A DNA stretch of 60,801 nt, counting the filler, from Dugesia japonica (Eukaryota): NCBI GenBank assembly GCA_001938525.1. It is 6 parts of 6 records of this genome, joined end to end, with 100 filler letters (N's around TTAATTAATTAA, not from the genome) between each part and the next. Parts side by side here need not be neighbours in the genome. Positions count along the whole stretch, not along the records: positions 24,825 to 33,720 come from MQRL01647943.1; positions 33,821 to 42,013 come from MQRL01485265.1; 4 more parts are not named here. The stretch is one strand, 5' to 3'. The translations under genes and the position numbers were made by a program. The notes under the pieces were generated by a model. The model worked only from the letters and a program-made list of their open reading frames with translations, made no database searches and was not told the DNA's origin. Shown here piece by piece: positions 1-60,801 of this stretch. Numbering within the stretch: position 1 is the stretch's first letter; every line of letters starts with the position of its first letter.

Positions 1-1149
1 ATTGTTTCTTTCATTATTCATACTGATTTTGTATTTTTACATAATTTATTTTTACAATTTTATTTACAGTATTACATACATTTAAATTTACAATTGATAT
101 GTTTTAATTTTCTCAGCTATTACAATAATATGTAAAGTGTACATCATTACAATAAAAATTGCAAGGAAATTAACTTATTAATACACTAAAAATATTGATA
201 GTATTATGTAAAGTTTAAATCATTACAATAAAAATTTTAATGATAGTTAACTTAATGATAGAAAACATAACACGCGTATTTATCTTCTTATTACCATTCA
301 AATCATATAANNNNNNNNNNNNNNNNNNNNNNNNNNNNNNNNNNNNNNNNNNNNNNNNNNNNNNNNNNNNNNNNNNNNNNNNNNNNNNNNNNNNNNNNNN
401 NNNNNNNNNNNNNNNNNNNNNNNNNNNNNNNNNNNNNNNNNNNNNNNNNNNNNNNNNNNNNNNNNNNNNNNNNNNNNNNNNNNNNNNNNNNNNNNNNNNN
501 NNNNNNNNNNNNNNNNNNNNNNNNNNNNNNNNNNNNNNNNNNNNNNNNNNNNNNNNNNTTTTGTACACTAATTTGTTTGTGATCTGATTGTGCGTCCGAC
601 AATCTAAAGTTTGGTGCGATATCATGTTTCTACTTGACTCTGTCTTCAAAAAACTAAATTTCTTTGTTCCTATTTTTCGACNGGAAGGAAGCATTTTAGT
701 ATAGAAGTGTAAGAGACATTCCTATCGTACTTTTTAATTCTCTATTTGAAAATGTTACTCGTGACATTGAATTACTTGAAAANNNNNNNNNNNNNNNNNN
801 NNNNNNNNNNNNNNNNNNNNNNNNNNNNNNNNNNNNNNNNNNNNNNNNNNNNNNNNNNNNNNNNNNNNNNNNNNNNNNNNNNNNNNNNNNNNNNNNNNNN
901 NNNNNNNNNNNNNNNNNNNNNNNNNNNNNNNNNNNNNNNNNNNNNNNNNNNNNNNNNNNNNNNNNNNNNNNNNNAAAAAAAAATATATAGAAAAAAAAAT
1001 AATAAAAACATAAAGTAAAACAAATTCTTCAATTTCTTCAAAAATCACCATGTATTTAAAACAAATACAAAATAAATTACGTTATTTTGAAGAGGAGGGG
1101 GGACATGTTATTATGTTCGCCTATTAAAATGACTACAATCATTACAAAG

Positions 1150-1850
1150 ACAATGCAACACGTATGAAATTATAATAAAGAAACTGCAACATGAATTCAG
1201 ATATAACAAGGAAAATGCAACACTAATTCAACTATAACTAGGAAAATGTAACTATAACAAGGAAAATGTAACTATAAGAAAGAAAATGCAAAATGAATGC
1301 AACCATAACAAAGAAAATGGAACAATAATGCAACTATAACAAGGAAAATGCAACATAAATTCAATTAAACAAAGTACANNNNNNNNNNNNNNNNNNNNNN
1401 NNNNNNNNNNNNNNNNNNNNNNNNNNNNAAAAAATTTTAATAAAAAAGAAAAACGAAAGAAATTTAAATAAAAAAAACACAAAACAAATATTACAATTCT
1501 TACAAAACTCAATCATTTATTAAAACAAAAAAAACAATGAAATATTAAAACAAAAATTTAACAAGAAAAATGCAACTATAATAAATAAAAATCAACCAGA
1601 AAGCAACTATAACAAGGAAAATGAAACACAAATGCAACTATAACTAGGAAACTACGACACTAATGCAACTATAACAAAGAAAATGCGACACTAATACAAC
1701 TATAATAAATGGAAATTCAACACTACTATAACAATACAACTATAACAAGGAAAATGCAACACAAATTCAACTATAACAAAGAAAATACGACACTAATGCA
1801 ACTATAACAAAGAAAATGCAAATTGAATTCAATTAAACAAAGAACATATG
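1150..1850. repeat. Degenerate ~30-bp minisatellite (CAACTATAACAAGGAAAATGCAACAC-like)
   Basis: CAACTATAAC/AAGGAAAATGC units recur many times in tandem. Confidence 0.8.
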
Positions 1851-3319
1851 TCATATTTGTGCAATGGAAACAATGAAAATGAACGATAAATCAAACTTTT
1901 AATAATGTTTCTTTAGAATATTATGGGATTTTATAGGTTATTTATATAGTTTTATATATTCTGATAGACTTTTATAAGATTTTATTGGTTTGAAAATGTT
2001 TTTAAAGTTCATAAGATTTTGATTAATAAATTTTAAATTAATATTAAATTAATTTTTGTTAAAGTATATTAAATTAAAATGATTGATAATAAATTATTAT
2101 TATATAGAAATTATTTATTTATTTTTGTTTAACTGAGCTACATAAATAAAATGATAGATGACCTTGAAAATCTATAATAAAATAACTGAATATTTATTTG
2201 TTAATTTATTTTAATGATTTTTTTTAAACTTTAAATATAAACCGAATGAATTCAAAGAAAATTATTTCAACAAACATGACGAGAAGCTTTTACATGGAAA
2301 GTTAAATTGATTAATTTATTGTTATTGATTTATATTTTAGACCGAAAAAAAATAAATAAATGATGTGTCTAAGGAATTTTATGACAATATGACAAAGGAA
2401 TTTGTGAAAGAGGTTAGATTTATTAAGATTAAATTTTAGGTTAATGACTTTCTTTAATAATTATAAGTTAATAATTTTAAGTTAATGATTTTATTTTAAT
2501 TTGATTATAATTTCATTTCATTTTTTATTGTAATGATTTAAACTTTACATAATATTATCAAATTTTAACTTAATAATTTTTACTTAATTTTAATGATTTT
2601 AGTTTAACTCCATGATTTGACTTAATGATATAACTTAATTAATATGAAAAGAAGCGCATTTACAAGTAATTTATTTTGTTATTTAAACTAATTAATTTGT
2701 ATTATTAAAATCTAATTTACAATTAAGTTCCAGATTTAAACAACTGTACATAATGACTGTGATTATTCATGTTTTATCAACAATAAATTTTATATTTTGA
2801 TTAGTCTTTTCATTTGTTTTTTATATATTATTTTTAACATTGTTTGATAAGCATCTAATCTTAATATTGCCCAGAGCGATTAATATTGATGATAATATTG
2901 CTCGGGAGAAATTCACTTCAAAATTTGCAAATTTAAACAAAATAAGTTTTCCCATCGATTTTCTATGAAAAATCCATAAAAATCCCTTAATTTAAATAAA
3001 AGTCTCAAAAGTCAGTAAATTTAAACGAATCATAAAAATCAATTAATTTAAACAAATAAAAATTTTAACATTAAAACAAAAATATTAAATCTTCGCGGGA
3101 AAGTCTGGCCGAATGAAAGTTGACATAGAAATTACCTTGACCTACTTTCATTCGACCTTGAAATATTCTACCAATCAGAATTGAGTATACATAGCCACTT
3201 TGACCTTGAAAAAATTTCCTCCAATAACAATTAAGTATACGTAGCTACTTTGACCTTGAAAATTTTTCCATCTCGGGGGGATGGCTACATGCACTACTAT
3301 CTACCTACTCTTGATCAAT

Positions 3320-4200
3320 TTTAAACCACCTAACATATTCGTGAAACTGGCTGATAACCATGACAAATTCTGTCATGCTGTCTGACAATTAAATTCAGTC
3401 CTCTTTAATTTACTTCATGTATAGAATCTGCTCGATAGTTGTATAAATATACAATAACATTTTAATGAACTCTTAAGAGAAAGACTACTTTGCTATGAAC
3501 GAATGTCATATACGTATCTTATTTCTGCCATATATGCAAAGAGCTTCTGTTAATTTTTAGACTCAAATCTTTATATTCTTTTATTTCATGTGGATTATAG
3601 TTAACATTATTTTTCATAATTCCAAAATATTTATAAGCATCGTTTTCATCATTGTTGATATTATGGAAAGCTTCTTTAACGATAGCAAAAATATTTTCTA
3701 TAGATCTCTTATATTTCTAAGTGTTTGTGAGATTTGATCATTTAATTGGTTTGACTTTATTCAAACCCATTTTGTTATTTTATTAGCTCTATTTATCATT
3801 ATGTCGTGACAACGTATATGTCACCTGCACATGCCAAAGTGTTGAATTTTTTATTGTTTATATTTAAACTTTTCCCATAGCACTCCATTTAAAGAGATAT
3901 TAAATAAAAACATTGAGAGTGGGCATCCTTGTCTTACTCCTTTTCTTATCGTTATCGGTCCAATCGTTTTGTTTTCCATTTTCCCATGGAAATAATCATT
4001 TTACAGCCGTGATACAGAGCTTTAATAAGACCAATGTAATTTTTCTTTATCCAATGTTTCTTCAAAATTCTACTTATTACTTTTGATGGCACACTTCCTA
4101 AAACATCTACAATGTCAAGAAAAACTACATGAAAATCTTTCTTTTCTCTTTATGCTTTATATCATTTCATAGTTTGTCTAAGCAAGTGATGGCAGCAAAT
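3320..4200 (-). mobile_element. Decayed non-LTR retrotransposon reverse transcriptase (R2/NeSL-like)
   Basis: The minus strand gives HVVFLDIVDVLGSVP, ITIRKGVRQGCPLSMFLFNISL, TLACAGDI (decayed YADD) and AYKYFGI, with stops and frameshifts. Confidence 0.8.
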
Positions 4201-6122
4201 GGATTAATGTCCTTTGAACGGAAAACTTTGACGTATTTTATTTTATTATGTATATTAGTGTAAATAAACAACTTTGTCCAATAAAGGATTTTGTCCGGTT
4301 TTNNNNNNNNNNNNNNNNNNNNNNNNNNNNNNNNNNNNNNNNNNNNNNNNNNNNNNNNNNNNNNNNNNNNNNNNNNNNNNNNNNNNNNNNNNNNNNNNNN
4401 NNNNNNNNNNNNNNNNNNNNNNNNNNNNNNNNNNNNNNNNNNNNNNNNNNNNNNNNNNNNNNNNNNNNNNNNNNNATTGTAATACTCAAATTTTTAAGTA
4501 TTTTAATGACGCAAAACTGAATTTTGATTTTCCTATTTTAGTTTGAATATTATTTTAAAAAACAGTAGCATTTCTGGAAATAGTTTCATTAAATAAAATT
4601 TCAAACATTCAACAATATAAATAGTTTCAATTTCAGTTTTGATTTGACCTCAGTTGCTAAATAAAATAAACACTACTGATAAGTACAAAAATCAATATCT
4701 GAAATGTTGCAAATGAGTGCTCTTCAACAATTTAATTGCGTAAAAATACGATTTTAATTATTTGAAAAATACGTGACTAATTATCATAANNNNNNNNNNN
4801 NNNNNNNNNNNNNNNNNNNNNNNNNNNNNNNNNNNNNNNNNNNNNNNNNNNNNNNNNNNNNNNNNNNNNNNNNNNNNNNNNNNNNNNNNNNNNNNNNNNN
4901 NNNNNNNNNNNNNNNNNNNNNNNNNNTTATTATTAATGGTATATCCGAAGATTGATTCCTATGATGTCATCAATGACTCCCTTTTATGGATTGAGCTATT
5001 TACTTTGGGTGAGATTATTCAGGAAATCGAAGGAAATTCCAAATTGATAAAAATCTTCTTACTTAAGTAATGAACACAAGACACCTAAAACATTTTATTA
5101 AACATATCATATTATCGGAGTTGTGAACAGCGGTACATTCATTTTTCAGTTTTCGTGTCTCTGGTTTCTGTCCATAACAGGTGATACCTCACACTAATTT
5201 CATAGAGAAAATAATTTTGCCTTATTTCCATACTGTTCTATACAATACCTGTGCGATGGCCTTCTTCATTCTCCTGTATGTTTTGATTACGCGCTTAATT
5301 ATTTTTCGATGTTTGGTTTCTTATCATAATCAAAGATTTCCAGTATGTATATTAATAGCAGTTGGTTTTAACATTAATACATTATTTATTGTTTACAACT
5401 GCAAAATTAAGTTCGAAGAGTTTCTCTGTTTAAGTTTTAATTGTTTCATTTTATGGTTTATATAAATAATGTAATAATCAGTTTGATGACATGTCGCTCA
5501 CCTGCGACACAGACTTTGAAGTTCCACTTACGCTGGCCCTGGTTCTNNNNNNNNNNNNNNNNNNNNNNNNNNNNNNNNNNNNNNNNNNNNNNNNNNNNNN
5601 NNNNNNNNNNNNNNNNNNNNGAGCATGACTATGACAGAATTTTAAAAAAATTAGATCTTTTCAAGTATAATATAGTGTCTTATTAGAATTTCAGTGATTA
5701 ATGAACAATATTTTACAAATAAACGTCAAAAAATTATTAAGGTCAAATAGTGCCATATAAGAAAATCGATGATGTTATTAAAATCAAAAGGAATATATAA
5801 TAAAATACAAAAATAAATAAGTTAATTTATTAAATAAATAAATAAATAAGTCAATAAGCACATTTACACATGCACATCCAGCCAAATNTCGATNTAAATA
5901 CAGTTAATACATGAAAAATTAATAGGGAACGTATAAATTTTATCATGAATGAAAATAATTATTTCTTTCTGTACATACATGCATGCGTCAAATAATACAT
6001 ACCAACTTTTCAATTCATTAAAAAACAGAAAATGGGGTAAAAAACATTTTTTCCATTTAGAAATAATAATGCAATTATTAACTTGATAAACTAAAATATG
6101 AATAGATAGAGTTTAAAATTGA

Positions 6123-7080
6123 TTAGTGTCGGACTCATAAATCGATTAGTATGTGCCATCATACACTTATTTTATAAAAAATCTTTTTTATCTCATTAAA
6201 TTTTTATATTTATGAAGTGTTAGTCTTGTATATTATATCTACAAATTGAAAAGGTGCCTATTTAGTAAATGGTTCCCAAGTTACAACCCAACCGGGTTAT
6301 TTTTGCTAAATGAGTAAATATTTAAATATAAATATTGGGAAATCAATATCGACATATAAGAAGTAATATTTGTTATAATATGCCAAAAAACGCAGAAATT
6401 CAAATTGACATGCGAAAAAATGAATCTAAAACATTGTTTCCTATTTGCCCTCAAATTATAGAAAACGGTATATGAATCAACGAAATCATTATTTCTGTTC
6501 TGAGTAAAAATGCAGTAAGTCATAAAACATCCAAAAAAATGATACAGACGATTTAGATGTGGAAATTTTAATCTTTTATATTATCAGCACCTTGGTTAGT
6601 ACACGAAATTTGCAGATAAAGACCTGGAGAATTTGTTAGATGAAAATTCATGTCAGACTCAAGAAGAACTTCTTAAGCAATTTAGCATTGCTCAATAAAC
6701 CATATCCATATAACTCAGATAGCTGGGAATGATTCAAAAAGATAACAAATTGGTGCCAAGCAATCTTACTCCGGAAAACCGCAGTGTTTCTCTTAATCAA
6801 ATTTAATCAGAAAGATTTTCTGCAAAATATCATAAGAGCAGATGAAAAGGAGATATATTATGAAAACATCAAATGAAGAAAATCGAGAGTACTATCATAT
6901 TAATCTTCCTCGACTGATGTCAAACCTATTAGCTATTCAGCCAAAACCTTGATGGGCATTTGTTGGGATTACACGGAAGCGATGTACTATGAGTTCCTGA
7001 AACCAGGTGAAACAGTAACATCGGAAAGGTACTAAATCCAATTGAGCCATGTGATAGGGGCACTCAAATAAAATAGACTA
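6123..7080 (+). mobile_element. Decayed mariner transposase, 5' two-thirds (Mos1/mauritiana-like)
   Basis: DLENLLDENSCQTQEELLKQF, LGMIQKDNKLVP, DFLQNIIRADEKEIYYEN and CWDYTEAMYYEFLKPGETVTSERY, with many stops. The left boundary is approximate. Confidence 0.85.
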
Positions 7081-7859
7081 ATAAACACATTAAACTTGTT
7101 TAACAAAATACAAACTAATAAGCCCATTAAATCAAATACACTTATTATACCAAATATTCATGTAAATATTGATTCGAAAGTTAAAAATTAATATTAATTT
7201 GGAGATATTAGCACTATTATTACGTCTACCTGAGAGATATTAAATATTAACGATGAATGAGAAGCATCTGATGTCGATAAGTAGTGAAAATAAATCTGTT
7301 TTATATGATTTTAAGGATATCCTATGGTTCTTATAGAATTTTATGTAATTTATAAGGTTTTATTGGTAGTAAAGAATTTGATGGATTACATAGGATTTTA
7401 AGTATTTTCTAGGGTTTTAAAGATTTTATTAATGACATGGTTTATATAATTGTATAGGGTATTATAGATTTGAGATTTATGTATGGGGAGCCATTTTCGA
7501 AATTTTAAAAATGCTGTTCAGTCATAGGTTTTTTATATATCATGAATTTAATTTTATTATTTTAGCTAATATTAAAAAACCCAATTTTGTATTTTAAGTT
7601 TTTAATTTTTATTAAGATTTATTATTAAATTTATTAAATAAAAAAACCAAATTTATGCATTTGATTTCCTGGAGGGAAAAAAGAGAAATGAAGCTTTATT
7701 TTTCGCGTGCATAAAAAATCAACCAAATAGGAGTGAAATTTAATATTTTTAGTTGTAACTTTAAAAATTATAATTGAACCACAAAAAAATTCGAAAAGAG
7801 CCACACTTTGTCCATGTTTCGTATATGTCTTATGGGTTTTAGAAGTTCTATGGTTCTTA

Positions 7860-8437
7860 TTGTGTGTACCGGAATGTAATGCGGATTTTTAAAATTTATT
7901 TTTTATCATATATGATTAAATAGATTTTATTGTTTAAATATTGTATTTTGTTTGAATATTCATTGAATACTAGGATAAACATTTAAATATTTTTAAAGTA
8001 TTAATATTTTTAGATTTAAGCATGACAAAATTTATTCCTGGAAAAGAGCATTTACATGTAGTGATGATCCACTATTTTATTCGTCACATACTTCAAAAGG
8101 AGTAAAAAAAAACATGTTAAAAGATCTAGCCTAGGAAGTACTCACTCACCCGCATACTCACCATATATTGCTCCTTCAGTTTTTTATCTGTTTCAATCAG
8201 TGGCACATGGGCATGCTGAGCAGCAATTCAAAACTTACGAAGTTGTCCGAAAACGGGTCTCTGAATGGTTGAAACAAGAAAAATCCTTTTTGGACGGCAT
8301 CCACAAGTTACCTGAAAGATGGGAGAAATATGAAGTTAATAAAAGACATTTCCTTGAATAAAATATTTTTGTGTATCTTTTAAAATTTTCGTGTTTTGTT
8401 TTTCAAAAAAATCTGCATTACTTTTCGGTACACATAA
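7860..8437 (+). mobile_element. Internally deleted mariner with both TIRs and TA TSD
   Basis: The left TIR TTGTGTGTACCGGAATGTAATGCGGATTTTT pairs with the right AAAAATCTGCATTACTTTTCGGTACACATAA, with TA on both sides. The interior keeps the C-terminus EVLTHP..YSPYIAPS..LFQSVAHG...GIHKLPERWEK. Confidence 0.88.
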
Positions 8438-11400
8438 TATAAGTTTCTATATGGATTGTATAGGGTCTTTACGGGTCTTAAGATTTCTCTGGGGTATTTA
8501 TTAGGTTTTATATAGTTCTATTGGGTCCTAATGGATTTTTTATGGCCTAATAGGGTTTCATAATGGTTTTATTGAGTTTTAAGTGTAAAAATTTTTATAG
8601 ATAATTGAATCCAGTTTTTAGGATTTTTCGTGTTTTTCCTTGGTTTTAAGGGTTTTCAAAAGTCTTGAGGTTTAATAAGATTTTACAGGATTTTTATAGT
8701 ATTATTATGGTGTTTTATAGGGTTTTTATAGGATTTTATTGTATCTTATTTGGTTTTAAATGGTATTATCAAATTCTTTTAANNNNNNNNNNNNNNNNNN
8801 NNNNNNNNNNNNNNNNNNNNNNNNNNNNNNNNNNNNNNNNNNNNNNNNNNTCAATACATACAGCAAACTAATACTTACATATACATAAAAAACCATATAC
8901 ATACAATAAACCAAACACGAATACATATTAAACATAATATACCAATACATATAATAAAATACATCTTATAGAATAATTTCATTAGGACATGTACGCATGT
9001 TAATAAAATTGGCATTAAATGGAATTAGCCATACATATTTTTTATTAAGATGTAGATAAAGGAAAAATAATAAAAACTATTTAGAAGTCAATAAAAGTTT
9101 TCAAATATTACATTACAAATTTTCATATATTACATAGAAGTCAATAAATATTTTTAAATAGAAATAATATGACAAATGAAATTATTGTGAAAACAGGTTA
9201 GAATTTATTGGTTTTATTTTAAATTTAAAGTTAATTTAATGATATATTTTAATGTTTAGTAATTTTTTTATAAGTTTAATGTTATGTAATTAGTTTAATA
9301 TGATTTAAGAATTCTATTTTGATTAAATAATTTACCATTTATATAAAAACAAGACGAATGCATTTAATATGAATAAAAAAAGAATGAATTAAATTGAATA
9401 ATGAAATATTATACCAAATTTAAATAGTTTAGATGCAAATAATATTGAAAATTTTACTGTGTTTTTTGTAAATATTATGACAAATGAAAACAAGTAAGAA
9501 TCTATTTTATTTTAAATAATTGTCATGACACCATACTTTAAATTTTGACTAGCAATAAATACGGCTATGATTCAATCAAGTCAACATAATATAATGAATT
9601 TATTTGAAATTAAAGAATTTATTATTTAGTAATCACATGAAGAAACAAATCAAATCATGCTTTAATCCAACTTATTCCAATTGTATATATTGTGAAAAAT
9701 ATTTTGATTATAATTGGTGTATTTAATATTTGTGTATATTATTATTATTATCATTCTTGTTAATATTGTTTGGAGGAGAAGCTGATTATCTAGGATATAA
9801 GATAATGTTAATATAGCCCGGAAGAGTAATTAATGTTACTATTGTTCTGGAAAAATTATCTTAACTACTTAAAAATTTGAATATTTCGCTTGATTTAAAC
9901 AAAAAATCATTAAATTCGCTTAATTTAAACAAAAATAATTAATTTCGCTTCATTTAAAGAAAAATGATGACATCATTAGTACGCACTCAATCTAAAAAGT
10001 ATTGGTGATTTCAGCAACACAACATTTCGCATCCAAAAATATAATGATGACGTCATATGCCCACACATTAAATTTCAAAATCTAAATAAACAAACGAAAT
10101 CATGATTCACTCCTATCTATCTTCTCAAACATACCGAATTTCTCTAAATTTATTTATACTTTTCTTACTAAAATAGATATTACTAACCTTAACGCACATA
10201 TACATTTAAAATCTTTTTTAAAATATAAAATTATTATTAAATTTGTTGGGGTTTCTGCTAGACGACTCAATATTGCTTTATATCTAGTATAATATACCTA
10301 GTGAAACCCTACGAAGAATTTAATCTAGCGTCCTTGATCTGGATTTTTGGAATAGAGCCGGTGACTTGCAACCCGTAGTTTGAGTACATGCTCGTATTCC
10401 AATGATACTGGTTCATATTTCCTCAATATTTGCATTGGTTTGTCTTATCTTATTTATTATTCTCAAGAATATTTTTTCAACCTGGTATTTCTCGACAACC
10501 TCGCCAATTTGACTAACAATTCACTGATCGAGAGAAGATTCTTCTCATGTGTCGCTTTTGTGACTCAAGGCGTATTTCATCAGGTTATTTAACATCTTTT
10601 TCATCTCCCTCCTTAGTTATCATATCATTCTAATTCTCGTCATTAGAATCGCTACCTTTGTGATTGTCTACGATGACACCTTGCTTGAATTTTAATTATG
10701 TACCATTTCCGGCTGCCATTATTCGTGACTTAATAATATAATCTATAGTCATCTATAATATAATCTATATAATCTATAGTATTATTAATAATATAATCTC
10801 CTGGACCAGGTACTCAGATTAAGTATTATTGCATTAATACTTTATATGAGATATGTGTTAGTGCATCACTGTTATTACCCTTATTACAATTACCATTATC
10901 AGGATTGTTATTGGTATCAAGGTTAGAGGAAGAGTAGGATGGGTAGTCAATAAACAATTCTATAGTATTGTCACGCGATCGCAAGACCATATGTTGGGTA
11001 AATATTATCTAGTCCTTAGTTTATAAGGGATGTACATTATTTTTATTCTTAATCTTATTGCCATCATCATCATTTATTATTATCAATACTCATTCTTATT
11101 ACTCCTTTATTAATCGCTATTATTATCAATTATTAATTAGGTGACCGGAAAATTNNNNNNNNNNNNNNNNNNNNNNNNNNNNNNNNNNNNNNNNNNNNNN
11201 NNNNNNNNNNNNNNNNTTAACCATTTTTAACATATTTAAATAATGTGTATTCAATTATGTACATAAAATTTAATTACTGTTTTTAACATATTTAAACATT
11301 TTAAATTTTAAAACAATAATTATATATCATCTAAATTGATTTTGATAGATTTTTTGAAAATCCTTTTCTGTTTTTTAGAAATTTTTAAATTTATATAGAA

Positions 11401-12912
11401 GAACCAGCAAGAGTGATCAAACAGGCAGCGTTAGGAAATCTAAGTCCAGCCACTCAAGAAACTGTTCAATGACAGAAAAGATTAAATAAAATATTTTATT
11501 TTTGCCATCGCTCCCAGAAATTGTCATCGTCCACCACAAATTGTTCACGCCGAATTTTCCTGCGACGAATTGCCCTAGAACCGTTAATTAATATCATTGA
11601 AATTTAATTCAAGAAATATTACTAACAAAAATCATTATTAGCAAGTTAAAGAATTAATTATTATTGTAAATATTTTTTTATTAATAATTAAAGCAAGTCA
11701 TTTAATTATAAAAATGTATTTGTTTATTTTTTTGAATTCCAAAACTGATGGAATCTATTGGTTGTCTTTAAAACCTTTGTAACTTTCCTCCTGNNNNNNN
11801 NNNNNNNNNACTTAGATTTTATAAATCAACGATATTTTCTTAACCATAATTTTTAAATTTGCTGCTTTTTCCTTAATGAGAAATTACTTTTTTCTCGCTT
11901 TTCGTTCTCGCTTTTTCATAAACTTAGTTCTATTTTGTAATAAATCATTTTAATTTGAATGATATAATTTATTTTAAATAAATTAATTGTTTATTTTATT
12001 TTCTTTTTAATTAGTTTATTAATAGGATTGTTAATTTTCATTCCGCTATTACATCAATTCCTTGGTGATCTTTCTTCTATTTTTTTCCTTCTCTTACATT
12101 TATTTATAGTTGTTTATTTACAGTTGTTAATTTATAGTTAGTTTCTCTTAATCTTCAAATTACTTCTCAGACCAATTTTTGTTGCATGCCTCTTATTCCT
12201 GGGTTTTTATCTTTTTATTGTTTAATGACCTACTCTTCGCTTTCCACTTAATTGTTGATTTGGGGATGTTCTACCCCAACAAATTTAATTAAAACTAAAA
12301 TTGTATAAATTAACTCAAATTTTATCACAGAACATTGATTAGTAAAAAATTTCAATAGTTTATTGAAATATAATTTAGTTTGTATTAAGTATGCTGTGAA
12401 ATTCTTCTTTATTTAACTCAATTAATCATTGATTTTATTCATTGACAATCTCAATGGTTTGATATCAACTAAATATACAAAAACTAATTCCAATAAATTA
12501 AAAAGTTTGGATCTAATTTAATTTAACAANNNNNNNNNNNNAACAAAATAAAACAAAGAAACCAACTTCATTAAATTAAAAGCTTTGACAAAAATGTTTT
12601 TCTTTTATATTTTTTATAATTATTTCAATTATTGTTAGTAATTTAAATTTTTTACATTTGTCTTTTTCAAGATTCAACTTTTTGATCGATTTAATCAATA
12701 TTAGAAAATTTTTCAAAATTGTTTGATTTTATTGATATTTTATTGGATAATTTAAAATTAATTTAAATAAAATTTATTTAAGTGTGTTTTAATTATTATA
12801 GACTACATTGATTTTAGATTTAGTCTCTTTGATCAATATTTCTTCATGTTTCTTCCTGTNNNNNNNNNNNNNNNNNNNNNNNNNNNNNNNNNNNNNNNNN
12901 NNNNNNNNNNNN

Positions 12913-13460
12913 NTAGTGAAATATTATGTTTGTGTTGAAAGTGTTTGACGACTTTACTTACTTTCTGTTTAAGATGTTGCTTAATTCTTGTTCGGATGGT
13001 TCTGCATGTTTATCCTATATATGTATTCTTACATAAGGTGCATGTTATTTTGTAAGTGATATTTTTTATTGCATATATTTCTACAATCATAAAAGTATTT
13101 GAGACTATATAGNNNNNNNNNNNNNNNNNNNNNNNNNNNNNNNNNNNNNNNNNNNNNNNNNNGTTATATGATGTTGTTCTAGTGAAATATTATGTTTGTG
13201 TTGAAAGTGTTTGACGACTTTACTTACTTTCTGTTTGAGATGTTGCTTAATTCTTGTTCGGGTGGTTCTGCATGTTTATCCTATATATGTATTCTTACAT
13301 AAGGTACATGTTATTTTGTAAGTGATATTTCTTTTATTGCATATATTTCTACAATCATAAAAGTATTTGAGACTATATAGGTTTTGTCTTGGTTGCAGAA
13401 ATCGGATAACCAAAGGATTTGGATTGGATTTTATTGTAAAAAAACCAATATTTTGATTTA
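12913..13460 (-). mobile_element. Penelope-like GIY-YIG endonuclease fragment (partly duplicated across a gap)
   Basis: CRNICNKRNITYKITCTLCKNTYIG*TCRTTRTRIKQH. 12913-13112 is a near-identical copy of 13180-13380 beside N gaps. Confidence 0.8.
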
Positions 13461-13464
13461 GGNA

Positions 13465-16231
13465 TTGTAATTTATTGAAACTTAAAAATACGATCAATGG
13501 TTAAGTCCAACAGTTATTTTTACAATAACTGTAATTATAAAATAAGAATTAATGTGATTTTTTTTTGTTAATAAATTGATTTTTTTCTAAATAAATGGAT
13601 TTATTTTAACCTTTTTGATTTGAAAAATTTAATCTAAATTGTTTGCTATATAAATTATTGAAACTTTTTTTAAAAGTACATTAATTTAATTACTAATACA
13701 AATATAATTTACATTTAAATTTATTTTAATTGTTTCTAATTAGATTTAATGGTGTGATAAAACAAACAATGGATTTAGATTCACATTAATATTGGATGAT
13801 AATTCTATAAAAAAAACCAGTTTGAAATTAATCTAGAATAATTTAGATTTTTTTTAAATGCTAACTATTGGTTTGGTATGAAAATCAACTTTAAGAATAA
13901 AACGATTAAATTTAATTTCTAANNNNNNNNNNNNNNNNNNNNNNNNNNNNNNNNNNNNNNNNNNNNNNNNNNGATCAATGGTTAAGTCCAACAGTTATTT
14001 TTACAATAACTGTAATTATAAAATAAGAATTAATGTGATTTTTTTTGTTAATAAATTGATTTTTTTCGAAATAAATGGATTTATTTTAACCTTTTTGATT
14101 TGAAAAATTTAATCTAAATTGTTTGAATATAAATTATTGAAACTTTTTTTAAAAGTACATTAATTTAATTACTAATACAAATATAATACATTTACATTTG
14201 TTTTAATTGTTTCTGATTAGAATTTAATGGTGTGATAAAACAAACAATGGATTTAGATTCACATTAATATTGGATGATAATTCTATAAAAAACCAGTTTG
14301 AAATTCATCTAGAATAATTTAGATTTTTTTAAATGCTAACTATTGGTTTGGTATGAAAATCAACTTTAAGAATAAAACNNNNNNNNNNNNNNNNNNNAAA
14401 ACTGAATATTTGTCGTAGAATAATTTGTTTTAATCACAAGATATATAATATGGAATTGCAGCTACCACAAAAATGCAAATAAAAAATTGAAACGATATCA
14501 ATTTAATAAATTAATAATTTTAATTAAATTTTATTATGAAATTATAGTTTACAACAGTGGTTACCAAACGTTTTTGGTTCTTCGGCCCGTAATATATCAA
14601 ATTATTGCTCTATGATTATGTAGAAACTCTGAAACGCCATTTAAATATCAATTTGTCATCTTCAGACATAATAATTTGATTCTTTTTTTAAAATTCTATA
14701 TTAAAATAATATTTATTCCTTTTTTTAATTCTTTAAAAAAAAGCTTATATATATAAAGTTCTGGTTATGTAATCGATTATGCAATCTTTCCAATGAATCA
14801 AATTAATTAAAAACATTCAATAAAGATTTAGAAAGACCAGTTCAAACATTAATTTTTTGATCAATTGATCTAATCATCAATGCTTCACACACTACTCTCA
14901 TCTAATAATCTATAAAGTTTTTTCACAAAATTTTAAAATGATTTAAACTGATAACTGATTTCAAATTTATATTATGTTCTGCAATATTACTTCCACTACC
15001 AATTCGCCGATTTTCTTGAATTCTTGTATAGAGATGACGGGAAGTCTATCCAATGTAGGTGACATTACATCCATTAAATTCATATTTATAAACCAGATCA
15101 GAACACAATTGAATTGGTGTTTTCGACTTATTACTAAACATATTTATGATTTTTTAAGATTGCGAATGTTAAACTTGTAATGCCAAAATATTAAAAGACA
15201 ATAATCCCTTTTGTTTATATTCTTGGACAAGTATTTTGACAGCATATATGTGGGAAGAAAAACAAAGAAAAATTCTTAAGATTATATTCAGATATGGTAA
15301 AATTGAATGTCAGTCATGTGTTAAGTGAAAAATGTTTGCGTTTTAAAATCACAAGGTTCAATTATTTCGAACGAATGGAGTTTTATTTCGGTATCGCTAA
15401 ACGAAAATAATATATATATACTCCATTAAAATCATTGTGTAAGGACATCGTAGAACATATGAAGTTACTTTCACACCTTGATGCAGAGAAAGTTTTTTAC
15501 AAAATTCTGAAAATAAAAAATAGATTAAATATTGAATACGTTATTCAAATTGGGAATTGAATTGTCCGTCTATTAAAATACAAAGAACAAGAGACTATAT
15601 TCAGATGATTTTGGAATTATACTTCTTATATTGTACTCATTGTGTAGAAAATCGTCCAAAAATCAAAGAGAACTGCAAGATTGTGTCACGAAACTATGAG
15701 AAGAAATAAAAGAAATAGAAACGAGATGGGTCGTAAGTTCATTTAAAACAATATCATAAATATCATGTACTCGAATTGTTACTATATTTTCATTTTTCTT
15801 CAACGAAAAAATACAACTATTGTACAGGCTGATAAATTAATTCATCGGAAAATTAAATTTTTTGAAGTCATGAAAGATAAAATGGGGAAATGCTGAAAGC
15901 AAAAAATGCAATTCAAAAGATGATTTTTAAAATCCATAAAATTGTCTGGAAATAAAAGATTTTCAATAGTTCATGCCAATCAATTATTAATTAGTTTAAA
16001 CAATAATATGAAAGAAAGATTATTGAAAGCAATCATTTCACAAAAATTTAACGGTTCAACAAGTATAGTTTCGGATTTAAGAGTTCATAATACCATGCAG
16101 TTCTCTTGCATTTAAAATGGGATTTAATTATATAAACTTAATAATAACAAATACTAGTTTTATAATTATAATTATTGAGAGAATAATTGTTGGACTTAAC
16201 CATTGATCGCATTTGAGATTTCATTAAAATA
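13465..16231. mobile_element. Unclassified ~2.7-kb element bounded by imperfect inverted repeats
   Basis: CGATCAATGGTTAAGTCCAACA at 13491 is inverted as TGTTGGACTTAACCATTGATCG ending at 16209, and the similarity extends outward. The right-end sequence CGCATTTGAGATTTCATTAAAATA recurs at about 37836. Confidence 0.5.
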
Positions 16232-16667
16232 NNNNNNNNNNNNNNNNNNNNNNNNNNNNNNNNNNNNNNNNNNNNTTAATTAATTAANNNNNNNNNNNNN
16301 NNNNNNNNNNNNNNNNNNNNNNNNNNNNNNNAAATGGTCTTAACTTTCTCTTTTAATTGTATGACTCGTTTTTTAAAGTAGTATCAATTTAAATAGAGTT
16401 ATTTTATATTCTGAATATATTCTGTCGTTAAATTGATTTTGATGTTTTTGAAAACTGTTCAAGCAATGACAAGGAAGGTTTACTGTAGTTTTTATTTTAT
16501 CTATTTTTGCTTGTAAAATTTTGTTTTATGCTAAAAAATTCAAAATTATAATAATATTTTAAAATATAAATTTTTTAAAAATAATATAAAACTCAATTAA
16601 TTCGAATGTACTGTTATTTGATATTATTTAATATTTGAATTAATTATTTTAAATTAATTTTCTTTAG

Positions 16668-18034
16668 AATTGCAATTTTGATAAACAAAAATCGTATTCT
16701 TGTCAATTTATAAGCAGTGACAAAGTTTCAATAACAAAAAGCAGTTCCGACAACAAGAATTTTATTATTTTTAATAGTGAAGATCTTTCTAACGGAATTT
16801 GGCATATTTCTTTTGATACGGAATGCGTTGATAATTCAGTAGACTTTACTTATGGTTTTATTTCTAGTCCTAATAATGATTGGCCTACAGGTTATTTTAT
16901 TTATTTTTACTTCCATATTATATATAATAAAAAATTAAATATAAACCAAACATCTTCAATAAAACTACTAAATATTTATATTGGTTCAGTTTTCATTGTA
17001 AATGCTGTATCAGTTAGAGGAAAACTAATTTTACAAAAATATGCTATGAGTAGCTGAGAAATAAGTGACAGTAACCGAAATGACTAAATATCCTAAATTT
17101 GTAAAATTGCTGCATTTCATCATTGTAATAAGTTTGAAAAAAAAATCTCTTTGTATAATATATTGTAATTAGATATGAAATATAAATTACACATTTTAAA
17201 AATCATTGTTGAAATACATAGAATTCTTTAATTTTTCAAAATAAAGTTTTATGTAGGTGTTATTTTAACTTTCTTTTTTAACAGTTTCTACATTAGGATG
17301 GTCATGAATTTAAGTCTCATCACTCTTAATATTAAATACGAGTTTTCGTTCTAAAAATTTTCTTTTACCAACAAAAATACACCAGTTCAAACAATTTGAA
17401 CTAATATACTTTAAATTTTACTATTTTGAAAAATTATTAAAGCTTGATGTTTAATTATGATTATTTATTGTTTATGATCTTTACCAAAATTTATCAATAT
17501 AAATATTTTTTTTTGATGTTAACTGCATAAAAATATTACAAAATTAATTAATTTTATATTTATTAATAAAGATTGATTAATTCATAAACGCGTGTAATAA
17601 TCAAATAAGAATATTCACCGTATTGGGAGTAGTAGTTTGAAGATTGATTTTAGGATTTAATGCCTCATTTCCAGTTCATCCTATATAATAATCTTAGAAC
17701 ATTACATCATCATAAAATCATTTATTAAATTATATATACAGAAATCATTCTTTATATTTTAACCATCATTATATTTCATAACAAATGACTTGATATGTAT
17801 TTTATAGATATTTTGAAATAACTCATCGAAACATGAAAATATTTTATCGTTTTATTATCATATTTTTCTTAGGAAAATTATTAGAAAAATGCATTTGATC
17901 AATTGTTCAAAATTTAATTGTTGAAATTTAATTGCATTACATTTTACTTAACGCATTAAGACAATTTTATCATTAATCTTTAAAGAAAAATATTTCAAAA
18001 TAATTTGCAAATATTCAAGATTTAATAAATGAAA

Positions 18035-18104
<70 letters not shown>

Positions 18105-18173
18105 NNNNNNNNNNNNNNNNNNNNNNNNNNNNNNNNNNNNNNNNNNNNNNNNNNNNNNNNNNNNNNNNNNNNN

Positions 18174-18238
<65 letters not shown>

Positions 18239-21200
18239 TAATAAAATTTGACTAAATATTTCAAGTATATTAACTTGAAGTTTATTATCGTTTAGATCAT
18301 GCCTCAATGAAAAAGTTATTAAAACGAAATTCTTCAATGTCCATGACATATCGATCATCTAGATCTCATCGATTGAGTTGTGTAATAGATATTGACCAAT
18401 CATTCTTATACTTTTCTAATAATAACAATGTAAATGTTATGATTTCATATCATGTTGAATTTTTAGTTTTTAATTGCAGCGTATCCAGACATTTAACAAT
18501 TGCGATAGTACCTACAGATTTTTTATTGCTTCTCTAAAGAATTATCAAAGTTCTTTTCAAGTAATTATGTTGGAACCATTATTAAAAAATTACTTAATAT
18601 TCAGATTCAAATGATTTCTGTAAAACAATTGTGTTTATCAGACTCTAATTCGGACGTTGAATTTTATAATAATTTGTGTATTTGTCCAGATTATTGTGTT
18701 CTTTTGAATGATCTTTATTCTGGATTCAATCAAATATTAACCGCCAGTTCTCAAACCAATCTACAAGAAGTTATTTCGTTGCTGATAGAAAAGTCTAATT
18801 TTCTAAATCAGTTTGACTTGTACTTCGATAAAAATGTAAATATATTTCCTAAGTGACTGTGTTTTCATAAAATCTAAAATTATTTTAGCAATAAATAACT
18901 TATTCATAAGATCAATTAATCAGATCTTAAAATTAGCTAACTTAGTTTACATGTTTTATTATCAATTTGATTAACTTTAAAAATATTCCAGATGTCTACT
19001 TCAGAAATTAGTAGTATTTTAATGTTTGGTCTTTTTTTATTCAATGAATTTACTGTGGATCAAAGATTTTTTCGAGGTGAAATCTGCAATATTTCTACTG
19101 CAGAAAACAGAAAAGAAATTATATGCTCTGGAATGATTTTGAATTTCAAATTTAAAAGCAAAGTTCAATTACATGGTTTAAATTTTGTTGAACAAATTAT
19201 CAAATCTGAAGATGTGATCGCCACTATTTATTGTACAGCGTCGAACAAAACTATATTGTAAGTTAAATACTTTTATGACGACTTCTAAAAATTAAAAATT
19301 ACTCCTAAAATTATATTATTTTAATATATACCTGATATGTATCTATATATTTGTAATTATTTAAATTGAGCCATTTTTGTTTTTTCATATTCTGAAAAGA
19401 TTTCTTTAATTTTTACATTAATGAGCAGAACTCAGACATTTGTTTGATGACTTGTGCAAATGGATTCTCTAAGTTATATACAAATAGTTAATTGTAGTTA
19501 TTGAAGGATGAAATCAACCAAAATAAAATGCTATATACACAAAAATCAATTTTTATGAATAAACAAAGTGATTCGCACGAATATCGTTGGTTCTCTCCGT
19601 CAATGTGAAATGTCAAATCTATGACTTATTCTGATGATCACTGATTGTGAAACATACTGACCTGAAGCTAAAACTCTAAATGAGATCATGAAAATTGTTT
19701 AAAAGAATGGGGATCGGCAGATTTGTATATTTAGAGATCTTAATCACCAACCAAGAAAACAAGTAGGAAAATCAAGTCGAGTTTTGCAATGGATACATAA
19801 TTGAGCACCGGCAAACAAATGTTTATCACGCGTAATGCAACGTCCTAGTCGAGGGACTGCACCATATTCTAAATAATACACTTTGAGCACACAGCGACTC
19901 CCAAACGAATATGGTCCAAAGATTCACTTATAGTGATGCTTGGTCTAATTAATGCAACGGTTATAGGTCAACAACCGTTATCAGCCATAATTAATTAATT
20001 ATGTTAAATGAATATTTGAACGTGGTTCAAGCTCTTTTCTGTTTTAAAATAAACATATAATATATTGATTTGAATCCGAAATCTTATGGCTCATATATTA
20101 AGATGATTATGTAAGTCTTCAAGTGTGAATTTCCATTAATATTGTAAATTCAAAAATAAGAAGTGTAATTAATGTTAAAGTGCAATAAAATAGAAATATC
20201 TAAACATTTAATTAATAATTTTGGTATAATAAACTAATTACTCTCGTAACTTATTTTAAACATAAGTTAACGAATTTAGAAATATACATGATGTGCTGAA
20301 GCATGAGAAGAAGCTAATTTGAACCATTGTTTTCTTTTCAAATGACATCCAATAGTACTTCCGATATTTTCTTAAAAAGATAATTTAATGATTTTAGAGA
20401 TTAAAACAAATACTTTCAAGAAAATGAATTACTGATTTTTTCAAAGTTTTCTAGTCACTGATCTTTTCTTGATTTTAAACGTTTTGTGGTTAGAAACATA
20501 AATACTCCATCATATTGTATTGAATGACTTCCTAATTAAATAGAAACGTAAGATTTAATTCACCGTAGCGATTTTTCCTGAATATAATAATTTCATTCAA
20601 TAATTAATTTAAATATAACAAAAAATATCTTGTAAACATTAAAAATATCTTAGTTACATTAAAAGAAAATATTAGCTTTATTATATAGTTCAGTTAGAAC
20701 CCATTCTTATTACATGTCAAACTGTAATTAGTCGAATTAAATTTATGCCGATTATATTGCTGCGGGCTGATTAGCTATTTCAGACGTGATGTTACACGTT
20801 ATGTGATGATTTAACGTTATAACATTTTAAAACTAAATCGAGGTACCGGAAATTCATTAAAATGTTAACTTTAATGAATAATTTTTTGTTCAACAGCAAA
20901 TTTTATGTTCTTTAAAGTATATTATATCAATGAATTATATCAATCATAGATAAAATTATTTTGTTTTATTTATTTGGATAATCACAGTGAACTCAAAAGT
21001 GGATGAGAATTATTTGAGACATTACATACTTTTTCTATTTTGGCAAGGGAAAATGTAACTAATGCTACTAGAGACATTTGTTCGACATACGGTGATGTTT
21101 TGAAGGTCAACAAATGGAAATATTTTTTTTAAAATTTATTTTAAACCAAAATTTAGATCCGGCTATTTTGACCTTTTTGATGGTCATCGTTCTTGCGGGT

Positions 21201-23099
21201 GTTATTAGTCGAGTTTGATCCTTGTCAAAGCATCTAGGAACTGTAGAAGAAACTTAACACCCAGGAACACCTTAAGAACATTGGAAATGTGTATAGGCAC
21301 GGTAAATCTATTTGTATGATCTCTGTGAAGACAACAAACTGCAATGTTTAACAATTTTCAATGCTTTGTTGACCAGCCAGAAAAATGAACCGTTTTTACA
21401 TCGAATTGTCACTGGTGATGAAAAATAGATTATCTAAGAGAACAAAAACGGAGACTCCAGTGGATCTTTCTAAGACAACTACCGATTACATTACCAAAAA
21501 TTGGATTACATCCAAAGAAGTTCTTTTATGCGTTCGGTATACTTTAGAGTACATTGGAATAATCCATTTTGAGCTGGTGTAACCTGGTCACACTATTACA
21601 GCTGAAGTTTATTGTGAACAATTTGTCCGGTTACATCAGGATTTAACATTAAAACGACCAGCATTGGTAAACCGGAAAGGGGTGATTTTAAAGCAAGATA
21701 ATGCTAGACCTCATTTTGCTAAATGGATCAAGAGAAGATGAAGCAGTTGAGCTTAGAAGTTCTACCCACCCTCCATATTCATCTGACATGGCCTGAAACA
21801 CGTTCTCTGAAACACAAAACATTCAGGAAGATTAATTCTGGTTTAACGACTTTCTTTGCCTCAAAGGGATGATGATTTTTTCAAAAATCGAATTGCCAAG
21901 TTAGATGAAATTTGAGTAACGATTGTTGATAAACATGGAGAATGTATAATTAACTAAAGTGTAATTTGTATTAATAAAAAAACTGTTTTAAAAATTATTG
22001 TGAATAATTAATTATTTACCGGTATATATCATAATAATGGGTATTCTAAATTGTTTACATATATTGGAGAGACTTCTCGTTATCTCTGCACCAGAGTTCA
22101 AGAGCATAGTCGAAATAGTGGTAAAAGTAATATTGTTGAGCATCGGAGAACATGTAGAAAATCAATAGGGTGTTCTGATTTTAAAAATCTCTGTAGTGGA
22201 TTTAATAATTATTGGGAGAAGCTTTGTTGATAAGGGCATTAAATCCTAAAATTAATGTTCAGTTGACGGATTCAACATCGCTCTTAAAATTATTTTATTG
22301 AATTTTTTTATTGAGATTGCACAAATTATATAGTCATTTAAACTTTGAAACATGTGTGTTTTAATATTCTTTAATTGCCTGATGATGACGGTTATTCTGT
22401 CGAAATTGATCACAAATACATATTTTAAAAAATGGTAGTCAATTATAATAAAATTATAATATAATATAATATAATATAATATAATATAATATTTATTTAT
22501 TCATTTATTTATGTGTATATTTCAGAATACCTCTGACACATATTCAAAAAGTATTTGATAATAAAATTACACAGAAATCCGCTTTTATCGTTGCAACTGA
22601 AAGCCATCAAATTACGACTGATTACACAATGGCAATTTTAACGTCCTTCTTTAATGCAATGCCAACCACTTATTTCGATGTGGATATTACCAATTATGAA
22701 GGAGTAATTAAAATATTAGTAAATAATAGTAAACTGTTAATTTTAGATGGAGTGGTCTAATGAACTTTCAGAACGTTGTAAAATAGAATATCATTTCATT
22801 AAATATCATTTTTTTCGACTTGTAATGGAATTTATGGGAACCAGTGCTATTATAAATATATACTTAAAAAGCGATGTGATTACTTTATAATTTTGATAAA
22901 ATAAATATACATTTTTAGAACGAAAAATATTCCAAAATTTTTGAATCATTTTTTTCAAGAATAGCCAATTTAGCAATTAAAACATGTCCTATTAGAAAGA
23001 ATATGAATATATCTAATTTCAATGGAGTTACAGCCAAATTACTTGAAAGTTTCTATCAACTTTATTCTGAAAATGAACTGGGTCTTGTGAAGAAATATG
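16668..23099 (+). CDS. Partial HERC1-like E3 ubiquitin ligase (SPRY domain and following region); exons 16668-16890, 18296-18429, 18480-18560, 18605-18835, 18992-19257, 22526-22703, 22747-22875, 22919-23099
   Basis: All eight exons are AG/GT-bounded and join in phase into ~474 aa with no stop. Collinear blocks resemble HERC1 as I recall it: FDKQKSYSC~FDPEKAQCC, LSNGIWHISF~VTSGCYQWKF, LSCVIDIDQSFLYFSNN~ITCVLDMEARTISFGKN, ICPDYCVLLND~ICSPVAAVLAE, LAIKTCPIRKNMNI~AVMRSPIKRALGL. The exon structure is more certain than the HERC1 identity. Confidence 0.7.
18040..18237. repeat. (AAT)n microsatellite in a HERC1-like intron
   Basis: Pure AAT run on both sides of a gap. Confidence 0.97.
20836..22030 (+). 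mobile_element. Near full-length decayed mariner (cecropia/Hsmar1-like)
   Basis: ENYLRHYILF..NATRDICSTYGD, EPFLHRIVTGDEK, GIIHFELV*PGHTITAEVYCEQ, KRPALVNRKGVILKQDNARPH and HPPYSSDMA. Ends are approximate. Confidence 0.88.
22050..22420 (+). mobile_element. Penelope-like element 3' end (GIY-YIG C-terminus plus 3' region)
   Basis: TYIGETSRYLCTRVQEH...SNIVEH...DFKNL...EALLIRALNPKINVQ...LLKLFY*. Confidence 0.85.
22373..22417 (+). ncRNA. Minimal type I hammerhead ribozyme (Penelope-associated, slightly decayed)
   Basis: CTGATGA at 22379-22385, stem II GACGG/TTATT/CTGTC, GAAA at 22402-22405, TTGA loop, TC cleavage site at 22410-22411 and imperfect stem I AATTGC/ACAAAT. It lies just 3' of a Penelope endonuclease. 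Confidence 0.7.
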
Positions 23100-24474
23100 G
23101 TTAGATAACTATGTGAATAATAATTTTTAATAAATTTTTAAGTCTGAGTTTACTACANNNNNNNNNNNNNNNNNNNNNNNNNNNNNNNNNNNNNNNNNNN
23201 NNNNNNNNNNNNNNNNNNNNNNNNNNNNNNNNNNNNNNNNNNNNNNNNNNNNNNNNNNNNNNNNNNNNNNNNNNNNNNNNNNNNNNNNNNNNNNNNNNTT
23301 ATATTTATTTATTTTTTATATTATATTTTGCTTTATTATTTTTTAGATCAATATTCTTTATTTTGTAATTGATATTGGTACATGAAATTAAAATATTGAT
23401 TTTTACCATTTTACATATATAATTTTGAGATATTGTTTTAAGTTTACATAGTAAATATATACATTTCGCATATTTAAAATTTTAGAATAGCTTTGGAAGA
23501 AATCGATAATTATTTTAGCAATAAACAAAACATGTTTTACTATAAAAACCGATAAAATATAAGCAAATCATTTTTACTTTCTTTTAATTAAATATGATTA
23601 AAGGTATTATTGATTTAAAAATTAAATTTTAGAGAAATAATATGAAAAGTATTAATAGTTTTCACTGATATATTTTCTGTAAATTTGAATATTTACGTTA
23701 AATAATACACAATAAATATTCTCATGGCCGTATAAAGGGACTTTACCCATGTTGATATTTAAAATTATTTGGATAACTTGCATTGTTGCCCCTGAGGTAA
23801 AAATTTATATCTGGTTTTTATAGCGAAATAGAATTTCTCTGCGGACAAGGATTTAAGCAGCAGTAAATTGTGTTAATTATTTCCATAAGAATGAAACAAC
23901 GGAAATGTAGCAATGTTGGAATTGTGTGTACTAAGATTGTGCCAAATATTAAACTACATTTTGATTGTGTTATTTATCTTTTCTAACTGAATTAAAATTA
24001 GATATACAGAATTTAAAAAATGAATGAAATATGAGACAGTAAAATCAAAGTGAGGGTTCATGGACAATTTCTTCAGAAAAAATATTTATGTACTATATGA
24101 AGTTTTAGAAGAATTTTTTTACTTACTGTTTTTTTATTTAATTTTAATTTGGGGTTAAAAATTCTTTGGAAAATGATCCCATAAAAATTTATGGCAATTA
24201 AAATATTTATGACATATGGGTTTTGAGTTTTCATTTACTACCAGGACTTCAAATTCACTTTGAAAGAAGTGAAAATAAATATTTAGAATGCCGAATAAAT
24301 TAATCAAATTAAATTAGGGATTAAATACAATAAAACTTTATTTTAATTAATCGTTAATTGAATAAATCAATTTGACAAAATAATTTGGATGTATAAATGA
24401 AATTCTAGGATATAGAAATTTATTAATGAATATTAATCAACTATTACTTTGATTGCAGAGAAGTAAGAGAAATT

Positions 24475-24659
24475 ATTACATATTCAAAAAGCATTTGATA
24501 ATAAAATTTCACANAAATTCGTTTTTATCATTTCAACGAAAAGCCATCAAATGACGATTGATTACACAGTTGCACTATTAACGTCGTTCTTTAATCCAAT
24601 ACCAACAACTTATTTCGATGTTGATATTACTAATTTTGAAGGATTAATTAAAATATTAG
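24475..24659 (+). pseudogene. Diverged duplicate of HERC1-like exon 22526-22703
   Basis: Reads LHIQKAFDNKISXKFVFIISTKSHQMTIDYTVALLTSFFNPIPTTYFDVDITNFEG versus THIQKVFDNKITQKSAFIVATESHQITTDYTMAILTSFFNAMPTTYFDVDITNYEG. The donor GGA|GT has become GGA|TT at 24644. Confidence 0.8.
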
Positions 24660-25819
24660 GTGACCTAAAAAGTTTCCGCAGTTTTGTCATAGGTTAGTTT
24701 AAGTTTATATTACAGATCATATATNNNNNNNNNNNNNNNNNNNNNNNNNNNNNNNNNNNNNNNNNNNNTTAATTAATTAANNNNNNNNNNNNNNNNNNNN
24801 NNNNNNNNNNNNNNNNNNNNNNNNTGGCTTTTCATTTTTGAAAATCCATACCTTAGACTCTCTTTTAGAGTAAGGAAGGTAGAGACTCAATGGCGTATTG
24901 TCTGTAGTTATTATATTAGTTATTATATTAAATGGAACTTCTTCATCATATACCTTTTAAAACTGATTAATAATTTCCCTTTTGACAGTTGCTTTGATAA
25001 GTAAAAATCGGATCACACTTCAAAATTCAATATTATTGAACATTCTGTTTGAATTATTCTAATTTAATGGCAACAAAAATTAGCATATTTAACCTATAGT
25101 ACATTTCTTATTTATATATAATTATTATTTTACGTGCAAAATCTTATTTAAATATCTTCAATATTTCTGATAGAGTCTAAGAACTTTTTAGCCTTACCAC
25201 GTATGATGGATTATTCTTACATTTTTAAACTTTAATAAAACAACTGTGATAATGAATACAAATTATGGAATGTTAATTATTTTAAAGTTCTCAATTTAAC
25301 TAATATGGCAACGAACGACGATAGAAGTTTGTTTGCAGTTAATTTCATGAATAAAGAAATACGTGGAAATTTATGAAAATAAAGACGTAGCATTGGGATT
25401 TGAAGAAAGATTCAGAAAGGCAATTGATAATGCTTAAAGATATCTAGGTAGATCTAAATTATCGAAGGAATAGAGAGCATGTGAGTATCTNNNNNNNNNN
25501 NNNNNNNNNNNNNNNNNNNNNNNNNNNNNNNNNNTTAACAAAGAAGCCAATAATGAATAGTTGCAATGACAGGAAGATACACCATATAAATTTGGATACG
25601 CTGTGTGTAATTCTGGTTTCATAACATTTAATTGTGTGACATTTAACCATACAGACACATAATCACGCAACATTAAATATGTGAAGGACTACTAAATAAA
25701 ATAAAATTTCACTTGAGGAATATCTATCGACTGTATTTCTTACTAGCTATTTCATTAACTTTTAACTTAACAAAGGAAAAACAATTACTGAGAAATATTA
25801 TGCTGCATAATTAGTCCAC

Positions 25820-26204
25820 TCAAATGAATAAAGTCAATTAACAACGCACTACCTCGCAGGCCGGCTATTGTAATAGCAGAACATCACAAACTACAATTTC
25901 AGCTGCTATCACATAAACCATATTCTCCAGATTTACTTCCGTCTAATTTCTTTATGTTTCCAGATTTAAAAATATGCCTTGAAAATAGAAATTTCAGATC
26001 AAATGCTGAAGTCATTCGTGAAGTTAATGTCAATTTGAATAGTTTGGATAAACAATACTACATAGAAGAAACAAAAACAAATGAGAAATATTGAAATAAA
26101 ATTTATAGGGTTCAATGGGGATTATGTTGAAAAATAAACTTTGCTTTGTGCAAAAATATATATTATTCCTTGTTTATTTTCACGTACTTATTGAACTACC
26201 TTCG
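25820..26204 (+). mobile_element. Mariner 3' fragment with right TIR
   Basis: FQLLSHKPYSPDLLPSNFFMFPDLK...FRSNAEVI...GDYVEK*, followed by TIR-like ACTTATTGAACTACCTTCG. Confidence 0.8.
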
Positions 26205-26989
26205 CAGAAAAACAGTGAGTTTTATTATTTTCACACCGTCAAATAATAATAATAATAATACTATTTCAATAATATATTACTAGTTTCAAAATATTATTAC
26301 AAGTTTTATTATTCTTGAACTTATAGATTTTATAAGTTATTATTTAAAAATATTCTTTTCTTTCTTTTCAATTGGAAAAAATAAATTATACCTTCTATTC
26401 TTTTTATCGTTAATTATGTTTTTAAAGATTTCAATTCCATTTAATTTTTACTATAATTTTGAATTATAATTTCTCTAAAAGCCAATAATTAGCAGTTCAT
26501 CTGTAAGAATGATAAAGGTGATAATTAAATATTTATTACTTTTAAATTTTTCGGTATATTTATAATTATATAATTTTTTTAGTAATTTCTTAAATATTAT
26601 TTAATATAATATTTATTATATTTCGAATTAAATCACACAACATTTCGATTGATAATTAGTGGTCTAATAATTTACTTTTGTAAGATTTTAATATCCACTT
26701 AAATAATTTTAATCTATATTTCACTTTTTAAANNNNNNNNNNNTTTTATTAATTTATTTATTTATATTTTAAATTTTAAGTTTTAAATTTAAACTAATAT
26801 TTAAACAACAAAATAATATAAATTTACAAAAAAACTTCCATAGAATTATTCACAATTTACAATTTTATTTTGTTGAGTTTTATAATTAGAATTATATTTT
26901 TTATATTTTTTGAGTTTAAAAAAATTATAAATTATGAATAGTTTTTTTTTATTTTTGAAATTTAATAAAATAAAACTTTGTTTGATTTA

Positions 26990-27439
26990 AATTGGTTCTC
27001 AAGCATTTTTAGTATTTCTTGCGTGGCGGTCTTATAGAAATAATTTTGTGGCTCGTGGAACATTTCAAAATTGACAATTTAATTTAATTAAGATTAACCA
27101 AAATAAACTTTGGAAATCTTCACGTTTTGTTCCAAATTTTGAGCAAAATCCAAATTTTAGATTAAACCATAGCGTTGAACTTTGTAGTCTGATGAAAAGT
27201 TAAGATTTTAGCAAGAGAAAATCACTATAAAATACATCATACATGAATAAAAAACTAACCTCTTTGTGTAGTTAAACGAAATATCTCGGTCAAGTTGATT
27301 TACGAATGGACTGCAAGGTAAATCATTAAAATAAAATAAATAATTAAAATAAATCGGCAAATTAACTTGGGAAAATAATACCTGTTAAACCGCTTTGAGG
27401 TCACCTATAGGACCGCGGATCCCAGTTTAAGATCTACTG
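26990..27439. mobile_element. Possible decayed hAT (Charlie-type) MITE
   Basis: Left TTGGTTCTCAA and right CAGTTTAAGATCTACTG resemble CAGTGGTTCTCAA-type termini. There is no clean TSD. Confidence 0.35.
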
Positions 27440-27595
27440 TTTTAAATGTTTGTTAGATTTTAAATTTAGAGACCTTACGAAACATGTAATTTTAATATTG
27501 AATTTTTAAATAAGCGTTGGATTTATTTAAAACCTTTGAAAAAATGTTTTGCTGTATTGTATTATAACTTTATAATAAATTTTAATAGTCTATAT

Positions 27596-30500
27596 CAGTG
27601 TTTCTCAAACTTGTTTTAACTATCGCCCCCTTAAGACACAATTTGATTTGCCCCCGCCCCCTAAAAATTATTTAATTGTATAATATACAAAATGTATTAA
27701 ATTACAAAATGTATTACATGTAAATTAATTTTAATGGTGCAGAACAATGTTTGATAAACTCAAATTTTATTCAGAACTTTTAATGAGATGAATGACACTG
27801 ATATTTCGCAACCAATTCACTCACTNTAGGATCGATGTTGCTTAGAAGTAGTCTCAAATCTCCCCTTTTTACAATTTGCAAACGATTTCTTTGCTTAGTA
27901 AGAAGTTTTAAAACTGCACTAAATCCGCATTCAGCCATGTTAGACGATGGGAAAGCAAGAAAATAAAGTTTAATTGCCTCCCACAAATTTGGATCTTTCA
28001 AGAATTTCTTTCTGCAACCAAAAATCCGCGTACGATTTTTTGAAGAGCGGTTTCAATTCAAAGTCGTTCTTTACAGCAATTAAGTCTTCTTGAATTACAA
28101 GATAAGTGTCAGTTCCACAAACATAAGTAAATGGATTTAGCACCCAGTCCGAGATTTCCATATTTATAAGATCTTGGTATCTTTCAATCATGTTCTCCTG
28201 TAGAGATTTCAAATGATCAAAATAAATCAAGAGGTCGTCATCTACTATACAAGTATCAGTGTCAGCAATTTGTAGTTTAAGAGTTGAAAAAATGAGACGA
28301 ATTCCACGACCAATATTTTCTCTGAAGAAACGCCGCTTTTCTATGAAATTACAAATTTTAGATTTTGCCTTAATGAGGCTTATATCATCACCTTGTAATT
28401 GCAAATTTAAATCATTGAATATACAGAAAAAATCAGTTAAATACGCAATATCTGTTTTGCATGCCAAGAGATCATCACCCAAATCACTGAATTTATTTTC
28501 CTGTAAAAATTGCACGACTGTGTCGAACAGAGAATAAAATTGTTTAAAACAATTTCCTTTGAATAACCATCTCACCTCGGTATGTAGAAGGAGACAGTCA
28601 AATTCTTTGTTATTCTCAATACACAATTGACGTAATATTCTAGAATTGATGGATTGATTCTTAATTTCATTCACTGATTTTACAACAATGCTGAGGGAAT
28701 TATGAAGACTACAGCTCACGTTTTTGGCAACCAAATGCTGTCGAAGAATTACACAATGTATCGTAAAAACGTTTGGTACTGCCTTTTTTAAATAAGAAAG
28801 AAATCCCTTGTTTTTCCTGTTAATGCAGGAGCACCATCTGTAGCACAAGTAATGATGTTTTTCACTAGTATATCTTGTTCTTTGAAGAGTTGTTCAACTG
28901 CCGTAAAAAAGACGCACCTCGAGTGTCTGTTTCCAACACCTTAGCAAACAGTAATTCTTNCATTACTTCATTATCTTTAATAAAACGAGTATAACCCTAG
29001 AGAAGTGCTTCATTGCCTGGTAGCGTAGATCATCCAGTTTTAGGTCAAATCTTTGTTTTTTCAGAATATCACACAAACTTTCTTCAATATCTCCAGCCAT
29101 TTCATCAATTCTTCTTCAAACATTATCATCACTGAGAGGAATAGATTTGGTGATGACACTTGGAGAGCTATGATGTACTAATGTGCGCAACACTTCTTCT
29201 ACGACAGGTAAAAAAGTTTCTCTCCAATTGAATGCGGATTCCCTGATTTAACAATTAGTTTGGAAATATTGTAAAAAAACGAGTCCATCGTCAGCTTTTT
29301 GTGTTTGTTTTGTCAGAAAAGAGATCATAGATTATCTTTGCCTTAATTTGTCTCTTAAATCTTGAAAGTACTATAGATCTTTGGTTCACCTTATCAGGAT
29401 NNNNNNNNNNNNNNNNNNNNNNNNNNNNNNNNNNNNNNNNNNNNNNNNNNTTCTTCTTCAAACATTATCATCACTGAGAGGAATAGATTTGGTGATGACA
29501 CTTGGAGAGCTATGATGTACTAATATGCGCAACACTTCTTCTACGACAGGTAAAAATGTTTCTCTCCAATTGAATGCGGATTCCCTGATTTAGCAATTAG
29601 TTTGGAAATATTGTAAAAAAACGAGTCCATCGTCAGCTTTTTGTGTTTGTTTTGTCAGAAAAGAGACGATAGATTATCTTTGCCTTAATTTGTCTCTTAA
29701 ATCTTGAAAGTACTATAGATCTTTGGTTCACCTTATCAGGATGCATTTTTAAGGTGGTCAGCGAGTCTTGATGGCTTCATCGCCTCGTTAGAAAGTTCTT
29801 TCTCACAAATAAGACACAAAGGCTTTTGATCATTATAGAGAAGCAGTAATAAAACCGAATTTCAAATATTCAACTGAATACTGTCTGCACCTTTTCTTTG
29901 ATGTGTTCTGAGACATAACTTTGGTAACCGAAAAAATCTGAANNNNNNNNNNNNNNNNNNNNNNNNNNNNNNNNNNNNNNNNNNNNNNNNNNNNNNNNNN
30001 NNNNNNNNNNNNNNNNNNNNNNNNNNNNNNNNNNNNNNNNNNNNNNNNNNNNNNNNTAAATAAATTGATAAATCGAATTCTTTTCATAACTCTATGACTT
30101 TTTTCCACCGGGTATATGACTCAAATTTCTCAAAAATTCTAGTAAAATAATATTCATAGAGATATCAAAAAAATACCACAGAAATTTGATAAAATTCTAT
30201 TCATAACTCTATGGCAGTAATTACTGGGCATCTCCGACGTCTGACACACAAATGACGATCTCTAACGTGATTGACTGTTCAGACAAAAGAAAAGGACGTA
30301 TCTAAAACTGGCATTTTCTCTCGCCAGATGTTTCAAGGACGCCTAAACTCTAAAGGAAGAAGACCTAGCAACCCCAACAGCACAGCCATAGAAAATTAAA
30401 TAGGATATCATAAAAATTTGATCAGCATTCTATGGGATTTTATTGAATTTTCTATTCCTTGCGCTACTGGAAACCCAATGTTAGACCCAAGACTGACTAA

Positions 30501-30752
30501 GGAAGTACACATTTGCTTGTATGAAAACCATGTTTTCAACAGCAACGATCGGTGTTGCAGGTTTGCCCGCATGCCGCGCGCAATAACTGCTGTGTAAATC
30601 CGCCTAGTCACAGAACAAGTAATAAATATAATTTGTTCAACGCCCCCTTCTGTACGTTCAACGCCCCCATGTAAGACGGAACTTCCTACCGCCCCCTTGC
30701 ACTTCTTTAGCGCCCCAAAAGGGGGCGATATGGACCACTTTGAGAAACACTA
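27596..30752 (-). mobile_element. hAT DNA transposon (Charlie/Buster, ZBED5/SCAND3-like) with disrupted transposase (ATG 29916 to stop 27780)
   Basis: TIRs CAGTGTTTCTCAAA (27596) and TTTGAGAAACACTA (to 30752), with perfect 8-bp TSD GTCTATAT (27588-27595, 30753-30760). BED finger RQYSVEYLKFGF..CLIC..NEAMKPSRLADHL, then TDGAP, IHCVILRQHL, LLLHTEVRWL, AYLTDFF and FPSSNMAECGFS, broken by frameshifts. Confidence 0.95.
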
Positions 30753-30785
30753 GTCTATATTGTCTTGCCTATATATATATACATA

Positions 30786-31180
30786 TAGGGTGTCTCATAT
30801 GCTTCCATACTTATGTGAAACAATAAATATTTATAAGAAAGGGAAACGATTTTTATTTCTATAGCATGCTCTATTTGGTCACCCTTGTTCTGAAAGCACA
30901 TTTTAAGTCGCATTATATACTGCTAAAGAACATGTGTATGTACAGCTGTAGTTATACTTGTAATGACGTTTGTGATCCGCTCTTTGAAAAGATTTATGTT
31001 TCGACTCTTTTCCTGATACAACATAGCTTGCAGATGGCTAAAAAGATAAAAATCAAATGGGCGAAAATCCGGGATCGGGAAGGCCATTGCACAAGACCAC
31101 GGGGATCTATCCAATCATCCGAAAGCTGATGATTAATTTTAAAATGTTTACGTATGTATGGAAACTTATGGGACACTCTG
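30786..31180 (-). mobile_element. Internally deleted Tc1/mariner-superfamily element (CAGGGTGTCC-type TIR)
   Basis: TAGGGTGTCTCATATGCTTCCATAC is inverted as GTATGGAAACTTATGGGACACTCTG, with TA flanks. The interior reads WID..G..QWPSRS/PDFRPFDFYLFSHLQAMLYQEK. Confidence 0.85.
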
Positions 31181-32592
31181 TATATTATTTATGTTTCCAA
31201 TACATTTCATTACACGAAAAGAAGAAATTGTTATTAAATAAATTTCGGATAATGAATTCGGAGAAATTCGGTTTGAAAATAAGAGAAGTTTATAATAAAA
31301 ACCAGTTCAACAGTTATTTCTTTTTATAATTATAGAACTTATAGAGTTTAAGTTTCAAAAGAAATTAAAAAATTAATGTAAATTAAAATTTTTTAATTTT
31401 CTTTTTATTTTTTTTTGAAAATCAAAATGAAATTTAAATTTATCAAGTAATCTAAAATTAATTATAATTGTAAAAAAAAGTAGAAAAGTTTTATTAATAG
31501 GTTGCTGCAATTATTTAATTAGTAAAAATGAAAGAAAATACTCGAATCTTTCAATGATTGAAAATAAATAAATAAATAAATAAATAAATAGAAAATGGAA
31601 AAAAATAATTTGTCTTGTTTCAAACAAATAATTCTTTCTGTTTTTTTTCATCCTTAAAAATTCAACTGTAAATTATCTAGACAATGTTTTTTTGATCAAA
31701 AAAAAACTTCAATTAAACAACGAAATCAAGCATTCTAATGAACAGAGAATTAACGATCCAATTAATAAAAAATTAATTTATATTTTATCTATAAATTAAA
31801 TAATAAATTTGAATTAATTAAATTTATAGAATTTTACTGGAGATTAATTTACAACAAAACTCAGATAATAAAGAAAGCTTATTTTTGATATTAACAATAA
31901 AAATAAAACAAATAAAATTCCTTTAATAGCAAAATTTTATTTGCTAGGTGAGTCTAAGATGTTCACTGTGTATTCATAAATTATTTTTTAAAAAAATAAA
32001 AGATAATGATTTATAAAGATTTTTCAAATAAATTAAACAAAACTCAAAAATTTTTGATTAAAAATATTTCAATATTTTATTATTTTCGATTTAACTTCAA
32101 TAATTTCAAATTAAGTGTTTATATTTTAACTTTTAATAGTTATATTAATTTTTATTTTTTATATCTTAACATTTTTTCTATTAGTTATATTTCATTAATT
32201 TAAACATCTTCAAGTTTTATATTTTTAAAAATTTTCAAAAAGTTTTTTCCAAAATTCCAAAAAATTTGACTATATAATTAAACATAATAAAAATATGAAT
32301 TTATTACAAAAGAGAATAAAATTTTTTTAATTCATCCTATGCAGAATTTGTTTATTTTTATTTAAATTTTAGTGAATTTCTACAACTTTTAAATTCTACT
32401 AGGTGGTGTATGAGCGGCAAGCGGCAACGTGATCATCATTATATTTTAACAAAACAAAGATAAAAATATATATAACTAGTAAGTAAATGTGAGTGCATGT
32501 CCACAGGTCCTCTCCCTTTAGCAGTAAGAGATAACACGTGCGGTATTAAACGGTTTTGGTTATCGTGGATTTATTGATGGATAATTTTTTGA

Positions 32593-32787
32593 TCGGATCA
32601 GATTTTTGATCATATCAAATTCGAACCAGAGTTATTTCCTGCTTTAAGACTTGTAAAATATGACCCTTTATGTGTNAATGTATTCTCAACAGGAAAACTA
32701 GTAATACTTGGACTTAAAAGTTTGAATTTCGAAGAATATGTGGATAACATTATATCAGATTTATTCAATTTGATTGAAAATCTTTAA
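32593..32787 (+). pseudogene. TATA-box-binding protein (TBP)-like single-repeat fragment
   Basis: The open frame SDQIFDHIKFEPELFPALRLVKYDPLCVNVFSTGKLVILGLKSLNFEEYVDNIISDLFNLIENL* matches the TBP repeat signature YEPELFPGL...IFVSGKVVLTGAK. The N-terminal part is absent, with an in-frame TGA at 32590. Confidence 0.7.
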
Positions 32788-33720
32788 GAAATATGCAATA
32801 CTGATGCAAAACAAGTATATTTCAAGTACAAATAATATTAATTTAAATTTATATATTTAATTTTCAAATAATTAAATAAATATGTTTTGGTTTTTTATTA
32901 TGCATATATAATATATTATATTTTCATTATCCTTTCTCGAAAAATATTAATCAAGAAGAAGCAACAGTTAGCAAAGAAGAAGTTAATAAAGAAAGTTTTA
33001 TTATAGAAGAAGAAGAATTATTTGTTTATGAGAAAAGTTGGTTTTATTTTATCATTAATATTTTTTTATTGATTTTATTTTAGATATACCTAAGAGGATT
33101 CTTTCGCACAATAAATGGGGCCTCAAAGGAATGGTCGCAACTTCAATATTGGGAGAAGATCAATTTCCAATTACAAATAGACATGGAAAAAGTGATACAA
33201 AAATACGTGGAAGATTTCCCAGGCTGTTTGATAATGACGGATCAAATAGCTCGGACAAATTCGAAAAGAAAATGCTTAGAAGTATTACAAAAAATGATAA
33301 GAAGAAGAAGATCTGAAAATAATTATATAAATGTAAAAACCGGCCCTCTTTAGGGCTACAAATCTTGATGGTTAATCGTTTCAAATTTATTAAAAATGTT
33401 GACTTAACTAAATGTATTTTAACCAAATCAACTTGTGAATGTACAAACCGGTTCTCTTTAGTGAAAGAAATTGTTGCATTTTTAAAAAATTTAATAAAAT
33501 TGTTGCTTTTAATAAAAGTTTAATAATGAAATTGTTTCTTTTTATAAAAATTTAATAAAAATGTAGTAATGAAAAATTTGTTAAACTAAAAAAGAATTTA
33601 CTTATCTAAACATTTGGCACGTTTTCATAATAATAAAATATATACGTTGTAAGTAGTTTCATCAGAATCTTCTATTTTGTTATTTGGTTCCATAAAAATT
33701 AACACTTGAGTTGTAAAAAA

Positions 33721-33820
33721 NNNNNNNNNNNNNNNNNNNNNNNNNNNNNNNNNNNNNNNNNNNNTTAATTAATTAANNNNNNNNNNNNNNNNNNNNNNNN
33801 NNNNNNNNNNNNNNNNNNNN
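33721..33820. other. Assembly linker N44-TTAATTAATTAA-N44 (12-mers also at 16276, 24769, 42058, 52413)
   Basis: The same 12-mer, with stops in all six frames, sits centred in 100-nt N blocks five times. Confidence 0.95.
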
Positions 33821-33822
33821 CT

Positions 33823-33972
33823 GTAATTGAAAGTGGAAGTTTTGAAGATGTCTTTCCTATAAATTCAATTTCTGAATCTCAAAGTGATGTAGAGTTGTTT
33901 TTAAATGGATCTCAAACAGAATATTTAGATTTGAATGATACTTTATTGTATATTTAAGTAAAGGTGGTTGAT
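33823..33972 (+). mobile_element. Maverick/Polinton major capsid protein N-terminal fragment
   Basis: VIESGSFEDVFPINSISESQSDVELFLNGSQTEYLDLNDTLLYI*VKVVD matches the Maverick MCP pattern IE.G...E..PI.S......IEF.I.GS...YIDL..T.LY...KI. There is an in-frame stop at 33955. Confidence 0.75.
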
Positions 33973-36900
33973 ATTTAAACAATCAATAAATATATTGATT
34001 TTTTAATTTCACAATACTATAATTATATTTGAAAGTAAAAATGGTGAGTTTATTTCTTTATATTACAATTTTTATTTAAATTAAATTTTAATTAGATTTT
34101 TTTATAAGATAATTTAATTTATTATTAATTGAAAATTAGGTAAATATATTAAAAGGTTCCATTAATGTATGGTCAATGTCATTTAAAAGTTCCATTAATA
34201 CGGTCAAAAATGTGACAAAGATGTCTAATATGTGTTAAATATCATATAATATGTTATGTATTGAATAAATAACAGTTGCGTTGGAATTCCTTACAATTTT
34301 GTGGATCTGAGTCTAGTTAACTATTGACGATGATGACTAATTATTCTTAAACAATTACAGCGGTATTCAATTTATGTGCGGATGTGAACGGATGGAAGCA
34401 TTGCTTCCAGAGATGCACATACCATAATCCAGCTAAGCCTTGTTCAAACTACACAAGCTGATCGATAAAATCAATTATGAACGGACTCGAATTGGATGCA
34501 AAAGATCCTGATGGATTTGCTATGTTGAACTGTACATGTTGGAGGATGTAATGTATTGGTGTGGAAGGTAAACAAGATTGTTGCTGAAACAGTGCATGAA
34601 AATAATTGATTATTAATAATTTATTTGTTTAAACTAATTAAATTTAAAAAAATAAATAAAAGAAAGAGAAAAGGAAAAGAAAAATATTTTTAAATTTACC
34701 GCCGAAAAAAAGAAAATATTAAAAAAATTTTAATTTCCCGCAAAAAGAAAATTTGATTCGATCAAAATTCTTAAATCCACGATAACTGGTAACGTGTACG
34801 GTTTATGTGAGTGCACTGGATCACTATTATCCCGGCTAAAAATAAAATATGTTTTGAATTTTCCGCCAAAATAAATTTTAAAATTAAAACAAAATTTGAT
34901 TTCCTTGCAACTGATTGAAGCACAGTTTAAAGGCACAGATTAAAGCACAGACCCTTTTTGTGCTACCTGTTCTATGAGTTGTTCTATGGGTTATCGTAGA
35001 TCGGAAAAACATATCACCTGTTCTACGATTTGTTTGAAATGATTAATGAACAATGAAAACTAATTTTAATCAGATTAATTTAAATTGTGTTTCTATTTAA
35101 ACGTTTATAACCAGAATGAATTGAGCAATAGTTTCTGAAGAAGGCATAGCCAAAATATTGAACCATCTATGAAAATAGAAAAACATTGTTTTTTTCTTTG
35201 CAGTTGAAAATTAATTTTATTTAAATTTGTTTTTCAAAATATTTGAGATATATTTTTCATGTGTGTTTAGTTGGGAATTTAATGGTGAAGTTGAATGAAG
35301 TCGATTTTTGGTTGGTCCAGTTAAATTCAAAGTGGTCGGTTTGGGTAATTTTTGGATGTTTTGATCGAATGTGGTCAGTTTTTGATTAGTTTAGGTGAAA
35401 TTGGTCTAATTTTTCCTCAGGATTGGTAACTTTTGAGCGATTCGGTCAAATCTTTTATCGGTTTTGTTCAGTTTGGTTAATTTGTTCGTGATTTGGTCAA
35501 TTATTTAATCAATTTAGATAATATTTGTCATATGATTTCATTTTAGAATTGGAATTGAAGTTTTCATCTAACAGAAACAAGACTTATTATGAGATCCTAA
35601 AGGAGTCCATACTTGCAGCAGCTGAAGAATATGAAAATTAGTTGTATTGTTTTATTAATATATGTTATTTTAGAAAATTGTTTTTTTATAATTATTTTAT
35701 TAATGTAAATAGATTTTATAAGTAGTAAATAAAAAATGTAAAAATATTAATTAATGCAATAGGGATGCAACTCAAATGCAACACATGAGCAACACACAAT
35801 CACCAAAAATTACATTTCAAATAATTTTTAATAGTTTTTAATATCATAAAACCATTAAATATACTTGAAAGTCATTTTTACAACACAAAAGCTGCATTTA
35901 TGCATCACAAACATTTTAGCTTATTTAGCACCTTATAGACCGATTTTGATAGCAAACTCAAATATATTATCGAAACCTAAAAATTATCACATGACACTCA
36001 TTCTGTCACGATTTTCAATTAAAAAATATACACGTTTACACACACATGCACCATCACCTCCAAAATACCAAACTTTATATCGTCACATGTACCTTGTGAT
36101 CCTCTTTCATTCAAAGTAAAGATCGTCCCAATCCAACAGTAAATTGCAACACTAGACTCATTAAACCGAAATCCGATAACACGTCACTGTAACCAACAGG
36201 AACGCTTTTGTAAAACGTTATGTATGACATTGTATACAGATTTTATAAACCATATCTAAACAACGCATCAAAATCCTCAAAAAATAAAAAAAGATAAAAA
36301 AGATAGAGGAAAGAAAATGAAGAAAAGAAAAAAGCCAAAAAAGTTGTAAGATTTTAATTTTTTGTTAAATTTATTTGTTAATTAAAACAAGAACTAAGTC
36401 ATACGGTTGACTGGACACCATGTTATCACTGTTTTCTTTGAAATAAACAAAACAAATTTTTCCGCTAAATTAACTTACGACTTAGTTAAAACAATAAATA
36501 GTTGATGCAAGCTCATGTCCCGAGTATCTCTTAACCTTACCCAACCCCTTCCATCCCTCCCCAGCATTCAAAACAATTAAACAGCACTAAAAATCAATTC
36601 AAAATCAATAATCAATCAAATGTGAAAATCAATAATCAATCAGGTCAAAAATCAATAATCAATTATCGATCTGCGCGGGGGTGCGCGATAACTCATTTTG
36701 CGGTCATACGCTTACATTTANNNNNNNNNNNNNNNNNNNNNNNNNNNNNNNNNNNNNNNNNNNNNNNNNNNNNNNNNNNNNNNNNNNNNNNNNNNNNNNN
36801 NNNNNNNNNNNNNNNNNNNNNNNNNNNNNNNNNNNNNNNNNNNNNNNNNNNNNNNNNNNNNNNNNNNNNNNNNNNNNNNNNNNNNNNNNNNNNNNNNNNN

Positions 36901-37479
36901 NNNNNNNNNNNNNNNNNNNNNNNNNNNNNNNNNNNNNNNNNNNNNNNNNNNNNNNNNNAAATTTATGTAGATTAGAAAATGATAGTGATATTTTGAAAAT
37001 TATTCATTTATTAATCGACACCTTGAAAGTTCGTTTCTTCTTCGCAAAATATCATAATCGAATTACGATAAATCATAATAGTAGAAATTTAATCTTCTTA
37101 ATTACCGTAATGAAGCATGTGCCAATTTTAATATCACATTATTTTCAATATAATAAAAAGCGTAGATAAAAAAGATATCTGTAAAAATAGACCAAACGAA
37201 CAAAATGATTTTATTCAGATTATACTATTTAAACAAAGATTTAAGCAATTTTACTGAATATAAGACTATAATCATAATTCTTGATTTTAATAATTTTTCC
37301 AATAAAAACTTTGTTTATATTCTAATAAATTTTTTTATAACAATATTTTATTAAAATTGCTATTTTATAAAAACCTTTAAAAAATATGAAAATATATAAA
37401 AATTTCAAAAATTAAAAAAAATTTTATATCTAAAAAATTTTAATCAATTTAGTCGACAGAGTTGTCTGTACATTAATGC

Positions 37480-37790
37480 ATGGATTATGAAATCTAATAA
37501 CGCCTCGTAAAACTATTTCTCCCACTAATTTTTAAATTGCTTGAAACAGGATATTAGTGATTTTAGATTGTTGTAGGGTATTTAGAATAAAGAGTTTAGT
37601 GTTTGTAAATTTGACAAAGATAATGGCTTAATATTTTTTAATGATTTTGATTATGTGGCCAAGATGGAAGCAATTTTAAATGGTCCACAGTTTTTAAAGA
37701 TCAACCAAATGCGGAAAAATGGAAAATTACCACTAATGAAAGATGAGGAATATTTAAATGAATCGATTAATAATCTAATCTGAAATTGAC
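37480..37790 (+). mobile_element. Penelope-like RT N-terminal (DKG region) fragment
   Basis: VCKFDKDNGLIFFNDFDYVAKMEAILNGPQFLKI matches the K.DKGN..V.....DY..KM..IL.D..F motif. Confidence 0.65.
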
Positions 37791-40689
37791 ATAATTACAA
37801 TTATTACGAGAAAGGTTTTCGAACATAACCATTATCGCATTTGAGATTTCATTAAAATAAAGAAAAACCTTCGATCAAAATAAAATGTATTTTTATAGAA
37901 ATTCGAATTTTTGACAATTGTCTTCTTCAGAAATATAAGGACTTTTTAATAGATTCAAACGATAATAGATCTTTGTTACAAAATTCTCTATATTTTAAAA
38001 AGAATTTATTGGTTTATTTAAATTATAAGTTTGTATTTTAATTTATACATCAAAATGTTTTAATTAAATCGAAAAATCTCTCAAATATTTAATAATTAGT
38101 TGGGTTTTTATATTGTTTTAATATAATTTTTAAATATTTGAAATTTCTAAAATTTTATCAATTATAATTATTATAAATAAGTATAATTTTATTCAATTTA
38201 ATTGTTATTATTATTGACTCTTATATTATTTTTGAAAACTAATTATATAAAATTATTATTATAATGAAAATATTTAATTTTTTAATTCACTGATCAAATG
38301 TTAAAAATTTTAAAAAAGTAAATAATTTAACAAAGTGTAATTTTCACAATAAACAAAAATTATTATTAGTATTATTACTTTTTTATTTAGGATTCTCTAA
38401 AAGTGAAAACTAGTGTTAACGACTTATACATATCTGAGATTAGTGACAGTGATCAAAAGACTCTTACTGAACTATTTGTAAGACCGTTCACATCCGGTCT
38501 CAAATATACATCGCTACAACTATTTAACCTTTATAAAATGAAAAACAGTTAGTCATCAATACCAATATTTGGCTAGACACAGATTCACAATTTCGCAAAA
38601 TTATCAGAAATGCAAAGTCAATTGTCATCAATTCAATATTATTATTAAGTAAATCTTTTAATTAAATTATTACATAAAATCATTACTTATTATCATTAAA
38701 GAAAAGCATTACTAAAAATTCATTAAGTTAAATCCTTAAAGAAAATTATTACCGTTTAATAAATATTAATCATAAATTATTAAATATATCCTTACTTATT
38801 GTCAAAGATCGTAAAAATTCATAATAAGTTTTTATATTTCCAGTAGCATTAATCATAATTCATATCATTAAGAATTCATAACTTATACAATTATTATTTA
38901 ATAAAAATCATTACCATTTTAATAAAAATAATTACCGTTAAATAAAAATTTATTGCCGTTTAATTTAAATAAAATTACCTCCTTACTTATAATTCATAAA
39001 AATTCATAAGTTTTCATATTTTAAATAATTTATAAGAAGTTTTCATATTTTCAATAGCATTCATTCATAATAATTTCCATTAAAACTATTTGACATTCAT
39101 TTCATAAATAAATCTAAAATAAAATTAAATAATTTAACTAATTAAATATATACTTACTATAAATTCAACTTAGAAATAATGATGGAATAGTTAGTATATC
39201 TTGGTTATATGCAATCGATGCACACAGTATTTCATATGCAACCCTATTTATTTAATATGGTAAATTAAATTATAATTCAATAAATAATTAATTGTTAGCC
39301 ATGTGTTAAAATTAAATATTGCTTAACAAAAATTCATTTATTAATTATAAATTTATGACTTAAGATTTTAAATTATGAATTTTAAACTGATAAATTTTGA
39401 TTCATAATAATTTTAAGCTTTTAAATGGTTAGTCATATGACTTTTAAGGGGTTAGATTTTATTTTATATTAATTTCAAGCTGATAAATTTTAATTCATAT
39501 TAGTTTTAAGATTGTGAACTTTAAGTTACAAGTTCAAAGCATATAAATTATAATTGGCAAAACTTATTTGTTGTATATTTTATGTGATGTTTATTTAAGT
39601 TGTATTTTCAATGAGTGATGCTGTATAATATGTGATGAATCCAATATTTTTTCATGTTGATGTATCTATTTTCTATGTTGAAGTGTCAGTTTTATATGAC
39701 CAAGTAAACTGTTTTCCATGTTGAAGTCATTATTTTCAATAATGAAACCTATATATTTCCATGTTGACTTAGAAATTTTATAAATAAACAAAATAAATCT
39801 TTCAAAATAACTAAACTTATGAAATCATATAGACTCATTGACACTTTTTAACTTAATAAACATAAAAAATCATATACATCAAACATTAATATTATCCAGG
39901 GGAAAATCCAACATTAATATTGTCCAGTGTAAAACACTACATTTAATCACATAATTTTCTAAGCCAAAACATAAAAATTACAAAGATGTCATTAAAATCT
40001 TTTATAAATTACATTGAAATCAAAAAAAGCTTTAAAACATTACAAGAAGTATTTGAAAACTATCTAAAAATTACTAGACGTCGCAGAAATATTTCTACGG
40101 TTTACTAGAAGTATAGTTAACTAATTAGACATTTACTAGAAATTATGGACATTTTTCTGAAATATACTTTAAGATAAAACATTTTCAAAAATTACATAAA
40201 CAAAGTTTTTAAAATCTCATGTAAAATATAGGGAAAATAATTAAAATATTACATAGAAGTCAATGAAAATTTATAAAAGTTACTTAGAAGTCATTTAAAC
40301 TTTTCAAATCTCAATGAAAAGGATCGAATATTTACTAGATACCAATAAACTTTTTCAAATAACTGTTTTTTATCTTATAAAGGTTAGACAGTTGTAGCGA
40401 TGTATATTTGAGACCGGATGTAAACGGTCGGAATTATTGCTGCCTGAGATGCTCATACTGTAATCAAACTTAGTCTAGTTAAAACTACACAAGCTGATTG
40501 ATAAGTTCAATTATGAACGGACTCGATTGGATGCTAACGGATCTTGATGGATTTGCTTCATCGGACTGTACATGTTGGAAAAAGAAATGTAATGGTATGG
40601 AATGAAAACAAGACTTATATTGAAACAATGTATGAAAATAATTTTAATGATATTATTGATTTTAACTTAAATATATAAATATTAACAAT

Positions 40690-41514
40690 GATTTTCCTTG
40701 GGTGAGCACCTAATATTAATGAGCCAGAGATTGTCTAATGCCGGAGCATCTAATAGTATGTTCAGGGAGCATCTAATGTCGAGTGCAGTCAAAAGTGTGA
40801 ACCCATAGACATCTCATAGTTTAAACATTGGACAACTAATGTTTCCAATGATAATCTCATAGTTTGATCCCTGGAATATCTAATATTTAAGCTGCTCGAA
40901 GAAACTTAGGTTAACTGTCTAAATGTTTCAACATTTTGGTTAATTTAAATAAAATTAGGCGTTCTTACCGATTTTAGTTTAAACCCATTAAAAATCATTA
41001 ATTTCAATTAATTTAAACAAAAGTTTCATATAAATCTTTTAATATTAATGTCATTCATTAGATCTAATGTTCATGTTAATATTGTCTGGCGCCATTAATA
41101 TTAACAAAGATATTGTCCGGCGCTACTAATGTTAATATTACCTAGGAGGAAATTTTCTTTAAAAATCATTCATTGTACATAGTTTAAACAAGAAATCATT
41201 AATTTCAGTTAATTAAACAAAAATAAGTAATTTTACTGAATTTAAGCAAAAGTCATTAATGTCATCTCGTTTTAACAAAAGGTCATAAATATCCATTAAA
41301 TTAAACAAAAAATAATTATTCCGTAATTACGACGTAANGATGACGTTATTAACACGCACAATTGCAACCAATCAAATTGCATTATTACTGTGCCAATTAC
41401 GTAACCATACATCTAAAATTTTAGGAAACATGTGTGCGACCAATCAAATTCACGCGCCAAAAAAAATTCTACCTCGGAGGTGATTGTGGGGCAGTGCGCG
41501 AGTTTCTATCTACT
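40690..41514. mobile_element. Putative Maverick-like terminal region ending CTATCTACT
   Basis: Shares GAGCATCTAAT, TAATATTG.CC.G and TTAATTTAAACAA subrepeats with 2840-3305 and 9770-10121. It has CCAATCA boxes and a GC-rich tail ending CTATCTACT (AGTAGATAG on the other strand). Confidence 0.45.
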
Positions 41515-42295
41515 TGTAGCTATCTTCTTACTTTTATAAAGTCACAGAAGCAAATTACCGTAATTAAACAATTTATAGATTTCTAAATATTTAATAATAC
41601 TTACATTTCATTTTATAACAATAAGTTGGTGATTTGTAAGCAATTAGTTTACAATAACCACAAATTGTCTTATTGGATTTGTTATGTTTACCACCAACTA
41701 TTGAAAGATATTTGAATTTTACTAACTGCTCAGTAGTATTAAGAGTTAATTCTGATGAATCTGGTGTACAATAAATTTGACTTTCATAAGTAAAATAATA
41801 AACGGTGGGATCTTTTGGAAAGATATCTGCATCTGAAAATTCTTTGATNNNNNNNNNNNNNNNNNNNNNNNNNNNNNNNNNNNNNNNNNNNNAAACATTT
41901 ATCGCATAGAATTTCAAATAAATTTCCATTTGCTTTGCATTTGCATCGACATTTATTAGTAATCCATGAAGTATTTACTGGTCGTTTAATAGAATCTTTA
42001 TCAATACAGAAATNNNNNNNNNNNNNNNNNNNNNNNNNNNNNNNNNNNNNNNNNNNNTTAATTAATTAANNNNNNNNNNNNNNNNNNNNNNNNNNNNNNN
42101 NNNNNNNNNNNNNGTAAAATCGTAATAATGGGAATTTGTTATATCCATAATGGATGTTGGTGATTAACAATCAAAAATTTATTAATAGTAACAACGCCAA
42201 ACAAACATATTAGCAATAGTGCAGCTATAATAAGAAGGGGAAAATTAATCCTGCTCAATAATGTGGTAATAATCTATAATAGTNNNNNNNNNNNN

Positions 42296-42790
42296 NCTAC
42301 TAGTAATACAGAAGATAATAACCAAATGATACGAATAATAATCCTAATAGAGATAATAATAAGAATGATAATAGCAGTATTACTAGCGGTAAGAATTATA
42401 ACCATAGTCAGGATATCAATATTAATAAGGATTATAATAATAAATATAACAATGGAAAATTTATTAATAACAGTAATAATAATAATAATAATACTAATGG
42501 TAGTAATAAGTAATAATACTAATGATAGTAATAATAATAATAATGATAATTAGTAATAGCACTCATGATGTTAATAATAATGATAATATTAAAAATGATA
42601 ATAATAATAGTGATAATGATAATAATAGTAATAATAATAATAAGAACAATAATGATAGTTAATGCTAGCAATCATACGATTAATAATAATAATAGTAATA
42701 ATAATGATAATAATAAAACTGTAATAATAACAAGGATGATATTAATGATAAGAATACTGCGACTTATAATGATTATTAATTTGCACTTAT
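42296..42790. repeat. Degenerate AAT-type low-complexity tract
   Basis: Imperfect (AAT)n; its ORFs are poly-Ile/Asn artefacts. Confidence 0.9.
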
Positions 42791-44771
42791 TCAAGTATTT
42801 ATAATTTTAAGTATTAATTTGCACTTATTCAAGTATTTATAATTTTAAGAATATAATATATTAAAATTTAAAATGGTCGTTTAAATATTTAATACAGAAT
42901 CAAAACACATTACAACATAAGAAAATTGTACATACTCTATANNNNNNNNNNNNNNNNNNNNNNNNNNNNNNNNNNNNNNNNNNNNNNNNNNNNNNNNNNN
43001 NNNNNNNNNNNNNNNNNNNNNNNNNNNNNNNNNNNNNNNNNNNNNNNNNNNNNNNNNNNNNNNNNNNNNNNNNNNNNNNNNNNNNNNNNNNNNNNNNNNN
43101 NNNNNNNNNNNNNNNNNNNNNNNNNNNNNNNNNNNNNNNNNNNNNNNNNNNNNNNNNNNNNNNNNNNNNNNNNNNNNNNNNNNNNNNNNNNNNNNNNNNA
43201 ATTTGATCGGTTTCTTTCGGCTGTCACAGTTTTAATTAAATAAATTTGCGATGAACTGGAGATTGTTGAAATTCGCTTTGATAAATTTGCCGACTGATGT
43301 GCTGATGTACTGAGGATTGAATTAAACTGATCTGATTAAGTGAAATATCGAATTTCACTGTTGATATTTGATAAATAATTTTAATGCGTAATAACCGCTT
43401 TCTAGATTTAAGANNNNNNNNNNNNNNNNNNNNNNNNNNNNNNNNNNNNNNNNNNNNNNNNNNNNNNNNNNNNNNNNNNNNNNNNNNNNNNNNNNNNNNN
43501 NNNNNNNNNNNNNNNNNNNNNNNNNNNNNNNNNNNNNNNNNNNNNNNNNNNNNNNNNNNNNNNNNNNNNNNNNNNNNNNNNNNNNNNNNNNNNNNNNNNN
43601 NNNNNNNNNNNNNNNNNNNNNNNNNNNNNNNNNNNNNNNNNNNNNNNNNNNNNNNNNNNNNNNNNNNNNNNNNNNNNNNNNNNNNNNNNNNNNNNNNNNN
43701 NNATTAGTAGGTAATTATTGGCCATTTTCCTTTTAATGTTTTCATTTTATTGGGAAACAATTTAATTATATTTTCTGGTTTATTCGTTTCTTAATGTGTT
43801 TGGTGAAAACTGAAGATAAATTGAGAATAACTTTGGTTGGGTTCTGTCCCAACATAGGTATTAAGTACAATAATTCATACAAAAAAATCAGTAATACACT
43901 AAACAATATGCAAACTTTATTCAAATATATTTAGATTTCATAAGTATACATAAAGTTTTATATACTAAGTTCTTAATTTACATATGGGTTTTGGCAAGTA
44001 ATTAAAATACATACTAATTTTATGAATAATTATGGAAAATACAGTCTAATTTCATTGAGTAATATACATAATTTCTTAATTATATATAGCAATTTCAATA
44101 AACCATATAGATAAATTAATAAGTAAGCAATAATATTATAAAGAAACCACTAAAGTTTTGATACATTAATATCACCTTTATATAAACTTTATAAATTATA
44201 TACGAAGTTTAATAAGTTTAACAAAACATCAATTTTATTTTTTCGAAAATCTTTGAAAGGGTAATTTAATTTTAATAATTGTAATATATCGTATGTTATA
44301 TGAGTCTGTTACACTTATCGTTAAATTTAAAACAACACTTTTCATTTCCAAAATTTATTTCAAACATAAGACCACAAAAAACACAAATTAAAACTTTTTA
44401 TTTAATTCTGATAGAAGTTAGTTAAAAAAATTATTTAATAACCAAAAACAATAAATTTTAGAAAATTATCATTTTTATAGAACTTTTTAATTTTATAATT
44501 TTTCCAAATTATTCAATTAAATCTTCGAGAAATTCATTCAAAAACTTTTAAATTCACATTAAAAATTATATCAAATTATTTTACTTAAAGGTTTATTTGA
44601 AAGTTATTCCAAAAATTATTTATTTAAAATTATTCCAAATTTTAAAATTAACGCTATTTCATCAAAAAAAATGATTTTTATGGAATGAAGTCATTAATTT
44701 AAAATTAATTATTAATACTCCTAATTCTTTTTATATGGTAGATACGTTCCTAAAAAACCGTATAAAAAATA

Positions 44772-45270
44772 CAGGTTACTCACTAAAATTGAGAGTGTCT
44801 CACAACTTTAAAAAATCGTGTAACTTAAAATACTTTACATATTTTTTCAAAGAACCGGGAAAAAATATAATAATGAATATATTATATGTATAAACCTAAT
44901 GATTTTTATAGCGAAATAAAAATAAGTATTACAGTGTAAATTGAGTCCATAAATACAGAAAAAATTTAATAAGAAATAACAAATTATTTTACAGCTATTT
45001 ATTGCTACTTGATAACAAGATTATTACTCATTATTAACTTCCTCTGACTGCATTTTTTTGTTATAAAGTCTGTTATTAGCTTCTGTTATTTTGGTTACTC
45101 AAATTGAATATATAGTTCTTATTATCCAGCTACACAAAACTGAAGATTACGTTGAAATTTTAATGCTCGTTCCGTGTCAGTATCATGAGTAAGAAAATGT
45201 TGTTGTATATTTGCAGCTAATTTTAAGCCTTCGCTACTAGTCTCTGAAATTAAACTTTAACAAAGGAAAA
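44772..45270 (-). mobile_element. pogo/Tigger-like transposase C-terminal relic with one TIR
   Basis: The minus strand reads EGLKLAANIQQHFLTHDTDTERALKFQRNLQFCVAG**ELY...QKLITDFITKK, resembling Tigger C-termini. A TA-CAGGTT terminus sits at 44770-44777. Confidence 0.45.
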
Positions 45271-45849
45271 ATCCCTATATAAATTAATATAATTTTAAAA
45301 AATAATTTAAATAAAAAATTGGCACAAAATTTAAAATGTGAAAAAATTAAATCAAAAATCTAAAATCAAAAAAATTAATTAAAATCCAAAATAATGCATA
45401 ATTAGCACACAAAACATACGAGCAAAAGTTATGTAATCGCACATAAAATTAATGATGAAATTAAATATATTAATATGTTAAATCTTTTCAATAAAAGTAA
45501 TTATCCATTTAAAACTAATTTCTTTTTATTCACTAAAAATTTCTTAATTCACTAATAATTCCTGAGAAAACGAAACATTAGCAAAATTGATAATTCTGAC
45601 AATATCCCTGCTCAATACAAACCGAGAATTCAATCACTTGGCTTAGCACCCTACTGGTTAGTCATATTGAGCCCTGAACTTCAGTGAAAAGAGCCATAAC
45701 GATGCTCAATTCCATATTTAAGCCTAAAACACTATGCCAAATAAACCAAACTCAAGGAAAGCTGATATAATCCTCACTGCAAATAACGGAGACAAGTTCA
45801 CAAATCGTAAGATTTTAAAAACTTTTTTCCAAATTTTAATTGCTTTTCA

Positions 45850-47560
45850 TTTTCTTTTTATATGTCATACTGTCTTTGGAAAAATTTTCTAAATTGTTCG
45901 ATAAGGACCTTCAAATCTGTCTTGGCTTTTATTTAGTATTTCTACCTTGATGAGGACATAATCTCCTACCTCGAATTCTCTATTAGTAGTCACTTTTGAA
46001 ATGTTTTCTTTAGTTATCTCTAAATCCTCTGACTCGTACCACTTTTTTTTGTTAATTTTCGTTTTAAATTCAATCTCAGCCAAGCTCTTTCCAGTCGTCT
46101 TCTATTATGTTGCGTTCATCGTAAATTCTATTTCCCATAAAGTGTTTGCCCAATCCATTGTCTTTCTAACCTGAAGTCTAGCATTAACTTAATCTCAAAT
46201 TGTCCTGAATTGTCTTTACATTTTTCCATTTACATTGTGATGATAGGGACTCGAAAAGCAAAGTTAAATGCCTAGCTTCCATGCAAACGTTCTTATAACT
46301 CTGGTTTCAAATGCTTTTAAACAATTTAGTTTTATCTTTCTCGGACAACCAAATTTGAAAATCTTCTTTTCAAAAATAGCCTTTCGCATTGTTTCTTCGT
46401 CTTGTCAAGGCAGTGCGAACCAAGGCAATAAGAACAAGATATATACTAAACTGGTCTATTATTACAAGAATGTATTTTTTTTGTCCACTTGTTTCCCGCA
46501 TTGATCCACATAGATCTGTGAATATGACTCCAAACAAATTGGTAGCTTCTAATCTCTTTGTCTTCTCTTTAGTTACTGTCATCATTATTTTGACCTTTTT
46601 TTACAAATTTCACGGCTACGAACCATCTCCTGTATTTGATTCTACAAATTCTTCGTAATACGTTTGTTTCTCATATAATTGTACACCTTTTCATGTATTT
46701 CTTCTATTGCTTCGTATATTTTGTCACACAGAATTTTAATTTTCTCGATAAAACTTTTTTCTTCAGAAATGTTTAATTGATACTCTTTATCTGTTTCAAT
46801 TATGTTCAGTACTTTTGTTTTAATCTTGGCATCTTCATGTAACCTTTGACATTGTACACATACCTCGATTCTTGGTCTAGATAACATATTTGCATTATCA
46901 TGTTGAAATCCTTTTCTATATTCCAAAACTATATCTAGACTACTCAGATAATTATTCCATGTCTAGAATTGTGACGTAATTAGGTTCTTCGTCATCATAG
47001 TGAAAGTTAGAGCTTTATTATCTGCTTTAAGAGTAAATCTACTACCGTGTAAGTAATAAATGCATGGAAAAATTATATACAGTCAATGAATCTTTTTTTG
47101 TAATGCAGTATCTCTTTTCATGACGCGTCACTGAGTGTGATTCATTGGCAACAACTTTTTCTCTTCCTTCTTTATCTCTCTTTGACAATAATACTGGCAT
47201 CTGCATCTAATATAAATTCTTTGTATATGTCTGGAAAACACAATATTCGCATAGTAATTAGGGCTTTTTAAAGACCCTCAAAAGTATCATTATTTCCATT
47301 TATTCATTCTAACAGAGACTTTTCCTGATTAATTCTTAAATCAGCCTTCATTATTACCCCAAAAAAACTCTCTTAATTACTTTATAGTGTTGATTTTTAT
47401 TGTTCGTTAATATCAGAATGTCATCAAAAATATACAATGGTTGCATTAACTTTGCCTACTATCATCTCCTGAAATGTTTCCGGTGTCTCTGCAATCCAAA
47501 ATGGCATTAAATTAAAACATTATTATCCGACACTTTTTCGATTTCAATAGTGGATATGAT
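45850..47560 (-). mobile_element. Decayed Gypsy LTR retrotransposon pol (RT-RNase H-integrase)
   Basis: MPF.GL..PETFQ, YLHGSRFTLKADNKAL, EYRKGFQHDNANMLSR, IFTDLCG...KYILVIIDQFS, FSSPYHHNVNG and FEVGDYVL...RFEGPYR appear in Gypsy order. Confidence 0.85.
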
Positions 47561-48988
47561 GAAACCCAATAGAGAAAATTACCGTCCTACGTCAGATAAG
47601 TGATTTTCTTTTTACGCAAAATGTGAAAGTGATGTATGGTATCCTTGGATTAGACATATTTACAAAAAGATATGAAAATGCCATAATACGGTTTGAAAAT
47701 TGGAATGAGGTTTATCATAACAAAATCGTGAGCAAATTAGAAAAATGGATATATACTAGCATAATACCTGATACTGGTCACCAGAAACGTCGTTAGTATA
47801 TAATAGGACTTGTGAAGTAAAGTAGCTACTTGAGACAGCGCGTCAAATTAAACTCCTGTTGAAGTTCCAAGTAGCCAAATTGACTCATTTTCTGATACAG
47901 TACCAGTGGTATGAGAGCCTGCTATAGGGTGAAATATTAAATTATGCAGGTTTTAATACATATCAAGACACTTAAAATTACTAAGACTATACAGACGATC
48001 TTGTAAATGAGTTATGATGATTAAGTATGATGAGAAGTATACAATAGTTCCAAAAAAGGCAAATTCAAAATATTGAACCATTTATGAATATAGAATAACA
48101 ACCATTTTGATCTTGCTTGTTAAAGATTTTCAATAAAATTTTTTTCATCAAATAAATTTAGATATTTACTGATCAATGGTTAAAAAAAACTTTAGATTAA
48201 TGAATATCCTATGTTGACTATCATCATTAGTTGCTCTGTTTGTGTCGTATAGATAAATGTATACTGATTGCACTGTTACTACAATTACTCTGAAAAAAGA
48301 ATAGAAATGTTTATTACTCATAAGTCAGTCAAAGTTACTCGGTAGAGTTACATCTCTACTGACAAATGAATATAAATTTGTGTAACCGACTGATAAAAGT
48401 ACAGGAGTAATGTATCTAAGCCGAAGAAGCGCGACATAAAGTTGGGGAAATTAAACAGGGTCTTTGGTTGACAAAATTTAAGCTACGATGGGAATAAGCA
48501 AGTAAAAAAGGTGCTTCACACACATAAGTCTAGGCGTAAATTTATTTAATATATAGATGCCGTTTTACTGTATTGTAGTGTCTTCAATCTATTTACTCTC
48601 AAATTAGTAATAAGATGAGTGTCAAAAGAAAAGGTTAATGAAAGAAAATTATTCACCTTTAGTAAAAATTGCGGATCATCAGTTTCTGATCGAAGACTAG
48701 GTCTAGGATATTTAATTGAAATTCTTATGACTTTTAGGAGTACCCTAGCGAGTCATTGAGATTTTAAAATAATGCTGCCCATGACACTCTGACAATCTTC
48801 TTCAATATTTTAAGGTTATCAAACGTTGAAAAAAGAAAAAACAATATTCTAAACGTATTTTATTTTAGATAATTAAGATAAGGTGGTCTTGGACACTTTT
48901 GCCCAATTCCTTCATGTTATTTTGCTAACATTTTATCATAACTTTTTCAGATCATAATTTAGTTTAATACGGAATATTAATTAATTAT

Positions 48989-51900
48989 CTACAATCTTTT
49001 TTCATTTAATTTGTCTTTTGACAAATTTTTCTCATGTTTTGAATTATGAAATTTCTTGTAAATAAAACTGATTAGTGATAGTCTAGGTTGTTTACTCACG
49101 GAAGCTTCACAATCCAATGATTCAATTGGACTCATTATTAAATTTCTTTTTTTAGAAAATTGGTGATCAACAGATGCAAAAACATTTGTTCTATTTCTAA
49201 TGATCGGTGTTGGATAGGATTTTCTTGGATTTTTTATATTTTCTGAAAATTTCGTAATTGGTATTGATGGTGTATAATCAGAAAATGTAGGTCCAGTAAA
49301 TGGAATGAACTCATATAAACTTGGCTTTTGGGTATTGTTTTCATTTAATGTTCTATTGTTTGTTAAGGATTTAGAAATTTGATTTGAAGGTGTTTGAACG
49401 TCTTTATCAGAGTTAATATTTTTAAAATAATCAAAATCAGGTGGTGGAGGTAAAATCATCGAGAATTCTGATAATGCATCATCATCGTCGTCATTTGAAT
49501 TTTCTGTTGGACTAGACATTTCATTAGGTGAAAATGAATATTTTATTTCTGGTTTATCATATGCATTTTGAGTTAAGGAGAATAATGACGAACATTGAAA
49601 GGGATTTAAATATGAATTGACTGGGACACTGTTACCCAGGTAGGAAGAAACAGAAGATGAATAAATTTCATTTTTTTGTGGAATTTTGGGAATTTGAAAT
49701 GGATTGTCTTGGGTGTTTGGAGAAAATTTTATGGGTTTACTTTGATCCCAATTACAAGAACGACTCAGTAAATTACTTTTAATAATAGGAACTTTATAAT
49801 CTAATGAATTCTTTCTAATAAATGGTTCGCAATCCATTTTCGACATTAAATCACAAATTTGAATATTCGATTCATTTATCCCAGTCATAGAATCTGCTGA
49901 TGAATTATTAATAGATTGTGATCCTGTTGTTTTTTTCCACCACTTCCGTTTAAATGATTTCCCCATAATTCTGGGAGTATTAGATATATTATTAAGTCTT
50001 AGATTTTCATTATTTTTATTAAAGTTATAAGTTTGATTAAGTTCTTGGATTTTTGCAATTTTTGATGGTGATTCATTTCTAGTTTCAGTAAACATTCTTC
50101 TTGATCTGATCTTATCTACTGGAATAGGAACGTTTTCATTTTTAGTTTTATATCCATATCTTGTACTATTAAATAAATTAATTGCTGGGTCCATAAAATG
50201 CAAATCAACGTGATTAACAGTTGGTGGACCTTCAATCCAACTGGGTTCTTCTATTTCTAATCCAAAATCGATGTCATTAGAATATTTATAAATATTTTGT
50301 CTTTTAGTATTACTATTATTTATTCTTGATCCAAACGCATTATTGCTCACATTATTTTGTTCGCTCAAAACAGAAGCAACTCTATCACTTCTAATAGATG
50401 ATTCACCAAGATTATTTTTTGATATTGATGAAATATCCGGATTTCTTCCATTCATTTCATTTGATAAACTTTTTTTACTTATAATTCTTCCATCTAATTG
50501 ATTCAAAGCATTTATTGAAGGTTTTGATGTAGTTCTTATATCGACAGAAGAAGTTTTTGATTTAATATTAGTCGATCCTTTATGGGGTATTTTAGAATCA
50601 ATATTCGATTCTCCAATTGTGGTTTTATTTTTTATATTTATAGATTCTTGAGTTCCTGTTTTATCACCGTCATCAGAATCTTTAGCAATTTCTTCATAAT
50701 CTTTCTCAAGTGTCATAATATCATCTCTTGCTTCTAAAAACTCCCCTTCTTCCAAGCCTTCACCAACAAACCAATGAACAAATGCCCGTTTATTAAAAAT
50801 TAAATCGAATTTACTTCTGTCTCTCTTCCAAGCTTCACATATACCAACATTACCCGATACCATACAAAGACAATTAGTTGGAGTAGCTAAGGGCAAATTA
50901 GGTACACCTACTGGAGGGATTGTATTCAAGCCTAATTTAAAACCAGTCGGACACCAATCAACAAATGATATTCTGCGATCACATTTTACTTTTGAAACTG
51001 CATCGTAAACAGCTTTTGGGCTAATATATCCCCGATATAACAAGCAACAAGATGTATATTTATTATTTTCAAATCCACAATCAAGAAAATGTGAATCACT
51101 CTGAAAAACGAATCTAGTTAATTCTGCAACGTCAACTTTTTCATGTTTAATTTGACTCTGACTTACAATTGGAGCATAGCTAAGTACAGGGAAATGAATT
51201 CTCGGATATGGTACTAAATTCGTCAAGAGTTCATCCACATCAATATGGTGTGTACCTTCGTAACGATAGCGATGAGAAAGAAAAACACAGGTTACCATCT
51301 GACTAATCAACCGGTTCATTAAAATATAAGTAGGTTTATCACATTTCAAATTACTCAATGCTTTTCTATATAGAGATTCATTGTCAAATAAAATACCGCA
51401 ATCAATCAGTTCAATGGCACTATGTGTATGAAGAAGAGAATTATATGGATCGACTGTACTTTGTGACATAGTTGACGATGGAAAAATTCCAACAGAAACC
51501 CGAAATTTTTTCCCATATTCTTCAGATAATTTTATCAACAAAAGACTTGTTAGTCCTGATCCGCTTCCACCAGCATAGGAATGCATTATTTGAAAAGCAG
51601 AAACACTTTCACAATTATTTACAACTTTACGAACGGAATCCATCAAAACTTCTAATTTGTCTTTACCAACTGTATAATATCCTCTTGCATAATTGTTAGC
51701 AGCATCTTCAGTACCGCTAATCAAACTGGAGGGACTGAATAAACTTCTATAAACACCACTCCGAATTTCATCTATATAAATTACAGTTGAATTATATTTT
51801 GAATAATTTTTAACAAAACTAACCAACAACTGTGGGTTCTAAATCAACCATAACAGTTCTAGGAATATATTGGTCATTTGATTCACAAAATAATGTCTCT

Positions 51901-52046
51901 ATTCGATCATTCAAATCACTTTCTTTATTTTGAATTAATTTCCCTTCTGCACTAACTCCATGTTCAATACAATAAAGTTCCCACATTGCACTTCCCATTT
52001 GAACACCAGCTTGTCCGATGTGTAGTGTAACAATTTCCTTAGGCAT
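48989..52046 (-). CDS. Divergent alpha-tubulin with ~557-aa C-terminal extension (1001 aa; exon 1 52046-51824, intron 51823-51772, exon 2 51771-48989)
   Basis: Exon 1 reads MPKEIVTLHIGQAGVQMGSAMWELYCIEHG...PRTVMVDLEPTVV. A 52-nt GTTAGT..TATAG phase-1 intron rebuilds the G|AT Asp of DEIR. Exon 2 has EDAANNYARG, HSYAGGSGSG, TNLVPYPRIHFP, FVDWCPTGFK, KRAFVHWFVGEGLEEGEF and LEKDYEE, all alpha-tubulin hallmarks. The frame stays open from about 50662 to the stop at 48989. Confidence 0.93.
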
Positions 52047-52266
52047 TTGACAATGAATAAAATAAAGATAGATGGCAATCAATTTCGTAAATCGATGTCA
52101 AATTATTAAAATTTACTATTTAACCTGTCTAATTTAAATTTCAATTTCACAACGAAATTTAGTATATTTCAATGAGGTTTTAAGAGTTTGAAAATTTAAA
52201 AAAATTTATTTAAATTGCAAAAAAATTAATATTTCATCATCCAACAAAATTATATCATAAAAAACG

Positions 52267-52270
<4 letters not shown>

Positions 52271-52300
<30 letters not shown>
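52271..52300. repeat. (AT)n microsatellite upstream of the tubulin gene
   Basis: Pure AT run. Confidence 0.95.
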
Positions 52301-52303
<3 letters not shown>

Positions 52304-53151
52304 GAAATAATTATTAATTAATAATTTCAGCCAATAAAAATTGAGATAACTAAATATTATTATTTAGTNNNNNNNNNNNNNNNNNNNNNNNNNNNNNNNN
52401 NNNNNNNNNNNNTTAATTAATTAANNNNNNNNNNNNNNNNNNNNNNNNNNNNNNNNNNNNNNNNNNNNTAAATTATAATTTCATAGTTAATAAAGAATAT
52501 GAAAGAAAAGAATAAGAAAAAATATACGTCGAATCATTACAAGGGATGACTATTGGACCTGATAATTATGGGACAATTAAAGATAAACAGACAAAATATT
52601 TGATAGAAAACAAATTTAACAGAAATATGGAGAGAATTTTCAACCTCTACTAATTAATAATAAAAGATTGTTATATTATTTAACGATTGCACATATGTTG
52701 CATTTAATGTAAATTTCTTTTTTGCATATAATATCTTGCATAAAAAAATAAATACTGCCCAATCTCTGGCACAAAACATAATTATTGTCTAATCTCCTAT
52801 ATAAATATCAAGACTGCCCCATCTAATACATAAATATCAATGCTGCTCAAATATACATATATTTTCTATAACATCATTTTTAAAAAAAATCATTATTTTT
52901 TATTAAAAAAACACCATTTTTCAAAAAATCATTACTCTACCCCCACCTTACAGGAAAAATTCATTTAATACTTTTAATGTCTATTAATTAATTTCCTTTT
53001 CAATCATATACTTTTCCTTTGAAAGAAAAATTTTTTAAACCCCATTATATTACTTACAAAAATTAACCAATCAAACTATCGATTAAAAAATCTTTAGTTA
53101 CCCTCTACCTCACAAATATCTTATTCCCCATCACATTACTTCTTCAACAAG

Positions 53152-56100
53152 TGTGATATATTTAAATTATGATAATATTTAAATATATCTATATTCAAAT
53201 TATTGAATATTTAAAATTAAATATTCAAATGTTAAAATGAATTTGATTTGTTTTAATATTGCTATTTTATGAAATATAATTTTAACTTGTTAAATATCTT
53301 ATTATTTAATATCTACATTAATATAACATGGCGTCAAATGAGCAGAAACCTTTCCTGCAGAAATATAAAGATTAAAGTTTAAAGAAAAGGAAGCTAAATT
53401 GTTCAAGTTCAATGTTCGAGAACATCTCAAAAACGTCAAAGAATTTATTCGATGCTTGTAGCATCACCGCAGAAGAGAGAATTACTATATTTAGTAAATA
53501 TTTTGACGACAACTTGATGAAGGAAATAAAATGTGGTCCAATCTTTGATAGTACGAAGATAGATATCGATTTCTTGAAAAACCTCTTATCAATTTACTGG
53601 ATGTTAAACCATCAAAAATTAACCAAGCTATGCCAATATTTGAATTAATGCAGTATCGAGGAGAAATAATTACGGATTTGCTAAGTGTATTCGTATGGAG
53701 AGCAGTGTTTTATCTGACAAGAAAGAGGATATCATGGTAAAAGCCTTTTATAATGGCTTGGGACAGAAAATTGGCAAATACACTAAAACTATTCAAACCA
53801 AAATTTACTGAACTAATTAAAACGTTTAAGTATGCCAATTTTATCGAAGAAAATAAAGCATGGCCAAGACAAACACTTCAAAAAAATATGAACCAACACT
53901 AAGAAGTTTGCAAGAAAAAGCAAGAAATAAGCTAATTGTTGAATAACAGGTTGCGGGGTTACCAGTAAAAACTATGTTAGACACGGGCGTGGATTTGAAT
54001 GTTATAAGCCAGAAATTAGCCAAGCGTATTTGTAAAAAGAACTCTGCTGAAAGAACTTTTAAATCTGACAAAAGTAACATGCGCAAACGGTACAACAGAA
54101 GAATGTTTGGGGAAGATACAATTGGATCTGTAATTACAGCATACGTGTTTGATATTATGCAAAATATATATTTGACATCTATATATTGGATTAAGAAGCA
54201 TGAAGAAATAAGAAATAATGGTGGATGCAGCAAATGATGGAATAATAATACAGAATGTTAAGATTCCATTTATTTCAAAAACAGTTCTACTTGTGTCAAT
54301 AAAAAACTAACACCGATCATGTTAATGAGTTGTAATACGGGATTCAGAAAAACACAGACTCATGAGATTTATAATGATAATCAATTGGATATNNNNNNNN
54401 NNNNNNNNNNNNNNNNNNNNNNNNNNNNNNNNNNNNNNNNNNTGAAAACGTAGATTTAAGTGAAATTGAGGAATATTTTATCAAAGGCATAATAATGGAC
54501 CACTCAGATCAGAAAATTAGTTTTGACACGAGTAACGAATGGATTTTCATTGGAGATAAAGAGAAAATGGCCGTGCGAAAACTTTTAGCAACAGATGTGA
54601 TTACAATCAATAATAATGGATACATGTGGATAAGAATATATATGTTAGAAGGCGGATGTAAAACTCTACACACCGGAATTACACTGGGATATGTAGAAGA
54701 GTTTAAAAAGTGAAAAATAGTAAAGAAAGTATCACTTAAACAACTGTCCTCTGAAAAACAAAGAACAGAGGAAGAAATTACAGACAATATACTGCAGAAA
54801 ATTTAAAATGATATGGAAGTTTCAGACAACTACTACGTTGTGGTCAAAAATTAGACATCCTTGAAAGGAATAAAGATGTATTTAGTCGATATAAAAGAGA
54901 TGTGGGTAAAACTGATTTGATTGAACATAAAATAGAAACAACCGATAGCAGACCAATTGTTTTCAAGACACGAAGAATACCAAAATGATTCTCGAAGACG
55001 AATTAGAACATATGGTAAAAGATTTGATAGATGCTGGTCTATACTTCTCCATGGAACTTTCCAATTGTAGTGATGAAAAAGAAAAACGGTGATTACTGTA
55101 TGTGTGTTGACAACAGGGCTCTGAATGCTAAAACAAACTGACCAATTTTTCCAATACCATCATCAGAGGAAGTATCTGACAGTATTGCTGGAGCTTACTA
55201 TTTTTCAACTATAGACCTTTCAATTGGATATCACCAAGTGCCGATAGCTAAAAAAAGATCAGGAAAAAACAGCACTCAGCACAAAGTTTGGGCAATAGGA
55301 ATTTACCAGAATGCCATTTGGATTATGCTCAGCACCAACGACATTTCAGCGGTTTATGAATATTGTATTGCGAAATGAAAATTTGAAAAAGTGCGTAATA
55401 TATTTATACGATGTTTTAATATTCGGTAAAACTGTAGAAGAGCCCAATGAAAGACTGGATCAAATACTGAGAAGAATAAGAGATGGACTTAAATTAGCAC
55501 CAAATAAATGTAAATTTTTACATGAAAAAATACAATATCTCGGACATACAATAACTAAAAATGGAATCGCAACAGATCCTGATAAGATAATGTTCATGTA
55601 TGGATAAAACATAAGAGAAAAGCTATCAAAATGTAAACAGTGTAATGCGCATAAATATATTAATGGAAAAATTAAAGCACCATTACAGAATATATCCAAA
55701 AATGAACCATTTCACAGTATTGCAATAGATATTAAAGGACTATTTAAACCAACGCAAAATGGTTATAAATCTATTCTTGGAGTTGTGGATTATTTTTCAA
55801 AGTTTATGTGTTTAATTCCATTACGAAAAGTAACAACTGAAGATATATGTGAAGCTCTTTGGATACATTGGATATCCAAGTTTGGAATACCTAGTCGAAT
55901 TTACTCAGATTGTGGTAATAACTTTAGTTCAGGTGCATTTCAAAAACATTGCAAGCAATTGGGAATTGTGCAAAACATTTTCATCTTGATATTACCGTCA
56001 AGGAAACGGATTAGTAGAAAGATTATTTAGAACCGCAAAACCTATAATTACTGTAGTACTAAAAGACAGGCGAATTCAAGATTGGAGTACGGTGCTACGA

Positions 56101-56857
56101 ATAATAGAATATGGATTATGAACAATAACACAAAATACGACTAAGTACACTCCGTATGAAATAGTGTTTGGGAGGATACCTAGAATCGATATCTGGAATG
56201 CTGATAGGAGGGAAACAAACATCACGAAGAATTCTGATCAATATGTAGAACAATTAAAGAGAAATATTATGAATATTCATGGCCTTGTAAGAAAGATTAT
56301 TGAAGAACATAATGAAGTTACATCAGCTAAATATGAAAAATATCGGCGGAGAGAGGAACTTAAAATTGATGATAAAGTTCTGATAAAAAACAATGCACAT
56401 GATGGTTTTAAAAGGCGATATATTGGACCATTTAAAGTAATAAAGAAAATTAATGAATGGACTTACATTTTGCTTGATGAAAATAGAAGTACTTTAATTC
56501 AACGAAATTACACTAAAATCAAAAGAATACCAAGAGATGAACTTTCCTACAAGTCGTGGAGCACACAAATATCAATAAGAAGTAAACAGAAAACAGCCTT
56601 ACCAGTACAACCTGATCGACAAATTAAGAGCGATATCAGAAGACATTTTCCAGAAAGAATGACAAGTAATCCGAATTCTCAATATCGATAAAGCAAAGGG
56701 AGGAATGTTATATATTTAAATTATAGTAATATTTAAATGTCTAAAGTCAAATTATTGAATATTTAATTTTAAATATTAAAATGAATTTGATTTGTTTTAA
56801 TATTGCTTTTTATGAAATATAATTTTAACTTGTTAAATATCTTATTATTAAATATCT
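53152..56857 (+). mobile_element. Gypsy LTR retrotransposon, decayed; LTRs 53152-53328 and 56706-~56857
   Basis: The 5' LTR is TG..CA followed by PBS-like TGGCG at 53329, and a PPT AAAGGGAGGAA precedes the 3' LTR. Coding motifs: protease LDTGVDLNVIS; RT SPWNFPIVVMKKKNG..MCVD, MPFGLCSAPTTFQ, YLYDVLI; integrase CKQC, IAIDIKG, VDYFSK, IYSDCG, GPF. Confidence 0.92.
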
Positions 56858-58425
56858 TATCACCCACTAAAATCCAACACTTACTCACAAATCTATACCG
56901 TTCCTCTAACAATTGTTATATTAAATAATTTTAAAACAAATCAAATTTCACAATAAATTAATTAAGTTCATTTAAAAACTTTTGCATAGGCATATTAAAA
57001 TATAATAGGTATACATGAACATGTCTGGATTTTAATGCAGCGTTGTGTAAAAATATCAAGGCAATCGGTGTAAAACTTTCGGAGTTTATCGATTTTGAAC
57101 AAACGAACATTTACATTTTTATTAATATAGATTTATTTTTAAATTTATTTATAATCATTTTATATTTAAAATTCTTTTTTTTAATATAAACTTAATTTTT
57201 TAAGATTTTTTAGGAACGTTAATAAATAAAAAATATCCACAAGNGTTGTGAATTTAATAAAACTTTTCAATTAATCAATTTTGACTCATTTGAGAGATAT
57301 TAATTAGAGAATTTAGTTATCATTCATAAATTATATAAAATGATTATAGCTTTTCTTTTAAAATACATATTTTCCATGATAAAAATTTGTTTTACGAAAA
57401 TTCATGGTTGATTTGAAAATTCTATCAATTTTTTTTAAAACATTTTAAATAAATAATGAAGAAAGAAATTTATAATATTTATCAAATTTTTTATTAGTTA
57501 GAATAATTTCCAAAGTTTAATTTATGATTTTATACAAAAATTTGTGCAATTTATTAATAATAAAACCTGATATTTTCCTTGTAAAATGCTTATAACTTTA
57601 AAATATTTATTTTATTTACATATCTTTACNTTTTTTTGAAATATTATCTCTTGAGTTTTAATTATATATTTTTATTTTATAAAAATTTATTCTGAGGTGA
57701 GAGCGGCACTAAATTTATTAATTTTTTTTAATGTTCAATCTGAACATGTGATTAATTAGAGTAAAAATCTAAAAAAAAGAGGAGTAAAATTTAATCTTCA
57801 TACAATGAAGCGTTAGTATTTATTTGTTGTATTCTTTTAGTAAATACAACATTGTATTAATTATATTAATTTTTAATAATTACTACCTTAGAATGAATAA
57901 CATTTTTCCAATGATAATTTTGTAAGCATGAAATCCTTCATAAATTATAAAATTAATTATTAATTAAAATTTCGTTATTTTGCTTTGAAACGTTTTGTTA
58001 AATATTTTGAAAATATAAATATTATTATTTTAATATAATTATTTTTAAAATCATAAAATCTGAATATAAAATAAGGTAGATTTAGTACTACTTAATTAAA
58101 AATATCAATTGTAAAAGGTAGACATAAATTTAATAAATAATAATTTGATGACTGATACATGAATAGCATTTATTTTTTTATTATCAATTTAATTGAGTAT
58201 AGAATATTGTAATTTAAATATAATTTCGTTCACATATAATTTATCAGCAAAATATCAAAAATAAAATTTTAATCAATGACACAATCAGATTTGTGATTTT
58301 AGTAGAAATTATTAATATCGCATTTTTGTTTTTGATTGAAAATACAAATTTAAAAATTAAAATTTAGATGAAATTTTTACAATTATATTTTTAATCAAAA
58401 AAATGTGATATTAAAAATATTTGTA

Positions 58426-58625
58426 GTAGAAATTATTATTATAATATTTGTTTTATTATTTATTAAATTATTATTTTAGTAGAAATTATTATTATTTTTT
58501 TATTTATTAAATTATTATTTTAGTAGAAATTATTATTATTTTTTTATTTATTAAATTATTATTTTTGTAGAAATTATTATTATTTTTTTATTTATTAAAT
58601 TATTATTTTAGTAGAAATTATTAAT
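58426..58625. repeat. 44-bp AT-rich tandem repeat
   Basis: GTAGAAATTATT recurs at 58479, 58523, 58567 and 58611 (period 44), with a longer unit from 58426. Confidence 0.9.
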
Positions 58626-59099
58626 ATCGCATTATGGTTTTTGATTGAAAATATCATTTTAAAAATTTTAAAAAAACTAAATTTTTTCCTTCTCATTTTT
58701 ATATATGTAAAAATTTGGGTGAAAAATAAAATTGTTTTTCTTATTTTCTATCCGAGAACTCCTTGTAAACTTTCATTGTTTTATTTAAGAGGAAAAAAAT
58801 CTGCCAAATAATAAATAATGACATTTTATTGATTTGTTTTCAAAATAATTTTGTAATTAAAATTCAGTTGAAAATTAATTGGTGGTAAAAGGTGATATCA
58901 GTTTCTTTGGATTTAATCAAAATCTTGTGGTGGTGGTCTTTAATCAGGAACTCCTAAAAATATAATATTAAATTAGATAACTATTTCAAATAAATAAAAT
59001 TAATTTNAAATCAATTGATATTATTAATTATATATTATAAAAGACATATTATAAATAATCAACAGTAAAGAAATAATATAATATTTACTTAGAAATTTT

Positions 59100-59708
59100 T
59101 TTAAAAACAAATTTAATTTGCTCTAGCGGAAATCCCATGTCTTTGATTAAAACAATTCTTTAAAGGGCGGTTAAATTTACAGATGTCCAAAGAAATGCAC
59201 AAGAAAATCGATTTGAAAAATAGTTACTTTGAGAAATCAAACTTGTCTTTATCAGAATTGATTCAGATGGCATACTGGTTATTATTATTATCAATTTCAG
59301 TTAAATAAATTCAAATTGTGTTAGGATACGTCAATTAAACTATGACGGATTGGTCGAATCTATTCTCAGAGATTTATTTAAAATCCTTATAGAGTCTTAC
59401 AGAGAATGAATTACAAATAGGGAGCTCCGGTATTGCTGTTGAAATTGATGAAATAATTAATTTCAAAAAAAACTAAATACAACCGGGACAAAAGATACAG
59501 AGACATTTGGATTTTCGGTGGTATTGTAAGATATAGCAAAAATTGGTTTGCTCAGGTTATTGAAAAAAGAGACATGAATTTTTAAATGATTTAATTAAAA
59601 AATATAAGACGTGGAACTACCATTTTTTCAGATATGCGAACGACTTACTACACCGAACCATGGTATCTTAACTGTATTCCAAATTGTAATTATCAACATT
59701 TTGCTGTT
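59100..59708 (+). mobile_element. Merlin (IS1595-like) transposase pseudogene, truncated by an insertion
   Basis: YRCPKKCTRKSI*KNSYFEKSNLSL, TDWSNLFSEI, QIGSSGIAVEIDE, TKYNRDKR..WIFGGIVR, GTTIFSD and YQHFAV, breaking just before the expected NH. Confidence 0.88.
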
Positions 59709-60801
59709 AGTAGGGACATAGTGGCGCACAACACCAAACCCCTCCCCTTGGGGGTGGGGTGGTTAGAAAAAGTTTTGGTGCAGAACTTCATTGGTTGAAA
59801 ATTATTTCCGTCACTTTAAAATTTTTTTATTTTAAAATTTTTTATTATTATATATTTTTTATTTTTATTTAAATTTTTTAGAATAATTATATGAGTATCN
59901 NNNNNNNNNNNNNNNNNNNNNNNNNNTGGCCCTAATGAGTACCTATATACGTGTTCACAAGCGTTTTTAATTGACTTCATAATTCTTTTCGTTCTTTAAA
60001 TTAACTAATGATCCACGCGGACTAAATCTCTTTATACTTTTTACTGTTTCCCTTATTTCCATAGAAAATGAATAATTTATATCAATATATTCAACCATGT
60101 CATCTATTATTTTAACTAAATTCAGTTTTATAATGCGTACATATCCAGTTTGTTTATAATTGTTTCGTTTATACTTTCTTTGTTATTTTTGCACATGTAA
60201 TACCTTTGTATTGCAATAGAACTACAATAATAATTTTAGAAACAAATCTTTTAAAATTTAAATTACAAACTAAATAAATAATCAAGTAATTACTTAAAAT
60301 AAAATGAATTTCTAAAAACAAGATTTATTGAATAAAATGTTTTCTTTTTACAATGTCTNAATTTATTTTTCAAGTTTCTTTTGAGATCACTAAATAAAAA
60401 TATATTAATACACTTCTAATACAATAATATTTATTTACCAATATTATTGAGTTTCGATTGAACTGGATTGAGTTGGATGGATTTTCTCTAGTAATTTATG
60501 AGAAAAAAGTACTACTTATCTAGTGTGTGATGACCATATGGTACACTAATATTATTCTCTACCNATACTCTTTTATCGTCGATATTTGATAATGCCACTT
60601 TCTGACTCTTTATACTGTAAAGTTGGTGATTTTTGGATATTGTTCTACTGAAACCTTTTTGTCCTGGTTGTAACAGTCGAGATATGATTGATGATTGATT
60701 TCTGTATTTTTTAATGTTATGCCTTTAGCCTTCATTGAAGCCTTATCACTAAGAAGACTATAACATTTCGGTCTCAAAAATATCCACTCACGATATTTCG
60801 T
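59709..60801. mobile_element. Maverick/Polinton left end, continuing beyond the window
   Basis: Begins AGTAG, followed by a GC-rich segment and an ATTGG box, exactly where Merlin homology stops. A pPolB C-terminus lies about 0.8 kb inside. Confidence 0.7.
60512..60801 (-). pseudogene. Maverick protein-primed DNA polymerase B, C-terminal fragment (one frameshift)
   Basis: EWIFLRPKCYSLL...MKAKGIT....INHQSYLDC....VEQ/SKNHQLYSIKSQKVALSNIDDKR..VENNISVPYGH matches the Maverick pPolB end LRPK.YS..KAKG..K.ALS..DDKR..PYGH. Confidence 0.88.

Follow-up and report, generated by a model that had tools for sequence, protein, structure and literature searches.

A probable remnant of a Maverick-type mini-TBP gene in Dugesia japonica and a candidate promoter box in Maverick elements

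Remnant of a mini-TBP gene

The window analysed here (the whole stretch of 60,801 nt of Dugesia japonica DNA) very probably carries the dead remnant of a TATA-binding protein (TBP) gene of Maverick type, referred to below as mini-TBP. The remnant (nt 32620–32787, +) is 168 bp in length and comprises the last 55 codons of the gene and its stop codon. It corresponds to residues ~96–150 of a ~150-aa protein family, the part of the second TBP repeat that runs from its stirrup to the final helix. In intact elements, mini-TBP is probably the element's own late-promoter factor, reading the box YATAAACR and using host TFIIB and RNA polymerase II.

The original prediction recognised a TBP-repeat signature in a 64-aa, stop-to-stop frame (nt 32593–32787, +), and this was upheld by a Pfam search (PF00352, E 1.3e-5, 25.4 bits against a cut-off of 22.9). 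The homology begins at nt 32620, but the first nine codons of the frame (nt 32593–32619) are unrelated: alignments with close relatives start at nt 32620, the stretch before this point resembles an unrelated piece at nt 34748–34786, and the nine codons are flanking sequence that happens to stay open. No ATG is present in the frame, and the missing 5' two-thirds of the gene gave chance-level matches only when sought on the same scaffold with tblastn and profiles. The window copy itself cannot make the protein. It retains both stirrup glutamates, two of the phenylalanines and the R/C/N triad described below. The fragment is 76–81% identical over 53–55 aa to relatives P0001–P0004 (80% over 55 aa to P0001), 60% over 48 aa to the mini-TBP of Maverick locus L008, and 45–60% to the six Maverick-linked members compared; identity is 44% over 34 aa to Arabidopsis TBP1 and 39% over 56 aa to a TBP from a viral contig.

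Arrangement of the window

Five identical linkers of the form N44-TTAATTAATTAA-N44 occur in the window (at nt 16232, 24725, 33721, 42014 and 52369), which is therefore a chain of separate scaffolds and not one piece of a chromosome. The TBP remnant lies on the scaffold at nt 24825–33720, a major capsid protein (MCP) remnant on that at nt 33821–42013, and a DNA polymerase (pPolB) remnant on that from nt 52469 to the end. The scaffold join between the first two was judged from the linker pattern, and the linker that had been noted between them (nt 33721–33820) was confirmed. As the three remnants are on three scaffolds, their neighbourhood in the window is no evidence of linkage. The closeness of TBP and MCP, the presence of pPolB and the AGTAGT hexamers of the window were all rejected as such evidence.

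The MCP fragment had been reported ~1 kb from the TBP frame. Its homology is real, but the adjacency is an artefact of scaffold concatenation. This N-terminal remnant (nt 33823–33972, +; in-frame stop at nt 33955–33957) stands at the start of its scaffold and matches residues ~18–69 of a 403–424-aa family found in the Maverick loci described below (tblastn E 8e-12, profile E 6e-15, hhalign probability 98.4). A member of that family has a predicted double-jelly-roll MCP fold (pLDDT 73.5), with a Foldseek E of 1e-14 to PBCV-1 and iridovirus capsids. Likewise, the pPolB noted in the window is present as a C-terminal remnant (nt 60503–60798, −), split over two frames and matching pPolB of locus L015 (tblastn E 4e-19) as well as the profiles, but it has no physical link to the TBP remnant. 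On the TBP scaffold, neither tblastn with all locus ORFs of at least 50 aa nor 13 family profiles detected anything else of Maverick type.

Copy number and a second deep repeat

Depth was taken from contigs of four D. japonica DNA runs (three studies), placed on the window at 85% likeness; it is a sum over overlapping contigs and not a copy number, and the best-matching run may be the source sample. Summed depth was 2.0–3.9e5 at nt 32648–32725 against about 9–160 at nt 32180–32569, so that the TBP stretch was about a thousandfold deeper than its flanks in all four runs. Mini-TBP sequence is high-copy in D. japonica. In each run, 39–57 contigs diverge from the window sequence exactly at nt 32620, which shows that other copies extend in the 5' direction where the window copy is cut, and the depth peak stops at the end of the reading frame (loose ends at nt 32780). 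The long pieces differ from the window copy at about 18–24 of 143–161 letters, and the window copy is therefore aged. What this dead copy adds is mainly one more genome in which the mini-TBP family is abundant.

A very-high-copy repeat (nt 33652–33720, +) begins at or near an AGTAGT and runs off the end of the scaffold, its start being inferred from the partly filled bin nt 33584–33661. With a summed depth of 4.5–8.2e5 at nt 33662–33720, against 25–73 at nt 33506–33583, it exceeds the TBP remnant. The repeat may be a Maverick terminus that points away from the TBP remnant, and if so the remnant lies ~870 bp outside that element; AGT repeated twice is given in PMC8097293 as the commonest end of vertebrate Mavericks. 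The Maverick-like termini claimed for the window were not established, as AGTAGT occurs nine times on the plus strand and 12 times on the minus strand, and a single occurrence, that at nt 33652, coincides with the start of a very deep repeat.

Short open frames at nt 32880–33520 had been described as orphan ORFs beside the TBP fragment. Open frames are indeed present, but they lie outside the high-copy sequence (depth mostly below 200, with one bin at 277–784), and they gave no Pfam match at the cut-off and no credible match to the ORFs of 81 loci. The ESM Atlas returned nothing usable for the frame at nt 33084–33350, the top score (0.87) being a lead only.

The mini-TBP family and its phylogeny

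Intact mini-TBP is known here from metagenome relatives and not from D. japonica. Of 34 candidates, 13 proved to be longer relatives of the fragment, and the top seven of these are 144–152 aa in length and 72–79% identical. A family profile matched 293 proteins at E <= 1e-15 among 5680 candidates, and also 55 clusters (50% identity) at E <= 1e-30; the 120 of the 293 matches that were listed are all from metagenome or read-assembly sources. Full-length mini-TBPs in the loci are single, intronless ORFs, scoring 57–65 bits against Pfam TBP in six of the seven intact locus relatives scanned and 45.5 bits in the other (L081).

The tree had 44 rows, with the fragment filling 32% of the columns, and included neither TRF2/TBPL1 nor P0354, the latter having no anchor motif. 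Cellular TBPs were nearly all from plants among the 120 listed, with animal TBP thinly represented. The fragment falls in a 97/93 clade of close relatives, nested in a 100/99 clade with eight Maverick-linked TBPs, and all mini-TBP rows occupy one 100/100 branch. Forcing the fragment next to eukaryotic TBPs (three from plants and one fish TBPL2-like protein) was 80 log units worse, with a p-AU of 0.0002, and a host-TBP origin was rejected on this test. The phylogeny against host and viral TBPs that had been proposed as a check thus groups the fragment with Maverick mini-TBPs, apart from host TBP (TRF2 not sampled); given also the high depth, the sequence is not a single-copy one grouping with a host TBP/TRF.

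Many more distant TBP-like proteins of 150–200 aa (P0108–P0179) carry the mini-TBP stirrup motif. The nine of these that were tested join the 100/100 branch, and the family is therefore wider than the sampled loci. Of 32 pattern matches obtained in IMG/VR with the TBP alignment, one was a relative; this TBP, 182 aa in length and encoded on a contig of 44.7 kb, groups with the cellular TBPs.

Descent of the fragment from a host TBP/TRF paralogue that evolves fast, as one of its exons or as a pseudogene, is very improbable and has been largely refuted. Such an origin would suit the Pfam TBP match, the host-like, low-copy DNA around it and the one AG found 20 nt before the start of homology, and the tree was drawn without TRF2/TBPL1; but identity is far higher to the intronless 144–152-aa ORFs than to plant TBP (at most 44%), the AU test opposes any grouping with eukaryotic TBPs, depth rises about a thousandfold above the flanks, and 5' of nt 32620 dozens of contigs carry other sequence. 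Somewhat less improbable, though still unlikely, is the capture and amplification of a Maverick piece by a non-autonomous element or repeat in D. japonica, in which case the depth would be uninformative on intact Mavericks. Against capture, the peak ends together with the reading frame, other copies continue past nt 32620, and two further scaffolds of the window bear an MCP and a pPolB remnant from the same type of element; the narrowness of the peak between low-copy flanks and the lack of any other Maverick gene on the TBP scaffold weigh in its favour.

Maverick context of the family

Decay of a mini-TBP gene that belonged to a Maverick is the preferred reading of the locus, and the proposal of a TBP-like gene belonging to a Maverick/adintovirus lineage finds its support outside the window, where core genes stand beside the family on single contigs (L008, L015). 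A metagenome scan gave 125 relatives among 266 pattern matches, and the best 80 of the 125 were kept as loci. The core genes counted were pPolB, ATPase, integrase, MCP and protease, with seeds taken from the loci themselves. A Pfam scan of 108 of the 405 ORFs from these loci gave matches to DNA_pol_B_2, rve plus chromo integrase, Pox_A32/IVa2 ATPase, Peptidase_C5 and PLA2; in the same 108 ORFs there was no match to TFIIB, and families F2 and F3 received no assignment.

At least one core gene was present in 41/80 loci, in 28/36 of at least 3 kb, in 14/16 of at least 5 kb and in all eight of at least 7 kb, while the five loci of at least 10 kb each have three or more. All five core genes occur on L008 and L015, where pPolB was assigned by clustering with Pfam-positive pPolBs, and four occur on L044, L052, L060 and L062. 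No core gene was seen in 39/80 loci, most of them short and two longer than 5 kb (L011, L022). The locus contigs are partial, not exceeding 18.4 kb, and with AGTAGT occurrences as the sole guide to termini no paired ends were identified. The notion that copies of the family are never linked to Maverick genes fails. The mini-TBP gene is found in several different gene orders, beside the ATPase, the PLA2 or a protease–F2 block, and this recurrence indicates a stable place for it in several Maverick lineages. The nearest relatives of the fragment (P0001–P0007) are on contigs of 569–1573 bp without retrievable context, so that the Maverick link of this subclade rests on the tree.

Family F2 is a Maverick gene of ~160 aa (e.g. 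L008:9591–10052 and L062:2078–3034, with 20 more loci) that often adjoins mini-TBP, is sometimes duplicated, and has the YATAAACR box. It matches no credible Pfam family; its acidic N-terminal motif and conserved Cys/His residues are reminiscent of a DEDD-type nuclease. Family F3 (~115 aa; L009:1236–1571 and 18 more loci) lies directly beside mini-TBP in one lineage. Like the TBP gene it is without the box, and it may be an early gene or a partner; no usable match to it came from the ESM Atlas. Other cargo in the Maverick loci includes leucine-rich-repeat, ubiquitin-conjugating-like and KilA-N/DUF3627 genes (L012:1918–3327, L035:2303–3109; L008:225–719; L060:7145–8002).

Predicted fold and conserved residues

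A model of P0001, built with a 101-sequence alignment, is predicted to be a two-repeat TBP saddle (pLDDT 95.8). It aligns with human TBP over 148 residues (Z 13.7, rmsd 2.5), and Foldseek matches it to cellular TBPs at E 3e-9. Helix H2, on the convex face of repeat 1, is cut to ~7 residues (57–63) in the model, and the segment from G50 to Q71 has a median of 20 residues in the family against 32 in Arabidopsis. In TBP, the convex H2 face binds TFIIA, Brf1, TAF1 and Mot1.

Canonical TBP has four phenylalanines that intercalate into DNA. Conservation was counted in a set of the same size (101 sequences), and F41, F101 and F117 are each kept in 100/101, while the fourth (Arabidopsis F57) has no conserved equivalent among them. 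The stirrup glutamates are likewise retained (E97 in 97/101, E99 in 98/101), the two acidic residues that contact TFIIB according to PMC7221094. At positions matching yeast I194, V203 and L205, changes at which alter TATA specificity in TBPm3 (PMC1636458), the family has R105 (90/101), C113 (87/101) and N115 (100/101); the yeast equivalents were assigned by an offset of 42 from the structural alignment, with N4 in register with Arabidopsis N27. Concave-face changes fixed across the family are, in Arabidopsis numbers, V29>N, T82>M, N117>S, V119>T, I152>R, V161>C and L163>N. Judged from this conservation, the DNA face of mini-TBP is fixed on new residues and not decayed.

The YATAAACR box

The box was searched for as ATAAAC[AG] within 100 nt upstream of the ATG, with shuffled sequences as control. 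ORFs were used only if they had an ATG start and 120 bases upstream, and near-duplicates were removed (ATPase reduced from 25 to 22, TBP from 72 to 57). The motif was chosen post hoc, after the sequences had been viewed, and related elements are not independent; the counts that follow are to be read accordingly. The box precedes 21/22 ATPase genes (shuffle mean 1.0, maximum 4) and all ten MCP genes, as well as 14/17 for F2, 10/12 for PLA2, 10/14 for integrase, 3/5 for protease, 9/15 for F4, 5/7 for F9 and 4/5 for F20. Shuffle means did not exceed 1.0, nor maxima 4, in the box-rich families, ATPase and MCP included. It is rare before TBP (3/57, shuffle mean 2.0), ZnF (1/10), F3 (2/15) and pPolB (1/3). 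An ordinary TATAWAWR stands before only 21/57 TBP genes (shuffle mean 5.7, maximum 11).

The distances from box to ATG cluster around 35 nt for ATPase and PLA2, with a wider spread for MCP, protease and integrase. Across 107 regions there were 91 sense matches to ATAAAC[AG] and one antisense, and three matches to GTAAAC[AG]. The 91 matches divide into 38 that are intergenic, 33 inside the upstream ORF and 20 overlapping the upstream stop codon; those of PLA2 are intergenic in 10/10 cases. The base before ATAAAC is T in 48, C in 22 and A in 5 of 78. The sequence patterns suggest that mini-TBP itself may read this box.

Proposed role and alternative explanations

In the model considered here, host TBP would first transcribe the mini-TBP gene from its ordinary TATA box. 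Mini-TBP would then bind YATAAACR via its altered concave face and recruit host TFIIB through the retained stirrup glutamates, after which RNA polymerase II would start on the virion genes; with its shortened H2, mini-TBP would probably escape some of the regulators of host TBP. With rather less assurance, many Mavericks may possess such a one-gene switch, i.e. a minimal TBP expressed from an ordinary TATA promoter, retuned at the TATA-specificity residues to YATAAACR, using TFIIB and polymerase II of the host, and with the helix gripped by host regulators cut back.

The main rival, though a distinctly less probable one, is that host factors read the box, either host TBP tolerating weak TATA variants or a forkhead protein, and that mini-TBP, while still Maverick cargo, serves some other purpose, for instance sequestering host TFIIB as a decoy or binding the element ends or replication origin. 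The sequence ATAAACA fits the forkhead consensus RYAAAYA, one intercalating phenylalanine is missing, and the kept TFIIB glutamates would suit a decoy equally. Nor was a TBP-less Maverick control found in IMG/VR, where searches with the MCP alignment (0/320) and the ATPase alignment (0/133) gave no relatives, so that the box could predate mini-TBP or be read by a host factor. Against this, the strong forkhead variant GTAAAC[AG] is seen three times to the 91 of ATAAAC[AG], the box is one-directional and lies near 35 nt from the ATG, as a core-promoter element would, and the DNA face of mini-TBP is fixed on new residues. It is much less probable that the box is no promoter at all but signals 3' ends or polyadenylation, or arises as a side effect of TAA stops in packed genes, with other targets for mini-TBP. 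The box does resemble AATAAA, and 20/91 matches use the TAA of the upstream gene; yet T or C precedes ATAAAC in 70/78, which argues against AATAAA, most matches are intergenic (all ten of PLA2 among them) or inside upstream ORFs, and the box is scarce before TBP, ZnF and F3 in the same packed arrays.

If mini-TBP does act as a late-promoter factor, it would be the smallest late-transcription system known to be encoded by a virus and, with its box, a naturally occurring orthogonal TBP/promoter pair of altered specificity; through its many germ-line copies it could, in addition, affect host sites matching the box. The timing of Maverick capsid genes and their dependence on the host are made testable by one small protein and one 8-bp motif. 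Maverick virions have not been observed, according to PMC8097293.

Comparison with known systems

Mini-TBP shares with cellular TBP (human 1cdw/7egb, yeast 1ytb, Arabidopsis 1qn7) the two-repeat saddle and three of the four phenylalanines, and it also keeps the first Asn, the Pro and the two TFIIB-contacting glutamates. It differs in being ~30 residues shorter, with H2 shortened, and in having ~20% structural identity. The TBPs of large dsDNA viruses (PMC7221094; BFVD) are similar in that they are virus-encoded and diverged while keeping the DNA-binding phenylalanines. As described in PMC7221094, however, they mostly lose the TFIIB-contacting glutamates (conservation of ~40% at C.L3.2) and have a viral TFIIB as partner, whereas the Maverick family keeps both at 97–98/101. 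The mini-TBPs do not group with the one viral-contig TBP tested (L001).

The working model for mini-TBP is the TBP mimic of beta- and gammaherpesviruses (ORF24). In KSHV, ORF24 has the conserved phenylalanines and a polar DNA interface and directs host polymerase II to late genes (PMC12529657). According to the same source it is large, has multiple domains, acts together with other viral factors and, by prediction, is not compatible with TFIIB, in contrast to the bare 150-aa saddle of mini-TBP, which keeps the TFIIB stirrup. By analogy, the mini-TBP system would resemble the viral late-gene TBP mimics, with the surface for host TFIIB kept.

Vertebrate Mavericks (PMC8097293) have pPolB, integrase, ATPase, protease and capsid genes in common with the loci described above, as well as intronless ORFs. 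Their ends are AGT repeats, and among their eight core genes, as set out in that paper's main text, TBP and TATA have no mentions. Neither term was found in the main text of 10.64898/2026.10.13.758929, 10.1101/2023.10.06.561300, 10.1101/2023.08.22.554363, 10.1101/2024.03.25.586562 or 10.64898/2026.06.19.733378. A TBP-like gene on an element of Polinton/adintovirus type does appear for the MELD viruses with adintovirus-like PolB (PMC8502044, Fig. 5; preprint 10.1101/697771). There, 'TBP' is an abbreviation in the figure legend, within the section on non-animal datasets, and comes with no description of a family, a shortened fold or a promoter motif; the label may or may not stand for the same family as mini-TBP. 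It was the only Maverick TBP found in the literature, and figure gene maps, supplements (including the viral TBP list of PMC7221094), subscription journals and Repbase could hold the family.

Other features of the window

Two frames of 307 aa and 90 aa (nt 27783–28893, −), on the same scaffold as the TBP remnant, resemble a decayed hAT-type transposase; they had no Pfam match. A coding-like stretch is duplicated at nt 22538–22719 and nt 24478–24659, the copies being 87% identical and 1.9 kb apart, with no credible Pfam family. A divergent alpha-tubulin-like gene occupies two frames at nt 48992–52097 (−), the second of which stays open for ~560 codons past the tubulin C-terminal domain and encodes a long Ser/Asn-rich tail. 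Decayed pol remnants of LTR retrotransposons were found at nt 45892–46962 (−), with a weak integrase match, and at nt 53947–56688 (+), with protease, RT, integrase and SH3.

Follow-up and report, generated by a model that had tools for sequence, protein, structure and literature searches.

A giant alpha-family tubulin gene with a 557-residue C-terminal tail in Dugesia japonica

The C-terminal tails of tubulins usually comprise 10–20 acidic residues. The 'tubulin code' acts chiefly on these tails, which also give motors and MAPs their principal handle. The structural MAPs tau, MAP2 and MAP4 are separate proteins possessing Pfam-recognisable tubulin-binding repeats and basic disordered projection domains. 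In the bacterial protein FtsZ a fast-evolving, probably disordered linker of tens to ~300 aa carries one docking peptide at its end. D251 and E254 are the residues with which alpha-tubulin sets off hydrolysis of the GTP on the next beta-tubulin; E254, a lysine in beta-tubulin, is relevant just for an alpha subunit stacked on beta-tubulin in the polymer. Solved structures of alpha-tubulin place the end of helix H12 on the outer surface.

Among the described alpha-tubulins with unusual tails are alpha3-tubulin of Toxoplasma gondii and its coccidian homologs, which are divergent, start with MPREI and carry an over-long, poorly conserved, non-canonical tail; alpha3-tubulin does not possess D251/E254 (PMC10056924). 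In a 2023 survey, a tail of 48 residues was described as extraordinarily long and as having no counterpart among other characterised tubulins (PMC10056924). TBA-6 of C. elegans, an alpha isotype whose tail contains no polyglutamylation sites, specialises particular ciliary microtubules (PMC8987236). Literature searches turned up no tubulin described as having a tail hundreds of residues long.

The gene reported here has a tail of 557 aa, about ten times the longest tail found described for a characterised tubulin. Like Toxoplasma alpha3-tubulin it has an altered N-terminal motif (MPKEI versus MPREI) and an over-long non-canonical tail; unlike alpha3 it keeps D251/E254, and no sequence relationship was found between the alpha3 tail and the far longer one described here. 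TBA-6 differs in being of normal size, with a short atypical tail, and otherwise near the canonical alphas. The tail resembles the structural MAPs in being basic, hydrophilic, domain-poor and expected at the microtubule surface, but is without their Pfam repeats. The linker and peptide of FtsZ offer an analogy for how a tailed tubulin might work, with no homology to the tail.

The window analysed is a stretch of 60,801 nucleotides of Dugesia japonica DNA (GCA_001938525.1), made of six parts joined end to end, and all coordinates refer to the whole joined stretch. The locus lies in the part derived from MQRL01579562.1 (42,114–52,368). The ORF list and splice reconstruction gave a two-exon gene on the minus strand with a CDS of 3006 nt, specifying 1001 aa plus a stop (predicted mass ~113 kDa): a 444-aa alpha-tubulin core and the tail, in a single frame (Table 1). 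These figures are identical to those of an earlier sequence-only reading, which had put the product at 1001 aa with a tail of ~557 codons from 50662. The core ends at residue 444 with ...LEKDYEEIAKDSDDGD, and removal of the intron joins ...EPTVV/D/EIRSG, as in canonical alpha-tubulin.

Table 1. Features of the tailed tubulin gene (positions in the joined stretch; L001 is the orthologous locus of a second species)
Feature	Position	Strand	Remarks
Exon 1	51824..52046	-	ATG at 52046-52044, 74 codons + 1 base; N-terminus MPKEIVTLHIGQAGVQMG; Pfam Tubulin E=1.5e-14; included in spliced RNA-type contigs (X1 record 2, X4 record 9)
Intron	51772..51823	-	52 nt, GT..AG, phase 1; site common to L001 and L002
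Exon 2, whole	48989..51771	-	Splice reconstruction
Exon 2, core part	50663..51771	-	Residues 75-444: GTPase domain, Tubulin_C, helix H12; end ...EKDYEEIAKDSDDGD
Tail coding region	48992..50662	-	557 codons, residues 445-1001, in frame, contiguous with core
Basic linker	50285..50662	-	Residues 445-570, pI 10.2, poorly conserved
Block DFGLEIEEPSWIEGPPT	50219..50269	-	Residues 576-592; 15/17 identical to L001
Largest block, 46 aa, KRKWWKKTTGSQSINNSSADS.TGI.E.N.QICDL.SKMDCEP	49814..49951	-	Residues 682-727; 38/46 identical to L001
Block T.DNPFQIP	49688..49714	-	Residues 761-769; 8/9 identical; NPF in both orthologues
Block SEFSM.LPPPPDFDYFK	49421..49471	-	Residues 842-858; 16/17 identical
C-terminal blocks KKR.LIMSPIESLDCEAS.SK and LSL.SFIYKKFH	49046..49153	-	Residues 948-983; 19/21 and 11/12 identical
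Stop codon TAG	48989..48991	-	Sequence
Conserved 3' flank/UTR element	48865..48991	-	~127 nt; closed by 10-bp inverted repeat TAGATAATTA...TAATTATCTA; inner hairpin

Decayed fragments of LTR-retroelement pol, weakly matching RNase H and integrase, follow downstream on the same strand; the gene had earlier been described as intact beside broken transposons, and its frame is indeed unbroken. The conserved 3' element is ~85% identical to L001 3314–3429 despite saturated synonymous sites. A search of Rfam revealed no family above threshold for this element; a sub-threshold mir-268 match on the opposite strand was taken as chance.

Both tubulin domains were recovered by Pfam, PF00091 (E=6.9e-32 in exon 2; exon 1 in Table 1) and PF03953 (E=1.2e-31), all above gathering scores. 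The best 60 PDB sequences were all alpha-tubulins, aligned end to end (E=1.8e-127 to 2e-119; query 1–369 against chain 77–443), as were all named database matches, the alpha assignment on this criterion being one of match ranking. As in canonical alpha-tubulin (TUBA1A/1B/1C; PDB 3j8x, 1jff), the core possesses both domains, the N-site GTP contacts (N101, N206, Y224 and N228 are retained), D251 and E254 (GTHHIDVDELLTNLVPYP aligned to GALNVDLTEFQTNLVPYP), an alpha-type H1-S2 loop, the alpha-specific S9-S10 loop (GFKLGLNTIPPVGVPNLPLATPTNCLCMVS, which aligns to canonical alpha without a gap) and a helix H12 ending EKDYEE. D251 and E254 are retained also in the L001 product and in two further tailed proteins, P0095 and P0148.

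The protein differs from canonical alpha-tubulins in a core identity of only ~50%, a 2-aa insertion (FLSHRYRY), the glycine-rich signature AGGSGSG, the MPKE start and the 557 extra residues. The nucleotide-binding loop is thus present but, owing to a conservative substitution of S for T, does not match the strict pattern GGGTGSG (PROSITE-type [SAG]GGTG[SA]G); AGGSGSG also occurs in accepted Plasmodium tubulins, where it has been called a 'degenerate signature' (PMC10056924). Both the gene and L001 start with MPKEIV, not with the MREC/MREI autoregulation motif, and K40 is not conserved in L001. Among 190 positions invariant in 16 canonical alphas, 63 are changed in the core, which together with the ~50% identity makes its lattice competence uncertain. 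After DSDDGD come 557 non-acidic residues, and the short acidic EEY/EEF tail is missing. Since the gene terminates in ...NEKRL and L001 in ...HQPKP, neither of them EEY/EEF, the normal tyrosination cycle is ruled out at the level of sequence, as had been supposed from the D. japonica sequence.

The DNA of the tail contains no stops in the coding frame versus 22–87 in the five other frames, and shuffling it 2000 times gave longest open stretches of 50 codons on average and never more than 146. At ~0.087 stops per codon, openness by chance is of the order of 1e-22; the sequence-only reading had likewise dismissed chance, on a rough estimate of 1e-20.

The orthologue in the second species (L001; protein P0001) is 991 aa long with a 54-nt intron at the same codon, and on this comparison the same architecture is conserved there. 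The two products are 92% identical in the core and 46% in the tail. The L001 tail has no stops in frame versus 16–60 in other frames, and there is no stop at its core-tail junction or near residue 445. Between the orthologues pS is 0.76–0.77 (saturated), with pN at 0.047 (core) and 0.34 (tail); by codon position the tails are 63/66/42% identical. The linker is less constrained (pN 0.51 vs pS 0.61), being open in both species with small in-frame length differences. A variant ~2.4% divergent, present among the X1 transcript contigs, carries 22 synonymous and 18 non-synonymous changes in the tail with no stop and no indel (pN/pS ~0.21, binomial P=1.8e-6). Judged from these substitution patterns, core and tail are both under purifying selection. 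The two observations on which the tail had earlier been made to depend, an orthologue open near residue 445 and selection on the tail itself, are therefore at hand. Neither a chance ORF nor a pseudogene, the locus is a genuine giant alpha-family tubulin gene.

The tail had been described as S/N/K/P-rich, which is borne out by counting (S 80, N 68, K 51, I 50, P 38). It is hydrophilic and basic (pI 9.4 in the gene, 9.1 in L001), not of low complexity (20-residue entropy 3.26 vs 3.42 for the core), and no internal repeats were found in it. Twelve short blocks are conserved with L001, the principal ones being listed in Table 1; because of these blocks and the purifying selection, the tail is probably translated and used. 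LPPPPDFDYF fits [FYWL]P.PP and is present in both orthologues; this EVH1-like motif and NPF are pattern-match candidates. SxIP-type motifs were dropped, their positions not being conserved between the orthologues.

P0001 was the tail's only homolog both in a word-indexed search and when 1.84 billion representatives were searched exhaustively with phmmer. Against Pfam at E up to 1 the tail gave noise alone, with no tubulin-binding repeat or other microtubule-binding domain; its profile had no match in PDB at E up to 1, and an ESM Atlas feature search returned scores <=0.78, none reaching 0.8. AlphaFold2 models were poor for exon 2 with a 20-sequence alignment (mean pLDDT 36, the core itself poor) and for the tail with two sequences (mean pLDDT 33), the sole helix of the latter lying, at low confidence, within residues 948–983. 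The earlier suggestion that the tail is probably disordered is compatible with its composition and, apart from that helix, with the lack of secondary structure in both models, but at these pLDDT values the models carry no weight for disorder.

RNA-type contigs from two studies (X1 and X4) remove precisely the 52-nt intron, which argues against genomic contamination. The splice joint is exactly 51771/51824 in the X4 contig and, with a synonymous SNP, in X1. A 2185-nt X1 contig, spliced at the intron, runs unbroken from 51772 to 49847 across the core-tail junction and is overlapped by a 954-nt contig (49873 to 48923), the two together making up the whole mRNA; X4 contains a separate 380-nt contig within the tail. 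The stranded oligo-dT reads of X22 outside the bin affected by cross-mapping (50923–51085) are all in minus-strand-RNA orientation, in core and tail bins. Core and tail are carried by a single mRNA, transcribed from the minus strand, and both places at which the sequence-only reading had called for RNA data, 51823–51772 and the core-tail junction, are now covered. Expression in a single raw-read run was low (~13 genuine reads). A depth spike at 50936–50966 was rejected as expression of the tailed gene, its reads cross-mapping from canonical alpha-tubulin; their canonical flanking residues indicate that the latter is expressed in the same organism too.

The type-2 paralogues P0095 and P0148 retain the SGGTGSG signature and have tails of ~220 aa which show no similarity to the type-1 tails (BLASTP E above 2). 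The four tailed proteins form one clade (support 100/100), with the 2-aa insertion FLSHRY.. and SNTTA>SGNVG as shared derived characters. Its branch is very long, 1.8 changes per site separating it from the canonical alphas, which differ by at most 0.3 among themselves. Two paralogue types with unrelated tails make up this small group of alpha-like tubulins. The 1001-aa protein was not found in the protein collections searched. Database 'tubulins' of 800–1500 aa were rejected as tailed tubulins, having about double the score and repeated tubulin or unrelated domains, and are read as tandem-gene or fusion gene models, judged from those scores and domains.

We consider it probable, at roughly 70%, that the gene specifies a functional lineage-restricted alpha-tubulin paralogue which co-assembles with beta-tubulin and bears an outward, built-in adaptor tail. 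From the kept GTP contacts, the alpha-type loops and D251/E254, the core most likely pairs with beta-tubulin and enters the microtubule lattice. Since H12 ends on the outer surface, the basic hydrophilic tail would project outward from the end of that helix. The fast-evolving basic linker of ~125 aa would then be followed by the 12 short blocks acting as tethered docking or lattice-binding sites, candidates including KRKWW...QICDL..KMDCEP (46 aa), NPF, LPPPPDFDYF and the C-terminal LSLxSFIYKKFH. The tail may thus be a genetically encoded adaptor replacing the normally modified acidic tail. The sequence-only reading had likewise proposed a built-in MAP/adaptor domain, which might serve a specialised array such as that of sperm or cilia. 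With MPKE in place of MREC and no EEY, the protein would be free of TTC5-type autoregulation and would take part neither in the tyrosination cycle nor in canonical tail polyglutamylation.

A less probable explanation, though one to be taken seriously, is that the tubulin fold was kept and polymerisation lost, so that the core would serve as a head binding beta-tubulin, a microtubule end or a chaperone while the tail does the work; the protein would then be a tubulin-derived scaffold or regulator and not a lattice subunit. The length of the clade's branch, the replacement of a third of the canonical-invariant positions, the degenerate AGGSGSG, the K40 position not conserved in the orthologue, the MPKE start and the low expression all point this way. 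Against it are the kept GTP contacts, D251 and E254, the last with its role confined to the polymer-stacked subunit, as well as the very strong constraint on the core, H11-H12 included, at saturated pS.

It is improbable that the long ORF is real and the main product of normal length, the tail being removed after the core by poly(A) addition, splicing or proteolysis. Cryptic poly(A) signals are frequent in coding sequence so rich in AT, contigs are blind to isoforms that are rare or alternative, and the raw reads are too sparse to exclude them; however, no joint, loose end or molecule-end pile-up occurs near 50662 in any run, X1 depth is even over core and tail (~90–97), and the selection and conserved blocks of the tail tell against its routine removal. 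Effectively refuted is an artefact or dying gene, whether misassembly or a recent functionless read-through or fusion. Decayed retroelements do adjoin the gene and the protein was not in the collections searched, but two independently assembled species and the contigs of two studies show the same architecture, the reading frame has stayed open despite saturated divergence, and pN/pS lies well under 1.

The reading as a tailed lattice subunit may be extended, tentatively and at a little under even odds, to a family of 'self-decorating' alpha-tubulins specific to this lineage, each of them a lattice subunit with its own long adaptor- or MAP-like tail; the family would comprise at least two paralogue types, the appendage specifying the array. 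The tail, with a homolog in one related species only in the databases searched, is also an example of a long coding extension that arose rapidly, in a genome very rich in AT. If the protein enters the lattice, it would constitute a natural experiment, with an adaptor fused directly to the polymer subunit, and would allow a direct test of how much surface bulk and charge a microtubule tolerates and of how a specialised array can be made without PTMs. Were the self-decorating reading true, arrays would be specified by an encoded appendage, not by tail PTMs or separate MAPs.

The giant alpha-tubulin gene is read as two exons on the minus strand, and its exon joint (...EPTVV-D-EIRSG) is like that of canonical alpha-tubulin. 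The reconstructed spliced CDS of 3006 nt specifies 1001 aa, the 444-aa core closing with LEKDYEEIAKDSDDGD. There are no stop codons in the tail frame versus 22-87 in the other five frames, and when the tail DNA was shuffled 2000 times the longest open run had a mean of 50 codons and never exceeded 146, so the 557-codon frame is open by more than chance. A sequence-only reading had proposed the same core, tail and tail start and held that the open stretch was not chance; its figures are matched exactly by the reconstruction, and the stop counts and shuffles confirm its argument.

Features of the tubulin-bearing piece (positions in the window)
Feature	Position	Strand	Basis or remark
Genomic piece carrying the gene	42114-52368		
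(AT)n microsatellite	~52270-52300		upstream of the gene
ORF, 87 codons	51819..52082	minus	ORF listing; tubulin sequence begins here
ORF, 946 codons	48989..51829	minus	ORF listing
Exon 1	52046 (ATG) to 51824	minus	DNA reading
Intron, 52 nt, GT..AG	51823..51772	minus	DNA reading
Exon 2	51771 to TAG 48991-48989	minus	DNA reading
Canonical-like stretch, 31 nt	50936-50966		encodes FVDWCPTGFK
Tail, 557 aa	begins 50662	minus	reconstruction
Extreme C-terminus	48992-49045		compared with L001 3262-3313
3' block, ~127 nt from the stop codon on	48865-48991	minus	compared with L001 3314-3429
Broken pol ORF pieces	45889-47206	minus	
N run, 289 nt	43414-43702		
N run, 258 nt	42942-43199		
N run, 13 nt	42284-42296		

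The core matches the Pfam families Tubulin and Tubulin_C, and its best 60 PDB matches are all alpha-tubulins, aligned end to end (E ~1e-127). Identity to canonical alphas is 49-51%, and 127 of the 190 columns invariant across 16 of them are retained. Alignment to the PDB entries showed that the N-site GTP contacts (GQAG, D69/E71, N101, S140, N206, Y224 and N228) are kept, as are D251 and E254, and that the S9-S10 loop specific to alpha-tubulin has its full length. The tubulin signature is AGGSGSG, a 2-aa insertion is present (FLSHRYRY), and the protein starts with MPKE, not MREC. Conservation of the lysine at position K40 does not extend to L001, a genomic contig from another species.

The sequence occurs in 20 runs from 8 studies, and reads or contigs of four of these were compared over 47500-52368; X21 gave no alignments and was given no weight. 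Among the RNA-type contigs of run X1, one of 2185 nt (depth ~91) spans 52087-51826, omits the intron and resumes at 51772, from where it runs without a break to 49847, 815 nt beyond the core-tail junction; a 954-nt contig (depth 97) overlaps it and reaches 48923, the two together covering the entire CDS. An apparent 53-nt skip with one inserted G in X1 is the same splice with a synonymous GTT>GTC change. In run X4, from a separate study, one contig is spliced precisely at 51771/51824 and a second, of 380 nt, lies within the tail with zero mismatches. The stranded oligo-dT raw reads of X22 give sparse, even coverage over core and tail, and outside the cross-mapping bin 100% are in the orientation of minus-strand RNA. 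Near the core-tail junction, the compared runs showed neither a joint nor a loose end nor any pile-up of ends. Core and tail are transcribed as one gene, in one mRNA.

The canonical-like stretch within the core draws ~300 soft-clipped X22 reads, whose flanks encode ATIKTKRTIQ and a second 10-residue stretch. This spike was rejected as signal of the present gene; the reads derive from the canonical alpha-tubulin of the organism, a gene that is thus present and far more expressed. Short-read quantification of the tailed gene requires masking of the stretch.

Searched in full-length context, the tail found one protein, P0001 (E 3.8e-124, 48% identity, 91% of the tail), and exhaustive phmmer against 1.84 billion representatives revealed no other tail homolog. 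P0001 is encoded on L001, a 3.4-kb Logan contig whose exon 1 (MPKEIVTLHIGQAGVQMG...) is the same and whose intron, of 54 nt, interrupts the identical codon. No stop lies at its core-tail junction; its product has 991 aa, and its tail contains no stops in frame versus 16-60 in other frames. Amino-acid identity between window and L001 is 92% in the core and 46% in the tail, with pS saturated in both (0.76 and 0.77), pN of 0.047 and 0.34, and identities at codon positions 1/2/3 of 92/97/53% and 63/66/42%, respectively. Comparing the X1 contigs with the window gives a closer pair (~2.4% differences) that avoids saturation. All 40 listed differences are in the tail, 22 synonymous and 18 non-synonymous (pN/pS ~0.21; binomial P 1.8e-6 against neutrality), and the CDS is free of stops and indels. 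The architecture is conserved, and both core and tail are under selection. The sequence-only reading had named, among the outcomes that would speak against it, transcripts terminating or splicing after the core and orthologs stopping there with an unconstrained tail; the spliced contig that reads through the junction, the L001 ortholog and the selection on the tail go against both.

With a mass of 63 kDa, the tail has a pI of 9.4 (9.1 in L001) and a GRAVY of -0.87; neither low complexity nor an internal repeat was detected in it, and searches of Pfam, PDB and the ESM Atlas gave no family, relative or lead. Its first ~125 residues form a very basic, fast-evolving linker. The rest holds 12 blocks of 8-46 residues with 75-95% identity between window and L001, including DFGLEIEEPSWIEG, TRYGYK, KRKWWKKTTGSQSINNSSADS..QICDL.SKMDCEP, DNPFQIP, SSSVSS.LGNS, SEFSM.LPPPPDFDYFK, FIPFTGP, KKR.LIMSPIESLDCEAS and LSL.SFIYKKFH. 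As pattern matches only, LPPPP fits an EVH1 ligand and NPF an EH ligand. Two AlphaFold runs placed no secondary structure in the tail bar one C-terminal helix; since mean pLDDT was ~35 and the core was also badly modelled, they are not counted as evidence.

The extreme C-terminus is not kept as coding sequence: L001 stops directly after KKFHHQPKP, the window continues for 18 codons (…NSKHEKNLSKDKLNEKRL), and the L001 DNA past its stop is still like these last codons, barring a 1-nt indel. The 3' block, whose L001 copy starts ~50 nt past that earlier stop, is ~85% identical despite the saturated synonymous sites. A perfect inverted repeat of 10 bp (TAGATAATTA...TAATTATCTA) bounds it, and within it is a conserved hairpin, TTGGGCA-AAAG-TGTCCAA, with one stem pair that differs between the two species, G-U against A-U. 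The X1 transcript contig terminates within the block and the L001 contig exactly at the far repeat. The block is a possible structured element of the 3' UTR. Immediately downstream of the gene is a decayed retrotransposon, with LTR-retroelement pol pieces in the order RNase H, integrase, a ...NANMLSRP motif and sub-threshold matches (RT_RNaseH, E 5.9e-05; rve, E 0.009). Non-coding DNA around the N runs is extremely AT-rich (11-19% GC).

Two further proteins came from the searches with the core: P0095 (613 aa, 59% identical) and P0148 (573 aa, 57%), the latter from the sample of L001 (contig L002, 267-1988) with a shared intron position. They represent a second type of tailed, divergent alpha-tubulin and are mutually orthologous (core 89%, tail 55% identical). 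P0095 is AT-rich-coded and possibly from the window's organism. Comparison of their ~220-aa tail with the 557-aa tail found no similarity; it has conserved blocks of its own, e.g. PYSKLLYEDIVE.IDTKLYSSN.KMLKKLNKLQ.RLNQMN and KNLDFSSREQIVCSP. All four proteins share derived characters (the 2-aa insertion, SNTTA>SGNVG and others) and form a 100/100 clade ~1.8 changes per site from canonical alphas in an unrooted tree where long branches meet; animal and fungal canonical alphas differ there by <= 0.3.

No tubulin whose tail reaches hundreds of residues turned up in the literature searched. A 2023 survey calls the 48-aa tail of Toxoplasma alpha3-tubulin, which starts with MPREI, "extraordinarily long" and unseen in other characterised tubulins (PMC10056924). 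That protein lacks D251 and E254, whereas the tailed tubulin retains both. In C. elegans, TBA-6 has an atypical, non-glutamylatable alpha tail and specialises cilia (PMC8987236). Long database "tubulins" resemble tandem or fused gene models and were set aside. The present gene is real and unusual, a new variant alpha-tubulin with a putative function.

A subunit has use for E254 only when it is stacked on beta-tubulin. Since this residue is kept and the core is very tightly constrained, the protein probably still forms the heterodimer and enters the lattice; the main rival is a tubulin-derived scaffold that does not polymerise. The loss of MREC and EEY predicts that this variant alpha-tubulin escapes autoregulation and the tyrosination cycle. 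H12 ends at the outer surface, so in a lattice subunit the tail would point outward from the microtubule. Being basic and next to the acidic tails of neighbouring tubulins, it could bind back to the lattice, or it could offer its conserved blocks to partners. Either way it would function as a built-in MAP or adaptor, analogous to the linker and docking peptide of FtsZ.
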